A DNA stretch of 62,876 bases, counting the filler. It is 4 parts of 4 records of this genome, joined end to end, with 100 filler letters (N's around TTAATTAATTAA, not from the genome) between each part and the next. Parts side by side here need not be neighbours in the genome. Positions count along the whole stretch, not along the records: positions 33,489 to 57,681 come from SRR31156797_41657; 3 more parts are not named here. One strand, given 5' to 3'. Position 1 is the first letter of the stretch, and every line of letters begins with the position of its first letter. Of the stretch, positions 1 through 62,876 are shown piece after piece. Under the pieces are notes generated by a model. That model was not told where the DNA came from. It searched no databases and saw only the letters and a list, made by a program, of their open reading frames with translations. Both the position numbers and the translations under genes were made by a program.

Positions 1-168
1 TCAGTATTTTGGCAGTAAAAGGTAAGCGTAAACTCCGGTAGCCTACTATGATTTACTCCCAAAACCGTTGAAACTGGCACCGCCTGAACTGATGAGAAAT
101 CCGGGCTAGACAGGTAAGATATTCGGCGACTCACATTTTTAGGACTTTTCATCTAAAGGGAGGTCAGA

Positions 169-1449
169 ATGCGGAATCTTTGTTCGAAATGCCAGATCTG
201 TTTTGCTTTACTTTTCTTATTCGCGCCCACTGCTCATAGTGGTGAACTTTACTCAACCCAACAATACCTGACTGGTGACTGGGGCGGAAACCGGACGAAA
301 CTCAATGAGGCAGGGGTCCATATCGGTCTCAGTTACACGGCTGAGCCTGCCGCTTCTGTTTCCGGAGGCTTTGAGCAGGAGAGCACCTATCTGCATAACA
401 TCAATGCCGAACTCAAGCTGGATCTCACCAAACTAATCAGTCTGCCCAAGACCCAGTTCCTGGCAAAATATTCAAGCAGGAGCGGAGATAACCTGTCTGA
501 GGACCATGTAGTTCCGGCTGCAACTGAAGATGGGCGTTACGTCTACGGCGAATACTACAACAAAAGCCAGGAGGCTTTTGGCGGCCAGACCACTAAGCTT
601 GTCAATTTTCAATTCACAACCCAGTTTACTGAGGATTTTTCTCTGGATTACGGGCGACTGGTGATGAATGATCTTTTTCTCCGTTCGGATCTGTACTGTA
701 ATTTCATGAACAACGCGATATGCGGTAGCCCCAAAGGGGTCTTCACCCCCTACTCTCTCAACGCCTACCCGGATGCCACCGCAGGTGTTCATGCCAGTTA
801 TAAGGCTGGAGAAATGGTGCAGATAAAGGCTGGTGTGTTTGATGGAGGCTGGACTGAGCAGGATAAGAACGGCTGGGATTGGACTCTGGGCGAAAATGGG
901 ATGGCAATAGCTGCTGAATTCCAGCTCTATTTTAATAGAGATGCCAAAGCAGGGGTTGACAATGTCATCAAGTTAGGGGTGAATCACCATACCGGTGATT
1001 TCCAGGCATTCGATTCCGATGAAATTTTCGAAGAACAGACATCTTTCTGGGTACTTACCGACTGGATGCTCTACCGCGAGGAAAATTCTGATGACCAGGG
1101 CCTTGCGGCTTTCGGTTCAATAGTCTTCAACACGGATGATGAAATTTCAGCGCTTCCAATGAGTTTTACTGCCGGTTGTATCTATAAGGGGTTGATTCCA
1201 ACCAGGGACAGAGACAAGCTCGGATTTATGCTCACCTACGCCGAGCACTCGGAATTCAATACCTATACACATGATTTTGTAGGTGAAAAGGAGAGAGGCA
1301 ACGAGACCCTTGTGGAACTTACCTATAATATGGTTCTCGGGTATGGTCTGGAACTGATGCCTTCTATTCAATATATTTTGAACCCCAATGGTTCCAAAGA
1401 TTTTTCCAATGTTACTGTGCTGGGCCTTAAACTCAATGTCAACCTCTAG
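169..1449 (+). CDS. oprB: Carbohydrate-selective porin, OprB family
   Basis: Signal peptide; LTGDWGGNRT N-terminal OprB motif; C-terminal 'PSIQYILNP...VLGLKLNVNL' beta-strand; RBS GGAGG; directly upstream of PTS genes. Confidence 0.88.
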   Translation: MRNLCSKCQICFALLFLFAPTAHSGELYSTQQYLTGDWGGNRTKLNEAGVHIGLSYTAEPAASVSGGFEQESTYLHNINAELKLDLTKLISLPKTQFLAKYSSRSGDNLSEDHVVPAATEDGRYVYGEYYNKSQEAFGGQTTKLVNFQFTTQFTEDFSLDYGRLVMNDLFLRSDLYCNFMNNAICGSPKGVFTPYSLNAYPDATAGVHASYKAGEMVQIKAGVFDGGWTEQDKNGWDWTLGENGMAIAAEFQLYFNRDAKAGVDNVIKLGVNHHTGDFQAFDSDEIFEEQTSFWVLTDWMLYREENSDDQGLAAFGSIVFNTDDEISALPMSFTAGCIYKGLIPTRDRDKLGFMLTYAEHSEFNTYTHDFVGEKERGNETLVELTYNMVLGYGLELMPSIQYILNPNGSKDFSNVTVLGLKLNVNL

Positions 1450-1546
1450 TGTAAATACTCATGGGGTAAACGAAGACTCCGAAGGGATTCAGTGCTCTGT
1501 GAGCAGTTACTCTCTAGTTATCCTCAACCGGTAAAGGAAGAGAAGC

Positions 1547-4072
1547 ATGGATAAAGTCATTGTAAAGTCACCGTTATCCGGAGTGATATACCCGATCGAA
1601 CAGGTTCCTGACCCGGTATTTTCACAGAAAATGGTTGGAGACGGTATATCCATTGACCCCGTCAACAACGTCCTGGTAGCCCCCTTTGGCGGCACGGTCA
1701 CTCAGGTGCACAGCGCATGTCATGCGGTCACCATAACCCACCAGACAGGCCTGGAAGTAATGATGCACATCGGTATCGATACCGTTGCCTTGAAGGGCAA
1801 GGGCTTTACTGCCCATGTCAAAGAGGGTCAGGAGGTGACACAGGGAGATGAATTGATCTCGATTGACACGGATATTGTGGCGACCAGCGCCAAAAGCCTC
1901 CTTACCCAGATTATCCTAACAAACGGTGAGTTTGTGGCCGATGTCATCAAGGCAAATGGCCAGGCTGAGCATGCTGTTACTGATCTACTGACGGTGACCC
2001 TGAAAAGAGGTACAGGCGACGATGAAGAAGAGTCCGGACTGGAGGTGCTTTCAGAGGCATTGGTTGTACCCAATCCAACCGGTCTCCATGCCCGACCAGC
2101 GGCGGTGCTTGCTGCTCTGGCCAAAAAGTTTGATGCCAGAATCGAGTTAATAAAAGGAGAAGAGCGTGCCAATGCCAAGTCCGTCGTTGGCATCATGAAA
2201 CTGAACGTCGCCCATCTCGACAAGGTCCAGCTAAGAGCTATCGGCTCAGACTCCGAGTCTGCCGTTGCAGAGATATTACCGCAGATCGCAGGTGGTCTTG
2301 GTGATGAGGGGACCCCCCCCGTCTCTGTACCTGCATCCATGGAAATATCTGAAGACCAGACCGTGGTAACAGGACCGAAAAGCGGTGATCCGGATCTCCT
2401 GCTCGGTGTTGCAGCAGCACCTGGGATTGCTGTTGGTAAAGCTGTTAGGGTGCGTGAAGAAGTTTTCGATTTCGAGGATGAGGCCTATGATTCACATCAC
2501 GAGAATGTCCGTCTTGACAACGCAATAGAAGAGGCGAAAAACTACCTTGAGGCGCTGCAGATAAACCTGCATAAACAATCAGGCGGAGCCAAGGCGGCAA
2601 TATTTGGTGCCCATCGGGAGATACTTGACGATCCGGACCTGCTTGATATCGCGAGAAGCCTAACAGCAAAGGGAAAGAGTGCGGAGTATGCCTGGCAGAA
2701 TTCGTATACCACTTATGCTGACCAGCTAGCCGCATTGAAAAACGAGATCCTTGCCGGAAGGGCAAATGATCTTCGGGATGTGGGAAAAAGGGTGTTGCGG
2801 ATACTGACCGGTAAAGAGTCTGAAGAGTTGCAGCTGCCTGATAAGGCGATACTGGTAGCTGAAGAACTGACCCCATCGTTTACCGCGACCATAGACACAA
2901 CAAGGGTCATGGGGTTCTGCACCACCACTGGCGGTGCAACCTCGCATGTCGCCATCCTTGCCCGGTCCCTCGATTTAGCCGCCGTCGCCGGGATCGAGGC
3001 AGAAGCACTTGAGATAGAAGACGGAACCCCGCTCATTCTCAATGGTGGTAAAGGAACGCTGAGGATCAACCCGTCAGATGAGTTGATCCGGCAGACCCTT
3101 GAAGAACAGGCGGCTATACAGGAACAGAGGGAAAAGGATCTTGCGGCGGCAGGTGAAGCGGCAGTCACCACCGATGGGAAAAGGATGGAGGTTGTCGCCA
3201 ATATCGGGGTGGTTGAAGAGGCGAGGGAATCCATAACCCTTGGCGGGGAAGGGGTCGGACTTCTCCGCTCGGAGTTTCTATTTCTTGAAAGAACCAGTGC
3301 ACCGACCGAGGACGAGCAATACGAAGTATATCGGGACGTCCTCCTTGCCCTTGAAGGTCACCCGCTCATTGTTCGAACCCTGGACGTGGGCGGCGACAAG
3401 CCACTTCCATACCTGCCTATGCCGGTTGAGGAAAACCCCTTCCTCGGACAACGCGGTATCCGTATCGGACTGGAGCGGCCTGAAATTTTCCGAGTACAGG
3501 CCCGGGCAATCCTGCGTGCCGGAGCGCATGGCACGATACGGATCATGTTTCCGATGATTGCAACTATACAGGAGTTTCGCGAAGCCAGGGAGATGTTAGA
3601 GGCTGAGCGGGAAAAACTCGGGGTCGCGCCAATCAAGGTCGGCATCATGGTGGAAGTTCCATCCACCGCTATCATGGCGGAACAGTTTGCAAAAGAGGTT
3701 GATTTCTTTTCGGTTGGCACAAATGACCTTACTCAGTACTGCTTGGCCATGGATCGGGGACATCCTAAACTAGCATCCAAGGTGGATGGTATGGACCCAT
3801 CTGTCCTCAGAATGATCCGGCAAGCGGCAGAGGGGGCTCATGGCCAAGGGAAGTGGATTGGAGTTTGCGGCGGCCTGGCCTCTGATCCCGATGCTGTACC
3901 AATACTTATTGGGCTGGGCGTCGATGAACTCTCAGTATCCGTACCAGCCCTGCCTTCAATCAAGGCAGAAGTTCGAAACTGGTCGGAGAGTAATTGTCGC
4001 AAGTTGGCTGAGGATAGTCTCCACTGTGTTTCCAGTTTAGAGGTTCGCGAACTGGTAGGAAATGCGAGGTGA
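1547..4072 (+). CDS. ptsP: PTS multiphosphoryl transfer protein: EIIA(Glc-type)-HPr-Enzyme I fusion
   Basis: EIIA motifs [12 protein letters not shown] and HIGIDTV; HPr motifs GLHARPAA and NAKS; EI motifs [30 protein letters not shown] and GTNDLTQY. Confidence 0.95.
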
Positions 4073-4076
4073 TGGC

Positions 4077-5864
4077 ATGGTAAAGAGTATGTGGGATCAA
4101 GGGTTTGCCTTTCTGCAGAAAATAGGAAAATCACTTATGCTGCCGGTTGCCATTTTACCGGCAGCCGGTATTCTTCTTGGTGTGGGGAGTGCTGAATTTT
4201 CAATCTTTCCTGAAATAGTCAACTCCATGATGGCAGCCGCGGGGGGCGCGATTTTCAGTAACCTGGCCCTGTTGTTTGCTATTGGGGTGGCCCTGGGATT
4301 GACAAAAAATGATGGTGTATCCGCATTATCGGCAGCGGTGGGGTATGCGGTGATGGTTGCGACCATGGGTGTGACCGCCAGTCTGCTGGGATTGGAGACG
4401 CGATCTGTACTAGGTATGGACTCCATTGATACCGGTGTATTTGGCGGGATATTGGTTGGTGGCCTGGCGGCTTTCCTGTTTAATAAATACTATCGGATAT
4501 CCCTCCCCCCCTATCTTGGTTTTTTTGCCGGCAAACGATTTGTGCCAATTGCCACTTCGTTTGCCGCCATATTGCTAGGTATCGTGCTCAGCTTTATCTG
4601 GCCGCCTGTTCAACATGGCATTGATGCTTTCTCTGAGTTTGCCTCGACCGGAAATACCACCCTGGCCGTTGGGATCTACGGATTCGTGGAGCGGCTACTG
4701 ATTCCCTTTGGGTTGCATCATATTTGGAATGTCCCGTTTTTCTTTGAGCTGGGGAGCTACACAACTCCAGACGGAGAGGTTGTACGGGGAATTTTGAATC
4801 GATTTTTTGCAGGGGATCGTCAGGCAGGAATCTTGGCTGGTGGTTTTGTGTTCAAGATGTTTGGTCTGCCAGCTGCCGCACTCGCCATATATCACACGGC
4901 AAAAGCTGAAAACAAGGTAAAGACAGGGAGTATCATGCTGTCTGCCGCTCTTACCTCCTTTCTCACGGGTATCACCGAGCCCCTTGAATTTGCTTTCATG
5001 TTTCTTGCACCGCTGCTCTATCTGTTTCATGCGGTACTGGTTTCAGCCGCTTTTGTGGTGACCTACCTTCTGGATGTGCGCATGGGGTATTCATTTTCCC
5101 ATGGACTGATTGACTATATCCTCTTCTATGCCATCAATATAAAGCCATGGATGATCCTTATCCTGGGACCTGTTTTCGGGGGTATCTATTATGTTGTATT
5201 CAGGTTGGCCATCACCATGATGGATCTGAAAACACCGGGAAGGGAAGACGCCGAGGCCGATGCGGATGATGCGCGAAATGTAGCCGCAGATACCATGGCA
5301 AAACAACTGGTCTTAGCTTTTGGCGGTAAATCGAATATTGTCAGCCTCGATGCCTGTATCACCAGACTGCGGGTGGAAGTAAACGATATCACCAAGTCCA
5401 GCCCGGACAGGTTAAAAGCACTTGGAGCAGCAGGGGTTGTCACTGTGGGAACAGGGCTCCAGGCGATTTTTGGGACCAGGTCGGAAAACCTGATGACCGA
5501 TATGCTGCTGTATCTCGAAACAGCAGGAGAGGATGCTGAGTTGACTGACCAGGAAATGCCGTCTGAAATCTCCTACAAGGAGGATGCGGTCCAACCTAAA
5601 CTGCGTGATCAGAATGCACCGCAGAAAGTTGCCGAGTGGCTGAGTGCACTTGGCGGGGTTAAAAATGTAGCAATGGTTGAAGCCTGTGCCCAGACAAGGC
5701 TGAGAATACGTATCAAGGACCTCACCAAGGTCAACGAACAAGCCCTGTTGCAAATAGGGGTTGAGGCGGTTGTTCCCATTGATGACACCCTCATTCATCT
5801 GCTGACGGGGTTAAATGCAGACCAGTATGCGGCTGAGATGGGCGCTCAGGTAGCTGGGCAATAA
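4077..5864 (+). CDS. ptsG: PTS glucose/N-acetylglucosamine-family EIIC with two EIIB domains
   Basis: [20 protein letters not shown] and GITEPLEF (EIIC); [12 protein letters not shown] and a second [16 protein letters not shown] 4077 chosen for RBS GAGGTG. Glc versus GlcNAc specificity not resolved. Confidence 0.85.
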
Positions 5865-5883
5865 GAAAATTGTCATCAGTAGA

Positions 5884-5938
5884 ATCTTGCACAGGCGGGA
5901 GATGGGCATGGAAGCTGCCCAGAACGTGCCTGTAAGAT
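5884..5938 (+). terminator. Imperfect hairpin after the PTS operon (possible terminator or stabiliser)
   Basis: ATCTT/AAGAT, ACAGGC/GCCTGT and TGGGCA/TGCCCA pairings; no clear U-tract. Confidence 0.3.
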
Positions 5939-6087
5939 GACGTTTGTTAATTCAATAACAAGATATTAAGTAGATTCAAATCCTAGTTTTCTCTTATTTA
6001 GAAAACACCCAAAGTAAACCCGTTAAACAAAAAAATTCAGTGTAGAGAGCAGGTCTCCTTCTGTTTATTGAGTGCTGAGGAAAATAT

Positions 6088-6960
6088 ATGAAACGAATAT
6101 TAGTGGCAGGTGCGACGGGGTATTTAGGGAAATATATTTTGGAAGAGCTCCTGCAAAGAGGTTACCAGGTGACAGCTCTAGTTCGAGATACCAACAGGAT
6201 ACAAACAGATAATTATCCAACTCTTGAATTATGTGAAGCAGAGGTCACTCATCCTGAATCGATAAAAGGGTGCTGCAACGATGTAGAAGTTGTTATTTCC
6301 ACCATTGGAATCACCAGACAGAAAGATGGGCTTTCCTATATGGATGTCGATTACCAGGGTAATGCCAATTTACTTAAAGAAGCCCAGAGAGCAGGAATCC
6401 AAAAATTCCTTTATGTGTCAGCACTCAACGCTCAGAAATTACAACATCTGTCAATTTGTAAAGCCAAGGAGCTCTTTGCCGACAAGCTAAAGGATTCAGG
6501 TTTGAGCTTCTGCATAATAAGGCCAAACGGTTTTTTTTCTGATATGGCAGAGTTTTTAACCATGGCCAAGAAGGGACGTATTTATTTATTTGCCAATGGC
6601 AGATGCAAAACCAATCCGATCCATGGAGCGGATCTTGCTGCTGTATGCGCTGATACAATTGAAACGAAAGACCAGGCGTTAGAGGTTGGAGGACCAGAGA
6701 TTCTTACCCATGAGCAAATAGCCCAAATCGCTTTCACCTCACTTCATAAAACACCAAAGATTCACTACATTCCTGAATGGCTCCGAAAATTTGTCCTTCA
6801 ATCGCTGCAATCCCTTACCAAACCAACTTTTCATGGCCCTATTGAATTTTTTATGACAGTTATGGCTATGGACATGATCGCTCCTGAATATGGGAACCGA
6901 ACACTTAAAGAATTCTTTACAGATTTAAGCCAAACTAAAAAAGATAAAAATATGCATTGA
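6088..6960 (+). CDS. Atypical SDR / NAD(P)H-binding oxidoreductase (NmrA-like)
   Basis: Rossmann motif ILVAGATGYLG; IRPNGFF; VGGPEILT. Confidence 0.85.
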   Translation: MKRILVAGATGYLGKYILEELLQRGYQVTALVRDTNRIQTDNYPTLELCEAEVTHPESIKGCCNDVEVVISTIGITRQKDGLSYMDVDYQGNANLLKEAQRAGIQKFLYVSALNAQKLQHLSICKAKELFADKLKDSGLSFCIIRPNGFFSDMAEFLTMAKKGRIYLFANGRCKTNPIHGADLAAVCADTIETKDQALEVGGPEILTHEQIAQIAFTSLHKTPKIHYIPEWLRKFVLQSLQSLTKPTFHGPIEFFMTVMAMDMIAPEYGNRTLKEFFTDLSQTKKDKNMH

Positions 6961-7655
6961 TAGCGTATTTTCCGCAACTAGACCTCGAACTTAACATCAC
7001 CAAATCGAAAATAATGATTTTTGTCACCTACTCAAAAGGAAGGTTATTCCTGTCCATTTCGAAAATGACTCATGGTAAGGCAAGTCGAACCGAGTTCCGC
7101 ACTGACACGGGTAGTAGATTAGCCATATGAGACATGGCTTAATCTTTTTACCAGCAACCCCTGCAAAACATTAAACAGCTTCTGAAACAGAAGCCTCTAC
7201 ACCCATCCTTGGCCGATAGAAGGGGTAGCTTCAGCTTCTTTTCTACATTCTCGGTTATTCAATAAAATAACCATACAGAGTGCTTCACCTCATGCTTTTG
7301 TGTTGGAAGTATTATGGTGTGGGAACCCTTAATTCAGAAAATGGATCAATATTTCTGGATTAATATAGAATTGGAGGGCTCCCTGTCAGCCTCAGTCATG
7401 GACAGGAGGCATTTAAAGCTAGAGCCCTATTGCCTTTTTGAGAGGTGTCACCAGACAAGCTCAATAGGCGATAAAGATCGAATACTCTAGTCGTATCAGT
7501 AACTATGACTTACCTAAGACCTCTCTCAAATTTTGACTTCTTGTCCCACCCTGATGAAGAATGATAAGACTTGAATAGCATAATATTTTGATGGATAATG
7601 AAATTCATTCTCGTTCAACACTTATTAGTGGTTCTGAATGGAGTAATACAAAATC

Positions 7656-9899
7656 GTGTTCACCAGCAAAAAGACATACAGTTTTAACAGACTCAACCAG
7701 ATTGCAATCACCACCGTTTTGGCGCTGGCAATAAGTCTTATAGGTGCCATATGGCATTATAAGTGAATACAACCATCATGAGGGAAAAATTGAAACGCTG
7801 AGAGAAGATTACATTGCAATTAGAAAGCTGGAATTAAAAACTCTGGTAAACAATGTAGTCAACGGGGTCGAGTTTCAAAAAGGTGAAGTTGAAAGCAGGT
7901 TAAAACAATCCTTGTCGGAATCCGCCAACCTCGCTTGGCGGATATCAAGAACCATTTACGACCAATACAAAGACCAGATGGAAACTGATGAGCTTAAAAA
8001 ACTTATTATCAGTACTCTCATGCCACTCAGGTTTTTCAATGGTCGAGGTTATTTTTGGGTTCATGACACGAGCCACACTCTTATAGCCCACCCATTCAGG
8101 GAAAAATCAATAGGAAAAAATGACGATGAGCTGACTGATTCGGAAGGACAAAAAATTATCCGTTCTTTTGTGCAAGCTGCCACAAACAACACACGTGGTG
8201 ATTTTGTCACTTATTACTGGAACAAACCAAATGTAGACGAACGATACCATCAAGTCAAAGGACAAAAAAAAATAGCCTACCTTAAATTCTTCGAACCTTT
8301 CAAATGGGTCATTGGAATTGGCGAATATGTAAATGATGTCGAAGAACAAACAAAAACTGATTTAATAAAAAGACTTACAACAATACATCACGGGGAAAAG
8401 GGATATATTTTTGCCCATACCCGTGACGGAATTTGTTTGAGCCATATAAAAAAAAATAATATCGGAAAAAACAGGTGGGAACTGGAAGATAAAAATGGAA
8501 TGAAAGTAGTTCAGGAACTTAATCGAGTTGGTCAACAACCCGGTGGAGGATTTTTGGAATATGTCGGCAGCATTAATCCTGATAACGGTAAGCCCGCCCG
8601 GAAGATCAGCTTTATACAAGCAGTAGACAAATGGGAGTGGGTAATTGGCGGTGGCGTTTATGTGCTTGATATTGGCACAAAATAGCTAAATACCGACAAG
8701 AAATTTTCAAGGATTTAAAGAAGCGGATTGCGACAACTGTAATCACCCTGGTTGTTATATTGATTATCGGCTTTTTCATAGGGAATCTTTTTTTCAAAAA
8801 TCTTTTGAAAGAGCTTGATCTCTTCGTTGGGACCAGTGTGGACGAAGACAAAATGGTAATTGATTCTGAACAGCTTAGAATATCAGAGCTTCGAACAATT
8901 GCTGAACGGGCCAATGTCCTGCTAGCTGAAAAGGAGCAAATACAAGCTGACCTTCTGACTGTTGCAAGGAGTGCTGCAAGCAAGAAGGATGTACACAATC
9001 TCAACTCATTGGTCCGTGAATATTTGCAGTCTCCAGAGTTTCTTAAACTGCAATCCGAGCTTCCCGATATCGCCTTTAAGCAGACACTTACTGGAGCTCC
9101 CGCCCTAATTACATGCTCTCCTGTTCACATAAAAAAATGTTTGATGAATTTAGTAGTTAACGCAGCAGAAGCAATTGTTGGTGCCGGGGAAGTCACAATT
9201 ACTACATTCGCCCAACACATCGATGCCCGCAATCTACGGTATGTCAACCTAGAAGATGGGATGTACGTCCTTCTCACTGTATGCGATACTGGGCCTGGAA
9301 TATCTGACAATGACCTGGAACACATCTTTGATCCGTTTTATACCAGGAAAGCAATGGGTAAAAGTGGAACCGGTTTAGGTTTGACAATAGTCTGGAACAC
9401 GATTGAAAACCATGGAGGTAAAATCAAGGCTGAAAGCGATAAAAATGGCACTTGCTTCTCCTTAATTTCCCCCCTTGCTACAGTCTCTCAAGCTACCGGG
9501 GAAAATACCACAGACGCAGCCGTCGATAGAATTGGCAACCATGAAAAAATCCTTGTGGTTGATGACGAACCATACCTGCGGGATATTGCATGCAAGATGC
9601 TGGAGCGACTTGGCTACAATGTTGATTCAGTATCTTCTGGGGAGCTGGCTATAGAGACTATTAAGAAGAGACACGTAGATCTGTTAGTAATAGATATGCT
9701 CATGGAACCCGGTATAAATGGACGAGAGACTTATGAGAAAATAAAACAATTCTCTCCTGAAATGAGGGCTGTTATTGCAAGTGGGTTTTCCGAAAACAAA
9801 GAGGTGCAAGAGGCGTTACGTCTTGGTGTTATGGGATATATCCAGAAACCTTATTCAATGGATCAACTTGGTGAAGTGGTAAAAGATGCTTTGAGATAG
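7656..9899 (+). pseudogene. Cache-domain hybrid sensor histidine kinase/response regulator, disrupted by two frameshifts and loss of the HisKA domain
   Basis: GTG 7656 opens a TM helix (AITTVLALAISLIGAIW). Extra base at ~7755 shifts into the Cache ORF 7744-8685. Missing base at ~8674 shifts into the TM2, HATPase (NLVVNAAEA, DTGPG, GTGLGL) and REC (VVDDE, DMLM) frame. No H-box is present. Confidence 0.8.
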
Positions 9900-10103
9900 C
9901 TCGGAGTCATGAGTAGCTACCCAATGACTCAAGAGGAAGCGCCGGATCAGGTTTGCACTAATACGCCTTATCGCAACGGTAGAGACTATTATTGGCAATG
10001 ATAACCATGCAGGTAAGTCTTAAAATTGTCCCCTATTCCTGCATTTCTTCCCTCGAACCCTGGACCTGACTTGACAAAGGCCCGTTTAAATAGCTGGCCG
10101 GAG

Positions 10104-11078
10104 TCATACAGGAGTAAACTCCTCACTTATCACGGCCTCAACCGCCTCTAAATACTTCGCTTCCGTTGATGCCTTGATAATTTTCTTAAGTTGCTTCTTC
10201 TTTTCCGGGAAGGAATCGATAAAGTAGGGCCATATCTGTTTCATACGGCCAAGGAGATGACCCGGGCCGCTCAGGTGGTGTTTCATGGCAGTGTAGAGTT
10301 CGTCGTGGAACGAGGTAAGTCTTTTTTGTTTCTGATCTTCGGCAATCTTGATCCCCTGAATTTTTTCCGGCAGCAGCGGGTCGGCGAGCAGGCCTCTGCC
10401 TATCATCCAGCGATTGATCCCCGGCAGTTTTCCCTGCAGTTCGGTAAATGATCCGAGAGAGACGATATCGCCATTGTAGACAAGCGTATGCCTAGTATGA
10501 TCTCTGCATGAGCTGAAATGTTCCGGGGACGCTTTTCCCTTGTAGAGCTGGGTCCCCAGTCGGGGGTGGATGATTATCTCCGTAAGCGGGTATTTGTCCA
10601 GCCGGGGTAACAGTTCTATGGATTCTTCGCGGTGACGGTAGCCAAGCCTCATTTTGATAGAAAGGCGAGGTTTCAGCCGCGGCATTACCGTCTCAAGTAA
10701 ACACTCGATTTCATCAGGATACGGCAGCAGGCCAGAGCCTTTTTTCTTTTTTGCCACCATCGGTGCCGGGCAGCCGAGATTCCAGTTTATTTCGTCGTAT
10801 CCCTGGTCGTGAATTCGGGCCGCTGCTGCCAAAAAATCGTCTGCATTGCTGTGCAGAAGCTGGGGGATAAGCTTCTGCCCGGGAACATTTACTTCGGGCA
10901 TGATATCTTTCAGCAGGTTTTCCGACGGGATCGCTTGGGCCTGGGGGTTGATGAACGGCGCAATTGCAGCGTCCACACCAGAAAAATGGCGAGTGTAAAT
11001 TCCTCTAAACAACGCATCGGTGAGTCCCCTGAGGGGGGCCATATAAATGAAAGGACGGTTCGGCGAAGTAATTGACAT
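10104..11078 (-). CDS. tRNA-dihydrouridine synthase family protein
   Basis: MAPLRG, NWNLGCP, GSGLL, SIKMRLG, HPRLG, YNGDI and MIGRG motifs. Confidence 0.92.
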   Translation of the reverse strand: MSITSPNRPFIYMAPLRGLTDALFRGIYTRHFSGVDAAIAPFINPQAQAIPSENLLKDIMPEVNVPGQKLIPQLLHSNADDFLAAAARIHDQGYDEINWNLGCPAPMVAKKKKGSGLLPYPDEIECLLETVMPRLKPRLSIKMRLGYRHREESIELLPRLDKYPLTEIIIHPRLGTQLYKGKASPEHFSSCRDHTRHTLVYNGDIVSLGSFTELQGKLPGINRWMIGRGLLADPLLPEKIQGIKIAEDQKQKRLTSFHDELYTAMKHHLSGPGHLLGRMKQIWPYFIDSFPEKKKQLKKIIKASTEAKYLEAVEAVISEEFTPV

Positions 11079-11101
11079 CAGGGTAGGCTGTGGCTTGTTG
11101 T

Positions 11102-12586
11102 TTAGTTGGATACACCAACTGCGTCTTTACCACTCGACTTAATATTAAACATAGCCTCGTCGGCAAGGGCTAAAAGCCCCTCACTAGTTTTTGCATCATT
11201 TGGATATGTGGCCACTCCAAAACTAGCTGACATACGCACCTCAAGTTCATTTTTTGTTAGATAAACCGTTTCCTTCATAAGAAGGCGTATTTTCTGAACA
11301 TGTTCAAATGCCTCCTCTTTACCGGTTTGCGGTAATACCAATACAAATTCATCACCACCATATGCAACGCCGAAAGCTGGTTTAATCAAACTTGCTTTCA
11401 AGGTGACGGCAACCTCTTTCAAAGCCTGGCTGCCATTCAGGTGCCCATATGTATCGACGATTTGCTTGAAGTTATCCATATCAAGAAAGACCAATGAGAA
11501 AGGCTCATTGGTCTGATCACTCTCAATAATTAGTTTGTCGAGTTTCTTGTAGAGATATCGTGTGTTAAATAGACCGGTGAGGTTATCATGGTTGGCCAAG
11601 TGTTTAAAACGTTCTCTACTGCGACGCAGTTTGTCTTCAGCCAATCGCTTTTTGGTATTATCAATTAAAATACCATCTATAATTGCTTGTCCGTTCTCAT
11701 CACTTGCCAGTCTGGCATTAATCATTACCCATACGGGTTTACCATCCTTGTCTAGCATTTCCATTTCATAATTAGTCACTATCTGGTCTTTTTTCAAAGT
11801 AGATATAAACTGTTTTCGGCTTTCTCTGTCTTTATAGAGGACGGTTATGTCATTTATTTTATTGAAAAACTGAACAGTATCGCCATAACCAAACATTTTC
11901 GCAAAAGCAGGGTTAATCTTAAGAATACGCCCACCCAAGTTGGATTGATACATCCCTTGAACAGCGTTTCCCACAATCCTGCGAAATTTCTCCTCACTTA
12001 AACGAAGTGCATCCTCAGCATTTTTTCGCTCTGTTATATCAAAGACCACGCCCTGATTATGGGTCTTATTTCCAGCGGCATCTCGTACGACAGAGGTCTG
12101 ATCCACCACCCATCGGATATCACCAGACCGAGTAATACACCTGTAAATCATAGTGTATTTTTCAACATCTGCATCAGCGTAACTGCTGATTTCATTGCGA
12201 ACGCGTTCCTGATCATCGGGATGAATGATACCTTTGAAATCAATTTCGCCATCAAGAAACTCTTTGGCTGAATAGCCAAACTGTTTGATATTTTTGCTTA
12301 TATACTCAAGGCGTTGATCGCTATCAGCAGTTCTGCGAAATAAGATGACAGGGCTGCGCTCAACAATCAACTCAGACATACGCAACTCTTTCAAAACGCT
12401 AATATGTTTAGCGTACTCTTGTATTAAACCCTTTTTGTTGTCAACTATAGTTCGTTGCAGTTTACATATTTCATTTTTCGCAGCCTCCGCTTCACTCCGG
12501 TAGCCTTCTGCAAGAGAGAGCTGCTGTTTAAGATCTGCTATTTGATGTAAGAGTTCCTGCTCTCTCTTTTTTATATCATTTTTCAT
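11102..12586 (-). CDS. PAS-PAS-GGDEF diguanylate cyclase
   Basis: Coiled-coil N-terminus; PAS (IHPDD...WV...DITERK); DNLTGLFN, DMDNFK and YGGDEF. Confidence 0.9.
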   Translation of the reverse strand: MKNDIKKREQELLHQIADLKQQLSLAEGYRSEAEAAKNEICKLQRTIVDNKKGLIQEYAKHISVLKELRMSELIVERSPVILFRRTADSDQRLEYISKNIKQFGYSAKEFLDGEIDFKGIIHPDDQERVRNEISSYADADVEKYTMIYRCITRSGDIRWVVDQTSVVRDAAGNKTHNQGVVFDITERKNAEDALRLSEEKFRRIVGNAVQGMYQSNLGGRILKINPAFAKMFGYGDTVQFFNKINDITVLYKDRESRKQFISTLKKDQIVTNYEMEMLDKDGKPVWVMINARLASDENGQAIIDGILIDNTKKRLAEDKLRRSRERFKHLANHDNLTGLFNTRYLYKKLDKLIIESDQTNEPFSLVFLDMDNFKQIVDTYGHLNGSQALKEVAVTLKASLIKPAFGVAYGGDEFVLVLPQTGKEEAFEHVQKIRLLMKETVYLTKNELEVRMSASFGVATYPNDAKTSEGLLALADEAMFNIKSSGKDAVGVSN

Positions 12587-13041
12587 TTCACACCAGGTAA
12601 CAGCGATGGCTATAGCGCAATGGTAAAACTGCTAAAGTGTGCAGCCATAGTAAGAGTGTTTGCTAATAATCTTGGGCTTCCAACATGTGTATACACACTA
12701 TTTATCATAATACCCGTAATATGCGCTATTCATAGAAACAATAAAATTTTTCCGCTCATACAGTGGCTGTAATTAGGGGCTTTTCATGATATTTTTCAAT
12801 TATAAATAGAGAGGTGTTCGCATCAAAGTTTCCGACAGAAAAGTTCTCGCTGAAGAGCTGCAAAAAGTTGGCTTAGATGTGATTGAAGGATTTGTTAACG
12901 CACCAGGCTAAAAGGAGTGGAGACAATGGCCAAGGTGCTCTCCCCTTTCCCACTCAACTGAAATCTTACGGCCATGGGTCTGAGATTCAGGCAACAATTA
13001 CTATCGTTTTTTTTAGTGTTACATATAATCCTGATAATCCT

Positions 13042-13368
13042 TCAACATTGAATAGAAGTTTTTTCACCCAGGTCTTCAAGGCATTCGTGCCTTATTGCTT
13101 TTTCATCAAGACATAGTATGCAGGTATAATTCCAGCACTCTCTCAACAAGCTATCCTCTAACCTAAAATCAGCTACTGCTGCATTGAGGTTGCTTGCCGT
13201 TCCAATACTAAGAATATTGACTTGAAATCCTGACAAATGGCCACGGGGATGAGAGTATGTTAAGATATAAACACCGCCTTTTTCTGGAAGCTGAGCGCTT
13301 TTAGGATATACCTCAAACCTATAACTTTTACCGGATGCTCCACTGAAATCCAATTGATCTTGCATCAT
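13042..13368 (-). CDS. Hypothetical protein
   Basis: 108-aa ORF with protein-like composition (FSGASGKSYRF, GGVYIL); no function recognised. Confidence 0.55.
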   Translation of the reverse strand: MMQDQLDFSGASGKSYRFEVYPKSAQLPEKGGVYILTYSHPRGHLSGFQVNILSIGTASNLNAAVADFRLEDSLLRECWNYTCILCLDEKAIRHECLEDLGEKTSIQC

Positions 13369-13560
13369 TATATTCTACACTCATCCATAAAATTTATTAT
13401 ATTATTTATTACATAACTGTGAGGCATGGCTGAATCGTACCAGTACTGGCTGCGATTTTTGAGAGTACGTCGGTTGATAAACATTTCAGCCTGTGGAAAG
13501 ATTGTTGGTTCGAATTACATTTTGTTTTGTAACCCGAACCGTTGTCTGTTCTATGTTTGA

Positions 13561-15282
13561 TCACACTTTGCGATATGGGAGATAAACTGGTTTCCACATT
13601 TGTTTAGCAATCCAACTTTGCAGATTTTTTTCTTTATGGAGTGGATGCCCTGGTAGGGTTTTGAGCATGGAATGTATGATTTTGGCAGCAACATGGATAG
13701 AAACTTCGCTTAACGCTCCGATCTTTGGAAAAACTGCACCTGCATTTTGGTCGTCCTCTGAGACACAATCGGCAAGGGCATGGGCGGCTGTGGTGAACAT
13801 TTCCGGAGTAATTTCCTTTAACCGCAAGAGGATGCCAGCCAATCCGACGCCAGGAAAAATGAAGACATTATTTCCCTGTCCTACACGAAAAGTTCTCCCC
13901 TCAAAGGTGACGTCGTCAAAAGGACTACCAGTAGCTACAATGGCTTTTCCACCACTCCACTTGTAAAGATCCTCCGGCTTAGCCTCGCAGTGATCAGTCG
14001 GGTTGGACACGGGGAAAATAACAGGCCGGTCGGTTGCCTTAAGCATGGAGGCAACATGCTCTTGAGTAAAAGAATTGGCTACGCCAGAGGCACCTATCAG
14101 TACCGTTACCGGCACATTTCCCAGCAGTTCTCCGAGACTGGCTCTACCGGCCTCAGCAGTCTGCCACTTCTGCTGCAGCCCATCGGGCTTTGCATATTCT
14201 TTTTTGTAGTCATCCAGGCCTGGGCGGCCAGCAAAAACAACACCTTTGGAATCGAGGACAAAAATTCTTTCTCGAGCTGCTTGTGGATCGAGCCCTTCAG
14301 CAACCAAACCCTGACAAATCTGGTCGGCGATCCCTACACCGCCGGCTCCAGCCCCAAGTATGGCAAAGATCTGTTCGCTGAGAGTTTCCCTTTTAATGCG
14401 ATCGACAGCACAAATAATGCCGCTTAGCACAACTGCTCCGGTGCCCTGAATATCGTCATTAAAAGAGGGAAGCTTCTTGCGATAGGTTTTCAGATTGTTA
14501 AAAGCGTTACTTTTACTAAAATCCTCCCATTGCAGGATAGCTCTCGGAAAAAGGCGTATGACATTTTTAACAAATTTTTCGATAAAGGCATCGTATTCAG
14601 CGCCCTTAATCCGTTTTTGTTTTACTCCTAGATACATGGGGTCTGTGAGCAGTTTCTCATTATTGGTACCAACATCAAGAACCACAGGCAGGCAGCTCGC
14701 GGGGTGAATTCCAGCTGCTAAAGTATAGAGTGACAGCTTGCCGATAGGGATGCCTATGCCGCCAATTCCCTGATCACCAATACCTAGAATACCCTGACTA
14801 TCGGTAACTACAATCATTCGTACATCTTGGGATGGGAAGTGATGCACCATCGTCTCCATGTCCTCCACATTGGCTGGGGTGATGTAGAGACCGCGAGTTT
14901 TCTGATAACGGTGACTGAACTCCTCACACGCTTCACCCACTGTAGGAGTGTATATAATAGGCGCCATCTCTTCTATGTGGCTATTTACCAGTGCATAGAA
15001 GAGGGTTTCATTACGATCTTGAAGAGAACGAAGAAATATATATTTGGCAATGGAGGTATCGTTATTCAAAAAACCCTCATAAACCCGATCAAGTTGTTCC
15101 TCTATAGTCTGAATATTAGGGGGAAGCAGCCCCTTGAGATGAAAGTCCTCTCGTTCCTCCATTAAAAAAGCGGTTCCCTTGTTGAGAATACGGTCATTAA
15201 GCAGATCCGTTCCATCCAGAGTGACTGGGCGGAATCTTTTGCCCTCCGAATCTTTCCAGACACGGTATTGTTCGATGATCAT
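13561..15282 (-). CDS. maeA: NAD-dependent malic enzyme
   Basis: NKGTAF, PIIYTPTVG, GIGDQG, QWEDF, FNDDIQGTG, SNPT and GQGNN motifs; RBS GGAG. Confidence 0.93.
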   Translation of the reverse strand: MIIEQYRVWKDSEGKRFRPVTLDGTDLLNDRILNKGTAFLMEEREDFHLKGLLPPNIQTIEEQLDRVYEGFLNNDTSIAKYIFLRSLQDRNETLFYALVNSHIEEMAPIIYTPTVGEACEEFSHRYQKTRGLYITPANVEDMETMVHHFPSQDVRMIVVTDSQGILGIGDQGIGGIGIPIGKLSLYTLAAGIHPASCLPVVLDVGTNNEKLLTDPMYLGVKQKRIKGAEYDAFIEKFVKNVIRLFPRAILQWEDFSKSNAFNNLKTYRKKLPSFNDDIQGTGAVVLSGIICAVDRIKRETLSEQIFAILGAGAGGVGIADQICQGLVAEGLDPQAARERIFVLDSKGVVFAGRPGLDDYKKEYAKPDGLQQKWQTAEAGRASLGELLGNVPVTVLIGASGVANSFTQEHVASMLKATDRPVIFPVSNPTDHCEAKPEDLYKWSGGKAIVATGSPFDDVTFEGRTFRVGQGNNVFIFPGVGLAGILLRLKEITPEMFTTAAHALADCVSEDDQNAGAVFPKIGALSEVSIHVAAKIIHSMLKTLPGHPLHKEKNLQSWIAKQMWKPVYLPYRKV

Positions 15283-15560
15283 GGAGGTTCTCCGTTGTTT
15301 TCAGTAAATGTTTTCTAGTTTTCTACCTAGGGAAAGTATTTCTGTACTTCAGGTGTAAGGTGTCTACGGATTGTGTGATCATAGTTCAGGTGCCAGGGAA
15401 CAGCAGGTTCAATCCACTCACTCCCCTTGTTGCACTGAACCCCTCGCATCACCATACCCTACAACATTTCTAACCGTTGGTAATTATTGGGTGAAAAAGC
15501 AATCAGTTCGAAATATGCAAAAAAATATTTCCTGTAGACATATTATTCTCAACGCAAGCC

Positions 15561-16280
15561 TCACTGTCCAAAAGCAGCGTCATCAATATACCAAATTGTT
15601 TCTTCTGCAGTGATGCGTGCAGCGGGATATTGCTCAGGGGCTGTAGGGTTGTTCATGATTTCGGAAATAATCAGCCTTTTACTCTTGCCTGCCGCGAGGA
15701 ATAGCGCTGTACGTGCCGCATTGAGCACTGGAAAACTAAGCGTTACGCGGTCAATCCTCGGATTGGCTGGCGGATCAATGACCGGGGCGACCCAATCAGT
15801 TGCCTTAAGAGCTTTGGTGCCGGGGAAGAGAGATGCCGTGTGCCCATCTTCTCCTAAACCCTGCAGCACGAGGTCAAAGCGGGGAATTCCCAGATTACCA
15901 AAGATGCTAATCATATTCTGATGCATTTCCTTTGCGGCTTGTTCCGCTCCAAGTTCACCTTTGATACGAAAAATATTCTCTGCGTATAACGATACATGGT
16001 TAAGTAAATGATCTTTTGCAAGTTTGTAATTGGACCATTCATGATCGGGCGGCACTGCCCTTTCATCACCCCAAAAAATGACCGTTTTATGCCAAGCTTC
16101 AGCTTTATTATAAGGCTTTTTAGCCAGAATCTGAAATAACTGTCGAGGGGTTGATCCACCTGATAAGGCAACGATAAAACGCCCACGTAAATCGATAGCT
16201 CGGTGGGCGCAGTCAACAAATAAACAGGCTGCAGCCTCGCTCAATTTATCAGGGTTGGTAAATATGTGAAATTCTGCCAT
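15561..16280 (-). CDS. pgl: 6-phosphogluconolactonase
   Basis: LSGGSTP, GDERAVP, SNY and GEDGHTASLFP; start reassigned to MAEFHIF (16280) after RBS GGAGAG, just downstream of the zwf stop. Confidence 0.93.
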   Translation of the reverse strand: MAEFHIFTNPDKLSEAAACLFVDCAHRAIDLRGRFIVALSGGSTPRQLFQILAKKPYNKAEAWHKTVIFWGDERAVPPDHEWSNYKLAKDHLLNHVSLYAENIFRIKGELGAEQAAKEMHQNMISIFGNLGIPRFDLVLQGLGEDGHTASLFPGTKALKATDWVAPVIDPPANPRIDRVTLSFPVLNAARTALFLAAGKSKRLIISEIMNNPTAPEQYPAARITAEETIWYIDDAAFGQ

Positions 16281-16290
16281 CGATCTCTCC

Positions 16291-17781
16291 TTACAATCCC
16301 ATCCAGCTCCGAACACGCTTAGGACCATCGCTTCCTGCCTTGTAGAGGTGAAGCCGATCTTCATCATCTGGGCAATCACATTCTGTAAGCACAGGGGTGA
16401 GGAACTCCCAACAAAGATCCACCCCATCCTGACGCCAGAAGAGTGTATGGTCACCCATGAGTACCTCAAGCAAAACCTTCTCATACGCACCAACACGAGC
16501 AACATTTCCCTGGGCGTAGTCAAAATCCATGGTCACGTTACGCAGACACATTGCCGGGCCTGGTTCTTTGGCCTGAAAGGTGAGGCGTACCTCTTCCTTG
16601 GGGTTGATAGAAAAAATAAGAGTGTTAGCTGTGATATGATTGCCCAAGATGTTGCGGTACATGGTGTGCGGCACTTCTTTAAACTTCACCTGAATATCTG
16701 TTCGTTTGGAAGACATGCGTTTACCTGATGTGATGTAAAACGGCACACCCTGCCAACGCCAGTTATCGATGTACAGCTTCATGGCTGCGAAAGTGGGGGT
16801 CGTGGAACCAGAAGCAACACCAGGTTCTTCAATATAAGATGGAACAGGGATGTTATCGACCATTCCTGCTGAATACTGACCGAGAATTAAATGGTTGTCT
16901 AAGTCCTCTTTGGGGAAAGGCCGCAGGCACCGAAAAATTTTAGCCTTCTCATCCCGAATCTGTTCAGCGTCGTAGATGGATGGCGGCTCCATGGTCACCA
17001 GCGAAAGGAGCTGCATCATGTGGTTTTGAAACATGTCTCGCAGTACACCTGTATGGTCATAGAAGTCGGCCCGATGCTCAACGCCAAGAGATTCAGCAGC
17101 ATTAATGTGCACAGATTCAATATATTGACGATTCCATAGTGGTTCGAAAATAGCGTTGGCAAATCTGAACATAAGGATATTCTGAACCGTCTCTTTAGCG
17201 AGATAGTGGTCAATGCGGTAAATCTGGCTTTCTTTGAATCCTTGAGACAGGCTATTTGCCAGCTTTCGAGAACTGTGTAAATCATAGCCAAACGGTTTTT
17301 CAACTACCAGCCGCACCCAGTTGTTCTGTTCAATGGCAAGACCTACTTGAGCAAGGGATTCGGCAATGCTTTTATAGGCCACAGGAGGCACCGAGAGATG
17401 GATAATACGGTTCCCCTGGGTGCCTATTTCAGATTCTTTTTGGTTAACAAAATCAGCAAGACTTGTGAAAGTTGTAATATCTTCATAGTCTACACTTCGA
17501 TAAAAGAGACGTGAGGCGAAATCGTCCCAACCCTTCAGGTCCTTGCCGGTTTCTACAAAAGCCGCCCTTATTTGAGCCCGAAACTCTTCGTGGGTAAGTT
17601 TTGAACGGGCGACCCCCACAACCATGTTTGGGGAGGGCAGTCGTTTTGTGGAGAGTAAATCATATAGCGACGGCAAAATTTTGCGAGCGGTTAAATCCCC
17701 TGTTGCACCAAAGACTATTACAGCGCACGGGTCCTTTGGCACCGTATACAGACAGGTTTCGGGCTGTGTAGTATAATTCAT
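16291..17781 (-). CDS. zwf: Glucose-6-phosphate 1-dehydrogenase
   Basis: FGATGDL, EKPFG, RIDHYLAKE, RDMFQNH and WRWQGVPF. Confidence 0.96.
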   Translation of the reverse strand: MNYTTQPETCLYTVPKDPCAVIVFGATGDLTARKILPSLYDLLSTKRLPSPNMVVGVARSKLTHEEFRAQIRAAFVETGKDLKGWDDFASRLFYRSVDYEDITTFTSLADFVNQKESEIGTQGNRIIHLSVPPVAYKSIAESLAQVGLAIEQNNWVRLVVEKPFGYDLHSSRKLANSLSQGFKESQIYRIDHYLAKETVQNILMFRFANAIFEPLWNRQYIESVHINAAESLGVEHRADFYDHTGVLRDMFQNHMMQLLSLVTMEPPSIYDAEQIRDEKAKIFRCLRPFPKEDLDNHLILGQYSAGMVDNIPVPSYIEEPGVASGSTTPTFAAMKLYIDNWRWQGVPFYITSGKRMSSKRTDIQVKFKEVPHTMYRNILGNHITANTLIFSINPKEEVRLTFQAKEPGPAMCLRNVTMDFDYAQGNVARVGAYEKVLLEVLMGDHTLFWRQDGVDLCWEFLTPVLTECDCPDDEDRLHLYKAGSDGPKRVRSWMGL

Positions 17782-18294
17782 CTACTCTCCTTACGCTTTC
17801 TTTGACAGAATGACCGCTGAGCTCACGTCTCAATGCCGCTCAAACACCATTGCGGTGGTACAAAATAATATTTAACTTCCTGTAATGTATACGCCGGGAA
17901 GGTTCCCTCTTCTTTTGTTACGTAACCTCACCTGTACTGCGGTTATGATACGCTACCACGTCGATGTCGTGCTGCATTAGACGCCGAACTATATTCATTC
18001 CCATGCCTCCGACTCCTCTCATCACTATTTTTACATCATATTTCTCTTTTGATTATGCCTACTATTACCTGTAATACACAAGGCATTAATAGCATCCTTC
18101 CAGAGGCTTTAAACAAATTATAAAGAAAACAAAATTCGCCTTGCTTTAATCATTCAAAACGCCAGCACCTTCCCCCCACCAGGGTATCGACTTCAAACCG
18201 TAATAAATAATGTGAAACAGACCACTTAATTAAAGCTTCTTTTTTGATACCGTGGTCTTCTATTTACCATATTTAGACTGATACAATTGAGGTT

Positions 18295-18615
18295 GTGAAA
18301 ATTGCAGTTACTTGTTTTGGTCAAAGTGGAAATACAGAAAAAATCGCTCAGAGTATCTAGGAAGAAGCATCCCTGGAACATGAGGTGAATTTTAAAAACC
18401 GTGAGGAGGTGAGTGCTGAAAATTTCGTAGAATATGATTTCTTCATCGCTTCCCATCTCCATTCAGCTAACCTGGCAGCACCAGGCAAAGCTTTTAATCT
18501 GCTCCCACAATTTCATAATCGCTTCCTTGCTATGTTTCGCATCGCCCCCCCCCTTTGGCCTGGCCGGATTTCGAAAATTATTACAGGATACAACAGCCCA
18601 GAATCTCCTTTATAA
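18295..18615 (+). pseudogene. Flavodoxin-like gene remnant with in-frame TAG
   Basis: GTG 18295 reads MKIAVTCFGQSGNTEKIAQSI*EEASLEHEV...YDFFIASHLH: a flavodoxin-type SGNTEKIA loop with TAG at 18358-18360; flavodoxin-like features fade after about 70 codons. Confidence 0.6.
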
Positions 18616-18813
18616 GGATGGTCAGGTTTGCATGCTGAACAGATATGGTATCTCTTCTTTCTGGGTTGGTAAGAGGTCAACGATTACTGCTTATTTCGCA
18701 GCAACAATTAAAACGTGCATAAAAATTAATCCCTAAATAATTATCTGTCACTCGCTGAAAGCTTGAGGACAGCAAAATATTGAACCATTGACTCAAACGA
18801 GGAGAACTAGCGG

Positions 18814-19344
18814 ATGGCTAACACCAAAAAAGGCCTAATACTTGTTTTTACAGGAAATGGAAAAGGCAAGACCACCTCTGCAATAGGCTTGAGTATTCGG
18901 GCGGCCGGCAACAACATGCCGATTTGTTTCATCCAGTTTATCAAGGGGGCATGGAAGTATGGTGAGTTAGATGCACTAAAACGATTTGATGATCTCATTG
19001 ATTTTCATGTAATGGGAAGAGGTTTTACGTGGAAGTCCGATGATATTGAAAAGGACAAGGCACTTGCCCGTTCCGGATGGGAAAAAGCAAAAGAGGCTAT
19101 ATCCAGCGATCGATATAAAATGGTTGTGCTTGATGAATTCACCTATCTGTTGAAATACGGCATGCTTGAAAAAGAAGAGGTATTGGAAGTATTGAAGAAC
19201 AAACCTGAAGGGTTACATTTGGTTATTACCGGTCGTGATGCACTCCCGGAAATTATCGATGTTGCAGACTTGGTCACGGAAATGCAGGCAGTGAAACATC
19301 CCTACAAGTCAGGCATAAAGGCACAAAAAGGTATTGAGTTCTGA
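18814..19344 (+). CDS. cobO: Cob(I)yrinic acid a,c-diamide adenosyltransferase
   Basis: TGNGKGKTT, QFIKG, LDE, TGR, ADLVTEM, KHP and GIEF motifs (CobO/BtuR). Confidence 0.95.
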   Translation: MANTKKGLILVFTGNGKGKTTSAIGLSIRAAGNNMPICFIQFIKGAWKYGELDALKRFDDLIDFHVMGRGFTWKSDDIEKDKALARSGWEKAKEAISSDRYKMVVLDEFTYLLKYGMLEKEEVLEVLKNKPEGLHLVITGRDALPEIIDVADLVTEMQAVKHPYKSGIKAQKGIEF

Positions 19345-19598
19345 TTAATCCGCAATTATTGTTTTTTAAAGTTTCTTCATTGGAACCTGAACGTGTAAAC
19401 CTTTCGCAAACTGTGAATTATGACCGGTCGGTAAAGTGCTTGAAAATGGTCACCTGATAAACGATTGGGGAGGGTTCGGTTTGCAACCAAGTGCCTGGAT
19501 AGCCTGCTCGAAGCAGTTAAAGAGTTGGGAGAAATCCGTAAAATGATCCCCCCAGATCTTGACCAAATTTGACAACCACGAGCGACAAGGACGATGAT

Positions 19599-21053
19599 AT
19601 GGAAACAAAAGCAGATGTTGCAATAGTAGGATTGGCGGTAATGGGTGAAAATCTGATCCTTAATATGGAAAGCAAAGGATTTACAGTCGCCTGTTTCAAT
19701 CGTACCACGAGTAAAGTGGATGAGTTTATCAATGGTCGAGCCGCCGGTAAAAACATTATCGGCTGTCACAGCGTCGAAACACTCATCAAAACATTGGAAC
19801 GACCTCGTAAGGTAATGTGTATGATTAAGGCGGGCAGTGCCGTGGATGCCTTTATCGAATCGGTTATGCCATACCTTGAGGCTGGAGATGTCATCATCGA
19901 CGGAGGAAACTCGCATTTTTCAGATACTAATCGGCGTGTGGCAGCCGTCGAAAGCCAAGGGCTGCTGTATGTCGGTGCAGGTGTTTCAGGCGGGGAAGAA
20001 GGTGCCTTACTCGGACCTTCCATTATGCCGGGCGGTTCAAGTGCAGCATGGGAAGAAATCCGACCAATTTTTCAAAAAATATGCGCTTTCACGGATAATG
20101 GTGAGCCCTGCTGTGACTGGGTCGGTCAAGGTGGTGCAGGCCACTTCGTTAAAATGGTTCACAACGGCATTGAATACGGCGACATGCAATTAATCTGTGA
20201 GATCTACCAGAACATGAAAGAAGGCTTACGGCTTTCCAACGATGAGATGCAGGCTGTTTTCGCCGAGTGGAATAGAGGACCGCTCGATTCCTACCTGATT
20301 GAAATCACCCGTGACATCCTTGGTTATAAGAATAAAAATGGAGAAGCAGTGCTCGACCAAATTCTCGACACAGCAGGCCAGAAAGGCACTGGCAAATGGA
20401 CAGCGACCTCCGCCCTGGATGCAGGCCAACCGCTCACCCTCATCGGCGAGGCAGTTTTTGCTCGCTGCCTCTCGGCTCTCAAGGATGAACGTGTTTCGGC
20501 AGCACGATTGCTCAGCGGGCCACAATTAAAGTTCGAAGGTGACAAATCAGGCATGATCGAAGATCTCGAACAAGCTCTTTATGCGTCTAAAATTGTATCC
20601 TACGCCCAGGGATATCAGCTAATGCGTGCCGTCGCGGCAGAAAAGGGTTGGCACCTTAACTACGGTGGCATAGCGTTAATGTGGCGCGGTGGATGCATCA
20701 TTCGTTCGGCATTTCTCGGCAAAATCAAAGAGGCCTTTGATGCTGATGGTGACCTCGTGAACTTGATGCTCGATAACTTTTTCACCCAAGCTCTAAAGAA
20801 AGCCCAGACAGGTTGGCGACGTGTGGCAGCATCAGCCGTGCAGCAAGGCATTCCCATGCCGGCTGTCAGCGCAGCCCTCGCCTATTATGACGGCTACCGC
20901 GCGGCAAGACTTCCTGCGAATCTGCTACAGGCACAACGCGATTACTTTGGTGCCCATACCTATGAATTAGTCGACAAACCGAGAGGAAAGTTTTTTCATA
21001 CTGATTGGACGGGACATGGAGGAAGGACTTCGTCATCCACATACAACGTTTAA
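19599..21053 (+). CDS. gnd: 6-phosphogluconate dehydrogenase (decarboxylating, NADP-dependent)
   Basis: GLAVMGENL, DGGNS, GVSGGEEGA, VKMVHNGIEYGDMQ and QAQRDYFGAH; ATG 19599 preferred. Confidence 0.96.
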   Translation: METKADVAIVGLAVMGENLILNMESKGFTVACFNRTTSKVDEFINGRAAGKNIIGCHSVETLIKTLERPRKVMCMIKAGSAVDAFIESVMPYLEAGDVIIDGGNSHFSDTNRRVAAVESQGLLYVGAGVSGGEEGALLGPSIMPGGSSAAWEEIRPIFQKICAFTDNGEPCCDWVGQGGAGHFVKMVHNGIEYGDMQLICEIYQNMKEGLRLSNDEMQAVFAEWNRGPLDSYLIEITRDILGYKNKNGEAVLDQILDTAGQKGTGKWTATSALDAGQPLTLIGEAVFARCLSALKDERVSAARLLSGPQLKFEGDKSGMIEDLEQALYASKIVSYAQGYQLMRAVAAEKGWHLNYGGIALMWRGGCIIRSAFLGKIKEAFDADGDLVNLMLDNFFTQALKKAQTGWRRVAASAVQQGIPMPAVSAALAYYDGYRAARLPANLLQAQRDYFGAHTYELVDKPRGKFFHTDWTGHGGRTSSSTYNV

Positions 21054-21391
21054 CAGAAAAGGGAAATTTTATAGCGCTATTTATGTACAACTATTGCGTC
21101 TTAATTGTTGTTGAACATGGGTAAATTACTAAAAACGTCTTCCTTGCCCGACACCAAGACCTCCCCAAAACCAGTTACACTAGTGTACTTTTGGCGCCTT
21201 CATCCCCTCGAAATTACTTTTTAATACGGCATGAGATTGACGGCACCTAGCTGACTCACTTTATTATTGAACTCCTTTATAAGGTAACTTTCCAGGTCCT
21301 TAAAACGAAATACGGAAAATGACAAAAAACTGCTTATAATTTAGACCTATAAAGTGATTGCCTGCTTCGCACAATAACCATGGAGGTCAAT

Positions 21392-22039
21392 ATGACATTA
21401 CAAGAAAAACTGAGTGCAATGAAAAAGGAGTCTTTAGCAAAGAGGCCGCCTGAAGTTGTTGCTATTATGCTCCAAGAGGTTGAGAACCTTGTTCAAGCAG
21501 GAATCGTCGACAAGGTTATTAAGGTAGGTGAAACTTTGCCAGAGTTCACTCTTCCTGATGAAAATAACAATTTGATTAACTCGACGGACCTTATTAGCAA
21601 TGGGCCTCTTGCTCTCTGTTTCTATAGGGGTATCTGGTGACCTTACTGCAACGTGGAGCTGGAAGCTCTGCAGGAAATACATGGACAAGTGCAGGATCTG
21701 GGAGGTTCACTCATTGCCATCTCGCCCCAGTTAAATAAGTATACAAAACAGGTTGTAAAAAAGCATAACCTGAGCTTTCCCGTATTAACAGATAAAGACA
21801 ACAGGGTTGCGGATAGATTTAACCTACTCTTTACTGTGCCGGAAAAGCTCAAGGAAGTGTACCTTGGTTTTGGCATTGACCTCCAGCGATTTAATGGAAA
21901 TGACACATGGCAACTACCCATGTCTGGAAGATTCCTCATTGATGGTAAAGGTACTATCAAAAGAACTGACGTACATCCCGATCATACTATCAGACCTGAA
22001 CCAAGTGAAATAGTAGAGTTCATGAAAGGATTGAACTAG
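21392..22039 (+). CDS. Selenocysteine-containing peroxiredoxin-like (AhpC/TSA, thioredoxin-fold) protein with a UxxC motif
   Basis: ORFs 21380-21640 and 21653-22039 are in the same frame. Read-through gives FYRGIW-U(TGA 21638)-PYC-NVEL, placing TGA at the first Cys of the CxxC. A SECIS-like hairpin follows; RBS GGAGG. Confidence 0.88.
21646..21673 (+). promoter_or_regulatory. Bacterial SECIS-like hairpin
   Basis: CTGCA-(ACGTG)-GAGCT-GGA-AGCTC-TGCAG stem-loop starting 6 nt after the in-frame UGA, with G in the apical loop. Confidence 0.7.
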
Positions 22040-22071
22040 CAGTCTCAGGTCTGAACTACTACATATCATAA

Positions 22072-23328
22072 TCAGGGTATTGATCGGCCATGGGGGTCTT
22101 GTGAAGGATTTCCCAATTTTTCGTCGAGATAGTCCACAGTATTATTGTCACTTATATGCTCAAGATGGTGGGCCGTTGGGTGCAATTGTTCCTCAGGCGT
22201 TCCTATCGTGTCCAAATATGCTTCCCAGAGGCGATGGGCTCTCAATACCTTGTTTGCTTCCTTCTTACCATTGACAGTCAAATCGTAACCGCCTGCAGAG
22301 CTGGTAATCAAACCATCCTGAATCATTCGCGGCAGTGCTTTTTTGATTCCTTTGCCGCTCTCCACGTATTGCCGTATTATTGCAATGGAGGTTGTTTTTC
22401 CATTTCTCAATATAGTTGTAAGAATATCTTCAATAACCTGTTGAGGGACAAGATTGCGCATTCTGCGCCAACGGGCAAATAAGCCATATTTGGGCGCTAC
22501 CGCCAAAACAACAAGAAACTGCAGAGTGCAAAACAACATTATTGCACCGCCGCCTGCCGAATCCAGCCATACACATAAATAAAGACCTCCGACCACACTT
22601 GTTACCCCAAACAAACCGGCCAGCCACATCATGCGATCAAGGCGATCGCTTAGAAGATATGCTGTTGCAGCCGGGGTGATCAATAGACCTACGACCAAAA
22701 TGACACCAACCATACTGACTGCACTGACAACGACCAGAGACACGCAGGTTGTAAGAACATAGTCTATGAGCAGGACTGGTAAGCCAATTGATGCGGCCAT
22801 AACCGGATCAAAGGTTGCCAATTGGAAATGCCTGAAGAAAAATATGAGCATCGTTAAAACAACTGCCGCCACAAAAGCGCTCACCCAGAGATCAGTATCC
22901 GCAACCCCAAGAATGTCGCCCATAATGAAATGCATCAGGTCTATATGTATGTAATGGCGGAATATGGAAACAGCGACAACACCAAGGGCAAAGATCCCGG
23001 TATACATGATACCAATTGCTGTATCTTCTTTTACCCTTGATATTCGGGAAACAAAACTGATTAGGGCCACAGTTGCGATAGCAGCAATAAGTGAACCAAG
23101 AAGCATCCCAGGAGCATGTGCTTCTGCACCAAACAAAAGTTTCATTACCAGATAACCACCGGCAACACCTGCTATCATTGCATGGGATAATGCATCACCA
23201 AGAAAGGCCATACGCTTCAGCACCACCAGACATCCAACAACACCAGCCACGACCGCCACGATCGATCCGCCTATCAGTGCTTTCTGAAAATACGTCTCAG
23301 TGAGAGGTGCAATGAAAAGATCATACAT
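22072..23328 (-). CDS. Mn/Zn/Fe ABC permease fused to a C-terminal DtxR/MntR-like repressor domain
   Basis: GDALSHA, EDTAIGI, FDPVMA and LLITPAATA (ABC-3 permease), followed by a winged HTH and RAHRLWEAYL...AHHLEH...LGNPSQDPHG (DtxR metal-binding/dimerisation domain). Confidence 0.9.
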   Translation of the reverse strand: MYDLFIAPLTETYFQKALIGGSIVAVVAGVVGCLVVLKRMAFLGDALSHAMIAGVAGGYLVMKLLFGAEAHAPGMLLGSLIAAIATVALISFVSRISRVKEDTAIGIMYTGIFALGVVAVSIFRHYIHIDLMHFIMGDILGVADTDLWVSAFVAAVVLTMLIFFFRHFQLATFDPVMAASIGLPVLLIDYVLTTCVSLVVVSAVSMVGVILVVGLLITPAATAYLLSDRLDRMMWLAGLFGVTSVVGGLYLCVWLDSAGGGAIMLFCTLQFLVVLAVAPKYGLFARWRRMRNLVPQQVIEDILTTILRNGKTTSIAIIRQYVESGKGIKKALPRMIQDGLITSSAGGYDLTVNGKKEANKVLRAHRLWEAYLDTIGTPEEQLHPTAHHLEHISDNNTVDYLDEKLGNPSQDPHGRSIP

Positions 23329-24089
23329 CAGGATTCTCCCTTCTTGATAATATCGCTGAAGATTCGCAGCCGCCCTTCATAGACCTTACTTAAAAGCTCT
23401 TCGTTTAAAACCACAGATGGAGTACCGTAAGCATACATTCGCTGCTTGATAAGAATGAGTTTATCAAAGTATTCAGCGGCAGTTGAAAGATCATGATGCA
23501 CAACAACAAGCGTCTTACCAGAGTTTTTGGCACGTTCAAGCACATCCAAAATAGCCCTTTCCGTCGCCGCGTCAACACCGGCAAAAGGTTCATCAAGCAA
23601 AAGGATATCACTCCCCTGGGCAAGAGCACGGGCCATGAATACTCTCTGCTGCTGCCCCCCTGATAATTCGCCAATCTGTCTTTCAGCAAAATCCTGCATT
23701 CGCACCATCCCAAGTGCTTCAAATGCTGCATCATAATCAGCAGCCTTCGGCGAGCTGTACCAAGGAATTTGCTGGTAACGCCCCATCAGGGCGACTTCCT
23801 TTACCGTAATGGGAAAATCCCAATCCACCGCTCCCCGCTGGGGAACATAAGCGACTTCACCTTTTGCTTTTTGAGCGCTCTTGCCATTGATCAAAACAGT
23901 TCCAAGATCCGGCTTTACAAAACCAAGAACAGCCTTGATAAATGTCGATTTCCCCGCACCGTTGGGGCCAATGACTCCAATTAACTGATCACTTTCAATC
24001 TTGACACTCACATCAAGTAAAGCAGGTTTAGCTTGATAACTGACGGTCAGATGTTCAACATCAATTACAGTGGGCCGGTTAATGGTCAT
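23328..24089 (-). CDS. Metal ABC transporter ATP-binding protein
   Basis: GPNGAGKST, YVPQR, LSGGQQQR, LLDEPF and VHHDL; start reassigned to MTINRP (24089). Confidence 0.93.
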   Translation of the reverse strand: MTINRPTVIDVEHLTVSYQAKPALLDVSVKIESDQLIGVIGPNGAGKSTFIKAVLGFVKPDLGTVLINGKSAQKAKGEVAYVPQRGAVDWDFPITVKEVALMGRYQQIPWYSSPKAADYDAAFEALGMVRMQDFAERQIGELSGGQQQRVFMARALAQGSDILLLDEPFAGVDAATERAILDVLERAKNSGKTLVVVHHDLSTAAEYFDKLILIKQRMYAYGTPSVVLNEELLSKVYEGRLRIFSDIIKKGES

Positions 24090-24585
24090 GACTGCCCTCT
24101 TCGTTTGTAGAATGGCTAAAACTGATAGTCCCGGACACCAGTGCTCCCTGATCAGCCCAAACAGTCTGATCCACGACCAGGGTACTGTCCTCATACAACT
24201 TTACGCGAATGCCGTGTTCCAGTGTGTTTTCAGAGAAAGGCGGGCTGGCTGTAACAAATATCTCATTATGGCCGGACAAAACGCCGACCACATTTTCATA
24301 GCGAATGGTCTTGCCGCGCAATACGTCCTGAGCATGTATATCTATTGCAGTTCCATTGAGTTTTACTTTGAGTGGCGGGGTGTTGCGCTCAGATGTCGTT
24401 AACGCAAACGGATCTTCTTCTGTGGAAAATGTAGAGGTAACTTCAATTGCAAACTGTCCTTCAACCGATAGATCCACCGGTGTCGCTGCTATGATCTGCT
24501 GGCGTCTACTATCCCTGTGTGAAATATAACTCCAGAGCCCGCCAACAATAACAACCCAAATAGTAACTACCAGTAGAAATCTCAT
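24079..24585 (-). CDS. Membrane-anchored hypothetical protein within the metal ABC operon
   Basis: N-terminal TM helix, beta-rich body and His-containing tail HSTNEEGSHDH; lies 7 bp from the SBP gene and overlaps the ATPase gene. Confidence 0.75.
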   Translation of the reverse strand: MRFLLVVTIWVVIVGGLWSYISHRDSRRQQIIAATPVDLSVEGQFAIEVTSTFSTEEDPFALTTSERNTPPLKVKLNGTAIDIHAQDVLRGKTIRYENVVGVLSGHNEIFVTASPPFSENTLEHGIRVKLYEDSTLVVDQTVWADQGALVSGTISFSHSTNEEGSHDH

Positions 24586-24592
24586 GACCCCT

Positions 24593-25510
24593 CTATTTCA
24601 GTGCGTTAACGATCAGAAGTACATTCTCTCTCATCATGCCGATATATGTCTCACCAGCAGACCCCTCTGGCCCCATGGAATCGGAATACAATTCACCACC
24701 AATCTTCACCCCTGTCTCTTTAGCTATTTCCCGTATCTGTTTGGGGTTTATTGTGGTCTCTACAAAGAGGGCTGGAGCACCCGACTCTTTTATCGATTGA
24801 ACAACCTTTCGCCTACGCTCAGGAGTCATGCCACCGCCGACTTCCGCTCCTGTAGACCAACCAACAGGAGCAATAGAAAGAAAATTATTATTGGCATTTA
24901 ACTTGAATTCCGAACAAAAATAATTAAACGCATCATGGGTAGTCACAAGAATCCGCCGCTGGGTGGGAATCCTATTTACCTGTTGGCGTACCCACGAGTC
25001 CAGTACACGGAGCTGCTGCAAAAAGAGGGTAGCACGTGCCTCATACTCCTCTTTGCCGTTAGGATCAAATTGGCTCAACCCTTTGACAATGTTATTGACG
25101 TACACCGCTACGTTTTTAGGGGAAAACCAGGCATGAGGATCTGCCACCATTTCACCGCCGCTTGAGATTGCCAACGGTTTTATACCATCGGTAGTGGTAA
25201 TTATTGGTTTCCCTGCATCAGTGGCCAGAGTTGACATCCAGTTTTTACCTTCGAGATGTAACCCGTTTTCCAAGCAAATATCTGACCCGAGCACCATCTG
25301 GACATCATCTGGGGTCGGTTGGTACGTATGAGGGTCAGCACCGGGAGCCAGTACACTTTTCACGACAAGTCGATCACCAACAACCTGCCTTGCAAAATCA
25401 GCTATCTGCGTTGTTGACGCTACAATTATAGGTTTACTTTCACTTGCTAATCCAAATGAGGAGCAGAACAGACTCAAAAAAAACATCAATCCACACATGA
25501 TATATTTCAT
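24593..25510 (-). CDS. Metal ABC transporter substrate-binding protein (TroA/ZnuA/MntA family)
   Basis: Signal peptide; DPHTYQP, NGLHLE, DPHAW, THDAF and LYSDS. Confidence 0.93.
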   Translation of the reverse strand: MKYIMCGLMFFLSLFCSSFGLASESKPIIVASTTQIADFARQVVGDRLVVKSVLAPGADPHTYQPTPDDVQMVLGSDICLENGLHLEGKNWMSTLATDAGKPIITTTDGIKPLAISSGGEMVADPHAWFSPKNVAVYVNNIVKGLSQFDPNGKEEYEARATLFLQQLRVLDSWVRQQVNRIPTQRRILVTTHDAFNYFCSEFKLNANNNFLSIAPVGWSTGAEVGGGMTPERRRKVVQSIKESGAPALFVETTINPKQIREIAKETGVKIGGELYSDSMGPEGSAGETYIGMMRENVLLIVNALK

Positions 25511-25830
25511 AATTATTCTCTCCTAACAATTTAATATTTTTCTCTTTTTGTAACCAAACACAGGAAGCAGTATTGGTCAAATCATAATTATGTATCTTTA
25601 TTTCTCCAATATGAAAAAACAAAGAACAATTTGTCCTATATATTTCTTTTTTCCACAACCTGCATACATGTTGTCACGTTTTGCCAATGCGCCTACCTGC
25701 AGACACCTTATGTTGCCCTCCCAACGGGAGGCTCATGAGTATAGAGCCGGTCCCAATAATTTAAACAACGCTATAAGTTGATAAGTCTTCACAAATCACG
25801 CATACTGCTGCCTCATACAAAAAGGCGTTT

Positions 25831-26024
25831 ATCACCAGTAGACGCCCCGACGAAATCATTCACCTGCAGTTAAATCTAAAATTTCCCTAACTGCAATTAA
25901 GGGCGAACAAACTATCACTGAGCTGTCTCAGAGGTTTGATATTCACCCAAACCAAATAACATAATAGTGGAAGAGTCAGTTGCTTGAACAGCTATCCTCT
26001 GTTTTTCAGCAGGGAGGAAAACCT
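25831..26024 (+). mobile_element. Degenerate IS3-family OrfA (transposase HTH) remnant
   Basis: Translates to RRPRRNHSPAVKSKISLTAIKGEQTITELSQRFDIHPNQIT**WKSQLLE; start codon appears mutated (ATC) and there are internal stops. Confidence 0.75.
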
Positions 26025-26470
26025 AATTTCCCATCGGCATCGAGTCCCATGTGTAGCTTGACGGCTCCCTTGGCTCTTCTGAATTTGGCCCAAGGGAAAA
26101 CAGCAAGACAGAGGTCGATTGTGCTGGCATCAAGCAGATAGACTTTACCCTTGAACTTGAACGATGTTTTGGTGCATGCTTGCTGCATCTGTTGAGCAAG
26201 TTCTGAAACATAATTTTATAGAGTTCGGATAGTTGCTGCCCGTTACCCCTGGCTAATGTAGCCCTTGATATTTTTTTCGTTCCCAGGTGATACGGGCGTT
26301 TTTCTTGAGATCTGAGGCTCTTCAGTCCAGAAACCTGGGCGATCATTATGGCGAGAAACTGACTCCAGCGGCTGCATGAAGGAATCTCTGATCCTTGTGA
26401 TGATTGACAGCCAGGTTTTCTAAATCATGTCTCGGGTAAATTGCAGTCAATTGCCGAAGGATTGTGTTAT
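26025..26470 (-). mobile_element. Degenerate IS4-family transposase fragment (DUF4372-type N-terminus plus start of DDE domain)
   Basis: Frameshifted segments NTILRQLTAIYPRHDLENL, SRWSQFLAIMIAQVSGLKSLR, ISRATLAR and LLDASTIDLCLAVFPWAKFRRAKGAVKLH; runs into the contig end. Confidence 0.8.
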
Positions 26471-26570
26471 NNNNNNNNNNNNNNNNNNNNNNNNNNNNNN
26501 NNNNNNNNNNNNNNTTAATTAATTAANNNNNNNNNNNNNNNNNNNNNNNNNNNNNNNNNNNNNNNNNNNN
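26471..26570. other. Artificial contig junction (N-run with TTAATTAATTAA linker)
   Basis: N44-TTAATTAATTAA-N44; the linker has stop codons in all six frames. Confidence 0.97.
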
Positions 26571-27069
26571 CCGCCCCGGCGTCCAACAAAATCGCCCGAC
26601 GGACCTTGTCCTCCCAGTAGTCGTAATGGGCAAACCGCCGCAGTGACGCTTCCAGCCCGCCGATAATGACCGGCAGCCCCGGAAACGCTTCGCGTACACG
26701 GTTAGAATAGACAATCGTTGCCCGGTCCGGACGGCGTCCAGCCTTGCGGCCGGGCGAATACGCGTCGTCATGGCGCGGCTTTTTTGCAGCCGTATAATGC
26801 GCGACCATTGAATCGAGGTTTCCCGCCCCGACGAGCGCGCCGTATCGCGGACGGCCCATGGCCAGAAAATCATCGGTACTCTTCCAGTCCGGCTGCGCTA
26901 AAACGGCCACGCGAAAGCCGTCGGCCTCCAAGACTCGGCCGATGACGGCCGTGCCGAAGCTCGGATGATCGATGTACGCGTCACCCGTGATAAGAAGAAA
27001 GTCATAATAATACCAGTCCCGGGCGAGCATATCGGCCCGGGAAACCGGCAAAAATTCGCTTGACGTCAT
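26571..27069 (-). CDS. ygiQ: YgiQ family radical SAM protein (N-terminal part, truncated by gap)
   Basis: [35 protein letters not shown] and [16 protein letters not shown]. Confidence 0.93.
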
Positions 27070-27092
27070 TTAAACCTCAACAATCCGGTTTT

Positions 27093-27164
27093 TGATAATT
27101 TGTAATAATCCAGTGAGAATCAAAACATTAATGTGATAATCCGATGATAATTAATGATAATCCG
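27093..27164. repeat. Helically phased TGATAAT array upstream of ygiQ
   Basis: TGATAAT at 27093, 27134, 27145 and 27155; single-mismatch copies TAATAAT at 27103 and TGAGAAT at 27114. Confidence 0.6.
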
Positions 27165-27170
27165 CTATTC

Positions 27171-27244
27171 GTAGGGGCGGATTTCATATCCGCCCTGCAC
27201 GTCCGCAATTTTTGGTAATGGGCGGATATGGAATCCGCCCCTAC
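27171..27244. repeat. GTAG-type REP doublet (REPIN-like inverted pair)
   Basis: GTAGGGGCGGATTTCATATCCGCCC (27171-27195) and an inverted copy at 27220-27244 with one mismatch; each unit is internally palindromic. Confidence 0.8.
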
Positions 27245-27261
27245 TCATCCTAGCCACACCC

Positions 27262-28407
27262 TCATTGCAGGGCAATATTCATTTCCAGTATCAAGTGTTT
27301 CCCAAACCTGTTTTCGAATACGCCGGCCAGCTCAAATCCGTACTTTTCACAAAAGCGCAGCGCCCGTTCGTTTTTTTCGCTGACCGTCATGCGTAGCTTC
27401 TCACGGCCAAGTGATCGGAAAACGGAGACAGCCTGGCCTAGAAGCTGCACGGCGATGCCCATATGGCGGTGCTTTTGTATCATGTAAAAGAATTCAATCA
27501 CACCGACCTTTTCAGCTTCACCCTCTTGCGTGTTTAGTTCAATTACGCCCACCGGCGTGTCATAAATCAGCGCCAGTGAAACGGCGCGCGGATGCGCCTG
27601 GGCATGTGCCTGTGCACCTTCCAATACGCTTTCGTCCGCCGGCAACTCCGCCCCGTAAACCGAGACGTGCGCCTCGCGGCGGTAGTCCAGATACAGCTCG
27701 CCGTCGCTTGTGAAGTCAAAAGATGTAAAACGCAGATTCGTCGAGTCATACGTTGTGTTCTCACGCCACCATTTCTGATGCGCGAACGTACTGATGTCAT
27801 CCGTCAGATGCGAGTTATCCCCGTACCAGTCCACGTCAATTTTTCCGTTGTCAACGCGTAAAAGCGCCACAGCCGTATTATCGCTGTGCTTAATGCGCAC
27901 GATTTCTTCCGGCGTGATACCGAGCGCGCCGGCCAAAAACGTCCGCGTGGCCTGACCGTGGGAAAAGATGGCGACCGTCTCACTGTCGTGCTTGGCTGCG
28001 ATATCCAGCACCGCTTGTGTTACGCGATTCTGGAGCTCAAAATAATCCTCACCGCCGTCCACCTTCCAAAGCGCCGGGGCGTTATTGAAATTTTCCAGCT
28101 GCTCGGGTTCAAAGCGTTCGACTTCTCCCCATGTCCGGTCTTCCCAGACGCCCATACAAACCTCGCGCAGTCTTGGGGACACAATGAGCGGCAGCTTGTG
28201 ACTTAAGTAAATAGCGCCGGCTGTCTTGATCGTCCTGAGCAGATTGCTGGCGTACACGGCGTCTATTTTAATCGTGTCGAAGCGTTTTTTCAGTGCGGCA
28301 ATTTGTTTGTATCCGCGTTTTGTAATCAGGCTGTCATAAATGCCGTGTATGCGGCGGTAGAGATTACCCTCCGCCTCGGCGTGCCGGATGAGATAAATGG
28401 TCGTCAT
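27262..28407 (-). CDS. Histidine phosphatase (PGM family) fused to a C-terminal GNAT acetyltransferase
   Basis: IRHAE, LREVCMGVWE and SHG (His phosphatase); HRHMGIAVQLL and NERALRFCEKYGF (GNAT); start overlaps the pyrD stop. Confidence 0.85.
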   Translation of the reverse strand: MTTIYLIRHAEAEGNLYRRIHGIYDSLITKRGYKQIAALKKRFDTIKIDAVYASNLLRTIKTAGAIYLSHKLPLIVSPRLREVCMGVWEDRTWGEVERFEPEQLENFNNAPALWKVDGGEDYFELQNRVTQAVLDIAAKHDSETVAIFSHGQATRTFLAGALGITPEEIVRIKHSDNTAVALLRVDNGKIDVDWYGDNSHLTDDISTFAHQKWWRENTTYDSTNLRFTSFDFTSDGELYLDYRREAHVSVYGAELPADESVLEGAQAHAQAHPRAVSLALIYDTPVGVIELNTQEGEAEKVGVIEFFYMIQKHRHMGIAVQLLGQAVSVFRSLGREKLRMTVSEKNERALRFCEKYGFELAGVFENRFGKHLILEMNIALQ

Positions 28408-29318
28408 CAGTATGGCTGTACCTTTCCTGTTATTTCTTTTACGCGCTCTATATTCTTTCGCTCCAGATAAGCTTTAAGCCCCTTGGTTATTGTGACAGGC
28501 GCCATCGGCTCAGTAAATAATGCCGTGCCCACCGATATCAGATCGGCGCCGGCCAGCATCATTTCCACAGCGTCGTTTGCTGACGAAATGCCGCCCATGC
28601 CCATAACCGGTATCCGGACAGCGTTTTTAACCTGCCATACCATTCGGAGCGCGACTGGCAGGACGGCGGGACCCGACAGCCCGCCTGTGTTATTTTTGAG
28701 AATGGGTCGGGCCGTCTCAATGTCAATGCGCAAACCTAACAGTGTGTTGATGAGTGAAACGGCGTTCGCGCCGGCAGCTTCGGCGGCCCGCGCTATCTCC
28801 GTTATATCGGTCACATTTGGCGACAGCTTGATCATTACGGGAATAGCTGCATGGCGCTTGACCTCCCGTGTCACCAGCGCAGCCGAATCGGCGGAGGTAC
28901 CGAAGGCCAGGCCGCCGGCCTTTACGTTCGGGCAGGAAATATTAACTTCGAGGAGGTCAACCTTTGCGTCCGAGAGCTTTTCAGCCATTTCGCAGTATTC
29001 TTCCACGGTATTTCCCGATATGTTGGCAATAATATTTGTATCGTGCCGGCGCAGAAACGGCAGCTCATTTGCTATAAAGGCGTCGACGCCGGGATTTTGA
29101 AGACCGACGCTGTTGAGCATCCCCATGGGCGTTTCGGCTATGCGCGGCGGTGGATTTCCCTGGCGTTCATGGGCGGTCAGGCCTTTTACGGCGATACCGC
29201 CGAGAATCGACAGGTCGAAAAACTCGCCGTACTCGTGACCAAAGCCAAATGTGCCGGAGGAAACGACGACGGGTGTCTTGAAATCAACACCTGCAAATTT
29301 AACGCTCAGATCCGTCAT
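28407..29318 (-). CDS. pyrD: Dihydroorotate dehydrogenase B, catalytic subunit
   Basis: SGTFG, GNPPPR, NSVGLQNPG, NISCPN, KLSPN and GGLSGP; start MTDLSV overlaps the pyrK stop (ATGA). Confidence 0.95.
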   Translation of the reverse strand: MTDLSVKFAGVDFKTPVVVSSGTFGFGHEYGEFFDLSILGGIAVKGLTAHERQGNPPPRIAETPMGMLNSVGLQNPGVDAFIANELPFLRRHDTNIIANISGNTVEEYCEMAEKLSDAKVDLLEVNISCPNVKAGGLAFGTSADSAALVTREVKRHAAIPVMIKLSPNVTDITEIARAAEAAGANAVSLINTLLGLRIDIETARPILKNNTGGLSGPAVLPVALRMVWQVKNAVRIPVMGMGGISSANDAVEMMLAGADLISVGTALFTEPMAPVTITKGLKAYLERKNIERVKEITGKVQPY

Positions 29319-30076
29319 TCCCAGACCACCTCCTGCGCCTTGAATACCGGTCCGTCCCGGCAGACGCGGCTCATATGTTCGCTGCCGTTCTTGACGGTTT
29401 TGCAGGCACAGACGAGACACGCGCCAACGCCGCAACCCATCCGTTCCTCCAAAGATACCTGACAGCTAACGTCATATTCCCGTGTCAGTGCTGCCACAGC
29501 TTTCAGCATCGGTTTGGGTCCGCAGGCCAAAACGGCGTCGAAGCGGTTTTCCTCTAACAGCCGTTTTGATACATCCGTAACGAACCCGCGCTCGCCAGCC
29601 GTGCCGTCGTCCGTCGTCAGACAGACCGTGTCACAAACGCTTTTAAATTCGTCCTGAAGAATAACGCATCCGGCTGTGCGAAAGCCTAGTACAGCCGCCA
29701 CGCTGCCGGCTGCTTTTCTCGCCGCGTATAAAAGCGGCGGTGCGCCGATCCCGCCGCCGATCAGTAATAGCCTGCCGCCGGAAACATCATAGCCGTGCCC
29801 AAGCGGGCCCAGCACATCCACCGTCTGACCGGGCTGACGTCCGGCAAGCCAGCGTGTTCCCGCCCCGCGCGCTTCGACAACGACGGTCAACACGTCGTTG
29901 TCGGCGTTGCAGATACTAATTGGGCGCCGCAGCAGCTGATCTTCGCCGCATTTAATATGGACAAATTGACCCGGCGCGGCGGCATCGGCAATATCCGGCG
30001 CGTCCAGACGCAGCATAAAAGCGTCGTCCGTCAATTTTCTTATTTCAAGGACCTTCGAGAGCCTTTGAACGGGCAT
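29315..30076 (-). CDS. pyrK: Dihydroorotate dehydrogenase electron transfer subunit
   Basis: PGQFV, RRPISI, GPLGHG, GGGIG, ACGP and MGCGVGACLVC...CRDGPVF. Confidence 0.95.
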   Translation of the reverse strand: MPVQRLSKVLEIRKLTDDAFMLRLDAPDIADAAAPGQFVHIKCGEDQLLRRPISICNADNDVLTVVVEARGAGTRWLAGRQPGQTVDVLGPLGHGYDVSGGRLLLIGGGIGAPPLLYAARKAAGSVAAVLGFRTAGCVILQDEFKSVCDTVCLTTDDGTAGERGFVTDVSKRLLEENRFDAVLACGPKPMLKAVAALTREYDVSCQVSLEERMGCGVGACLVCACKTVKNGSEHMSRVCRDGPVFKAQEVVWE

Positions 30077-30410
30077 AAAAACCTCCGTGAAATTTTATTG
30101 TTGCTATTTTAACGCATTTACATTTCCTTTACAACAGCCCGTTGGTTAATTTAACAAAATTACGTTTTGATTTTGGATAATCTTGAAAATACACCTGAAT
30201 TATTATACTATGTTGTCGATTTATTGTAAGATTTTATTAATTGGGCTTAAATATATTGTCGGTGCTTTTTACCGGTAATTTAGACGTTACAAATAATATT
30301 GACAGCAGCATCCCTATTCTCCCCGTCTTTGCGGACACGGATCAGCAGGCAAACCGTTCAGCGGGGATTTCAAAATCTGATTATGCGCTGCAGCGCAGGG
30401 GGAGGTAACT

Positions 30411-30908
30411 ATGAAAAAAGTTGCAGTGGTCATGGGCTCAGACAGCGACCTGGGCATTGTCGGCGGAGCGATTAAGCAGCTCAAGGCTTTTGACATTCCA
30501 TATGAGGCACGCGTCATCTCCGCACACAGGACGCCTTATGCAGCCGAAGCTTTTGCCGTGTCGGCAATAGACAACGGCTTCGGCGTAATCATCGCGGCAG
30601 CCGGAAAAGCCGCGCATCTGGCCGGCGTGCTGGCCGCTTATACGACGCTCCCCGTGATCGGACTGCCCATAAAATCCTCTACAATGGATGGTTTGGACAG
30701 TCTTTTATCCATCGTACAAATGCCATCCGGCGTACCGGTGGCGACGGTGGCGATCAACGGGGCCGACAACGCGGCTATTCTGGCCGCTCAGATTCTGGCT
30801 TTGTCCGACGACGCTCTGGCGCGGCGGCTTACGGAGTTTAAATCAAAAATGGCGCAGACCGTTTCGGACAAGGACGCAAAACTTCAAAACGAGGTAGAAA
30901 ATCTATGA
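30411..30908 (+). CDS. purE: N5-CAIR mutase / AIR carboxylase
   Basis: MGSDSD, SAHRTP, AGKAAHL and VQMPSGVPVATV. Confidence 0.96.
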   Translation: MKKVAVVMGSDSDLGIVGGAIKQLKAFDIPYEARVISAHRTPYAAEAFAVSAIDNGFGVIIAAAGKAAHLAGVLAAYTTLPVIGLPIKSSTMDGLDSLLSIVQMPSGVPVATVAINGADNAAILAAQILALSDDALARRLTEFKSKMAQTVSDKDAKLQNEVENL

Positions 30909-31615
30909 AAAAGATGGAACAGATCTACGAGGGAAAAGCCAAGAAGGTGTTCGCAACCGACGACCCGGAGCTTGTCATTGTTGACTACAAGGACGACGCG
31001 ACGGCTTTCAACGGCGAAAAGAAGGGCACTATTGTCGGCAAGGGCGTTATCAACAACCGCATGACGAACCATTTCATGCGCCTTCTGGGTGACGTTGGCA
31101 TCCCCACGCATTACGTTGAGGAGCTCTCCGAGCGTGAATCTCTTGTTAAGCGCGTGGAAATCATTCCGCTTGAGGTTATTATCCGTAATATTGCCGCGGG
31201 CTCGTTTTGCAAACGCTTTGGCGTAAAAGAAGGCATCGTCTTTAAACGGCCGACACTGGAATTTTCCTATAAAAACGACGACCTGGGTGATCCGATGATC
31301 AACGTCTCGCATGTATATGCCATGGAGCTGTCGACGCCGGCTGAAATTGGCCTTATTACAGAGTATGCGTTCAAGATTAACGATTTTCTTAAGGCTACTT
31401 TGCTGGAATGCGGTATCACGCTGGTTGATTTCAAGCTGGAATTTGGCAAAACGCCCGATGGCAAAATCGTTCTGGCCGACGAAATAAGCCCCGACACCTG
31501 CCGTTTCTGGGATGCCAAAACCGGCGAAAAGCTCGACAAAGACCGGTTCCGCCAGGATCTCGGCAACGTGGAAGGCGCTTATCTGGAGATGCAGCGCCGT
31601 ATCTTCGGCCAGTAA
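30905..31615 (+). CDS. purC: SAICAR synthetase
   Basis: YEGKAK, KDDATAFNG, DFKLEFG, LADEISPD and DKDRFR. Confidence 0.96.
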   Translation: MKKMEQIYEGKAKKVFATDDPELVIVDYKDDATAFNGEKKGTIVGKGVINNRMTNHFMRLLGDVGIPTHYVEELSERESLVKRVEIIPLEVIIRNIAAGSFCKRFGVKEGIVFKRPTLEFSYKNDDLGDPMINVSHVYAMELSTPAEIGLITEYAFKINDFLKATLLECGITLVDFKLEFGKTPDGKIVLADEISPDTCRFWDAKTGEKLDKDRFRQDLGNVEGAYLEMQRRIFGQ

Positions 31616-31634
31616 AACTCGAAAGGAAAAGCGT

Positions 31635-32681
31635 ATGCAAAATTCGTTTTCAGAAAGCTACGCCGCGGCAGGCGTCGATGTGACAGCCGGTTATGAGTCT
31701 GTCGAGCGGATCAAGCCGCTCGTTGAAAGCACCTTCCGCGAGGGCGTACTAGGCGGCCTCGGCGGCTTTGGCGGAATGTTTGAGCCGAAGCTTGATGGAA
31801 TGGCACATCCTGTTTTCATTTCCGGCACCGACGGCGTCGGCACTAAGCTTAAGATCGCCTTTATGATGGACAAACACGATACCGTCGGCATCGACTGCGT
31901 GGCCATGTGCGTCAACGACATCATCTGCTCCGGCGCGGAGCCCCTGTTCTTCCTGGATTATCTGGCTATGGGCAAAAATATTCCCGAACGTACAGAGCAA
32001 ATTGTCACCGGCATTGCCGAAGGCTGCCGTCAGGCGGGGTGCGCGCTCATTGGCGGCGAGACAGCTGAAATGCCCGGCTTTTATACTGAAGATGAATATG
32101 ATATGGCCGGCTTTGCCGTCGGTGTTGTCGACCGCGATAAAATCATCGACGGCAGCACCATCAAAGCCGGTGACCGGCTGATCGGCCTGGCCTCTTCGGG
32201 TCTCCATTCCAACGGCTTCTCACTCGTACGCAAGGTTCTTGATCCAACGCCGGAAACGCTCGCGGCAAAGGTACCGGCACTGTTTTCAACGCTGGGTGAG
32301 GCGCTTATTAAGCCGACGCGCATCTATGTCCGCCAGGTGCTTCACCTCACTAAAACGCTCGGCATGAATATCAAAGGTATCTGCCACATTACCGGCGGCG
32401 GGCTATTTGAAAACATCCCGCGCATGCTGCCCGAGGGTATCACCGCCAAGATCCTTCCGGATGGGTTTCCCCAGTGCAATATTTCCTCTTATATTCAAAC
32501 GGTCGGTAAAATTCCCGCGCGCGATATGTATAATACGTTTAACATGGGCGTCGGCCTTGTGATGGCCGTCGACAGCGAAGACGTCGGCGACATTGTCAAC
32601 GCGCTCATACAAATCGGCGAACACCCATACGTCATCGGAAGCTGTGTCAATGGAGAAAAAGGAGTTGAGCTGAAATGGTAA
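31635..32681 (+). CDS. purM: AIR synthetase
   Basis: YAAAGVD, GTDGVGTK, AMCVND, GGETAEMPG, SSGLHSNG, HITGGG and FNMG; start ATG 31635 after AGGA. Confidence 0.96.
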   Translation: MQNSFSESYAAAGVDVTAGYESVERIKPLVESTFREGVLGGLGGFGGMFEPKLDGMAHPVFISGTDGVGTKLKIAFMMDKHDTVGIDCVAMCVNDIICSGAEPLFFLDYLAMGKNIPERTEQIVTGIAEGCRQAGCALIGGETAEMPGFYTEDEYDMAGFAVGVVDRDKIIDGSTIKAGDRLIGLASSGLHSNGFSLVRKVLDPTPETLAAKVPALFSTLGEALIKPTRIYVRQVLHLTKTLGMNIKGICHITGGGLFENIPRMLPEGITAKILPDGFPQCNISSYIQTVGKIPARDMYNTFNMGVGLVMAVDSEDVGDIVNALIQIGEHPYVIGSCVNGEKGVELKW

Positions 32682-33310
32682 GGACCGCCGTACTTGTCTC
32701 CGGCAACGGAACAAACCTTCAGTCGATCATCAACGCAATTAATTTCGGCAAAATTAAAAACTGCGAGCTCTCAGCCGTTATTTCATCCAGGCCGAACGTT
32801 TACGCGCTGGAGCGCGCTAAAAGCGCCGGCATCCCGTCATTTGTCATTGACTATAAGCACTTTCCCAACAGAGAAGGCTTCAACGAGGCGATTTACAAAA
32901 AGCTAAAGAGCCTCGATATCGAGCTGGTCGTTTTAGCCGGCTTTCTCGTCGTGCTCGGCGCCCCTGTTGTCGAGGCGTTTGAAAACAGAATTATCAATAT
33001 TCATCCATCGCTCGTCCCATCCTTTTGCGGCGAGGGCTTGTACGGCCTGCGCGTGCATCAGGCGGCGCTCAATTACGGTGTTAAGCTTTCCGGCGCGACG
33101 GCACATTTCGCCACAGCCCAAGCCGATATGGGGCCTGTCATCAGCCAGCACTCTATCGAAATACATGAGGACGACACAGCCGAATCCCTTCAAAAGCGCA
33201 TCATGGAGGAGGTCGAGTGGCAGATCCTCCCTGAGGCCATTTCCTTATACTGTGAGGGGCGTCTGCAGGTTATCGGGCGTATTGTCCATATTAAGGAGGC
33301 ATCCAAATGA
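32675..33310 (+). CDS. purN: Phosphoribosylglycinamide formyltransferase
   Basis: SGNGTNLQ, LAGF, INIHPSL and GATAH...DMGP. Confidence 0.95.
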   Translation: MVRTAVLVSGNGTNLQSIINAINFGKIKNCELSAVISSRPNVYALERAKSAGIPSFVIDYKHFPNREGFNEAIYKKLKSLDIELVVLAGFLVVLGAPVVEAFENRIINIHPSLVPSFCGEGLYGLRVHQAALNYGVKLSGATAHFATAQADMGPVISQHSIEIHEDDTAESLQKRIMEEVEWQILPEAISLYCEGRLQVIGRIVHIKEASK

Positions 33311-33388
33311 CGCCGCTCGACATAACAGCGGAGCTTCGAGCCAATACGTATCCAGGCCGCGGCATCATGCTTGGCTGCAGCGAGGACG
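33307..33388 (+). CDS. IMP cyclohydrolase-like protein (PurO-type), N-terminus only
   Basis: ATGA overlap with purN and RBS AAGGAGG; reads MTPLDITAELRANTYPGRGIMLGCSED, containing the YPGRG motif of this family; truncated by the gap. Confidence 0.7.
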
Positions 33389-33488
33389 NNNNNNNNNNNN
33401 NNNNNNNNNNNNNNNNNNNNNNNNNNNNNNNNTTAATTAATTAANNNNNNNNNNNNNNNNNNNNNNNNNNNNNNNNNNNNNNNNNNNN
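33389..33488. other. Artificial contig junction
   Basis: N-run with TTAATTAATTAA linker. Confidence 0.97.
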
Positions 33489-33648
33489 ACTATAATGCAT
33501 CTGATAGAAAGAAACGGAGCAAGTCTCTTGGCTTGTACCCTGTGAGTACCGTGGAAAGGCAATGGGCTAAAAATAGCGAGGGATTCACCCTCTTAAAATG
33601 CCTTATCAGTCGCAATTGAAAGAACCACCCCAGGGTGACGTGGTCTCT

Positions 33649-35151
33649 TCAGGATTTACCGCTGATCTTAACTCCAAATCCGAACCAGAAAATGGATATT
33701 ATCGCCATGGCAAAAAGCAGTAATGCGACCGGATGAGAAAGAAGAATCGTAAGGTCTCCGTCTATGATATTGAGCGATTGCGAGAGGGATAGCTCAAATC
33801 TCTCGCCAAGAAAAAAAGCTATGACAAAGACGATCACAGAGTACTTGTAAGAACGCATCAAATACCCCAAAAAAGCAAAGGCAAACATGACAGCAACACC
33901 AAACATCCCCCCCGTTGCCAGATAAACCCCAGTCATGCAGAGTAACAGAGCGGCTGGAAATATTATAGACTCAGGTGCTTGAATAACTCTGGCCCATAGA
34001 CGAAGCCCCAGCAGCCCTGAAAACAGATTGAGGACATTTGCCATAAGAAGAGTGCCGAACAAGCCATAAATCAGCTGGCCCTGTTCCTGAAAAAGAAGAG
34101 GTCCCGGTTGAATACCGTGAATCATCAATGCACTGATAATAAGTGCTGCCGCTAGATTCCCTGGTATCCCAAGAGTGAGCAATGGAATCAGGTTTGCACC
34201 GGCAACTGCTGAGTTTGCAGATTCCGTTGCTGCTATACCATGTATGTTTCCTTTGCCAAAACTCTCAGGGTCTCCTGAAGCCTGTTTTGCTGTTGCATAG
34301 CTGAGAAAAGAAGCAGCAGATGAATCAAGGCCGGGGATAGCACCAAGTATGGTCCCTATAACAGACCCTCTAAGTATCGTATATTTACACGCCCAGAACT
34401 CCAGAAAACTCACCCTTCGATCCACTCTTTTTTGAGTTTGCGGAACAACAACTGCAGACTCGATTTTTCCCCGGATGCGGGCCATTCTTCTCAGGATCTC
34501 GGCAACGGCCAGCATGCCCAAGGCCATGGAGACAAGGGGAATCCCGTCGTATAATTCAAAATATCCAAAAATAAATCTTGGGCTGCTGTTTTCAGGATCT
34601 AGGCCAACAGTCGCAAAGAGCAGACCGAGCCCTGCTGATGCTATCCCTTTTGCCATGGAATCTCCCACCAGCCCGGCAATAATAGAAAAAGCAAAAACCA
34701 TGAGAGCAAAAATTTCAATGGGGCCCATTTTCAAGGCAACCACTGCTATGAAAGGGGCTACGGTTATAAGAATAATATCACTAAAGGCATCACCTGTTAC
34801 CGAAGAGTAAAGAGCTATCTTGGTGGCTTTTTCAGGTTTTCCATTTTTAGTCATTGGATAACCATCTAAAGTCGTAGCAGCAGCATCGGGTGTACCGGGG
34901 GTATTAATCAGAATGGCGGGAATAGCCCCACCTACAAGTCCGCCCTTGCTCACTCCCATGAGAAAGCCAATGGCGGGTAAAGGGTTCATTGTAAATGTAA
35001 AAGGAATAGCAATGGCCATCGCCATAACGGGCCCGATCCCTGGTATGGCACCAACAAATTGCCCAACGATGATACCGAACCAGACGAACAACAGGTTATG
35101 CAGGGTGAGTGCATCCCCAAAACCTGACAGAATAGTGTGTACATCAATCAT
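33649..35151 (-). CDS. tctA: Tripartite tricarboxylate transporter large permease
   Basis: GAIPGIG, INTPGTP, DGYPM, ESANSA, LTLGIPG and HGIQPGP. Confidence 0.93.
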   Translation of the reverse strand: MIDVHTILSGFGDALTLHNLLFVWFGIIVGQFVGAIPGIGPVMAMAIAIPFTFTMNPLPAIGFLMGVSKGGLVGGAIPAILINTPGTPDAAATTLDGYPMTKNGKPEKATKIALYSSVTGDAFSDIILITVAPFIAVVALKMGPIEIFALMVFAFSIIAGLVGDSMAKGIASAGLGLLFATVGLDPENSSPRFIFGYFELYDGIPLVSMALGMLAVAEILRRMARIRGKIESAVVVPQTQKRVDRRVSFLEFWACKYTILRGSVIGTILGAIPGLDSSAASFLSYATAKQASGDPESFGKGNIHGIAATESANSAVAGANLIPLLTLGIPGNLAAALIISALMIHGIQPGPLLFQEQGQLIYGLFGTLLMANVLNLFSGLLGLRLWARVIQAPESIIFPAALLLCMTGVYLATGGMFGVAVMFAFAFLGYLMRSYKYSVIVFVIAFFLGERFELSLSQSLNIIDGDLTILLSHPVALLLFAMAIISIFWFGFGVKISGKS

Positions 35152-35184
35152 CTTGAGTGCTTTTTTCTTGAATTAATACAGAAA

Positions 35185-35619
35185 TCAGGGAAGAGGCCTT
35201 TGCAGAAGATAATCTATACAAAACCAGATAAACGCAGGCAGCAGGAAAACACCAATAAACAGCCAACCCCATCGTCTCTCACCAACCACCCACATGAGCA
35301 CCAGCATCAGCAAAGGGGCGGCTATCAAATAATTGACCGTCATCAGCCATATCCCGAGAATTCCGATAAAAAAAACCAGAAGAGCTCTTAACGCCGAAGC
35401 AAGTTCAAACTCCACCCCACCCTTTGGAAAGAGGGATTGCAGAGCACCCGAAATGATAATGATAATAGCCGCAATGGAGGGGAGAGTTCCTGGTTTCAGC
35501 CACCCATAATCAACAGATTCTGTATGGTTTGGAATCACAAAAAAGAACATGACGATTCCAAAGAACGACACAAGAATGCCTGACAGGCGATTTTGCATTG
35601 GTTCAGCGCCCTCTTTCAT
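35185..35619 (-). CDS. tctB: Tripartite tricarboxylate transporter small permease
   Basis: Small multi-TM protein ending ...LLQRPLP, between tctC and tctA; start may be 35598. Confidence 0.85.
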   Translation of the reverse strand: MKEGAEPMQNRLSGILVSFFGIVMFFFVIPNHTESVDYGWLKPGTLPSIAAIIIIISGALQSLFPKGGVEFELASALRALLVFFIGILGIWLMTVNYLIAAPLLMLVLMWVVGERRWGWLFIGVFLLPAFIWFCIDYLLQRPLP

Positions 35620-36581
35620 TACTGGTGTTTTTTTGCCGCAGTAACGAGAGCTTTAATATCAACAGCTCCCTGATTCATCATTTGGTGTGTTCCTTCGGGA
35701 CCAAGGTTAAGAGCATTTGCATGCATAGAATTCAAAAGAGCTTGTTTGACACTGTCTGAATTAATCGCTTCATCAAACGCTTTAGACAGAGCAGCTTTTA
35801 CATCTTCTGGTAAGCCTTTTGGAGCTGCAACGTAGAAATAGGGCTCCAGGTAAAAGTCAAAACCGTTTTCGATCAATGTTTTCGCATCCGGTGCACAGGC
35901 TTGCCTGTCTCTACTCATTGAGGTGATCATTTTCAAATCACCACTCTCAATATATTTGACATGTTCACCCGCGGTACAACCAACATCTACGTGTCCCCCC
36001 AGAAGACTTTGAACCTGTTCTGCACCACTTTTGTGTTTTACGAACTTGAACTTAACCTCAGCATTCTTGGCAACAGGCCCCAACACCATCTGTTGCGGCT
36101 TGGCATCAAACGCAACAGTAACCCCACCTTTTTGTCTTTTAGCGTAAGCAATAAACTCTTCAAGGTTGTCATACGGCGCATCAGCTTTGGCAACCATGGC
36201 AATTTCACCTCGCATAATTGTGGCGAGATAGTCGAAGGTGTCAATATTGAATGGAATCTTATTCCCTCTTGAAGCAAGGTTCAGAAAAATCGGCATATTC
36301 ACACCTAAACCCAAGGTCTGGCCGTCCGGCTTTTGTCTCATAAGTGAAGAGAACAGGGCAATTCCACCACCGCCCGGTTTGTTTTCAACCACAATATTCC
36401 ATCCGGTATTCTCTTCAATTTTAGCTGCAACCAGACGTCCCATAATATCTGTCGAACCACCGGCTCCGAATCCAATCTGCAACTTGATAGAATTCTTTGG
36501 GGACCAATCCTGCCCGTGGCCCAAAGAAGGGAAGGCCATAATACATGCCAGCATCACAATAGAGAGTAACTGTTTCATCAA
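35619..36581 (-). CDS. tctC: Tripartite tricarboxylate transporter substrate-binding protein (Bug/TctC)
   Basis: Signal peptide; GAGGSTD, VENKPGGGG, KPDGQT and LLGGHVD. Confidence 0.92.
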   Translation of the reverse strand: MMKQLLSIVMLACIMAFPSLGHGQDWSPKNSIKLQIGFGAGGSTDIMGRLVAAKIEENTGWNIVVENKPGGGGIALFSSLMRQKPDGQTLGLGVNMPIFLNLASRGNKIPFNIDTFDYLATIMRGEIAMVAKADAPYDNLEEFIAYAKRQKGGVTVAFDAKPQQMVLGPVAKNAEVKFKFVKHKSGAEQVQSLLGGHVDVGCTAGEHVKYIESGDLKMITSMSRDRQACAPDAKTLIENGFDFYLEPYFYVAAPKGLPEDVKAALSKAFDEAINSDSVKQALLNSMHANALNLGPEGTHQMMNQGAVDIKALVTAAKKHQ

Positions 36582-36640
36582 CTTCCTCCTGAATTTACTT
36601 TTTCATCTCAGCTGCGACTTCCCGCACCTGGAAATTCATA

Positions 36641-38080
36641 CTATTTCTCATCATCTGTATCAGAGAGTACGCAAAGAGCCGAAGAGGTCTGATAGGGAAC
36701 AAGCCCTTCTACCAAACTCTCAGATCTCGCGCCTCTTGGAGAGGCCCCTTCAACTCTGAAATCGACAACATTTATGGGTTTAATATCGACTTCCTGCGGT
36801 GGATCAACTTGGGGTATATAATTATAGGGGTATCTGTAGGCCCGATACACCATGTTCATATTAAAATGTTGCCCCCAGTACGGTGAAATGTACTCCCATA
36901 CAAGTTCATGGCCCGCCGTCACTTCTATAATCCGCCCACCGCTACCCTCTGTAATAAGGGTATTTCCATTCGGCAATCTTTGTGCAGCGCTTATAAATGG
37001 ACTGTACAGACGATTAGAGTCGGTCGGATGTACCAGACCGGCCTCATGGGGTGTATACTGCCAGGCAATTTTCAGCGAAACTGGATCAAACTCAAGCACT
37101 CTTGAATAATCTCGAAGAACATTCTTGGTTCCCGCTGGACTTGATGGATGACACCCGCCATATCCCGCCCAGCCACCATTGTCATACACAAGGATATTGC
37201 CTTCGCCAGGGAGTCCTTTGGGGATCATATGTGCGTGATGCTGGCCAATGATCCACTCAAGCTCTTTTTCCGGAGTATGGTCATAATAAGGCCCAACCTT
37301 CCAGACTATTTCCCCGGTCGCCTTGCAGATAATGAAAATAATATTCGTTTCCCGGCCATCCACTATTATATTGTCAGGATGAAAGCGCACGTCCCCGGCA
37401 TCAAACCATTTATTAGGTCCCAACAATGACATGGAGTTGAGGTGCATCCAGTCCCCCATGCCTCCGCCGCAAGGTCTCATGTTTGGGTCCCGTGAAAGTG
37501 CATTGCGTGCATCTTCCCGGAAACCAAACTCCTCGAAATGATCGCTGCAGACCCATTCCCAGAGAATTTCCCCCTCCCAGGAAACCTCATATACAGTATC
37601 ATCAAGGAGGTTCTTATCACTGATGGCCTCACACTTGGTGCTTTTATGACCAAGCAGCATGGTGTTTCCAGAGTCGGTCTGCGGCTCCATTTCTGGTACA
37701 TAATAGCCTACAGGATTGCCCTGGCGCTGATAGTCATGGTGGGCCCGAGCCATCCATTGCGGCTCTTCACCAGGATCATTGATGAACTCATACTCATTGA
37801 ATTTCCAGACCACATTACCATCCCAGTCAACCTGGATAAGATCACGATAATCCTGCATACCATAAAGAGTCGAACGCTCGCCGGTATGCCCAAGGACCTG
37901 CCCGCCGGGCAGGAGTTTATTAGGGAATCCATGCAAACCACGCCATAGTTTGACCTCGCCCCCATTCATATCAATGACCAGAGCACCATGCTCCTTGGCC
38001 TGGAATACAGTGTAACCATTATAACACTTCGAAGAGTCGTAAACAGTTGCACCTGTTGGATATATGCTTGGATATGTCAT
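36641..38080 (-). CDS. Aryl-sulfate sulfotransferase (ASST)-like beta-propeller protein
   Basis: ARAHHD, DWMHLNS, GQHHAH, VYDNG, SAAQRLPNGNTLITEG and VYRAYR motifs; no signal peptide. Confidence 0.85.
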   Translation of the reverse strand: MTYPSIYPTGATVYDSSKCYNGYTVFQAKEHGALVIDMNGGEVKLWRGLHGFPNKLLPGGQVLGHTGERSTLYGMQDYRDLIQVDWDGNVVWKFNEYEFINDPGEEPQWMARAHHDYQRQGNPVGYYVPEMEPQTDSGNTMLLGHKSTKCEAISDKNLLDDTVYEVSWEGEILWEWVCSDHFEEFGFREDARNALSRDPNMRPCGGGMGDWMHLNSMSLLGPNKWFDAGDVRFHPDNIIVDGRETNIIFIICKATGEIVWKVGPYYDHTPEKELEWIIGQHHAHMIPKGLPGEGNILVYDNGGWAGYGGCHPSSPAGTKNVLRDYSRVLEFDPVSLKIAWQYTPHEAGLVHPTDSNRLYSPFISAAQRLPNGNTLITEGSGGRIIEVTAGHELVWEYISPYWGQHFNMNMVYRAYRYPYNYIPQVDPPQEVDIKPINVVDFRVEGASPRGARSESLVEGLVPYQTSSALCVLSDTDDEK

Positions 38081-38110
38081 TTCTACCTGTTTCCTTTACC
38101 AGCCTGTCTA

Positions 38111-38839
38111 TCAGCTGATAGACTCACCATTTTTTCTTCTCTGTCTAATTATTTCTTCTAAAGCGTTAAAGTGTTCCTTCATAATCAACTCAGCTTTTGC
38201 TCCATCACGGGCCTTGATATGTTGGTAAAAAAGCTCATTAAATCGAACATCTTTCCGGGCAGTTTCCAGGTCAGGCTCTTTATCAAGAACCTGCTGGAAG
38301 ACATGAACAAGAGCGGCCATCAATCCACTGATAAAGCGGTTGTGGCAAGCATCAGCTATCAATTTATGAAAACCTATAGCCTTTGTCTGGTCAGGATCAC
38401 CCTTTTCAATGGAAAGATGAATTGCCGCAATATATTCTTCCATGACGACAAGATCATTTTCAGTTCTTCGCTTCGCTGCAAGCTTCGCAAGTCCTGGCTC
38501 AAGAATCTGCCTGAACTCGGCGAGGTCTGTGACGGTCACTCCACCAAACAAAAAAGCATTAGTGACAACATCCACCATCTTCTCCGCTCCAGGTTCGGCC
38601 ACAAAACTCCCTCCGAAAATGCCCCTTTTCTTTACGATCAGTCCTTCACTCTCCAGCTCTCGTAAGGCCTCTCGGGCCGAGACTTTGCTCACCCCGTACT
38701 GCTTCGCTATCTCCACCTCAGGCGAGAGCTTGTCTCCAGGCTTGTACACACCATCCAAAACAGCTTGCTTCAAGTCGTTCTTAATTGTATCTGAAATTCT
38801 TTTCTTGGGTGACAAGTCACCCCTGAATGATGAAGGCAC
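38111..38839 (-). CDS. GntR/FadR-family transcriptional regulator
   Basis: PGDKLSPE, YGVSKVSAREAL and GGSFV winged HTH; FCD domain (FHKLIA, HN). Confidence 0.92.
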   Translation of the reverse strand: MPSSFRGDLSPKKRISDTIKNDLKQAVLDGVYKPGDKLSPEVEIAKQYGVSKVSAREALRELESEGLIVKKRGIFGGSFVAEPGAEKMVDVVTNAFLFGGVTVTDLAEFRQILEPGLAKLAAKRRTENDLVVMEEYIAAIHLSIEKGDPDQTKAIGFHKLIADACHNRFISGLMAALVHVFQQVLDKEPDLETARKDVRFNELFYQHIKARDGAKAELIMKEHFNALEEIIRQRRKNGESIS

Positions 38840-38855
38840 TAAAACTCCACAAGAA

Positions 38856-38882
38856 TAAAAGTTAGTTTTTTAAAAGTTAGTT
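38856..38882. promoter_or_regulatory. 12-bp direct repeat upstream of the GntR gene (candidate operator)
   Basis: TAAAAGTTAGTT at 38856 and 38871. Confidence 0.4.
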
Positions 38883-39564
38883 CTTTTATGTATTGCCAAT
38901 GTTCCAGACATCTACTCCTTTGTCAAGAGGTACCTGATCAGTACATATCCTGTATATGAGGAGGAAATAAACACTAGCATGATCGAAGATTGATATGACC
39001 ACGATACAGGGAGTGAGCAATTGCGGGACGACTATTCCAGTTTGTTGGTATCAAACGCTCAATCATCCATGAGGGCTTTCAATCCAGCCGAATTTGATTA
39101 GCTCAGGGGAGACGGGTTCAGTTTTTCTCCCGCGTATTTTCCAAATCACGGATGTTCTCTCCTGACAATGATCGCGTCAAAATAGAGCATACCGGCAGGC
39201 ATTTGAAACCGTGGCATGATGTCCACGTCATAATAAAGCCGCACCCGTATTCGCAGCACTGATGGTATCAGTGTCAATTACCCTCATTCCAGATATGACA
39301 TTGATAATAATTTGCACATCCCTTTGAGCCGGGAGCTTAGCAGCTCTCAGAGTAAAATACTCATTGCTGGAAAGAAACTAACTAGTCATTCGTCCAAGAG
39401 TTGGACGGATAAACGTTTTCTCTTTATCAATACCGTATTATAGCATATCCAAAAGCTATTCCCTGCGGCCATATATTTGTAATAGCCAACGCACACTAAA
39501 GAGTTTGCCGCACCACAAGATATCAAACTATATCAAGCTCATGAATCTAGGAACCGCTAATTCC

Positions 39565-41340
39565 ATGCATATAGCCCTCATCTCCATGCCTTGGTCGATT
39601 TTCAATCGACCTTCCATTCAGTTGGGAGCACTAAAAAGCTTTATGGAACGAGAATCTGACTGCCGGGTTGATGCTTTCCACCCCTACCTGCACACTGCCA
39701 ATGCCATAGGCACTGCCAATTATTCCAAGCTGGCCCTTTCCGGATGGGCTGGAGAGGCATTATTCAGCCCACTGTTGTTTCCAGAAAAACGAGCAGATGC
39801 CAAAAAACTTTTCCAAGAAAGCTTAGCTGGTAAAATCAGGCCAATTCCGGACTTTGACCAACTGGTTATGGTAATAGAACAGCACCTGGAAGAATGGTTG
39901 AAGGAGCATAATTTGGAACGATACGGTCTGGTGGGTTTTACCGTCTGTTTCAACCAGTTGCTGCCTTCGATGTATCTGGCACAAATGATTAAAACTCGTT
40001 TTCCAAAAATACCTATTGTTTTTGGAGGCTCTTCCTGCTCTGGCCCACTGGCTGCATCTCTGACCAACCACTTCCAGGATGTGGACTATGTAATCGATGG
40101 AGAAGGAGAAGGTTCCCTGCTTCAGCTATATCGCTTTCTCCAGGGTAAGGTGCAAACCCTGCCGCCAACCGTGCACACCAAGTCTCCACAACCACACTCA
40201 GATATCACCCCTGTCCCACAACGGCTCAACGACCTTCCCTACCCTGATTTCTCTTCCTATTTTCACGAGATGCGACAGCTCTTTCCCAGTCAACCCTTTA
40301 TCCCGGTCTTACCGCTAGAATTTTCCAGGGGGTGTTGGTGGAATAAATGCACATTCTGCAATCTGAATCTGCAGTGGCATGACTACCGGTTTAAAAACAG
40401 CAGCAGGATGACAGAAGAGACGCTTCACCTGGCAAAAACCCACGAATCTCTTCACTTCACTTTTACAGACAATGCATTACCGCCCAAGGAAGCTGATCAT
40501 TTTTTTGCAGCACTTGCGGAACAAGAGATGGATTTTGATTTTTTTGCTGAAATCCGAGCGCTGACCAAGCCCGAACAACTCAAGCTATACCGTCGCGGCG
40601 GCCTAAGTACCGTACAGGTCGGGATCGAGGCACTGTCCTCCTCACTCCTTAAGAAAATGGAAAAAGGCACCACAGCCATCGACAACATCGCTGCAATGAA
40701 ACTGTGCTGCCAATATGGGATCAGACTGGAAGGCAATTTGATTACTGATTTTCCAGCAACCACAGAAGCGGAAATTGCTGAAACGCTCCACCTCCTCGAT
40801 TTCGTACTCCCCTACCCCCCATTGGACTCAGCAACATTTTTCCTTGGCCTTGGTTCACCTATCTACCGCCGCAGCAAAGATTTCTCGATCCAAGCCATCC
40901 AGCCCCATGCAAAAAACAAAAAGCTCTTCCCCGAACCTTACCTGCAAAAGATGGACATGCTCCTCAACAGCTACCGAGGAGACAGAAAACAGCAGCACGC
41001 CCTGTGGGCGCCGGTTAAACAAAAAATAAAAAAATGGCAAAACTTCCACAGCCAGAGGTCACAGAACCACCACCCGCTCCATTACAGAGACGGCAGCACT
41101 TTTTTAATCATCCGCCAGGAAACAGCAACAGGTAAACCTCTGCTCCACCGGCTGCGAGGTCTTTCCAGGAAAATTTATCTCTTCTGTGCAATACCAGCCA
41201 ACATGGATGATCTTCTTACGGCCTTTCCCAAGATCACTGAACCTGCCTTAAAAAAATTCATCGATGATTTATGCAAAAAACGATTGATGTTTCAGGAAAA
41301 TGGCCGAGTTCTCTCCCTGGCTATCCGGCACACATCATAA
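39565..41340 (+). CDS. B12-binding radical SAM enzyme of the RiPP-maturation C-methyltransferase-like family
   Basis: ISMPW...PSIQLGALK, GEALF, VFGGSSC, DGEGE, EFSRGCWWNKCTFCNLN, FTDN and QVGIEALS; start MHIALISMPW preferred. Confidence 0.85.
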   Translation: MHIALISMPWSIFNRPSIQLGALKSFMERESDCRVDAFHPYLHTANAIGTANYSKLALSGWAGEALFSPLLFPEKRADAKKLFQESLAGKIRPIPDFDQLVMVIEQHLEEWLKEHNLERYGLVGFTVCFNQLLPSMYLAQMIKTRFPKIPIVFGGSSCSGPLAASLTNHFQDVDYVIDGEGEGSLLQLYRFLQGKVQTLPPTVHTKSPQPHSDITPVPQRLNDLPYPDFSSYFHEMRQLFPSQPFIPVLPLEFSRGCWWNKCTFCNLNLQWHDYRFKNSSRMTEETLHLAKTHESLHFTFTDNALPPKEADHFFAALAEQEMDFDFFAEIRALTKPEQLKLYRRGGLSTVQVGIEALSSSLLKKMEKGTTAIDNIAAMKLCCQYGIRLEGNLITDFPATTEAEIAETLHLLDFVLPYPPLDSATFFLGLGSPIYRRSKDFSIQAIQPHAKNKKLFPEPYLQKMDMLLNSYRGDRKQQHALWAPVKQKIKKWQNFHSQRSQNHHPLHYRDGSTFLIIRQETATGKPLLHRLRGLSRKIYLFCAIPANMDDLLTAFPKITEPALKKFIDDLCKKRLMFQENGRVLSLAIRHTS

Positions 41341-41399
41341 AGAGTTATAACACTTGAGCATGACCTTACCACTCACCCCTTGAACTATAGAGGCGCCCT

Positions 41400-42629
41400 A
41401 TGCGTTTTTTTCGATTTCTCAACCCAACGACTAACAGTGGGTACTGCTGGGTAATAGTTTTTGCAGGAATGCTCGCCCTTCTTGCCAGCCTCGGCCTTGG
41501 CCGTTTTTCCCTCGGGATGATGCTCCCGGGCATGGGGGAAAGTCTTGACTTAAATTATTCACAAATGGGCCTTATCTCAACCGTGAATTTCTGCGGTTAT
41601 CTGGCTGCGGTACTTTTATGCGGAAGGGTCAGCGCGATCCTGGGAGCGCGGACTTTGATATTCTTTGCTCTCTTGCTGGTGGGTATTTCGATGGTGCTGA
41701 TCGGGCTTTCCTCCAATCTGATTATCATCATTCTGCTCTATTGCTTCACAGGGGTAGGCAGTGCATTTTCCAACGTGCCGATGATGGCCTTAATTTCAAC
41801 ATGGTTTAAGCCAAGCGTCCGTGGGCGGGCTGTTGGTCTTTGCGTGATGGGTAATGGAATGGGGATACTGTTGTCTGGTAGACTTGTCCCTTTTTTAAGT
41901 GACGCAGGGCATGACTGGAGGACAAGTTGGCTATTCTTGGGAAGTTTGGTCCTTATCGTTGCCTTTATCTGCCTGGGATTAGTTCGAAATAAACCGGTAA
42001 AAAGGACGAGCATTGCAAAACAAGACAGGGAAACTGCTAACGACAGGGTCATTACTCAAAGCCAAGACAGCAAAAAGTTTATGCAGCATTGCGCTGCCAT
42101 TTACTTTCTCTTTGGCTTTACTTATGTAATCTATATTACCTTTATTGTCACCTCGTTGGTAGAAGAACGCGGGCTGACAGAATCTGCTGCCGGCCAACTT
42201 TGGTCTTTAGTTGGGATTATCAGCCTGGGATCTGGCCCTGTCCTTGGTTATCTTTCAGACAAGGCTGGTAGAAAGATCGGTCTGATGCTTGTCTTTTCTA
42301 TACAAACGGCGGCCTACCTGCTGGTGGCAATGAAATGGCCCATGATTTCTGTCTATCTATCAATGGTTCTGTACGCCTTGGTCGCTTTCAGTGTGCCGAC
42401 AATAATTGCCGCTCTGATAGGGGACAACGTTGCCCCCCAAGGCGTTGCCGCTGCATTCGGATTTGCAACTTTCTTCTTTGGTATCGGTCAAATCGCAGGA
42501 CCATCCGCAGCAGGAATTCTTGCTGAAAAAGCGGGCAGCTTTTCCATGAGCTTTTTTGCGGCGGCATCACTAACCTTTCTAGCAGTGATCCTCAGCAGCA
42601 AGTTGCCTGGCAGAAGAAAAGAGGTTTAA
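41400..42629 (+). CDS. MFS transporter (YbfB/YjiJ-like)
   Basis: GLGRFS, multiple TM helices, WF...RGRAVG, LSDKAGRK and GIGQIAGP. Confidence 0.88.
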   Translation: MRFFRFLNPTTNSGYCWVIVFAGMLALLASLGLGRFSLGMMLPGMGESLDLNYSQMGLISTVNFCGYLAAVLLCGRVSAILGARTLIFFALLLVGISMVLIGLSSNLIIIILLYCFTGVGSAFSNVPMMALISTWFKPSVRGRAVGLCVMGNGMGILLSGRLVPFLSDAGHDWRTSWLFLGSLVLIVAFICLGLVRNKPVKRTSIAKQDRETANDRVITQSQDSKKFMQHCAAIYFLFGFTYVIYITFIVTSLVEERGLTESAAGQLWSLVGIISLGSGPVLGYLSDKAGRKIGLMLVFSIQTAAYLLVAMKWPMISVYLSMVLYALVAFSVPTIIAALIGDNVAPQGVAAAFGFATFFFGIGQIAGPSAAGILAEKAGSFSMSFFAAASLTFLAVILSSKLPGRRKEV

Positions 42630-42760
42630 TGTCCTATTATAAAAGACCAGACGACACAGTGGAGGCCAGGGAAGAATTGATAGAGTCGGCAGAGAAGTCC
42701 ATTTGCAATCAAAAGAAACAGACATGTCTTTCAGATCTGAAAAAATTACCTGCTGACTAA
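42629..42760 (+). CDS. 43-aa small ORF translationally coupled to the MFS gene (below ORF-track cutoff)
   Basis: TAATG overlap and GAGG upstream; reads MSYYKRPDDTVEAREELIESAEKSICNQKKQTCLSDLKKLPAD*. Confidence 0.4.
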   Translation: MSYYKRPDDTVEAREELIESAEKSICNQKKQTCLSDLKKLPAD

Positions 42761-43005
42761 CTGGGAGCTACTACACATCAAGATATACTGGAAGATTTAA
42801 CGCTTTGTATTATCTTTACTATAAAGACTGACTAAAAAGGCATTGAGAACATGAATCAAAAGAGTACTGCCTGTGCTCAATTCAGCAGTTGTTTACAGTC
42901 TCTTGAATCATAAACAGGCAAGGGAGTAACATATCCCTGGTTGTGATTGACCAGCCAAACTATCTTTCAATGGCAGCTGTTTTGTAAAACCACAGTGGAG
43001 AAACC

Positions 43006-45192
43006 TTGAAAAAGCTTAGTAAGATGTCAGAGATACGAGGCAAGGGCAACAATCTAATGGCCCAGATTGTTGAAAATTTTCCAGTGGCCACCTTTGTTAT
43101 TGACCATAAACATCGCATTTTACACTGGAACCGGGCATGTGAAATAATCACCGGGGTTTCAGCAAAAAAGATGCTCGGCAGCACCCGAACCTGGGAGCCC
43201 TTCTATCCTGAAGAACGACCAGTGATGGCAGATCTAATAGTCGACGGCAAGCTGGATCAAATAGCGCACTATTATGCAGGCAAGTATTCCCCTTCGAAGA
43301 TCCTTGAAAATACGTGGGAAGCTGAAAGTTTTTTTTCCCATTTCCCAAATGGAGGCAAGTGGCTTGCCTTCACTGCAGCGCCTCTTACCGATGATAACGG
43401 AAACATTATCGGTGCCATTGAGACCCTTCGCGACATCACCGCTGAGAAGACATCTGAAACTGCGCTGCGTGAAAATGAGCATCTTTTAAACGAAATCATA
43501 GATGGGTCACCAGTGCCCATGTTTGTCCTTAATACCGATCACCAGGTGACCCACTGGAACCGGGCCTGTGCTGCATTAAACGGGGTCCCCGCAAAGGACA
43601 TGATTGGAACCAGTAATCAATGGAAGACTTTTTACAATGCAAAACGGCCTGTCATGGCGGATCTAGTCGTTGATGGCCAAGGAGAACAAGTACCGGAATA
43701 TTACCAAGGCATCTCTAAAAAATCGCCACTGGTCAAAGGCGCCTGGGAGGCGACTGCCCATTTCCCCCACTTTCAGTCTGGTCCCAAATGGCTCTATTTC
43801 ACGGCAGTACCGCTCCACGATCTTGACGGTCGTATTGTAGGCGCAGTTGAAACCCTCCAGGATGTGACCGAGCGCAAACAGTATGAGCAGCAACTGGAGA
43901 CAAAGGCAAATTTTGATCCCATGACAGGGCTGGCCAACCGCAACCTGCTCGACAACCGTCTTCAGCAGGCGATTATCATGGCAAAAAGAGATAACCAGCA
44001 ATTGGCCCTGCTCTTTCTTGACCTGGATAATTTCAAACAGATCAATGATACCCTTGGTCACACTGTGGGCGACCAAGTCCTCAAGGCCCTCGGCCAAAGG
44101 ATCCTCGGTTGTGTGCGAGAAGTAGATACTGTGGCCCGAATCGGGGGCGATGAATACGTGGTTCTCCTTTATGCACCAGAGAGCGAACACCAGGTTACAA
44201 CCATTGTCCGCAGGCTGCTTGATGAGGTCAGTCGTAAGCTCCCCATGGCTGGCAGACAGCTCTATAACGGCTGCAGTATAGGCATTGCCCTGTACCCAAA
44301 GGACGGCGGCACCCCAGAAACGCTGATGATGCATGCAGACACTGCCATGTACAGGGCCAAGGCCAATGACAAAGGATGGTTTCGTTACTATGCTGAAGGA
44401 TTGACCCAGGAGGCTGCCGAGTGGATAGAACTCAAGCAGGACCTCCACGACGCACTGGAAAAAAGACAACTGGAGCTTTACTACCAGCCACAGTTTGATC
44501 TCAAAACCCAAAAGGTGGTTGGTGCCGAGGCACTGGTTCGATGGAACCATCCAACCATGGGGTTGCTCCTGCCTGACAGTTTTATACCCATCGCCGAGGA
44601 AACAGGACTCATCCTTCCTTTAGGGGACTGGGTCGCTCGAACAGCAGTGGTAGAAGCAAGTACCTGGAAAAAAGAGGTGAAAAGTAACCTGCGAATATCA
44701 GTCAATGTATCGGCTAGACAATTTCGATACCAGGAATTGGTTGATATGCTTGATGGCATTCTTGAAGAAACAGGTTTTCGGGCAATAAACCTGGAGCTGG
44801 AACTGACCGAAAGCCTGGTAATGAATAACCCCCGCAGGGCTGCTGTTCGACTCAATGAGTTAAAAGACAAGGGATTTTCCCTGGCAATGGATGACTTTGG
44901 CACCGGCTATTCCAGTTTAGCCTATATACACCGTTTTCCCTTTGACATGATCAAAATAGACAAATCGTTTATCTATGATATAGGGAAAAATGCAGAAGCC
45001 GAGGCAATTGTCAGTGCCATGCTCGAGCTTGGCAAGGCGCTGGGCCTGCGTATGGTTGCAGAAGGGGTGGAAACGGAAGCGCAGAGAGATTTTCTTGCCG
45101 CCAAAGGGTGCGACGAAATCCAGGGCTTTTTATTTAGCAGGCCTTTACCGGCTGATGCCTTTTTACAGCTGCTGAAAAAAAATACCAGGTGA
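43006..45192 (+). CDS. PAS-PAS-GGDEF-EAL c-di-GMP turnover protein
   Basis: Two similar PAS domains (HWNRAC...RPVMADL); RIGGDEY; EALVRW, ELTES, DDFGTGYSS, KIDKS and EGVE; start uncertain (TTG 43006 or a downstream ATG). Confidence 0.92.
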   Translation: MKKLSKMSEIRGKGNNLMAQIVENFPVATFVIDHKHRILHWNRACEIITGVSAKKMLGSTRTWEPFYPEERPVMADLIVDGKLDQIAHYYAGKYSPSKILENTWEAESFFSHFPNGGKWLAFTAAPLTDDNGNIIGAIETLRDITAEKTSETALRENEHLLNEIIDGSPVPMFVLNTDHQVTHWNRACAALNGVPAKDMIGTSNQWKTFYNAKRPVMADLVVDGQGEQVPEYYQGISKKSPLVKGAWEATAHFPHFQSGPKWLYFTAVPLHDLDGRIVGAVETLQDVTERKQYEQQLETKANFDPMTGLANRNLLDNRLQQAIIMAKRDNQQLALLFLDLDNFKQINDTLGHTVGDQVLKALGQRILGCVREVDTVARIGGDEYVVLLYAPESEHQVTTIVRRLLDEVSRKLPMAGRQLYNGCSIGIALYPKDGGTPETLMMHADTAMYRAKANDKGWFRYYAEGLTQEAAEWIELKQDLHDALEKRQLELYYQPQFDLKTQKVVGAEALVRWNHPTMGLLLPDSFIPIAEETGLILPLGDWVARTAVVEASTWKKEVKSNLRISVNVSARQFRYQELVDMLDGILEETGFRAINLELELTESLVMNNPRRAAVRLNELKDKGFSLAMDDFGTGYSSLAYIHRFPFDMIKIDKSFIYDIGKNAEAEAIVSAMLELGKALGLRMVAEGVETEAQRDFLAAKGCDEIQGFLFSRPLPADAFLQLLKKNTR

Positions 45193-45243
45193 TCGTTTCA
45201 ACCACTTATCCAGTATCCCTGCCTGCAGGATAATGAAGGAGAA

Positions 45244-45269
45244 GAGCCATAAAAGTATTTATGGGGCTC
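45244..45269. terminator. Hairpin between convergent genes
   Basis: Imperfect stem GAGCCATAAA-AGTA-TTTATGGGGCTC. Confidence 0.4.
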
Positions 45270-45309
45270 TTATTATGTGATGAGCGTTTGTTACAATATC
45301 AACCTAGCA

Positions 45310-45750
45310 TCACAAACGGAAGCAGGCTTGAAACTGGTTGCTCTCATGTTCTCTTGAATAAGAACAAAAATCCGCCATGTGATTAACCAGAAAGATACCT
45401 AAACCACCAATCTGTCGCTTCTCCAAATCCGTGTCCAGAGATGGTGCCGGCTGCTCCAATGGATTGAAAGGCGGCCCCCAATCATGAAAGGTGACACAAA
45501 AAAACTGTTCTGAGTTGTTCGGACCTATCTCGTTACCACACCGGATTTCAACAAATGCTGTTTGTTTCGCTGCTTTGTCCTGACTATATTTTACAATATT
45601 GACAAACAGTTCTTCCACTACCAGCTCAAGCTTTATCTGGAGCACTTCCTGAGCGCCTGCCTTTTCCGCATGATACCGTACAAAGCCCTGAACCTCAGAC
45701 AGGTGAGCAATTGCAGCGGTAATACGAAACGATTCAGCAGGGGGTAACAT
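45310..45750 (-). CDS. Anti-sigma factor / Ser kinase (RsbW/SpoIIAB-like HATPase)
   Basis: EELFVNIVKYS, HDWGPPFNPL and RQIGGLGIFLV. Confidence 0.9.
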   Translation of the reverse strand: MLPPAESFRITAAIAHLSEVQGFVRYHAEKAGAQEVLQIKLELVVEELFVNIVKYSQDKAAKQTAFVEIRCGNEIGPNNSEQFFCVTFHDWGPPFNPLEQPAPSLDTDLEKRQIGGLGIFLVNHMADFCSYSREHESNQFQACFRL

Positions 45751-46079
45751 CAGGACTCGAAAGCCTCATCTCTTGTAGCTGTTACGCTGAACATCGAACC
45801 AAGGCCGGAGACCAGAAAAACCTCTTGGACCATTCCGTTCAACCCGCAAAACTGCATGGATCCCCCTGCTGCTTTTAACTTTTTGGCAGTAGAGAGTATA
45901 CTTCTTAGCCCGGCTGAACTGATATACTCAAGCTCGGAGAGGTCCACGACCAGCTTTTTTTCGGAACCGTTAATGACAAGCTGACAGTCTTTTTCAAAAG
46001 CTGCTGCAGTTACTGCGTCCAACCGACCACTTACCTTAAGCAAGGTTCCTGTCTCTCTTTTTTCGCACTCGATCTCCAT
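45750..46079 (-). CDS. STAS anti-anti-sigma factor (RsbV/SpoIIAA-like)
   Basis: GRLDA and VDLSELEYISSAGLR; start MEIECEK after RBS AGGAGAG; stop overlaps the anti-sigma start. Confidence 0.92.
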   Translation of the reverse strand: MEIECEKRETGTLLKVSGRLDAVTAAAFEKDCQLVINGSEKKLVVDLSELEYISSAGLRSILSTAKKLKAAGGSMQFCGLNGMVQEVFLVSGLGSMFSVTATRDEAFES

Positions 46080-46092
46080 CACGACTCTCCTC

Positions 46093-48027
46093 TTATTTAT
46101 TTTCTTTGCCAAGAAACTGTATGGCAAGCATAGTTATATCATCAGATTGTTCAGCGCCACCGGCAAATGTTTTAAGAGATGCGTTAATGGTACTGATAAA
46201 TGATTCTGCAGAAAGACCATTACACTCATTTATAATTTCAACCAATCGTTTCTCAGAGTAAAGTTGCTGATCGTTGTCCATGGCTTCTGTTACCCCATCA
46301 GTATAAACAAGCAGTGTATCACCTGGACGCATGTTCATTGATTGGGTCGTATAACTTGTCCCCTCCACTATTCCAGCCAAAAGCTCATTTAAGGGAGTAA
46401 TCCACTCTGCCTCACCGTTTGCAGGAAGAAGAAGCGGCGGACTATGTCCTGCACTGGCATAACGCACTTCCCCTGTACCAATATCGATCACCGCTAAAAA
46501 AAGCGTTACGAACATACAGGCTTCATTGTCTTCGGCCAATTCGTTATTGACTTTGGCAAGCACCTCACCCGGTTCAAGGCCCTGTTCTGCAACCACCTTA
46601 AGCAGGGTTTTGGTGACTGCCATAAAAAAAGCTGCCGGTACGCCCTTGCCCGACACATCTCCAACTACAAAACAAAACTGGTTTTCATCAATGAAGAAAA
46701 AATCGTAGAGATCGCCTCCGACCTCCCGCGCCGGTTCAATGGATGCGTAAATATCAAATTCGGTTCGATCGGGAAATGCAGGAAAGAGCTTGGGCAGAAT
46801 ACTCATCTGGATGTCATGGGCAATGCGAAGCTCAGACTCGATTCGCTCCTTAACTGCTGTTGTTTCTTTCAGGTTGGCAATGTAGTGCTGCAAGGATTCC
46901 CGCATTGTTGCAATTGAGGTCGCCAGTTCGCCAACTTCATCCTTAGACGAAATTTTGGGTAAATTTGCCTCCAGGTTGCCAGAAGAAATTTCATTTACAG
47001 ATGCGGTGAGACTCCTGAGCGGATGGGTAATTCTGCATGCAAGATAGATAAGCAGCAGTGCAAGAGCTGCAAAACCAAGCGCTCCAAAAAGAACTACTTC
47101 TCTAGTTAAACCTGCTACCTCAGCAAACAGTTCCTTTTTGGGAAAGACAACACCGATGGACCAATGCTGCTTAGGTAAAGCGGTAAAATATAAAAAGCTG
47201 TCTCCAGTTAGCGGCAGATTATCGAGTTCCACAACACCCGACTCCCCGGCAACCATCCGGCGGCCTATTTCTCGGATAAGTGGCTGCTCAAGGTTCTCTG
47301 CAGACGTAAAAACAGTTTCATTCATGACAATCTTTGTATCGGGATGAGCAATGTAGGTGCCGTAGCGAGACAACATGAAGACATACCCCATCTCGTTGAT
47401 GTTAATCACTGAGAGCATCTGCTGTATCCAGTCCAGAGAAATGTCTGCTGTGACAACCCCGGTAAGCAGCTCCTGCCTTTCATGCTTGCGGTAAAAGGGT
47501 ATTGAGTAGGTGGTCATTAACTGATGCCCTCCCCCTGTATCGTAGTAAGGTTCAGTCCAGACCGGTTTTTTTAACTCTCTTGCCAACTGGTACCAGTCCA
47601 TATAAAAATACTGATACTCAGGCCCCCCCAGGTTCGTAAACAGTGTTTCCTTTTGCCAACGATAATGATAGGGGGCGTAATACTTTTGTTCAAAACTAAA
47701 ACCGTGAGGTTCAAATGCTATGGCAGTGCCGAATATCTCTGGATTATGTAAAAGCACCTGTGCACCCAGATCATAAAGCCGCTTTTCAGTCAGGCTTCCG
47801 TCTTCCAGCGAAAATGCGACGGAACCAGCGACTTTTTCAACAGTATTAAGCACTGCAGTGATCCGCTCTGCTATTGATGCGGCCAAGAGCGTTCCGCGAT
47901 CCTCAGCAAGTTGTTCGATGATCCCTCTGGAGACGATGTAGTTATATACGACGATAACCGAAAAAATCAGGGTCGAGAAAACAAGAGTGAGTGACGCCAG
48001 TCGAAAAGCTATACCGTTAACTCTCAT
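46093..48027 (-). CDS. Membrane sensor phosphatase: Cache-HAMP-SpoIIE (PP2C)
   Basis: TM1; Cache (DWYQ...WTEPYYD...DISL); TM2; HAMP (DEVGEL); PP2C motifs EVGGDLYD, GDVSGKG, YTDGVTEA and SDDIT. Confidence 0.93.
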   Translation of the reverse strand: MRVNGIAFRLASLTLVFSTLIFSVIVVYNYIVSRGIIEQLAEDRGTLLAASIAERITAVLNTVEKVAGSVAFSLEDGSLTEKRLYDLGAQVLLHNPEIFGTAIAFEPHGFSFEQKYYAPYHYRWQKETLFTNLGGPEYQYFYMDWYQLARELKKPVWTEPYYDTGGGHQLMTTYSIPFYRKHERQELLTGVVTADISLDWIQQMLSVININEMGYVFMLSRYGTYIAHPDTKIVMNETVFTSAENLEQPLIREIGRRMVAGESGVVELDNLPLTGDSFLYFTALPKQHWSIGVVFPKKELFAEVAGLTREVVLFGALGFAALALLLIYLACRITHPLRSLTASVNEISSGNLEANLPKISSKDEVGELATSIATMRESLQHYIANLKETTAVKERIESELRIAHDIQMSILPKLFPAFPDRTEFDIYASIEPAREVGGDLYDFFFIDENQFCFVVGDVSGKGVPAAFFMAVTKTLLKVVAEQGLEPGEVLAKVNNELAEDNEACMFVTLFLAVIDIGTGEVRYASAGHSPPLLLPANGEAEWITPLNELLAGIVEGTSYTTQSMNMRPGDTLLVYTDGVTEAMDNDQQLYSEKRLVEIINECNGLSAESFISTINASLKTFAGGAEQSDDITMLAIQFLGKENK

Positions 48028-49034
48028 TGCAGGCGCCCTTTATAAAAATCTGGAAATGCTATTTTCGACTGCACGTTTTCAGTGAACTGAAGTGCTTGTT
48101 GTGTCCTGCTAAAATCAGCCTGCTTGAGTATGGTATCGATCTGGGTTTGCCCTTCCGGCACAAGGAGATCTTTCATCCGCTCTAGCATCCAGCTCTGATG
48201 CGCTCTGTTTGCCCTGACATTGCTCTCTTTCATAATACGAAGCATTGTATCAATGGTCTCCTCTGGATGGGCAAAGGCGTAGAGCCATCCTTTGGCAGAA
48301 GCCGTTACCAGCGCATTCGATGTCTCAGGGGATTTTGTATAAGTCGACTCCAAACAATAAATACCATCTTCCGGCAGATTCAGACCAAGATCACTGAAAA
48401 AAAAGATGGTCATTTCATCCTGATTTAATCCATACGACAGCAAGCGGTGATACTCATTGTACCACATGGCTAAAACCGCATCGAGGCCACCGCGCATGAA
48501 CAACTCAAACGATGGAGATTGACGAACAAGAGTCACGTTCAGGTTCTGACGTTTAAAAAGTGCCTTAGGTTGAAGACTAAAATCATCTCCCCAGGTGCCA
48601 ATTTTAGCACCATCAAGATCCTGAAGAGTAGTAATGTTGGAATCTTTACGGGCAATAAGCATCAGGGCGGAACGTTGTACAATCTGTCCAACATTGACAA
48701 GAGGAAGGTCTTGCAAGCGCAGCTGCAAGGCATCAGAGAGGAATGCAGTACAAAAAGCAGTTTTCCCCTGACCAAGCTTTTCACATGCATGTCTGTCTGC
48801 ATTCCCTGGAATAATCTCTACATCCAAGCCGTGCGCAGCATACATACCCTTTTCGCGGGCCATGTAGTAACCTGCAAATTGGGCCTGCGGATACCATTGC
48901 AGTGTGAGTTGAACTTTTTGCCTGGTTGCAGCAGCAAAAGAAGTGGTAGCAGCAATAAAAACAAAGAGAGTTACCAGCAGAGCATGCTTTTGCAGCGTAT
49001 GACCAAGTACAAAAAAATATCGATTCCTCAACAT
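48024..49034 (-). CDS. Periplasmic substrate-binding protein, NMT1/THI5-like
   Basis: Signal peptide; LQWYPQAQFAGYYMAREKGMY...GLDV, AMWYNE and KGWLYAF; no permease or ATPase adjacent. Confidence 0.88.
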   Translation of the reverse strand: MLRNRYFFVLGHTLQKHALLVTLFVFIAATTSFAAATRQKVQLTLQWYPQAQFAGYYMAREKGMYAAHGLDVEIIPGNADRHACEKLGQGKTAFCTAFLSDALQLRLQDLPLVNVGQIVQRSALMLIARKDSNITTLQDLDGAKIGTWGDDFSLQPKALFKRQNLNVTLVRQSPSFELFMRGGLDAVLAMWYNEYHRLLSYGLNQDEMTIFFFSDLGLNLPEDGIYCLESTYTKSPETSNALVTASAKGWLYAFAHPEETIDTMLRIMKESNVRANRAHQSWMLERMKDLLVPEGQTQIDTILKQADFSRTQQALQFTENVQSKIAFPDFYKGRLQ

Positions 49035-50413
49035 TTCGAAAAGTCCTTGATATACGCCTGCATTTTCTTTCCTCTGACAGCTCGCCGTGGTTCTGCTTCA
49101 ACGATGGAGAATGTAATATTTTCTATCCCATGATTAGCGAGCTGGTCAGTCACTGCTCCGGTAATTTGCTGTTTCACTGCACCAGAAAGAGCGTCTTCAA
49201 GATACTGCACACGCATGATTAACTCAGTGGAGCTAGGTTGAATGAATTGAAAAATGGAAATACCGGGGATATCACAGACCGCATTAAGGAATACGATGGG
49301 AGAAAGACGAACCAGCCCCTTGGGACCATCAAATGCTGGCATATCATCTGTTCTGCCCAAAATATCCACATAGGGAAAGGGAAGTCCACATCCACACTGT
49401 TCTTCATAGAGGATAACACAATCGTCCACACGGTATCGGATAATCGGCTGTACTGCATTCATCAAGTTTGTGACCAATATTGCATCGGACATGGTACCTG
49501 GGGAAACAGGGTTCCCTTCCTTGTCAATAGGTTCAACAATTATCCAATCGGAGTTTAAATGCATGTGGCCGTGATCACACAACAGTGAGATTTCTCCGCC
49601 CTCCGTGCTGCAGAACACATTTCCCACTGGACAGGAAAACCGTTTCTCTATCAGTAATCGCGTTTCATCTGTAAGCTGCTCAGCACTGCACAAAATAGCC
49701 TTTGGCTCGATATGCAGCCGACCCTGGTGTTGTTCGCCTGACAAAATCCGCAAAAAGGAAGGGTAGCCGGTTATCAATTCAGGTTGAAACTTGTTCAGTC
49801 TGCGAACCATTTCCTCAATGGGCTCACCGATGGATAACAGCTCCATGGTACCGGTGATGCCCTCCTCTTCCAATGCCACTCTTCTTTTTTCATAGGCACT
49901 GAATGCGGCATGATGGCCACCAGTAGCAAGGACACTGGCAAATTTGGTCTTTTTCTCCATTATTTCGGGAAAATCTTTAAGCAGAGGACTGTGGTACAGC
50001 CTGTCCAACATAATAGCGCCATTGATGTTGACATGACGGCTGTCGCGCAACATCCGCAGAGGCTCCCCAGTCGTGCCTGATGTGGTGGATACACTGTACT
50101 TATCCATAAAAAGGCTGCCCAACGTCCCCAGATCCTGAATGAATGCTGCAAGTTGTTCCTCAGAAAAATCCGGATCGGTTACCCAATCCTGCAAACAGGC
50201 AGTAAGCTCCTGCTTGGTAACAGCCGGTAATTTGTCAAGCGTCGGCTTTTCCGGTAGCCCTGCATACCTATTCCGATAAAACAAAGAATTTTCGCGGGCG
50301 TAAGTAACGATATCGTGCAAACGCTCCTGTTGCAGCTGAGCTATTTCATCACGGGACAGAAGGTCTGCTTGACGAACAAGTTCGACTGCTTTTTCCAAAG
50401 TTATGCTTCTCAT
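49028..50413 (-). CDS. Phenylacetate-CoA ligase / coenzyme F390 synthetase-like adenylate-forming enzyme
   Basis: SLFYR...LPAVTK, TTSGTTGEP, GYPS, CSAE, STEGG, PIIRY and GRTDD. Confidence 0.85.
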   Translation of the reverse strand: MRSITLEKAVELVRQADLLSRDEIAQLQQERLHDIVTYARENSLFYRNRYAGLPEKPTLDKLPAVTKQELTACLQDWVTDPDFSEEQLAAFIQDLGTLGSLFMDKYSVSTTSGTTGEPLRMLRDSRHVNINGAIMLDRLYHSPLLKDFPEIMEKKTKFASVLATGGHHAAFSAYEKRRVALEEEGITGTMELLSIGEPIEEMVRRLNKFQPELITGYPSFLRILSGEQHQGRLHIEPKAILCSAEQLTDETRLLIEKRFSCPVGNVFCSTEGGEISLLCDHGHMHLNSDWIIVEPIDKEGNPVSPGTMSDAILVTNLMNAVQPIIRYRVDDCVILYEEQCGCGLPFPYVDILGRTDDMPAFDGPKGLVRLSPIVFLNAVCDIPGISIFQFIQPSSTELIMRVQYLEDALSGAVKQQITGAVTDQLANHGIENITFSIVEAEPRRAVRGKKMQAYIKDFSKC

Positions 50414-50486
50414 TTACTCTCCTTCAAACATGCAGGATATCTTACACTAACGCCTGTACTGTTTGGGTATTCTTCCATGGTTGCAG

Positions 50487-52244
50487 TTACTTTCGATTAA
50501 AAGTGAGGGTATAGTTGTTGAAGCCTATTGTCTGGGAAAATCCAGGCTCATAGTTGCCATCGGCAGCCAGAACAAGACGCTGCTGATTATGCAAAGTTAT
50601 ATCTTTGTTATTGTCACGCAATGATGCCACAATCTTATCCTCATAGACATCCAGCATCATATCTATAGTGTTTCCTGTCATCTGGGGAAACGCACGTGTT
50701 ATCCCGCTCACTGTTTCTTCTATGGCAGCAACCACCTTCACTGCTATTTTATCTTCAACCCTAAGGTGTTCCATAAATACTGCAAACTGGTCCAGGCTTT
50801 TTGAGAGAGCCGAATCACTTGTTTTACAGGTCGTTTCAGACCTGCCGCATTGTTGCAGCTGTTCATGGTCGAGCAGCAAGGGGTTCCGGTATTTTTCAGG
50901 GTACGTCTTTTTCAGATAGAGGTAACAGGAAATGACCATGAGTATGGTGACCACTTCTGCCAGTGAAAAGGCAACCCAAACACCTGAAGCTCCTAAGGGG
51001 ATTGACATGGCAAGAGCAAGAGGAATAACAGATACCCCCTGAACAAATGAGATGGCTGCGGACAGTTTCGTGCGACCGATGGTCATGTAGTAGTACATAG
51101 AAAGGAAGCTGATACTGGTCCCCACCAAACTTAAAGAAAAAAGGCGGATGGCAGGAATACCTTCTGCTACATCTGCGGCATGGTGAATACCGAATATGTG
51201 CAAAATAACCCCAGGAAACAACTCCAACAGCAAGGTTGCAGCAAGGCTTGCAATCAAGAGTGTTTTTAATGCTCGCCGTACCACAAAATACACACCCTGA
51301 AAATCTGCTTCCCCATACAGGACCCCAACTATGGGGGTCATGGCCTGAGCTGCACCGGAAATAAACATAGAGACAAAAGAAAGGCAGGATAAACACACCG
51401 AAAAGGCTACCATGCCCGACTTACCAGCCACAGCCAGAATAATATGGTTAACAAAGAGAATCTTGAAAGTGATCAGGATGCTACCCATGGCTGCAGGGGA
51501 ACCTGTTGCCACAATCTTACTGACACGGGCCAATACCTCTGGCGCACGAATCAGCGTGTTCGGCTTAAACCGAAGCGTTCTTTTTCGACTAAAAACATAC
51601 AGCAGCAGAAAAGCCCCACCAATCACGTAACCGCACACCGTGGCAAGTGAAGAGCCTGCTATTCCCATTTTGAGCGGCCCCATAAAGACCAGGTCCAAAG
51701 CAAGATTAACCAGGTTGGAAACAATAAGGATGGTCGACGCCAATTTCACCCGTGCATCAACCCTTAAGCAATAGGCAAGCCCAGGAACGGTAATAATCAA
51801 GGGAGTGCCGTAGATGAGCACATGAACATAGGATTTAACCAGGGGGCGAAGGGAGGGCTCCCGAGTGAGTAGACGGGTGATATCATCAACAAAGACAACC
51901 TGTCCGGCCAACAAAAAGAGGCTCACCACAACCATAGCAAACAAAGCAGTGGTGAAAATATCACTTGCATAATCACTCTCTCTCCGTCCTTTGGCAACAG
52001 ATATCATGGTTGCAGCGCCCAACCCGAAACAGACAGCCATTGTATTGTAAAGCATAATAACAGGCATAACCAGATTGACTGCGGCAAGAGCTTCGGCACC
52101 CAGCATATTGCCGACAATGATACTGTCGACCACAATGGACATGGTCAGGGTCATCGCCATCAAAATGGTTGGGATAAAGAACTCCCAATATTTCTTATCC
52201 AGCAGGCCGCTCTGTCTGCTGGAGCTATAATTCATTGATTCCAT
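50487..52244 (-). CDS. MATE efflux transporter with a C-terminal degenerate HATPase (anti-sigma-like) extension
   Basis: VDSIIVGNMLG..ALAAV, NLALDLVFM..MGIAGSSLAT and GVWVAF; soluble tail of ~130 aa with AIEETVSGI and LRDN. Confidence 0.85.
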   Translation of the reverse strand: MESMNYSSSRQSGLLDKKYWEFFIPTILMAMTLTMSIVVDSIIVGNMLGAEALAAVNLVMPVIMLYNTMAVCFGLGAATMISVAKGRRESDYASDIFTTALFAMVVVSLFLLAGQVVFVDDITRLLTREPSLRPLVKSYVHVLIYGTPLIITVPGLAYCLRVDARVKLASTILIVSNLVNLALDLVFMGPLKMGIAGSSLATVCGYVIGGAFLLLYVFSRKRTLRFKPNTLIRAPEVLARVSKIVATGSPAAMGSILITFKILFVNHIILAVAGKSGMVAFSVCLSCLSFVSMFISGAAQAMTPIVGVLYGEADFQGVYFVVRRALKTLLIASLAATLLLELFPGVILHIFGIHHAADVAEGIPAIRLFSLSLVGTSISFLSMYYYMTIGRTKLSAAISFVQGVSVIPLALAMSIPLGASGVWVAFSLAEVVTILMVISCYLYLKKTYPEKYRNPLLLDHEQLQQCGRSETTCKTSDSALSKSLDQFAVFMEHLRVEDKIAVKVVAAIEETVSGITRAFPQMTGNTIDMMLDVYEDKIVASLRDNNKDITLHNQQRLVLAADGNYEPGFSQTIGFNNYTLTFNRK

Positions 52245-52281
52245 ATTTATTTATCTTAACAAAGCCCCTGTTAGTTTTATG

Positions 52282-55200
52282 CTAGCCCGCCACAAAAAGA
52301 CGTTCTGCCTGGTCAGTCTTTATGTTGGCAAGCTTAAGCAGGGCCAGCCCCAGTTGAGGATGGCGAATGTTCAACTCACGGATGTCTTCAGGTTTAAGCT
52401 GAAAAACAAAGGTATCATCCAGTGATTCTACAGAGTTAATGGCATGTGTATCTTCAATCACCGCCTCTTCGCCCAGGCAGGAACCTGGTCCACCAACACG
52501 GATTGTACCAATCCAGCCGTTGGCATTATGACGATAGGTTTCCACCATCCCTTCAACAACAAAGCGAATACCGTCTACCGGTGCTTGCTCTTGCTGCAGC
52601 AGGGTTGTTTCGCCAAAATGCTCCGGCTTTATACGAGCTGCAATATCTGTTCGAGCTTCATCATCTAAAAGAGAGAATCCCGGGATGGCGGCAAGTTTTT
52701 GAGTTCGATCCTGTAACGCGTGCTGCACAAATAAGCGGAGATCTACGGGTTCGGGGTTTTTCCAGGTAAAACCGCACCGCTCCAAAAGGCTGGCTGTACG
52801 TTCAACCCTGATAACAGTACTCGTACTTAAAGGATTAGAAAGCCAATCCTGCCAGCCTAGATGGAGCAAGAGACGCTCAATGTACTCATCAAAACCGGGG
52901 CACCCTGCGTGTTCAGCAAAAAAATCGACAAAATCATCAAAGCGGAGTCTGTCTACCCGCAACCCGAGCTCTTTGGAGGACAGGGCTTCTGAAAGGGAGA
53001 GTAACTGTGGATTATGGATGTGAAAAGTTTGCCCTGCCAGCCCTGGTCTTGTCATGAGTGTGACAATCGCCTTTGCAGACTGGTCGACATAGGACATGTT
53101 GCGGACATCGGTGAGATCAGGAGCCACCCCAAGGTTCACATAGGCACGGATCTGCTGATAGAAGGCGTTATCATCTACATTACGTTGAAAAACGCCTGTT
53201 TCAGAATCGCAGGCAATATTACCGGCACGATATATATTCACCGGCAACCCTTCATCTCTCAATCTCTGTAAAACGACTTCAGCCTGCAGCTTGGAACGAA
53301 CGTACAAGTTGCGTGGTTCCTGTCCTATATCAACATCAAATTCGGTAAACAATGCTTGACTTCGCTCTTTTATTTTCCCAGAACCAATGGAGGTGGTGGA
53401 GATGTGATGTAACGATTTTGGTCTGCCCTTGCGGGCAAAAAAGGACAAATTCTCCACACTGGTAATGTTAGCTGCCACAAAAACGTCCCACTCTCCGTAG
53501 TGACTTGTTAAAGCCGCCGAGTGCAGAATGGTATCGACATCACATTCAAGTCGATCATATACAGCCTCATCCATTTCAAACCCTGGTACGGAAAGATCAC
53601 CGGTCAACACCTCTACCCGCCCGCCACTCTCTTCTTTTAAATTTCTACCGAATCGATCCTGATAATGGTCGGCCAAGCGTTGGTAGGCTGCCTTGTCGTC
53701 ATGACCACGTACAACAGCTGTTATATGTGCACCAGTATGATGGAGCAACTCGCGCAGCAGGTAGATGCCAAGGGTTCCTGTTCCACCAGTGAGCAGGACA
53801 TGGTCAAACGTTTTGACACTTTCAGCATCAAGCGCACCGTCGGCCTGACATGCCTGCCTATACCCCTGTACTTGCGACTGAAAAACTGCATCCTCTTTTG
53901 ACTTCCCGGAGAGTTTCTTTAGGCCAAGCAAGCGGGCTGAACGCCCTATCTCAGCCTCACGAAAATGGCTCGCCTGATCCGCAATGGTGGTGTGTGAAAA
54001 GAGATCAGAAGCTGAGATATCAAAGGTTTCACTCAGATCAGCTAACAGTGTAATGGCACTTAATGAATCACCACCAATATCATAGAAGGAATCAAACAAG
54101 CCAAACCCCTTATGACCTAGTACTCTCTCCCACGCCTGAGCGATACGAACCTCCTGTGGATTACGCGGCTCAAGGGGGCCTGTTGCGGAGGTGGTAATTT
54201 CAGGACGCGGCAGCTTGCCGCGATCAACCTTGCCGTTGGGATTCAGCGTCATCTTCTCCAGCTGTACAAAGTACGCTGGCACCATGTACTCCGGCAGCTC
54301 AGCCTTGAGCAATTCTTTCACCACCCCCATATCCAGCTTTGATGCGGCAGTACAGTATGCAGCCAGTGCCTTATTGCCGCTGGGTTCCTCCAAGGCAACG
54401 ACTACACAGTCGAGCACCTGATCGAAGGTCTTGATCTGTGCCTCAATCTCTCCTGGCTCGACCCGGTAGCCGCGAATCTTAACCTGAAAGTCCATTCGAC
54501 CGATAAAATCAAGAGTACCGTCATCCAGCCATTTCCCCTTATCACCGCTACGAAACATTCGTTGTCCCGGATGGAACGGATCGTCAACAAAATGTTTGTC
54601 TGTAAGTTCCTTACGGTTAAGGTATCCACGACCTACCTGGACGCCAGCTACGCAAATCTCTCCCGGTACCCCGATGGGACAAAGGTGCCCCTTAGCATCA
54701 AGAATGTATATCCTGGTATTCTTGACTGGCGAGCCCACAGGCGGCTTCATCATGACATCCTGTACATCGTAGCTCAGACAGGCCATGGTTGTTTCACTCG
54801 GCCCATATTCGTTGGTAAGCCTAAAATCCCCAAGGTGGTAAGATTTAAGTCTATCCCCCCCCACCACCAGATATTTGAGGGACTCCATTGAACACATCCG
54901 CATGAACTGTTCAGCAAACTGGGTTGGGAAATGAGCGTTGGTGATATGATTGTCCACAAAATAGGCATCCAGTTCCTTGGGAGAGCGACGCAGTTCTTCG
55001 GCAATGATGTGCAAGGTTGCCCCGGATACCAGCGGTGCAAATATCTGCACAACCGAGACATCAAAGCTGAAGGCTGCAAATGCTGCACAGCCAGATTCAG
55101 GCGAAATGCAGTGGTGCTCGGCATACCAGTCGATAAAGTTCACCATCGACTGATGTTCGATGAGCACCCCCTTGGGCTTGCCAGTTGAGCCAGAGGTGAA

Positions 55201-57681
55201 GATACAATATGCCAGAGCATCCCCCCCTTCTGCCAAATAAGGATTTGTATCATCACTTGGCAGATCGCCGTCCATGGCGACAGCTGCACAATCAAATTGT
55301 AATGCTTCCAATTGTTCCTGAGCACCTACAATACAGGGAGCATTGGTATCCTTTAAAATGAACGCCACACGTTCAGACGGATAATGGGCATCCAACCCTA
55401 CATACGCTGAGCCGGACTTTAACGCTGCTAACATTCCAACCACTGACCAAGTGGAGCGGTCTGCCACCACCGCCACAATACGATCTCTTCCCCCTCCCAA
55501 TTTTGCAATGCCCCTGGCTGCACGATTAGCAAGCCTATTTAGCTCTTCATAAGTAAGGCTGCCATTTTCTGCCTTGACTGCGATATGGTCGGGCCTGAGC
55601 TTGGCATGCGTTTCAATGACCTGACACACCGTTTTCCAAGAAGGCGGGGGAGTGGCAGGAGGGTTAAAACGATTGAGCAACGCGTTACGCTCCTCTGACC
55701 CGAGGATATTGATACTGCCCACGGCAATGTCCGGTGTTTTGGCAACGGCCTCAAGGACGGTGCAAAGGTGCCCTGTTAATCGGGCAATGGTTTGCCTGCG
55801 GTAGAGTGATGTCCTGTAATCCACCTCAATGATAAGTGTTTCACCCTGTTCTTCCGCAGCTATGGACAGATCGAACTTGGCAGTATCCGTATGCAAGGGA
55901 AGGACATCGGCGATCAACCCACTTACTTGATAATGATCCTCTGCTCCTATGTTGCGCATAACAAAGTTAATATCAAACATGGGATGTCTAACTGGCCCAC
56001 GGTTGGCCCCAAGATATTCGTAAAGGCTGGAAATCGGATACGAGCCATGTTCGTGAATCGCAAGCATCTGCTGTCGCATCTCAAGCAGCAGGTTGGCAAA
56101 GCTCTTGCTGCTTTCCGGGCGCACCCGTGTCGGTAAGGTGCGAACAAACATCCCTACTACTCCGGCGGTTCCTGCCTGATCGCGCCCACTCATACTTGTA
56201 CCGATACAGATATCCTCACTATCTGACCAGCGGCTAGCTAGAATGCCGATAGATGCCATAAAGATCTGATGCAGGGTTGCGCCATACTTCTTGGCCAGCT
56301 TTCGCAAAGCATCAGTTGCCTGGGCGTCAAGTTGGTGACGATAGACTGCACCTGCAAAATCCTGATGGCCGGGACGGGTAAAATCTGTTGGCAATTCGGC
56401 TTCAGGTGGTCCGGTGAAGAGCCCGCGCCAGAAAGATTCGTGCTTGATTTTAATCTGTTCCTCTCTAACTGCCTCCCAGACTGCCACATCCTTCTGCTGT
56501 ATTCGCAGCGATTCGAGCTGTTCTTGATTATAGAGCGCAAACAGTTCACGTAGATAAATACCAACGGATACACCATCAAAAACGATATGATGGAAGTCAA
56601 GGAGTAACCAGTGGCGTCCATCTGTATGGGCTACCAGCTTCGCCTTCATGAGAGGAGGATGCGACAGGTTAAAGGGTTGTGAAAAACCGACGGCAAACTT
56701 TTGTGGATCGTTACTGCTGGTTTGTTCATAATCTAGCTTGAGATGCGCGTTTTTTACCACGCGCTGTACGCACCGCCCCTCTTGAATGACAAAGGAGGTA
56801 CGTAGTGCCTCATGCCGCTCAAGCAACTCAAGCAGGGCGTCGGAAAGTCGCCTTTGATCCAGTTTGCCTGTAAAAGCGATGCATATCGGCATATTGTATG
56901 CCACCCCGATTCCCTTCATGCGGTTAAGTAAAAAAAGTTGCTGCTGGGACACGGAGGCAGGATAGGTTTCAGCCGCGTCTGCCGGTGATATTTTCTCATC
57001 AACATGTCCACTCTCAAGCCGAGAAGCCATAAGCCGGGGCGTAGAGCATTCAAAGATCGCAGCCAGTTCAACGTCACGACCAAGCTTTTTGCCAATGATA
57101 ACCTGCAAAACTACCGCACGAAGGGAGTCTCCCCCACTTTGGAAAAAATCAGCGTCAGCACTTACCTGATTTTTCTCCAGTACCTCACCCCATATTGCGC
57201 ACAAACTCGATTCCAATTCTGTTTCAGGAGCCGTATATTCCTGTTGATTCTCTTTCAGAGCTTTGGGTTCAGGTAATTCTTTTCGATCAATTTTGCCGCT
57301 TGGGTTTATGGGCATGGCATCGAGCCGCAGCATGTGGGAGGGCACCATAAACGATGGGATCCGACCGTCTAAACCAGCCAACACCTTTTCGGGCTCAGCA
57401 TCCCCGCAGATGTAGCCGCAAAGGTACACGTGGCCAGCTCTGTCTTTAAAATCTCCCACTGCGGCTTCTTTGACCCCGTCTATGGAAAGCATCGCATTTT
57501 CGATTTCGCCAAGTTCGATCCTATATCCACGCAATTTCACTTGTCGGTCTATCCGACCGAGGTGTCGGATCACACCATCCGGTCTCCAACAGGCAAGATC
57601 ACCGGTATGATACATGGTTTCTTGATGGTAAAACGGATCAGGCACAAAACACTCCGCATTTTTTTCTTCACGCTTATGGTA
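52282..57681 (-). CDS. Non-ribosomal peptide synthetase, 5'-truncated: (A)-T-C-A-T-R(thioester reductase)-cNMP-binding domain
   Basis: Frame is open to the gap (YHKREEKNAECFVPDPF...). A-domain end (YHTGD, VKLRGYRIELGE); T GGDSL (~57125); C HHIVFDG (~56580); A TSGSTGKPKG (~55185); T GGDSL (~54065); R TGGTGTLG (~53780) and YVRSK; CAP-type domain at the C-terminus. Confidence 0.93.
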   Translation of the reverse strand, partial: YHKREEKNAECFVPDPFYHQETMYHTGDLACWRPDGVIRHLGRIDRQVKLRGYRIELGEIENAMLSIDGVKEAAVGDFKDRAGHVYLCGYICGDAEPEKVLAGLDGRIPSFMVPSHMLRLDAMPINPSGKIDRKELPEPKALKENQQEYTAPETELESSLCAIWGEVLEKNQVSADADFFQSGGDSLRAVVLQVIIGKKLGRDVELAAIFECSTPRLMASRLESGHVDEKISPADAAETYPASVSQQQLFLLNRMKGIGVAYNMPICIAFTGKLDQRRLSDALLELLERHEALRTSFVIQEGRCVQRVVKNAHLKLDYEQTSSNDPQKFAVGFSQPFNLSHPPLMKAKLVAHTDGRHWLLLDFHHIVFDGVSVGIYLRELFALYNQEQLESLRIQQKDVAVWEAVREEQIKIKHESFWRGLFTGPPEAELPTDFTRPGHQDFAGAVYRHQLDAQATDALRKLAKKYGATLHQIFMASIGILASRWSDSEDICIGTSMSGRDQAGTAGVVGMFVRTLPTRVRPESSKSFANLLLEMRQQMLAIHEHGSYPISSLYEYLGANRGPVRHPMFDINFVMRNIGAEDHYQVSGLIADVLPLHTDTAKFDLSIAAEEQGETLIIEVDYRTSLYRRQTIARLTGHLCTVLEAVAKTPDIAVGSINILGSEERNALLNRFNPPATPPPSWKTVCQVIETHAKLRPDHIAVKAENGSLTYEELNRLANRAARGIAKLGGGRDRIVAVVADRSTWSVVGMLAALKSGSAYVGLDAHYPSERVAFILKDTNAPCIVGAQEQLEALQFDCAAVAMDGDLPSDDTNPYLAEGGDALAYCIFTSGSTGKPKGVLIEHQSMVNFIDWYAEHHCISPESGCAAFAAFSFDVSVVQIFAPLVSGATLHIIAEELRRSPKELDAYFVDNHITNAHFPTQFAEQFMRMCSMESLKYLVVGGDRLKSYHLGDFRLTNEYGPSETTMACLSYDVQDVMMKPPVGSPVKNTRIYILDAKGHLCPIGVPGEICVAGVQVGRGYLNRKELTDKHFVDDPFHPGQRMFRSGDKGKWLDDGTLDFIGRMDFQVKIRGYRVEPGEIEAQIKTFDQVLDCVVVALEEPSGNKALAAYCTAASKLDMGVVKELLKAELPEYMVPAYFVQLEKMTLNPNGKVDRGKLPRPEITTSATGPLEPRNPQEVRIAQAWERVLGHKGFGLFDSFYDIGGDSLSAITLLADLSETFDISASDLFSHTTIADQASHFREAEIGRSARLLGLKKLSGKSKEDAVFQSQVQGYRQACQADGALDAESVKTFDHVLLTGGTGTLGIYLLRELLHHTGAHITAVVRGHDDKAAYQRLADHYQDRFGRNLKEESGGRVEVLTGDLSVPGFEMDEAVYDRLECDVDTILHSAALTSHYGEWDVFVAANITSVENLSFFARKGRPKSLHHISTTSIGSGKIKERSQALFTEFDVDIGQEPRNLYVRSKLQAEVVLQRLRDEGLPVNIYRAGNIACDSETGVFQRNVDDNAFYQQIRAYVNLGVAPDLTDVRNMSYVDQSAKAIVTLMTRPGLAGQTFHIHNPQLLSLSEALSSKELGLRVDRLRFDDFVDFFAEHAGCPGFDEYIERLLLHLGWQDWLSNPLSTSTVIRVERTASLLERCGFTWKNPEPVDLRLFVQHALQDRTQKLAAIPGFSLLDDEARTDIAARIKPEHFGETTLLQQEQAPVDGIRFVVEGMVETYRHNANGWIGTIRVGGPGSCLGEEAVIEDTHAINSVESLDDTFVFQLKPEDIRELNIRHPQLGLALLKLANIKTDQAERLFVAG

Positions 57682-57781
57682 NNNNNNNNNNNNNNNNNNN
57701 NNNNNNNNNNNNNNNNNNNNNNNNNTTAATTAATTAANNNNNNNNNNNNNNNNNNNNNNNNNNNNNNNNNNNNNNNNNNNN
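57682..57781. other. Artificial contig junction
   Basis: N-run with TTAATTAATTAA linker. Confidence 0.97.
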
Positions 57782-57782
57782 G

Positions 57783-58472
57783 ACCGGCAGAATGAACCTG
57801 AGTTACGGCCATTATGCTTTTAACAGGGAATTTAGTGAGGATGGTTCTTTGGGATTTTTTGATATTTTGTACCTTACCGAAGATGAGTCCAAAGTAGACA
57901 ACCTCTCTTTTACCATTGGTGCGGAAGGCGCCTTGACCGAGAAAATTAATCTGGTAGCGGATTTTGGGGGGCGGTACTCCCAATCCCGGAGAGACATCAC
58001 ACAGACGGTTTCCTATTCGCCACCGTCCATCGACGGTTCCGTTTCACGTATCGATGCTACAAATGAAAACTATGGATTTGTGGGAAGTGCAACTTTCGGG
58101 CTTCAAGGTGAACACTCCCGGGCCAGCTTGTATCTATCCCACGACCTGCAGCCGGTGAGCGGCAACAATGCCACAGCCAATCGAACCACCATTCGAATCA
58201 ATGGACACGTTCAATTGATGGAAAAATTGTGGGCAAACGCTTCCCTCCAATGGTATTGGAATCTGAACGACTCCAACGATGTGACACAGGACAATATTGA
58301 TCGGCAGACATGGAACAGTGGTTGTGGTATTCGATGGGAAGTGAATCGCTTTCTTGACCTGGCGGCAAACTATACCTATACGATTTATGAGGATCATGAA
58401 GCCGGTAGCGTCAGCTATCGCAACAAAGTCGTCGTTCAGTTGGAGGCGCATCATGACTGGTTGGAAGAATAG
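57783..58472 (+). CDS. Outer-membrane beta-barrel protein of a polysaccharide export locus (5'-truncated)
   Basis: Alternating amphipathic beta-strands; frame open to the gap; directly upstream of a chain-length determinant. Confidence 0.7.
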   Translation, partial: TGRMNLSYGHYAFNREFSEDGSLGFFDILYLTEDESKVDNLSFTIGAEGALTEKINLVADFGGRYSQSRRDITQTVSYSPPSIDGSVSRIDATNENYGFVGSATFGLQGEHSRASLYLSHDLQPVSGNNATANRTTIRINGHVQLMEKLWANASLQWYWNLNDSNDVTQDNIDRQTWNSGCGIRWEVNRFLDLAANYTYTIYEDHEAGSVSYRNKVVVQLEAHHDWLEE

Positions 58473-58495
58473 ATAGAAAGGTACATCAACGAAAC

Positions 58496-60076
58496 ATGGA
58501 AGAGCAGCAAAACCTGGAAATCGGAACCTATGTCGATATCCTCAAACGGCGCAAGTGGTATCTGGTGGTTCCCGCTGTTGCGATTATACTGATCGCCGGG
58601 ACCGTCGCCATGCTTTTGCCGCCCACCTATAAATCTTCCGCCACGATTCTTATCGAAGAGCAAGAGATTCCTGCAGATTTTGTTATGAGCACGGTTACCG
58701 GATATGCCGAGCAGCGCATCCAAACCACCAAACAGCGTATCATGAGCACAAGCAAACTGCTGGAGGTGATCAATCAATTCAACCTGTACGCCAAGTATCG
58801 CAAAAAATGGACCACGGCGGAGATGGTGGACCAAATGCGTAAAGACATCCGTTTGGGGTTTATCAGCGCCGAGACCAAGGGGAGGGGGGGGCAGGCGGTT
58901 ACGGCCATGATCGCCTTCACACTTTCCTTTCAGGGAAGCAACCCAACCACCGTTCAACGGGTCACGGATACCCTGGTAACCCTGTTTTTAAGTGAAAACC
59001 TGAAGGTCCGACAACGCAAAACCACGGAAACCACGGAGTTTTTAGAAGATGAAGCTCGGCGGGTGAAGGGTCAGGCGGCGGTACTGGAGAAAAGGATATC
59101 CGAATTCAAAGAACAGAACATCAATATTCTTCCCGAAATGTTTACGGTGAACCAGCAGGTACTGAATTCCACCGAATCCGGATTGAAGCAGATTGACGAT
59201 CAGGTCCGAATGCTGAAAGAGCGGGAAGGTTATCTGGTAACACAGCTTGCCAGTATACCGGAGATCGAAGATCCGGATAAACAGCGCCTCAAGAATCTGG
59301 AACTGGAGCTGGTGAATCTGAAAAGTCGATTTACCGACAATTATCCGGATGTCAAGAAGGTTGTATGGGAAATCGAACTGATCAGGCAAAAAATCGAGGA
59401 TAAAAAGTCACAGAAAAAATCCAAAGAGGATCGGCCGGACAATACCGCCTATATTACATTGGCATCCCAGTTGTCCAGCACGCGTGCCGAGATCGAGTCT
59501 TTGCTGGAGCAGGAATTAGATATGAAGATCAAAGCGGACAGCTATCGGCAACGGATCGAGGAAACACCTAAAATCGAACAGGAATACAATGATCTTTTGA
59601 TCGACCGCAACAGCACCCGGGCCAAATATTCGGATTTAATGCGCAAGGTGATGGAGGCCAATGTGGCTTTGGGGTTGGAAAAGGAGCAAAAAGGGGAGCG
59701 GTTCACCCTGATCGATCCGGCACGGCGGCCCGAAAAGCCCTTCAAACCCAATCGGCTGGCCCTTTTTGTGGTTGGCATTGTTTTGGGGGGAGCGGCCGGT
59801 TTGGGGATGGTCGTTTTAAGAGAATTTCTTGATCAATCTGTCTATTCGCCGCAGCACCTGGTCCGTATTACCCCGCTTCCGCTTCTGGTTACCGTACCGG
59901 TTATTACAACACCTTATGAGAAACGAGCACACCGCTTGAAAACTATCTCTTTTACAGCTGTCGGCATGATACTAATATTATTGAGTATCTATGTGTTCCA
60001 CAGTCAAGTGATGGATTTAGATATTTTTTGGGCTAAATTGACGCGGAAGATAGAGAAAACTGTTCCACCGATGTGA
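58496..60076 (+). CDS. Polysaccharide co-polymerase / chain-length determinant (GumC/Wzz-like)
   Basis: ILKRRKW + TM, YKSSATIL, long coiled coil, YPDV, IDPARRPEKPFKPNR + TM. Confidence 0.9.
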   Translation: MEEQQNLEIGTYVDILKRRKWYLVVPAVAIILIAGTVAMLLPPTYKSSATILIEEQEIPADFVMSTVTGYAEQRIQTTKQRIMSTSKLLEVINQFNLYAKYRKKWTTAEMVDQMRKDIRLGFISAETKGRGGQAVTAMIAFTLSFQGSNPTTVQRVTDTLVTLFLSENLKVRQRKTTETTEFLEDEARRVKGQAAVLEKRISEFKEQNINILPEMFTVNQQVLNSTESGLKQIDDQVRMLKEREGYLVTQLASIPEIEDPDKQRLKNLELELVNLKSRFTDNYPDVKKVVWEIELIRQKIEDKKSQKKSKEDRPDNTAYITLASQLSSTRAEIESLLEQELDMKIKADSYRQRIEETPKIEQEYNDLLIDRNSTRAKYSDLMRKVMEANVALGLEKEQKGERFTLIDPARRPEKPFKPNRLALFVVGIVLGGAAGLGMVVLREFLDQSVYSPQHLVRITPLPLLVTVPVITTPYEKRAHRLKTISFTAVGMILILLSIYVFHSQVMDLDIFWAKLTRKIEKTVPPM

Positions 60077-60135
60077 TCGACAGGTCGTAGGACTAAAGTA
60101 GGCGTTTCGCCCTATTTAGGTAGGAGTAAACATAA

Positions 60136-61017
60136 ATGATGTCTTTCATGCAGCGATTGGGTCAAACCAAAGGCCCAATGAAACTGAAAAGAATGCTGGA
60201 CCAGACGAAGAACGCATGGATAACCCGCAGCAGATCTCGTGAAATCCCAACGATCGAGTACCACCCTATCCGTAGAAAGAAATCCGGGTCCACCTGGTTG
60301 TCTCCGATATACTCCGAGTCCCAAACCGTTGCCGTTGATATGAAAATGGCGGTGAAAAACAAATGCATTGCCCTATCGCCGGAGTTTGCGGAGGTGGAGT
60401 ACTACAAAATGCTGCGGACACAGCTAAAACAAATCAGGCAAGAGATGAACTGGAATACCCTTATGGTGACAAGTGTCTCTCCAGGAGATGGCAAAACGGT
60501 AACAGCCGTTAATCTGGCGGCGACATTTTCCAGAGAGTATAACCAGACCGTTCTTTTGGTCGACGCCGATTTACGGATGCAATCCATTCATCGATACCTG
60601 GGATACACCTGTCCTGTCGGATTAGGAGACTATCTGGAAGAGAAGGCTTCCATTGCCGATATCATTATGTGGCCGGCAATCGAAAAAATGACCCTTATCT
60701 CCGGGGGACGCCCCATTGAAGAGAGTGCCGAGTTGATGGGATCCCCACGCATGCAGGATCTGGTGACGGAACTGAAGTCTCGTTACGAAGACCGGTATAT
60801 CATTTTTGACACCCCGCCCATGCTCAAAGGTGCGGATGCGCTCGCCTTTGCTCCCTTTGTCGACAGTATTTTAGTTGTTGTCGGCTCGGGCGTTACAAAG
60901 CATCAGGACTTGGAACAGGCACTGGACTTGCTGCCTCAGGAAAAAATCGTAGGTCTCGTTCTGAATCAGTTCAATGGCGCAACCCAAATTGTCGGGGGGT
61001 ATGGGTATCGAAGGTAG
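60136..61017 (+). CDS. BY-kinase (CpsD/CapB-type polysaccharide tyrosine autokinase)
   Basis: EYYKMLRT, Walker A SPGDGKT, LVDADLR, IFDTPP, VLN and C-terminal GGYGY. Confidence 0.9.
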   Translation: MMSFMQRLGQTKGPMKLKRMLDQTKNAWITRSRSREIPTIEYHPIRRKKSGSTWLSPIYSESQTVAVDMKMAVKNKCIALSPEFAEVEYYKMLRTQLKQIRQEMNWNTLMVTSVSPGDGKTVTAVNLAATFSREYNQTVLLVDADLRMQSIHRYLGYTCPVGLGDYLEEKASIADIIMWPAIEKMTLISGGRPIEESAELMGSPRMQDLVTELKSRYEDRYIIFDTPPMLKGADALAFAPFVDSILVVVGSGVTKHQDLEQALDLLPQEKIVGLVLNQFNGATQIVGGYGYRR

Positions 61018-61246
61018 TACTTGTCCGGAGATGGCCAATTTGTCAGAGCTTTATGTTACGATTATATTTTTTTCCTCGGTTTTTCAACCCCATGCCCCCC
61101 AAGGGCCACATCCTTCGGGGCGCCTGCCGTAAAATTTTTCGTGCGCCTTAACTGACAAAAAAAGTTACTATTTCCGGGCGAAAACGAATTTGTGTAAAAA
61201 CGAATGTGTGGGCTTTTGCTGCCCCCCACTCCGTTGGAAATGATAT

Positions 61247-61292
61247 AAAAAGCCCTACTCTTGGATCTTACGGTCCAAGAGTAGGGCTTTTT
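61247..61292. terminator. Bidirectional intrinsic terminator
   Basis: Perfect 19-bp inverted repeat AAAAAGCCCTACTCTTGGA / TCCAAGAGTAGGGCTTTTT with an 8-nt loop, between convergent genes. Confidence 0.8.
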
Positions 61293-61410
61293 CATTTTAT
61301 AGCGCATTTTTCAAATTGTCTGCGTTCAGCGGTTGGTCGGGTCTGTTTTTCTATGAGATCGATGGAATACGTTTCCTTAACACTTTTGATGATCTATGCT
61401 GAAAACGGCG

Positions 61411-62862
61411 TCATCCTCGTGAGCCGTGATCATCGACAAGGTCGGAATTTCCATTTGCCGGAATGCGCTGTAGCAAGGTTTGCAGGGTGTCTCCCTTTCC
61501 GTCAGGAATCCTCAATAAATAATCCATGCCAGGCGGAGTGACACCGCGCTGTAATTCCGGGTTTAATCTCTCCATGGATTCATAGGATTCATCAAGGGCA
61601 TCGGCCACGAGACGCAAGCTAACGGAGTTTTCGGCCAGGATCGTGTCATAGGAAAGTGCACGGTCAGGTTTGACATGAAAGCCGTATCGCCCGGGATTTT
61701 TACCAATGATCATTGTAGCCAGGATATTCGGCACGTAGTTGCAGGTCTCCTTCGGCAGTAGTCTAAGCTTTCGGATCTTCCAGAAGTTTCGATGACCGGC
61801 CCTGGCGATGGCACGGTCCACTGCATGTTCACCCGCGTTGTACCCTGCCAGAGCCAATGCCCAGTTTCCATGATAACGTTTGCCGAGCCACTTTAGATAT
61901 CTAGCCGAAGCTCGCGTTGAGCACTCGAAGCTCATGCGCTGGTCGATCCAATCGTTTTGCAGCAATCCGTACCGCCTGCCTGTAGCGGGAATGAACTGCC
62001 ACAGTCCGACAGCAGAGGCTCGGGAACGTGCCTGCGGTGACCATGCGCTTTCGACCTGGGCCATCCAGACCAGGTCTTGTGGAACACCCTCCTTACTGAA
62101 AATTTCACGTGCCATCTGCATATAAAGACCGGATCGACGTAATCCGGATACCATCGCATTGCGCCCACGTTTTTGATGATAGCGCATGAATCGTTGAATA
62201 CTGGCATCCGGGGCAACCGAAAAGCCGAGATTGGCACCGGCGATTGCCGCTTTCACTTTGCGAAGACTTTTCGTTCTTTCCTTTTTTTTTGGATCAAGAA
62301 TTGGGTTCGCCAAAGTGCCAAACAGTCTATCGCTGCTTTTGCTATCTCTGAATTTCTCCAAAGCATCGGCAAAGGACGCATGGTTTACAGCGATCTTTTT
62401 TCGGACGATTTGAGCGTATAGCTGGTCGTAATGTTTCTCCAGACGAGGAATTGAAAATACATCAATTCCTGATTGGAAGAAGGAATCAATGCATTGTTCA
62501 TACGTGCGGAGTGCGGCCTCGTAGTTTTTGTCCTTAAAGTAAACCTCGGCAGTCCGAAAGAGAGTGTTTGACTGATCGATTACTGTTTCTATTATTTTTA
62601 CGTTCTGTTGTGTTTGGATCGTATTTTTATGATTGCGGGGAGCGGGCTGGATTCCCTTTTCCCAGATGAGAAGAAGGGGCAATACGATACTGAAAAAAGC
62701 GATGACAAAATACTTGGTTGGCACCCGGAATTCAGATTTCCTCAACAATAGTCGTTCCAATGCAACCCATTTTTCCTGAGGCGATTGATCTTTTTTCCAG
62801 CGATTTTTATAGGACTGCTTGCCAATTGTCCAGGATGATTGAACATGACCGGCGCCCTTCAT
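61411..62862 (-). CDS. MltD-like lytic transglycosylase (SLT domain) with N-terminal TM and a TPR-like helix
   Basis: VESAW, SRASAVGLWQFIPATG, ALAGYNAGE, ETCNYVP and LNPEL; frame is open to the window end so the start is uncertain. Confidence 0.88.
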   Translation of the reverse strand: MKGAGHVQSSWTIGKQSYKNRWKKDQSPQEKWVALERLLLRKSEFRVPTKYFVIAFFSIVLPLLLIWEKGIQPAPRNHKNTIQTQQNVKIIETVIDQSNTLFRTAEVYFKDKNYEAALRTYEQCIDSFFQSGIDVFSIPRLEKHYDQLYAQIVRKKIAVNHASFADALEKFRDSKSSDRLFGTLANPILDPKKKERTKSLRKVKAAIAGANLGFSVAPDASIQRFMRYHQKRGRNAMVSGLRRSGLYMQMAREIFSKEGVPQDLVWMAQVESAWSPQARSRASAVGLWQFIPATGRRYGLLQNDWIDQRMSFECSTRASARYLKWLGKRYHGNWALALAGYNAGEHAVDRAIARAGHRNFWKIRKLRLLPKETCNYVPNILATMIIGKNPGRYGFHVKPDRALSYDTILAENSVSLRLVADALDESYESMERLNPELQRGVTPPGMDYLLRIPDGKGDTLQTLLQRIPANGNSDLVDDHGSRG

Positions 62863-62876
62863 TGATGCGATAACAG

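Follow-up and report, generated by a model that had tools for sequence, protein, structure and literature searches.

A biosynthetic block with a reductase-terminated NRPS, a partner switch and a MATE exporter bearing an RsbW-like domain in a Thermodesulfobacteriota-like anaerobe

Introduction

The aureusimine synthetase AusA/PznA of Staphylococcus aureus, an NRPS of the form A-T-C-A-T-R, needs only a PPTase as partner. NRPS clusters for dipeptide aldehydes or pyrazinones in gut Clostridia were reportedly described by Guo and colleagues in 2017, and the rup (ruminopeptin) cluster of Ruminococcus bromii is said to have been described by Schneider and Balskus in 2018. N-acylated variants of such dipeptide aldehydes are presented as stable and protease-inhibiting (PMC8210680, PMC12327764).

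The RsbU-RsbV-RsbW and SpoIIE-SpoIIAA-SpoIIAB partner switches of Bacillota combine a PP2C phosphatase and a GHKL serine kinase (HATPase_c_2) with a STAS antagonist that has a conserved serine motif. Partner switches with non-sigma outputs include BtrUVW and HsbR/HsbA, and in SiaABCD of Pseudomonas aeruginosa, where a kinase and a STAS-like protein accompany a HAMP-bearing membrane PP2C, the free STAS-like protein binds an effector enzyme, a diguanylate cyclase, instead of freeing a sigma factor. Dedicated export is exemplified by ClbM, a MATE protein encoded inside the colibactin NRPS-PKS cluster for a reactive product.

Here we describe a locus of a sulfate-reducer-like, Thermodesulfobacteriota-like anaerobe, found in a 62,876-nucleotide stretch of DNA (the window), where predicted synthesis enzymes for a small reactive peptide, an export pump and a phosphorylation switch appear to be inherited as one block, and where the MATE exporter bears a fused RsbW/SpoIIAB-like domain, the candidate link tying the switch to the cluster.

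Results

Seven minus-strand ORFs follow one another in the window: an NRPS fragment (52282-57681), a 585-aa MATE exporter (50487-52244; MatE 3.8e-33), a 461-aa PaaK/F390-synthetase-like adenylate-forming ligase (49028-50413), an NMT1/SsuA-type solute-binding protein (48024-49034; PF09084 2.1e-39), a dCache-HAMP-SpoIIE/PP2C membrane sensor phosphatase (46093-48027), a STAS anti-sigma-antagonist-type protein (45750-46079) and a stand-alone RsbW-like serine kinase or anti-sigma-type protein (HATPase_c_2; 45310-45750). Read directly from the sequence, the spacing is 37 bp between NRPS and MATE and 73 bp between MATE and ligase, followed by a 7-nt ATGTTGA overlap into the binding protein, an ATGA overlap into the phosphatase, 13 bp with an AGGAG-like site before STAS, and a TGATG overlap into RsbW. 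STAS starts at an ATG, where mechanical ORF calling began instead at a TTG (46127). Genes, positions, domains (Pfam) and junctions all match the initial annotation. The same seven genes occur in identical order in two related loci (L001 and L012), and a third (L003) agrees up to its contig end, so the arrangement is non-random. The NRPS ORF is open into an N run, and its 5' end is indeed missing as first noted, not through a natural gap but at an artificial contig joint (57682-57781) made of an N run, TTAATTAATTAA at 57726-57737 and a further N run; linkers of this type occur three times in the window (0.01 expected), and the sequence beyond therefore need not adjoin the cluster in the genome.

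The NRPS is of a known kind, the reductase-terminated dipeptide-aldehyde synthetases of anaerobes. Its Pfam domains (AMP-binding_C, PP-binding, Condensation 1.7e-103, AMP-binding 2.9e-67, PP-binding, NAD_binding_4 8.5e-43) give an architecture, cut by the contig end, of (A1 C-terminal part)-T-C-A-T-R plus a cNMP-binding-like domain, with the motifs HHIVFDG, two GGDSL carrier serines, GGTGTLG and YVRSK. The fragment corresponds to residues 808-2606 of a 2607-aa D. vacuolatus protein and shares 74% identity with the L012 NRPS across 1799 aa (tblastn). Complete relatives, among them that of the cultured Desulforhopalus vacuolatus DSM 9700, read C-A-T-C-A-T-R with a C-terminal cNMP-binding-like domain, and their first condensation domain carries HHxxxDG (HHILADG in L012). 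This initial condensation domain makes an N-acylated dipeptide aldehyde the likely predicted product and, as such a molecule would have no free amine, cyclization to a pyrazinone would be impossible; of the product first suggested, the peptide aldehyde is thus retained and the cyclic pyrazinone is not. The best NCBIfam model is AusA/PznA, aligned from T1 to R (model positions 898-2295 of 2373) with 990 bits for this truncated protein against a cut-off of 2500. Reductase release is common to both, and the relatives add the N-terminal condensation domain and the C-terminal cNMP-like domain. By their descriptions, the gut Clostridia and rup clusters likewise pair an anaerobe's two-module NRPS with a terminal thioester reductase, whereas the window differs in its Thermodesulfobacteriota-like host and its cNMP-binding-like domain.

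This last domain (aa 1677-1758, 52372-52617, minus strand; PF00027 E 9.6e-10, 38.7 bits vs. cut-off 27.5), absent from the initial annotation, is an extra feature of the NRPS in Thermodesulfobacteriota. It is kept in 11 aligned relatives, and all 32 database matches to the region (32/32) are NRPSs with PF00027. The canonical phosphate-binding motif of cNMP-binding domains is Arg-Ser/Thr-Ala; the alignment of the 11 relatives has N-S-V at the position expected for it.

The ligase, used as the marker gene defining the cluster family, gave no Pfam match at 1e-3. It resembles F390-synthetase-related proteins (1e-29) and PaaK (8.6e-11) in NCBIfam, both under curated cut-offs, and a PaaK-like ligase in the PDB (6siw, 1.1e-14), and its TSGTTGxP motif is invariant. 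Certain relatives combine three A domains with the ligase, and its role in supplying a starter is for this reason uncertain.

The phosphatase is organized as a TM segment (5-33), a periplasmic dCache domain, a second TM segment (304-322), HAMP and a SpoIIE-family PP2C domain in which the metal motifs GGD, GDVSGKG, TDG and DDIT are all intact; its best NCBIfam match is SiaA, where a score of 83.7 (cut-off 700) places it outside that family. STAS is well supported (PF01740 3.2e-17; TIGR00377 74.5 bits, above the cut-off of 53.45), and Y-I-S-S-A-G-L-R is invariant across 10 cluster STAS proteins. The stand-alone RsbW-like protein (PF13581 5.3e-20) keeps the E..N, D-x-G and GGxG residues of the N, G1 and G2 motifs. 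Judging by these PP2C, STAS (SSAG) and RsbW motifs and by that of the first condensation domain of L012, the enzymes look active. The binding protein has a hydrophobic segment (aa 17-37) followed by A-A-A, i.e., an N-terminal signal or anchor.

The membrane part of the MATE protein has 11-12 hydrophobic helices (hydropathy), and its AF2 model (pLDDT 85.7) best matches PfMATE (Foldseek, 3wbn, TM 0.89), with ClbM (4z3n) also among the fold matches. The final ~140 residues (aa 446-585, 50490-50909, minus strand) form an RsbW-like domain. PF13581 is matched by 8 of 12 aligned homologues, the window's own copy having no match to it at E<=0.1; the profile of the fused domain matches SpoIIAB (4e-5) and aligns with that of the cluster RsbW (hhalign, 98.9%, E 1.1e-17). 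An AF2 model of the window's domain (pLDDT 86.3) has UsfX (8ih8), RsbW (6m37) and SpoIIAB (1th8) as top Foldseek matches (E about 2e-6), and the SiaB-SiaC complex (6kko) is also among its fold matches. The initial annotation did not include this C-terminal domain. ClbM, with a solved chain of 431 residues, probably carries no C-terminal regulatory domain, unlike the window MATE.

In the window, the fused domain has lost the N-box Asn and the G1 Gly and has a short lid, and it is the most degenerate version; it is likely a cytoplasmic pseudokinase, degenerate in this lineage, as predicted from sequence, and could be vestigial. The fusion itself is nearly constant (56 of 58 MATE genes observed at core loci), and the longer database proteins matching the fused-domain profile are all MatE proteins (19/19, 445-612 aa), 14 of which carry precomputed PF13581. 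Loss of the kinase motifs does not follow the presence of the switch (10 degenerate and 6 intact in loci with it, 15 and 22 in loci without).

NRPS, MATE and PaaK-like ligase together are, by sequence comparison, a conserved core, apparently spread horizontally among anaerobes. Among the 42 loci whose ligase is at least 35% identical, 38 have NRPS matches adjoining it (the others being L008, L009, L010 and L039, 1.4 kb), vs. 0 of 38 loci with a distant ligase. PP2C, STAS and RsbW all occur in 14 of 83 core loci vs. 0 of 78 non-core loci, counts drawn from two partly overlapping collections (e.g., L120 is L022), so that the events are not independent. The switch-bearing loci fall in at least five separate clades of the ligase tree (Desulfocapsaceae-like, Gastranaerophilaceae, a Clostridiales MAG, Christensenella and L030/L033) from three phyla. 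The co-occurrence of signaling genes and NRPS, on which the circuit first proposed depended, thus recurs, alongside the core, across several phyla and in varied gene orders. Of the core loci, roughly two thirds if not more have the MATE-fused domain without STAS, PP2C or RsbW nearby. Many of these are truncated; L004-L007 and L014-L020 are not, and their genomes hold 16-17 STAS genes elsewhere. As such untruncated loci keep the fused domain, a cis-encoded STAS is dispensable for it, and the domain may act otherwise.

Discussion

Our preferred reading, held tentatively at a little under an even chance, is that of a dedicated partner switch within the biosynthetic unit, whose likely output is the exporter and not a sigma factor. 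The ligase would activate a carboxylic acid, the first condensation domain would attach it to the initial amino acid, and an N-acyl dipeptide would leave the NRPS as an aldehyde, to be exported by the MATE protein. A periplasmic cue would turn on PP2C, which would dephosphorylate STAS, and free STAS would then be shared between the soluble kinase, which would phosphorylate it again and reset the system, and the exporter's pseudokinase domain, which would give the output. Export itself, or a complex of exporter and synthetase, would thereby be the post-translational target of the switch. Since the exporter carries an RsbW-like piece of the switch, direct control of export is possible. Points against this reading are the many core loci that have the fused domain but no switch nearby, the degenerate state of the window's copy, the lack of a link between motif loss and the switch, and the natural relative L081, where most of the binding protein and of PP2C's catalytic part is gone and the rest kept. 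Compared with the Bacillota switches, the cluster here has no sigma factor gene nearby, a dCache-HAMP membrane sensor as phosphatase and a second, likely kinase-dead RsbW-like domain on a transporter; compared with SiaABCD, the proposed effector is this domain instead of a diguanylate cyclase. The circuit first proposed is thus supported in part: its make and export steps are reasonable readings and the gene co-occurrence holds, but the pyrazinone and the sensing of the cluster's own product are not supported.

That the signaling genes merely form an unrelated module downstream of the biosynthetic genes would agree with the absence of the switch from most cluster copies and with the abundance of STAS genes in Thermodesulfobacteriota (7, 17 and 16 in three genomes). 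We disfavor this as highly improbable, given the recurrence in three phyla with differing gene orders (STAS and RsbW lie between MATE and ligase in L040 and L111, the latter from ORF coordinates; L113 has MATE, then ligase, with STAS later), the lack of a complete switch in non-core loci, the overlapping start and stop codons and the same-family domain on the exporter itself. Moreover, such signaling genes are few in two of the genomes (G004 and G005), which have just two STAS matches each, one of them in the cluster, and the sole HATPase_c_2 match above cut-off in G005 is the cluster RsbW. On the STAS tree, the cluster label takes 2 changes vs. 12.5 in shuffles (0/500 that low). Such a dedicated switch would also suit an autoinducer loop, in which the binding protein or dCache domain would bind the exported product and STAS phosphorylation would report it, as would the translational coupling of sensor, exporter and synthetase genes in one unit and the periplasmic position of the sensor domain, where the exported product would be. 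However, many cluster copies have no sensor, the sensor part of the phosphatase varies among lineages (dCache-HAMP, 7-8 TM, 2 TM or HAMP only), and the binding protein is limited to five loci of one Desulfocapsaceae-like lineage (the window, L001, L003, L012 and a remnant in L081). We thus regard this loop as unlikely; it bears on the input alone and could coexist with exporter output.

It is also conceivable, if rather doubtful, that the switch works classically, with an unlinked sigma factor, bound by the MATE-fused domain or by the separate RsbW, that an environmental cue frees for transcription of the cluster and possibly of other genes. By sequence, the three proteins do bear every hallmark of an RsbU/V/W-type module; in structure, the fused domain comes closest to anti-sigma factors in complex with sigma or antagonist; and the most similar STAS-RsbW pair outside the clusters (54% and 40% identity) adjoins dnaK in a Desulfovibrionaceae genome, resembling a general stress module. 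Yet Pfam scans found no sigma factor gene among this contig's ORFs or in the relatives scanned, so a sigma-factor readout is not the obvious output, and the classical scheme leaves the near-constant RsbW-like domain on the exporter unexplained. Relatives of the cluster were also found in Christensenella and in human-gut metagenome contigs, and one MatE-HATPase_c_2 database protein is named from Ruminococcus sp.

The seven-gene unit and its boundaries

At least four contigs make up the window, a pseudomolecule whose joints are N runs flanking a six-frame stop linker (TTAATTAATTAA, at 26515-26526, 33433-33444 and 57726-57737 by sequence reading; three copies vs. 0.01 expected). As these joints are artificial, gene neighbourhoods that span them are not real. 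The unit considered here lies on one contig piece (~33.5-57.68 kb), where seven minus-strand ORFs occupy 45310-57681 and follow one another with the junctions described in the initial annotation (37 bp, 73 bp, a 7-nt overlap, an ATGA overlap, 13 bp and TGATG). The domains named at that stage were likewise recovered by Pfam and NCBIfam: an NRPS fragment (C-terminus of an A domain, then T, C, A, T and thioester reductase; Pfam/NCBIfam), a MATE protein, a PaaK/F390-synthetase-like ligase, an NMT1-type binding protein (Pfam) with a signal-like N-terminus, a TM-dCache-TM-HAMP-PP2C protein (Pfam), a STAS protein (Pfam, NCBIfam), and an RsbW-like HATPase_c_2 protein (Pfam). The NRPS frame is open into the N run, as expected from the earlier remark that its 5′ end is lost in the gap, but the cause is the assembly: sequence past the joint is not necessarily adjacent in the genome, and the missing 5′ part was found nowhere else within the window.

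In the relative locus L012, from Desulforhopalus vacuolatus DSM 9700, a BREX defence system is divergently transcribed upstream of the NRPS gene and Tct transporter genes (L012:16028-20194) directly follow the RsbW gene; the unit therefore starts with the NRPS and ends with RsbW. A promoter and terminator scan of 44.9-57.7 kb returned 17 sites of each kind vs. ~8.5 expected, none prominent at the junctions, Rfam had no match in the window, and ahead of the NRPS gene in D. vacuolatus a sigma-54 pattern occurred about as often as expected (8 matches vs. 8.2).

An RsbW-like domain at the exporter C-terminus

The assignment of the second gene to the MATE exporters was borne out, with MatE matched in two stretches, hydropathy giving 11 segments (merged pairs among them), and an AF2 model from a 32-row alignment (pLDDT 85.7) that resembles PfMATE structures (TM 0.86-0.89). 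What the initial annotation had overlooked is a C-terminal extension that makes the protein ~140 residues longer than usual. Pfam places HATPase_c_2 at the MATE C-terminus in L004 (1e-14), L011, L013, L014 and L021, and also in the divergently placed MATE of L033 (6e-12). Eight of 12 aligned extensions match PF13581 at E ≤ 0.1, the window's own extension having no match at this threshold, while a profile of the 12 extensions matches SpoIIAB structures at 4e-5 and aligns over 123 columns with a profile of the stand-alone RsbW proteins of the clusters (hhalign probability 98.9%, E 1.1e-17). A jackhmmer search started from the window RsbW reaches MATE ORFs, and the reverse search does likewise. 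The whole-MATE AF2 model has a beta-alpha-alpha-beta-beta-alpha-beta-beta domain beyond the last helix, and for this domain modeled alone (31 rows, pLDDT 86.3), Foldseek ranks the anti-sigma kinases UsfX (8ih8), RsbW (6m37) and SpoIIAB (1th8, 1tid, 1l0o) as the best PDB matches (E of roughly 2e-6 to 8e-6, TM 0.6-0.7); a language-model Atlas, taken as a lead only, agrees. Profile homology and modeled fold both show the MATE C-terminus to be of the HATPase_c_2 (RsbW/SpoIIAB) kind.

This fusion is a regular feature of the family, being found in 56 of 58 MATE genes at core loci (those with an NRPS or MATE fusion). All 19 of the longer proteins in a large database that match the fused-domain profile are MatE proteins (445-612 aa), 14 of them with precomputed PF13581, and JGI automatic annotation calls MATE-RsbW-like proteins “efflux pump/anti-sigma regulatory factor”. 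In the window, the N-box Asn of the fused domain is replaced by Gly, the G1 motif reads D-N-N, and the lid has 11 residues vs. 16-23 in other clades. Given that N-box Asn, G1 D-x-G and lid presumably serve ATP binding, the domain in the window's clade, where this Asn and the G1 glycine are gone and the lid is short, is most likely a pseudokinase, capable of binding though not of phosphorylation. We also considered that the domain might be degenerate only where a stand-alone RsbW exists, which comparison across loci did not bear out.

In the Acetobacterium-type copy of the cluster (L023:903-2540 and L024:8286-9923), a sodium:dicarboxylate symporter family protein (SDF 8e-54) adjoins the ligase, and its N-terminal ~130 aa are picked up by the RsbW profile search, with no Pfam call of the domain. 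On this profile match, it would be a second transporter kind joined to an RsbW-like domain in the cluster family.

The synthetase and its predicted product

The window NRPS carries a thioester reductase (NAD_binding_4, 8.5e-43) with the Rossmann motif GGTGTLG and the catalytic Tyr/Lys motif YVRSK, although it scores slightly below the cut-off of TIGR01746 (191.3 bits vs. 213.35). It is the equivalent of residues 808-2606 (74% identity) of the L012 NRPS, which is complete (2607 aa) and comprises a pair each of A, T and condensation domains (the last with HHILADG and HHIVFDG), R, and a cNMP-like domain. A starter C together with an R domain leads us to predict an N-acyl dipeptide aldehyde as the product. 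The best of the A-domain neighbours in the PDB is LgrA module 1; Glu follows the A5 Asn in both the window and L012, with specificity-code positions only partly placeable from motif anchors.

The initial annotation had listed the NRPS domains correctly and missed one, a cNMP_binding-like domain that ends the protein (Pfam, 38.7 bits vs. a cut-off of 27.5; 40.6 in L012 and 36.2 in L004). We take the motif expected of such domains to be G-E ... R-[ST]-A, where the Arg of the phosphate-binding cassette would hold the cyclic phosphate. An alignment of 11 of these NRPS domains, placed by eye, has G-E-E ... N-S-V-E at this site, and canonical cAMP or cGMP binding seems doubtful because N-S-V replaces the expected Arg-Ser/Thr-Ala. 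The NRPS-cNMP fusion forms its own clade: all 32 database matches are NRPSs with PF00027, and the named ones all belong to the Thermodesulfobacteriota.

Reductase-terminated NRPSs are a known kind, represented by AusA/PznA and, in review descriptions (PMC8210680, PMC12327764), by the NRPSs for the dipeptide aldehydes of gut Clostridia and for ruminopeptin. The window synthetase is likewise reductase-terminated, and the dipeptide-aldehyde NRPSs of gut Clostridia (Guo, 2017) and ruminopeptin are of the same kind, a likeness drawn from review descriptions rather than sequences. Identity with AusA/PznA was rejected, since the window protein, which is truncated, reaches only 990.3 bits against an equivalog cut-off of 2500 (NCBIfam NF047350). 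The architecture of its relatives differs as well: an AusA-type A-T-C-A-T-R order without a starter C does not agree with the full-length L012 protein, which begins with the HHILADG Condensation domain.

Co-inheritance and probable spread of the core

The ligase belongs to the PaaK-like superfamily (PDB PaaK-like ligases at 1e-14, TSGTTGxP invariant), with zero Pfam matches and NCBIfam scores below cut-off both for phenylacetate-CoA ligase PaaK (TIGR02155, 41 bits vs. 646.3) and for F390-synthetase-related proteins (TIGR02304, 103.8 bits vs. 251.9), neither of which was retained as an identity. Its close homologues come from Desulforhopalus, Desulfocapsa, Maridesulfovibrio and Desulfovibrio (52-91% identity), with those of Clostridia at about 40%. 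An alignment of 24 ligases served to gather 80 loci from genomes and 80 from metagenomes, each with 10-kb flanks. Of the 42 genome loci with a ligase at 35% identity or more, 38 have an NRPS adjoining it (all but L008, L009, L010 and the 1.4-kb L039), against none of the 38 whose ligases are distant, and the window's seven-gene order is repeated in L001, in L012 and, until its contig runs out, in L003 (Desulfocapsa). The NRPS is thus co-inherited with the MATE-RsbW-like fusion and the ligase. On a quick maximum-likelihood tree, the ligases depart from taxonomy, with Syntrophomonadaceae and Proteocatella copies beside the Desulfovibrionaceae/Desulfocapsaceae clade and gut Desulfovibrio copies (L028, L029, L038) inside a Bacillota clade, and this discordance suggests that the cluster was transferred among anaerobes.

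A recurrent partner switch

To survey the switch genes, an iterated profile search was run on all ORFs of 161 loci including the window, 83 of which are core loci and 78 non-core. The suspicion voiced in the initial annotation that NRPS genes recur beside signalling genes elsewhere proved right: PP2C, STAS and RsbW (stand-alone or PP2C-fused) occur together in 14 of 83 core loci and 0 of 78 non-core loci, and at least two of them in 17 of 83 core loci, figures that count loci rather than events, given the shortness of many core loci and the presence of some contigs in both collections. Two non-core loci have two switch genes, L053 and L106, the latter probably a truncated family member. The ligase tree scatters the loci that bear the switch over no fewer than five separate clades (Desulfocapsaceae-like, a Gastranaerophilaceae MAG, a Clostridiales MAG, Christensenella, and the L030/L033 group), and the gene order varies, with STAS and RsbW between MATE and ligase in L040 and, by ORF coordinates, L111, the order MATE, ligase, STAS, PP2C, RsbW in L113, and a PP2C-RsbW fusion in L030, L114 and L139. 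The genomes of L033 and L040 have two STAS matches each, one of them inside the cluster, and the cluster RsbW is the only HATPase_c_2 match above cut-off in the L040 genome. The inclusion of PP2C, STAS and RsbW in the cluster is recurrent and non-random.

A STAS tree built from 17 cluster STAS and 20 other STAS domains of five genomes required two changes of the “cluster” label vs. 12.5 in shuffles (none of 500 shuffles reached so few). The cluster STAS from outside the Desulfocapsaceae, 13 in number, all form one group (support 90), and the four from Desulfocapsaceae form a second, whose sister is a STAS-RsbW pair beside dnaK in a Desulfovibrionaceae genome. Because cluster STAS fall in two groups, the switch probably joined the cluster on two or more occasions and travelled with it from then on, a tentative reading given the short domain and quick tree.

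The window proteins have the sequence hallmarks of an RsbU/V/W-type trio. The PP2C (SpoIIE, 7.3e-53) has GGD, GDVSGKG, TDG and DDIT, presumably metal-binding. The STAS protein scores 74.5 bits against TIGR00377 (cut-off 53.45); Y-I-S-S-A-G-L-R is invariant in cluster STAS proteins, and its S-S-A-G, which we take to be the location of the phospho-serine, is present in 10 of 10. The stand-alone RsbW (PF13581, 5.3e-20) keeps E..N, D-x-G and GGxG, and E46/E47, N51, D90, G92 and G115-G118 are invariant across 10 sequences. A sigma-70 family domain was found in none of the ORFs of the window's contig, and a sigma factor gene in none of the loci scanned (L004, L009, L011, L012, L013, L014, L021, L026, L027, L028, L030, L033, L040 and L161).

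Two variants of the switch deserve mention. In L114 (11371-15036) and L139, on a human-gut metagenome contig, the fusion protein is a 7-TM PP2C joined to HATPase_c_2; behind it come STAS and a soluble protein of 474 aa, whose N-terminal domain is HATPase_c_2 and whose C-terminal 350 aa have no domain assignment, next to the ligase and a MATE fusion. In L081 (11390-13500), a close metagenomic relative whose ligase is 75% identical, NRPS, MATE, ligase, STAS and RsbW are kept, the binding protein is reduced to about 30 residues, and the PP2C has lost residues 326-612 (HAMP and catalytic domain) while keeping the dCache part and last 32 residues; from its gene remnants, L081 reads as a natural erosion of the sensor arm.

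A possible switch output at the exporter

The cluster resembles RsbU/V/W modules in the hallmarks of its trio and differs from them in having no linked sigma factor gene, and it is like SiaABCD in its likely non-sigma output, although its phosphatase is not a SiaA member (NF038263, 83.7 bits vs. a cut-off of 700). We tentatively put forward that the output of the switch is the transporter. The ligase would supply a starter acid, an idea weakened by relatives with a third A domain that still keep the ligase, and the MATE would export the NRPS product. A periplasmic cue would be read by the binding protein and dCache and passed on via the PP2C, and STAS would partition between the soluble RsbW kinase and the exporter's pseudokinase domain. 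In its boldest form, which we rate as less likely than not, this arrangement would let a periplasmic signal gate how a reactive N-acyl dipeptide aldehyde leaves the cell, in seconds and with no need for transcription; the synthetase's cNMP-binding-like domain could provide a second control point, at the enzyme level, and “MATE-RsbW” pumps across anaerobes might be a general device for the regulated export of electrophilic natural products. The least secure step would be the partitioning of STAS onto the exporter, because in most cluster copies the fused domain is present and no STAS lies near it.

The make-export-sense circuit of the initial annotation, in which the MATE exports the product, binding protein and Cache domain sense it, and STAS reads it out, finds partial support as a whole. 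Its autoinducer part concerns the input of the switch: the cluster would sense its own product, the exported molecule being the ligand of the binding protein or dCache. The sensor parts vary among lineages and the binding protein is restricted to one of them, both of which argue mildly against a common product-sensing design, and we consider autoinduction unlikely.

Reductase-terminated NRPSs of anaerobes make protease-inhibiting peptide aldehydes, which raises the question of how producers time and survive such electrophiles. The regulatory layer described here consists of an exporter with an anti-sigma-kinase-like domain, to which a phosphatase, antagonist and kinase of the cluster are often added, and is not discussed in the literature searched. 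Covering papers free of subscription, that search returned no paper on a MATE-HATPase_c_2 (or anti-sigma-kinase-like) fusion, partner switching as part of an NRPS cluster, a cNMP-binding domain on an NRPS, or Desulfovibrio together with a peptide aldehyde; figures and supplements of Guo (2017) and Schneider and Balskus (2018) may already show neighbouring genes. If the switch acts on the pump, transporters would join the short list of non-sigma partner-switching outputs, and the family's silent clusters would gain a handle for activation. The idea that the exporter is the output is directly testable, because the full seven-gene version is present in a cultured type strain, D. vacuolatus DSM 9700.

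Neighbouring genes

Directly downstream of the window's RsbW gene, on the opposite strand, lie genes for a B12-binding radical SAM protein (39505-41340, +) and an MFS transporter (41400-42629, +), and a PAS-PAS-GGDEF-EAL gene (43006-45192, +) converges on the end of the unit. Further along, an arylsulfotransferase-like gene (36641-38080, −) stands beside genes for a TctCBA tripartite tricarboxylate transporter and a GntR/FCD regulator (33649-36581, −).

Upstream of the D. vacuolatus NRPS (L161:681-11349), the BREX system consists of BrxA, BrxB, BrxC and a PglX-like methylase, behind which lie an AbiC-like gene and a fragment of a group II intron; this fragment, far upstream in the locus, is the sole Rfam match (54 bits). 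In Desulfovibrio sp. PCE-4 (L009:8226-12402), the gene after MATE fusion and ligase encodes a FemAB-type GNAT (Acetyltransf_6). No NRPS lies in the vicinity, and the chromosome encodes one with a cNMP-like domain at another place (P0154); the MATE-ligase pair may have other amide-forming enzymes as partners.

What the first reader, a model, noticed from the sequence alone, without database searches (positions are those of the whole stretch)
52282..52700. Cyclic-nucleotide-binding (CAP/Crp-type) domain fused after the NRPS terminal reductase
Seen: the last ~140 aa after the R domain read LAAIPGFSLLDDEARTDIAARIKPEHF...LLQQEQAPVDGIRFVVEGMVETYR...IRVGGPGSCLGEEAVIEDTHAINSVESLDDTFVFQL...LNIRHPQLGLALL. 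This is the cNMP-binding pattern (LxxxPxFxxL, VxxGxV, GxxxGE, HPxL). Established: NRPSs normally end at TE or R. The phosphate-binding cassette keeps GE but lacks the conserved Arg (HAINSV instead of PRSATV). Inference: an allosteric sensor gating product release, perhaps for a ligand other than cAMP, linking assembly-line output to second-messenger status.
Basis: partly seen in the sequence, partly recalled or inferred. Interest (0 to 1): 0.78.

Follow-up and report, generated by a model that had tools for sequence, protein, structure and literature searches.

The report
CRP-like sensor fold capping NRPS reductase
A peptide-assembly enzyme (NRPS) of a sulfate-reducer-like bacterium really does end, after its reductive release domain, in a conserved CRP-type "cyclic-nucleotide-binding" fold that lacks the arginine normally needed to hold cAMP or cGMP, an ending shared by many NRPSs but not described in the papers searched.

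Summary
The last ~135 residues of the NRPS ORF (window 52285-52689) are a Pfam-significant cNMP_binding domain. It folds confidently as a CRP/FNR effector domain plus C-helix, and the protein ends where a DNA-binding domain would start.

The NRPS looks N-terminally truncated only because the window is four contigs joined by N linkers. Full-length relatives are C-A-T-C-A-T-R-CNB, about 2594 aa.

The R-CNB ending is not a local oddity:
- All 32 close relatives carry it.
- 45 of the 150 best 50%-identity representatives carry it, in NRPSs of varied size.
- CNB-linked domains form one clade, and the R-domain data do not reject one either.
- Amino-acid change in the domain is far below the near-saturated synonymous change.

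The phosphate-cassette arginine is absent in 0 of 86 R-linked domains, against 123 of 248 other CNB domains. An acidic residue and an invariant GWxGT hairpin are added. Canonical cAMP/cGMP binding is therefore unlikely.

My best reading is inferred, not shown: a built-in allosteric cap on the reductase that senses a non-cyclic-nucleotide ligand. The main rival is C-helix-mediated self-association, which I could not test because the complex tool never ran.

This scan noted the same architecture three times before on other DNA. Seven literature searches found no description.

The parts
52282..57681 (-). Partial NRPS gene (1799 codons plus stop): end of A1, T, C, A, T, R, CNB. Cut at its 5' end by a contig joint.
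   Evidence: ORF and translation. The frame is open up to the N run at 57682. Pfam domains. Full-length relatives are C-A-T-C-A-T-R-CNB, about 2594 aa.
57292..57681 (-). C-terminal part of the first adenylation domain (AMP-binding_C at residues 47-118), running off the contig end
   Evidence: Reading upstream of the listed GTG gives ..YHKREEKNAECFVPDPF, read by eye.
57019..57204 (-). Carrier (PP-binding) domain 1
   Evidence: Pfam PF00550, residues 148-209
55675..56973 (-). Condensation domain
   Evidence: Pfam PF00668, 347 bits, residues 225-657
54619..55614 (-). Adenylation domain 2 (core)
   Evidence: Pfam PF00501, 227.6 bits, residues 678-1009
53962..54168 (-). Carrier domain 2 (approximate; GGDSL serine motif)
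   Evidence: Pfam reports two PP-binding stretches. Position found from the motif at about residue 1191.
52696..53838 (-). Terminal thioester reductase (R) domain, residues 1270-1650, with TGxTGxLG and the Thr/Tyr/Lys positions conserved
   Evidence: Pfam NAD_binding_4, 146.8 bits. Model aligned to the MxaA R domain 4u7w_A at Z 35.8, rmsd 4.1, 357 residues. Foldseek E 1.3e-23. T1286/G1287/G1290/G1293, T1417, Y1448 and K1452 are conserved in CNB-linked and CNB-free R domains.
52285..52689 (-). CRP/FNR-type cyclic-nucleotide-binding-fold (CNB) domain with C-helix, residues 1653-1787. This is the finding.
52504..52518 (-). GWxGT motif (residues 1710-1714) in the beta4-beta5 hairpin, a signature of R-linked CNB domains
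   Evidence: Trp in 86 of 86 R-linked domains against 15 of 248 other CNB domains
52426..52473 (-). Altered phosphate-binding cassette, G1725-E-E-A-V...H-A1735-I-N-S-V-E1740. Arg is replaced by Ala and the Ser/Thr after it by Ile.
52285..52359 (-). C-helix (residues 1763-1787) with a conserved hydrophobic stripe, ending the protein
   Evidence: DSSP of the model, H138-161. Aligned to the GlxR and M. tuberculosis CRP C-helix. Conservation pattern.
50487..52244 (-). MATE efflux transporter, 585 aa, 37 nt downstream, with a ~140-aa hydrophilic C-terminal extension of no known family
   Evidence: A homologue lies next to the NRPS in 6 of 8 related loci.
49028..50413 (-). PaaK/F390-synthetase-like adenylate-forming enzyme, 461 aa (below NCBIfam cut-offs)
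   Evidence: A homologue lies next to the NRPS in 4 of 8 related loci, including two whose NRPS is only about 50% identical.

Best explanation
SHOWN. The 3' end of a bimodular NRPS gene encodes, directly after a catalytically intact thioester reductase, a CRP/FNR-type effector domain plus C-helix with no DNA-binding domain. The gene is cut only by a contig joint; full-length relatives are C-A-T-C-A-T-R-CNB. R and CNB behave as one inherited unit. R-linked CNB domains form one clade, and the R domains attached to them are each other's closest relatives. The domain changes far less at amino-acid than at synonymous sites, and it is about as conserved as the catalytic domains. Its pocket is remodelled: no cassette Arg in any member, an added acidic residue next to the cassette Glu, Glu at 1740 where other CNB domains most often have Arg, and an invariant GWxGT hairpin.

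INFERRED. It is a built-in allosteric cap on the release domain. The last helix of R runs through a 9-residue link into the first CNB helix. A ligand-dependent movement of the CNB helices, as in PKA, Epac, CRP or the mycobacterial cAMP-regulated acetyltransferase MtPat, could therefore be passed to the C-terminal subdomain of R. That subdomain handles the carrier-bound substrate, so release of the (probably N-acylated) dipeptidyl aldehyde or alcohol could be switched on or off. The ligand is unlikely to be cAMP or cGMP bound in the usual way. The acidic, arginine-free cassette points to an uncharged or cationic ligand, for example a nucleoside-like compound, a pathway precursor or the product. 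This choice of ligand is a guess.
For: Domain identity: Pfam 38.7 and 43.1 bits against a cut-off of 27.5. The model has pLDDT 94.6. GlxR 3r6s_A aligns at Z 20.0, rmsd 2.0, 142 residues, model 21-162 on chain 3-144.

R is intact.

Recurrence:
- 32 of 32 close relatives carry PF07993 and PF00027.
- 4 of 4 full-length ones are C-A-T-C-A-T-R-CNB.
- 45 of the 150 listed representatives have R plus CNB.
- 16 of 16 long ones checked by Pfam end in NAD_binding_4 then cNMP_binding.

Co-inheritance:
- The 42 best of 81 R-domain hits are all CNB+, each with a constant 156-159-aa tail. The other 39 are CNB-.
- In the CNB tree the non-NRPS domains are one side of a branch, SH-aLRT 99.
- In the R tree one CNB+ clade is not rejected, p-AU 0.567.

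Constraint:
- CNB mean pairwise identity is 0.59, against 0.62 for the upstream modules.
- pN is 0.18-0.40 against pS 0.72-0.81.

Pocket:
- Arg in 0 of 86 against 123 of 248.
- Acidic residue at cassette position +2 in 69 of 86.
- Trp1711 in 86 of 86 against 15 of 248.

Short link: DSSP of the didomain model shows helix 364-383, then helix 393-402; pTM 0.84.

Precedents:
- MtPat is autoinhibited and released by cAMP through a fused CNB domain (passages of PMC8556138).
- Kinetoplastid PKA regulatory subunits lost the cassette Arg and bind nucleosides (passages of PMC10959531).
Against: - No ligand, no conformational switch and no effect on the reductase were tested. None can be tested with these tools.
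- The cassette Glu is kept in only 56 of 86 R-linked domains, so a single common ribose-type ligand is doubtful.
- The extra Glu lies one position earlier than in the kinetoplastid 'ribose-binding cassette'.
- Close R relatives without CNB exist (P0206, P0209-P0214), so R does not need the domain to exist as a domain.
- The R-side motif LHxGW that I first took for an interface is also present in CNB-free neighbours P0211 and P0213, as LHQLW in P0212 and partly in P0210.
- Only 2 of the 5 didomain models reached pLDDT 85; the others were 64-71. I could not see coordinates, so no R-CNB contact is shown.
Confidence: 0.42

Rival explanations
1. Self-association module. The CNB domain and its C-helix dimerise the NRPS terminus, as the C-helix does in CRP/FNR regulators (recalled knowledge), with or without a ligand. 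The pocket changes would then reflect loss of ligand binding.
For: - The model's terminal helix aligns with the C-helix of GlxR, M. tuberculosis CRP and FNR up to the point where their hinge begins.
- Hydrophobic positions 1770, 1773, 1777, 1780 and 1784 follow a 3-4 spacing and are 0.66-0.99 hydrophobic in 86 R-linked domains. L1783 and V1785 are fully hydrophobic and the protein ends two residues later.
- The last residues (ERLFVA-) are among the best conserved of the domain.
Against: - The same stripe could pack on the beta-barrel or on R.
- The invariant GWxGT hairpin and the conserved acidic cassette are not explained by dimerisation alone.
- To my knowledge NRPS modules mostly work as monomers (recalled).
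Confidence: 0.25
2. Docking domain. The CNB fold recruits a partner of the pathway, for example the cytoplasmic tail of the adjacent MATE exporter or the PaaK-like ligase, so that release is coupled to export or priming.
For: - A long MATE with a ~140-aa hydrophilic tail of no known family lies next to the NRPS in the window and in 6 of 8 related loci.
- The PaaK-like ligase lies there in 4 of 8.
Against: - 2 of 8 loci (L001, L002) have the CNB ending without the long MATE.
- Nothing links the tail to the CNB domain beyond adjacency.
- The neighbourhoods of the distant R-CNB NRPSs were not examined.
Confidence: 0.1
3. True cyclic-nucleotide sensor. cAMP, cGMP or another cyclic nucleotide binds in a non-canonical way and gates release.
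For: - Pfam membership and fold.
- The cassette Gly-Glu is kept in the window and in the near family (23 of 24).
- R1705 is basic in 75 of 86 domains and could in principle replace the lost Arg.
- A cUMP-binding CNB domain (8jsk_A) is among the best structural matches, Z 19.0.
Against: - Arg in 0 of 86 at the phosphate-contacting position, against 123 of 248 in other CNB domains.
- The Ser/Thr after it is Ile in the window.
- An acidic residue is added at cassette +2 in 69 of 86, and Glu replaces the frequent Arg at 1740. All of this makes the cassette more acidic, which should disfavour a phosphate.
- No cyclase was seen in the genes I scanned next to the NRPS in the window or in L001-L003.
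Confidence: 0.08
4. Relic or artefact. Either a decaying leftover of an old gene fusion, or a false fusion produced by assembly or a missed stop.
For: - Some close R relatives lack the domain.
- One relative may be split inside R: P0208 and P0257 both come from contigs listed at 16,422 bp.
Against: - The frame is continuous in the window and in 8 related loci from independent assemblies.
- 32 of 32 relatives are fused.
- pN is far below pS.
- Identity is close to that of the upstream modules.
- pLDDT is 94.6.
Confidence: 0.03

Closest known systems
Effector (cNMP-binding) domain plus C-helix of CRP/FNR regulators: GlxR (3r6s), M. tuberculosis CRP (4a2u, 3i54), E. coli CAP, FNR; S. coelicolor 2pqq
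   Same: Same fold over the whole domain, including the long C-helix: Z 18-20, rmsd 2.0-2.4, 125-144 residues aligned. Sequence is detectably related: 2pqq_A E 5.6e-5 and Pfam above cut-off.
   Different: No helix-turn-helix domain follows. The protein ends after the C-helix. It is fused to the C-terminus of an enzyme. The cassette Arg is absent, and the GWxGT hairpin and acidic cassette are particular to this clade.
Terminal-reductase NRPS/PKS release domains: MxaA R (4u7w/4w4t), archaeal T-R didomain (6vtj/6vtz), AusA R of the aureusimine pathway (4f6c/4f6l), M. tuberculosis R (4dqv)
   Same: The R part matches them at Z 30-36 and Foldseek E 1e-23 to 1e-17. The NADPH motif and the Thr/Tyr/Lys positions are kept. 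The two-module ending in R recalls dipeptide-aldehyde synthetases (recalled knowledge).
   Different: None of the best-matching R-domain chains (target length 370-473) has room for an extra ~135-residue domain after the match, and none of their titles mentions one. Here every member of the clade carries a constant 156-159-aa tail after R.
MtPat/MsPat (Rv0998, MSMEG_5458): cAMP-regulated protein lysine acetyltransferase with a fused CNB domain
   Same: A bacterial enzyme with a covalently fused CNB domain that controls the catalytic domain allosterically, by relief of autoinhibition (passages of PMC8556138). This is the mechanism I infer here.
   Different: There the CNB domain is N-terminal and binds cAMP with high affinity. 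Here it is C-terminal, the partner is an SDR-type reductase, and the cAMP-contacting Arg is missing.
Kinetoplastid PKA regulatory subunits (T. brucei / T. cruzi PKAR; 6flo, 6hyi, 6ftf)
   Same: These are CNB domains that lost the cassette Arg, gained an acidic residue in the cassette, and bind nucleosides instead of cAMP (passages of PMC10959531). They are among the Foldseek matches: 6hyi TM 0.75. They show that such a pocket can be functional with another ligand.
   Different: Their extra Glu replaces the Ala of G-E-L-A-L. In the NRPS domains the acidic residue is one position earlier (G-E-E-A) and the Ala is kept in the window. No capping aromatic residue or alphaD helix was identified here.
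Family 2B encapsulin shell proteins with an inserted cNMP-binding domain
   Same: Another case of a CNB fold inserted in a non-signalling protein. It is the best NCBIfam match of the tail (NF041163, E 5.7e-7, 29 bits, cut-off 400).
   Different: The score is far below the cut-off and only the CNB part matches. I saw the paper (PMC8346489) only in search listings.

Membership tests
Pfam PF00027 cNMP_binding / CNB fold | Profile score above the curated gathering cut-off | tested here: met
   38.7 bits in the whole ORF and 43.1 bits on the tail, cut-off 27.5. 4 of 4 full-length relatives and 16 of 16 distant long NRPSs are also above the cut-off.
Pfam PF00027 cNMP_binding / CNB fold | Beta-barrel flanked by an N-terminal helix and B/C helices, with a short helix in the cassette | tested here: met
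   DSSP of the model: H37-46, strands 48-125 with a short helix between them, H127-136, H138-161; pLDDT 94.6. Z 20.0 to 3r6s_A.
Cyclic-nucleotide-binding CNB domains (cAMP/cGMP receptors) | Cassette Gly-Glu (Glu contacts the ribose 2'-OH; recalled) | tested here: met
   G1725-E1726 in the window. Gly in 83 of 86 and Glu in 56 of 86 R-linked domains.
Cyclic-nucleotide-binding CNB domains (cAMP/cGMP receptors) | Cassette Arg that neutralises the cyclic phosphate | tested here: not met
   Ala1735 in the window. Arg in 0 of 86 R-linked domains against 123 of 248 other CNB domains in the same hmmalign. HMMER places it opposite the Arg of 2pqq.
Cyclic-nucleotide-binding CNB domains (cAMP/cGMP receptors) | Ser/Thr directly after the Arg | tested here: not met
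   Ile1736 in the window. R-linked domains: I 21, S 20, P 11, G 10 of 86. Other CNB domains: S 78 and T 54 of 248.
CRP/FNR transcription factors | C-terminal helix-turn-helix DNA-binding domain after the C-helix | tested here: not met
   The stop codon follows the C-helix. The model's residue 162 aligns with GlxR residue 144 of 225. No HTH family appears in Pfam.
NRPS terminal thioester reductase (R) domains | NAD_binding_4 profile, TGxxGxxG, Thr/Tyr/Lys positions (triad recalled), R-domain fold after a carrier domain | tested here: met
   146.8 bits. Conserved positions. Z 35.8 to 4u7w_A and 35.1 to 6vtz_A.
Kinetoplastid-type ribose-binding cassette | Glu in place of the Ala of G-E-L-A-L, together with loss of the Arg | tested here: not met
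   The Arg is lost, but the window has A1728 at that position. The acidic residue is at 1727 instead.
MtPat-like ligand-regulated enzyme with fused CNB domain | Ligand-dependent change of catalytic activity | not testable with these tools
   Needs enzyme assays. Only the fused architecture is shared.

The most novel reading that the evidence does not exclude
The R-CNB unit is a ligand-gated release module. In this reading an ancient CRP-type sensor gave up cyclic nucleotides for another small molecule, such as a precursor, the product or a nucleoside-like metabolite, and switches the terminal reductase of many NRPSs on or off. To my knowledge that would be the first described small-molecule allosteric control built into an NRPS termination domain, and a portable switch for engineered assembly lines.
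Probability: 0.3. Interest if true: 0.8.

Novelty: new variant of a known kind. Interest (0 to 1): 0.6.

Why it matters
NRPS output is generally thought to be controlled at transcription and by substrate supply. A sensor fold wired directly to the release domain would add post-translational control at the last chemical step.

The module is compact, about 135 residues after R. It was apparently acquired once and occurs on NRPSs of varied size (about 2,000 to 4,900 aa). If it is a switch, it could be moved to other reductase-terminated lines.

It also widens the list of CNB domains that have left cyclic nucleotides behind, as the kinetoplastid PKA regulatory subunits have.

In practice, genome-mining tools that treat PF00027 as a marker of a separate regulator gene could mis-annotate these synthetases. 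One method paper (passages of PMC10663231) lists PF00027 among transcription-factor families.

Tried and rejected
1. Biological truncation of the NRPS (start inside an A domain): rejected. The frame is open to an N-run/TTAATTAATTAA linker, so this is a contig joint.

2. Complex prediction of a CNB homodimer (alignment A3, two copies). I handed it in unchanged. The queue was full or the machine gave no answer every time. It never ran, so the dimer rival is untested.

3. Fold searches with the 518-residue R-CNB model gave only R/SDR matches. The CNB part had to be folded alone.

4. R-side interface motif. E1590, H1595, G1597 and W1598 (ERLLLHLGW) looked specific to CNB-linked R domains. The motif is also in CNB-free neighbours P0211 and P0213, as LHQLW in P0212 and partly in P0210. 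It is therefore a clade mark and not evidence of contact.

5. The free R tree needed 3 changes of the CNB label. The AU test did not reject a single CNB+ clade, p 0.567, so I do not claim repeated losses.

6. One search tallied columns shifted by one residue. It was discarded and redone.

7. The MATE tail has no Pfam family.

8. Free-standing CNB proteins of this clade. The 'shorter' search gave 7 hits. 4 carry R or NRPS parts, 1 may be the second half of a gene split inside R, and 2 are pieces of 64-91 aa. No stand-alone form was shown, but short proteins at contig ends cannot settle this.

9. Whole-genome tools: no genome is held for the window.

10. Adenylation-domain specificity codes and the type of the first C domain were not determined.

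11. Literature: seven searches and three passage checks found nothing on an NRPS reductase fused to a CNB domain. Subscription journals and bioRxiv supplements were not searchable.
Full report
WHAT IS AT THE COORDINATES. The finding lies on the minus strand. The ORF listing gives an ORF at 52282..57645 (-) of 1787 aa. The plus-strand reading of 52282-52700 is broken by stops.

Pfam finds these domains along the ORF:
- AMP-binding_C, residues 47-118
- PP-binding, residues 148-209
- Condensation, residues 225-657
- AMP-binding, residues 678-1009
- a second PP-binding stretch
- NAD_binding_4, residues 1285-1527, 146.8 bits
- cNMP_binding PF00027, residues 1677-1758, 38.7 bits against a gathering cut-off of 27.5

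The 172-residue tail alone scores 43.1 bits, E 4.2e-11.

THE GENE IS CUT BY AN ASSEMBLY JOINT, NOT BY BIOLOGY. The ORF seems to start inside an adenylation domain. Reading upstream, the frame stays open (..YHKREEKNAECFVPDPF) to base 57681. There a run of 44 N, the word TTAATTAATTAA and another 44 N begin. The same linker occurs three times. The window is therefore four pieces: 1-26470, 26571-33388, 33489-57681 and 57782-62876. The genes beyond 57782 (outer-membrane barrel, Wzz, tyrosine-kinase-like ATPase) belong to another contig. No whole genome is held for the window.

RELATIVES AND FULL ARCHITECTURE. A search with the last 198 residues found 32 protein clusters at 46-92% identity. Nearly all are about 2594 aa, and all 32 carry both PF07993 and PF00027. 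Four full-length ones scanned with Pfam are C-A-T-C-A-T-R-CNB, with the CNB hit above cut-off in 4 of 4. The names given by sources are:
- Desulforhopalus sp. 52FAK
- Desulfocapsa sulfexigens (MAG)
- Desulfotalea (MAG)
- Maridesulfovibrio sp.
- 'Desulfovibrio sp.' (MAG)
- Thermodesulfobacteriota (MAG)

I infer that the window comes from a relative of Desulfocapsa or Desulforhopalus, because it is syntenic with the Desulfocapsa MAG locus L004. In a sample of 401 genomes of that phylum, 4 matched the 372-residue R-end-plus-CNB query at E <= 1e-20. Three of these covered the whole query, and two of those three were genomes I already held. One covered only the R part. The gene is thus sporadic.

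THE ENDING IS WIDESPREAD AT GREATER DISTANCE. An exhaustive phmmer search of 1.84 billion 50%-identity representatives with the last 192 residues gave 465 hits at E <= 1e-3. I scanned the 150 listed with HMMs built from my own alignments. 45 have an R domain followed by a CNB domain that ends at the protein's C-terminus. 28 of these are at least 1000 aa. The other 17 start inside or just before R, as gene fragments at contig ends would.

Pfam on 16 long ones confirmed NAD_binding_4 followed by a C-terminal cNMP_binding in 16 of 16, in proteins of about 1,080 to 4,895 aa (some are N-terminally cut) with one to four adenylation-domain hits. Named sources include Syntrophomonas, a Clostridia bacterium and Candidatus Eremiobacterota.

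Searching instead with the R domain gave 81 hits at E <= 1e-20. The 42 best are all CNB+: 40 by precomputed Pfam and 2 by my HMM, each with a constant 156-159-residue tail after R. The remaining 39 are all CNB-, and two of these are truncated inside R.

ONE ORIGIN, CO-INHERITED. The CNB tree had 105 rows:
- 51 R-linked domains
- 7 short high-scoring probable fragments
- 47 of the 94 other CNB domains (every second one, and only the best-scoring domain of multi-domain proteins)

It puts all 'other' domains on one side of a branch with SH-aLRT 99.

The R tree had 46 CNB+ and 35 CNB- rows. Four CNB- rows with incomplete R were dropped. It places all CNB+ rows in a clade with support 99 that also holds 7 CNB- rows, so the label needs 3 changes. 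The AU test does not reject a single CNB+ clade. The constrained tree was in fact 5.7 log-likelihood units better, with p-AU 0.567. The simplest reading is one fusion event, after which R and CNB travelled together.

IT IS UNDER CONSTRAINT. Mean pairwise identity in the near family is as follows:
- CNB domain: 0.59
- R domain: 0.66-0.68
- upstream C-A-T-C-A-T part: 0.62

I compared the 126 CNB core codons with five loci. Non-synonymous differences are 0.18-0.40 per site and synonymous differences 0.72-0.81, which is near saturation. dN/dS could be computed in three cases and was 0.09-0.18. This figure is rough, because dS exceeds 2.4.

FOLD. A model of R plus CNB (518 residues) has pLDDT 85 and pTM 0.84, although only two of five models reached that level. 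Its R part matches the following:
- MxaA R, 4u7w_A: Z 35.8, rmsd 4.1, 357 residues
- the archaeal T-R didomain, 6vtz_A: Z 35.1
- AusA R, 4f6l_B: Z 33.4

These are, and Foldseek agrees. The last R helix (model 364-383) is followed after nine residues by the first CNB helix (393-402).

The tail folded alone (162 residues, 56-row alignment) has pLDDT 94.6. Foldseek and VIA-align rank CRP/FNR effector domains first:
- GlxR 3r6s_A: Z 20.0, rmsd 2.0, 142 residues aligned, model 21-162 on chain 3-144
- M. tuberculosis CRP 4a2u_H: Z 19.4

FNR, E. coli CAP, PKG and PKA domains follow. The NRPS tail is therefore an effector domain plus C-helix that stops where the hinge and DNA-binding domain of a CRP would begin.

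THE POCKET. I aligned 86 distinct R-linked domains and 248 other CNB domains from the same hit lists to one HMM. Residue numbers are those of the window's protein.

| Position | R-linked (of 86) | Other CNB (of 248) |
|---|---|---|
| Cassette Gly 1725 | G 83 | G 238 |
| Cassette Glu 1726 | E 56 | E 214 |
| Cassette +2, 1727 | E 58, D 11 | mostly hydrophobic (M 102, I 25, V 23) |
| Cassette Arg position 1735 | Arg 0 (A 45, S 30) | Arg 123 |
| 1740 | E 75 | most often Arg (R 81) |
| Trp 1711 of GWxGT | W 86 | W 15 |

In the beta4-beta5 hairpin, G1710 (85 of 86), G1713 (84) and T1714 (80) are nearly invariant in the R-linked set. The window itself reads G-E-E-A-V-I-E-D-T-H-A-I-N-S-V-E. HMMER puts its H-A-I-N-S opposite P-R-T-A-T of 2pqq.

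The 'other' set works as a positive control for the column. The loss of Arg is a property of the clade, not an alignment slip. An earlier tally was shifted by one column and is discarded.

GENE NEIGHBOURHOOD. Downstream on the same strand lie these genes:
- a 585-aa MATE transporter, 37 nt after the stop, with a ~140-residue hydrophilic tail of no known family
- a 461-aa PaaK/F390-synthetase-like adenylate-forming enzyme, below NCBIfam cut-offs
- an NMT1-like binding protein
- a dCache-HAMP-SpoIIE phosphatase
- a STAS protein
- an RsbW-like kinase

The last four were identified. Among 8 related loci, the long MATE is adjacent in 6. The ligase is adjacent in 4, including two loci whose NCBI/JGI NRPS is only about 50% identical. 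The NMT1, SpoIIE and STAS genes are adjacent only in the two closest loci.

The likely cassette is therefore NRPS plus ligase plus exporter. The first module of full-length relatives begins with a C domain that carries HHIxxDG (consensus), and a ligase lies beside it. I infer from general NRPS knowledge that the product is an N-acylated dipeptidyl aldehyde or alcohol. This was not tested.

HOW IT MOST LIKELY WORKS. What is shown:
- The domain is real, ancient, conserved and physically continuous with R.
- It is very unlikely to bind a cyclic phosphate in the usual way.

What is inferred is that it is an allosteric cap. There are two precedents:
- MtPat, in which a fused CNB domain keeps the enzyme autoinhibited until cAMP binds (passages of PMC8556138)
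- kinetoplastid PKA regulatory subunits, which lost the Arg, gained a cassette Glu and bind nucleosides at nanomolar affinity (abstract and passages of PMC10959531)

The analogy is loose, because the NRPS acidic residue sits one position earlier than the kinetoplastid Glu. I put this reading at about 0.4.

The main rival, at about 0.25, is C-helix-mediated self-association. Positions 1770, 1773, 1777, 1780 and 1784 follow a 3-4 spacing and are 0.66-0.99 hydrophobic in 86 R-linked domains. L1783 and V1785 are fully hydrophobic and the protein ends two residues later. I could not test it, because the complex-prediction job never ran.

The other rivals rank lower:
- docking to the MATE tail or the ligase, about 0.1
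- a non-canonical cyclic-nucleotide sensor, about 0.08
- a relic or an artefact, about 0.03

An R-side motif (ERLLLHLGW) that seemed specific to CNB-linked R domains also occurs in the nearest CNB-free relatives. It is therefore not evidence for an interface.

WHAT IS KNOWN. Seven full-text searches combining NRPS terms with cyclic-nucleotide-binding terms returned nothing on this architecture. The three passages I opened were unrelated. Subscription journals are not covered.

This scan's own notes record the same ending three times on other genomes (e1-1209917, e1-1250003, e1-1237218), with the same conclusions. I re-derived those conclusions independently for this window and added the following:
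- the control tallies of the cassette columns
- the two trees and the AU test
- the selection estimates
- the conserved ligase and exporter cassette

VERDICT. This is a new variant of a known kind: a reductase-terminated NRPS with an undescribed, conserved CRP-like accessory domain. I found no paper that describes it. The mechanism remains open.

Noticed in passing
window 26471-26570, 33389-33488, 57682-57781: Three identical joints (44 N, TTAATTAATTAA, 44 N) show that the window is four contigs strung together. Genes at the joints are cut. These include the NRPS at 57681 and the Radical_SAM_N ORF listed from 26515, whose ATG lies in the linker. Neighbours across a joint are not neighbours in the genome.
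   Followed up: yes
window 50487-52244 (-), residues 446-585: The MATE exporter next to the NRPS carries a ~140-residue hydrophilic C-terminal extension with no Pfam family. Homologues of the long form lie beside the NRPS in 6 of 8 related loci. It may be a cytoplasmic regulatory or docking domain.
   Followed up: partly
window 49028-50413 (-): A 461-aa PaaK/F390-synthetase-like adenylate-forming enzyme with no Pfam hit above cut-off and NCBIfam hits below cut-off. It is conserved beside the NRPS in 4 of 8 loci, including distant ones. It probably supplies the acyl starter.
   Followed up: partly
window 43006-48027: A partner-switching set lies beside a PAS-PAS-GGDEF-EAL protein on the opposite strand: dCache-HAMP-SpoIIE phosphatase, STAS protein and RsbW-like kinase, all on the minus strand. 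It is syntenic only in the two closest loci, so it is probably not part of the NRPS cassette.
   Followed up: partly
protein P0043 (515 aa): An ATP-grasp_2 domain (3-200) is followed by the C-terminal subdomain of an R domain and an R-type CNB domain. This is either a natural recombinant or a chimeric assembly.
   Followed up: no
proteins P0208 (2266 aa) and P0257 (319 aa), both from contigs listed at 16,422 bp: One relative may be split inside the R domain into an NRPS that stops at mid-R and a short protein whose only precomputed Pfam hit is the CNB domain. I infer one contig only from the equal contig length. If so, this would be a frameshift, a sequencing error or a broken gene.
   Followed up: no
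window 27262-28407 (-): A 381-aa fusion of a histidine-phosphatase (His_Phos_1) domain and a GNAT acetyltransferase domain.
   Followed up: no
window 39505-42629 (+): A 611-aa B12-binding radical SAM protein is followed by an MFS transporter. A GntR/FCD regulator, an arylsulfotransferase-like protein and TctC/TctA transporter genes lie upstream on the minus strand.
   Followed up: no
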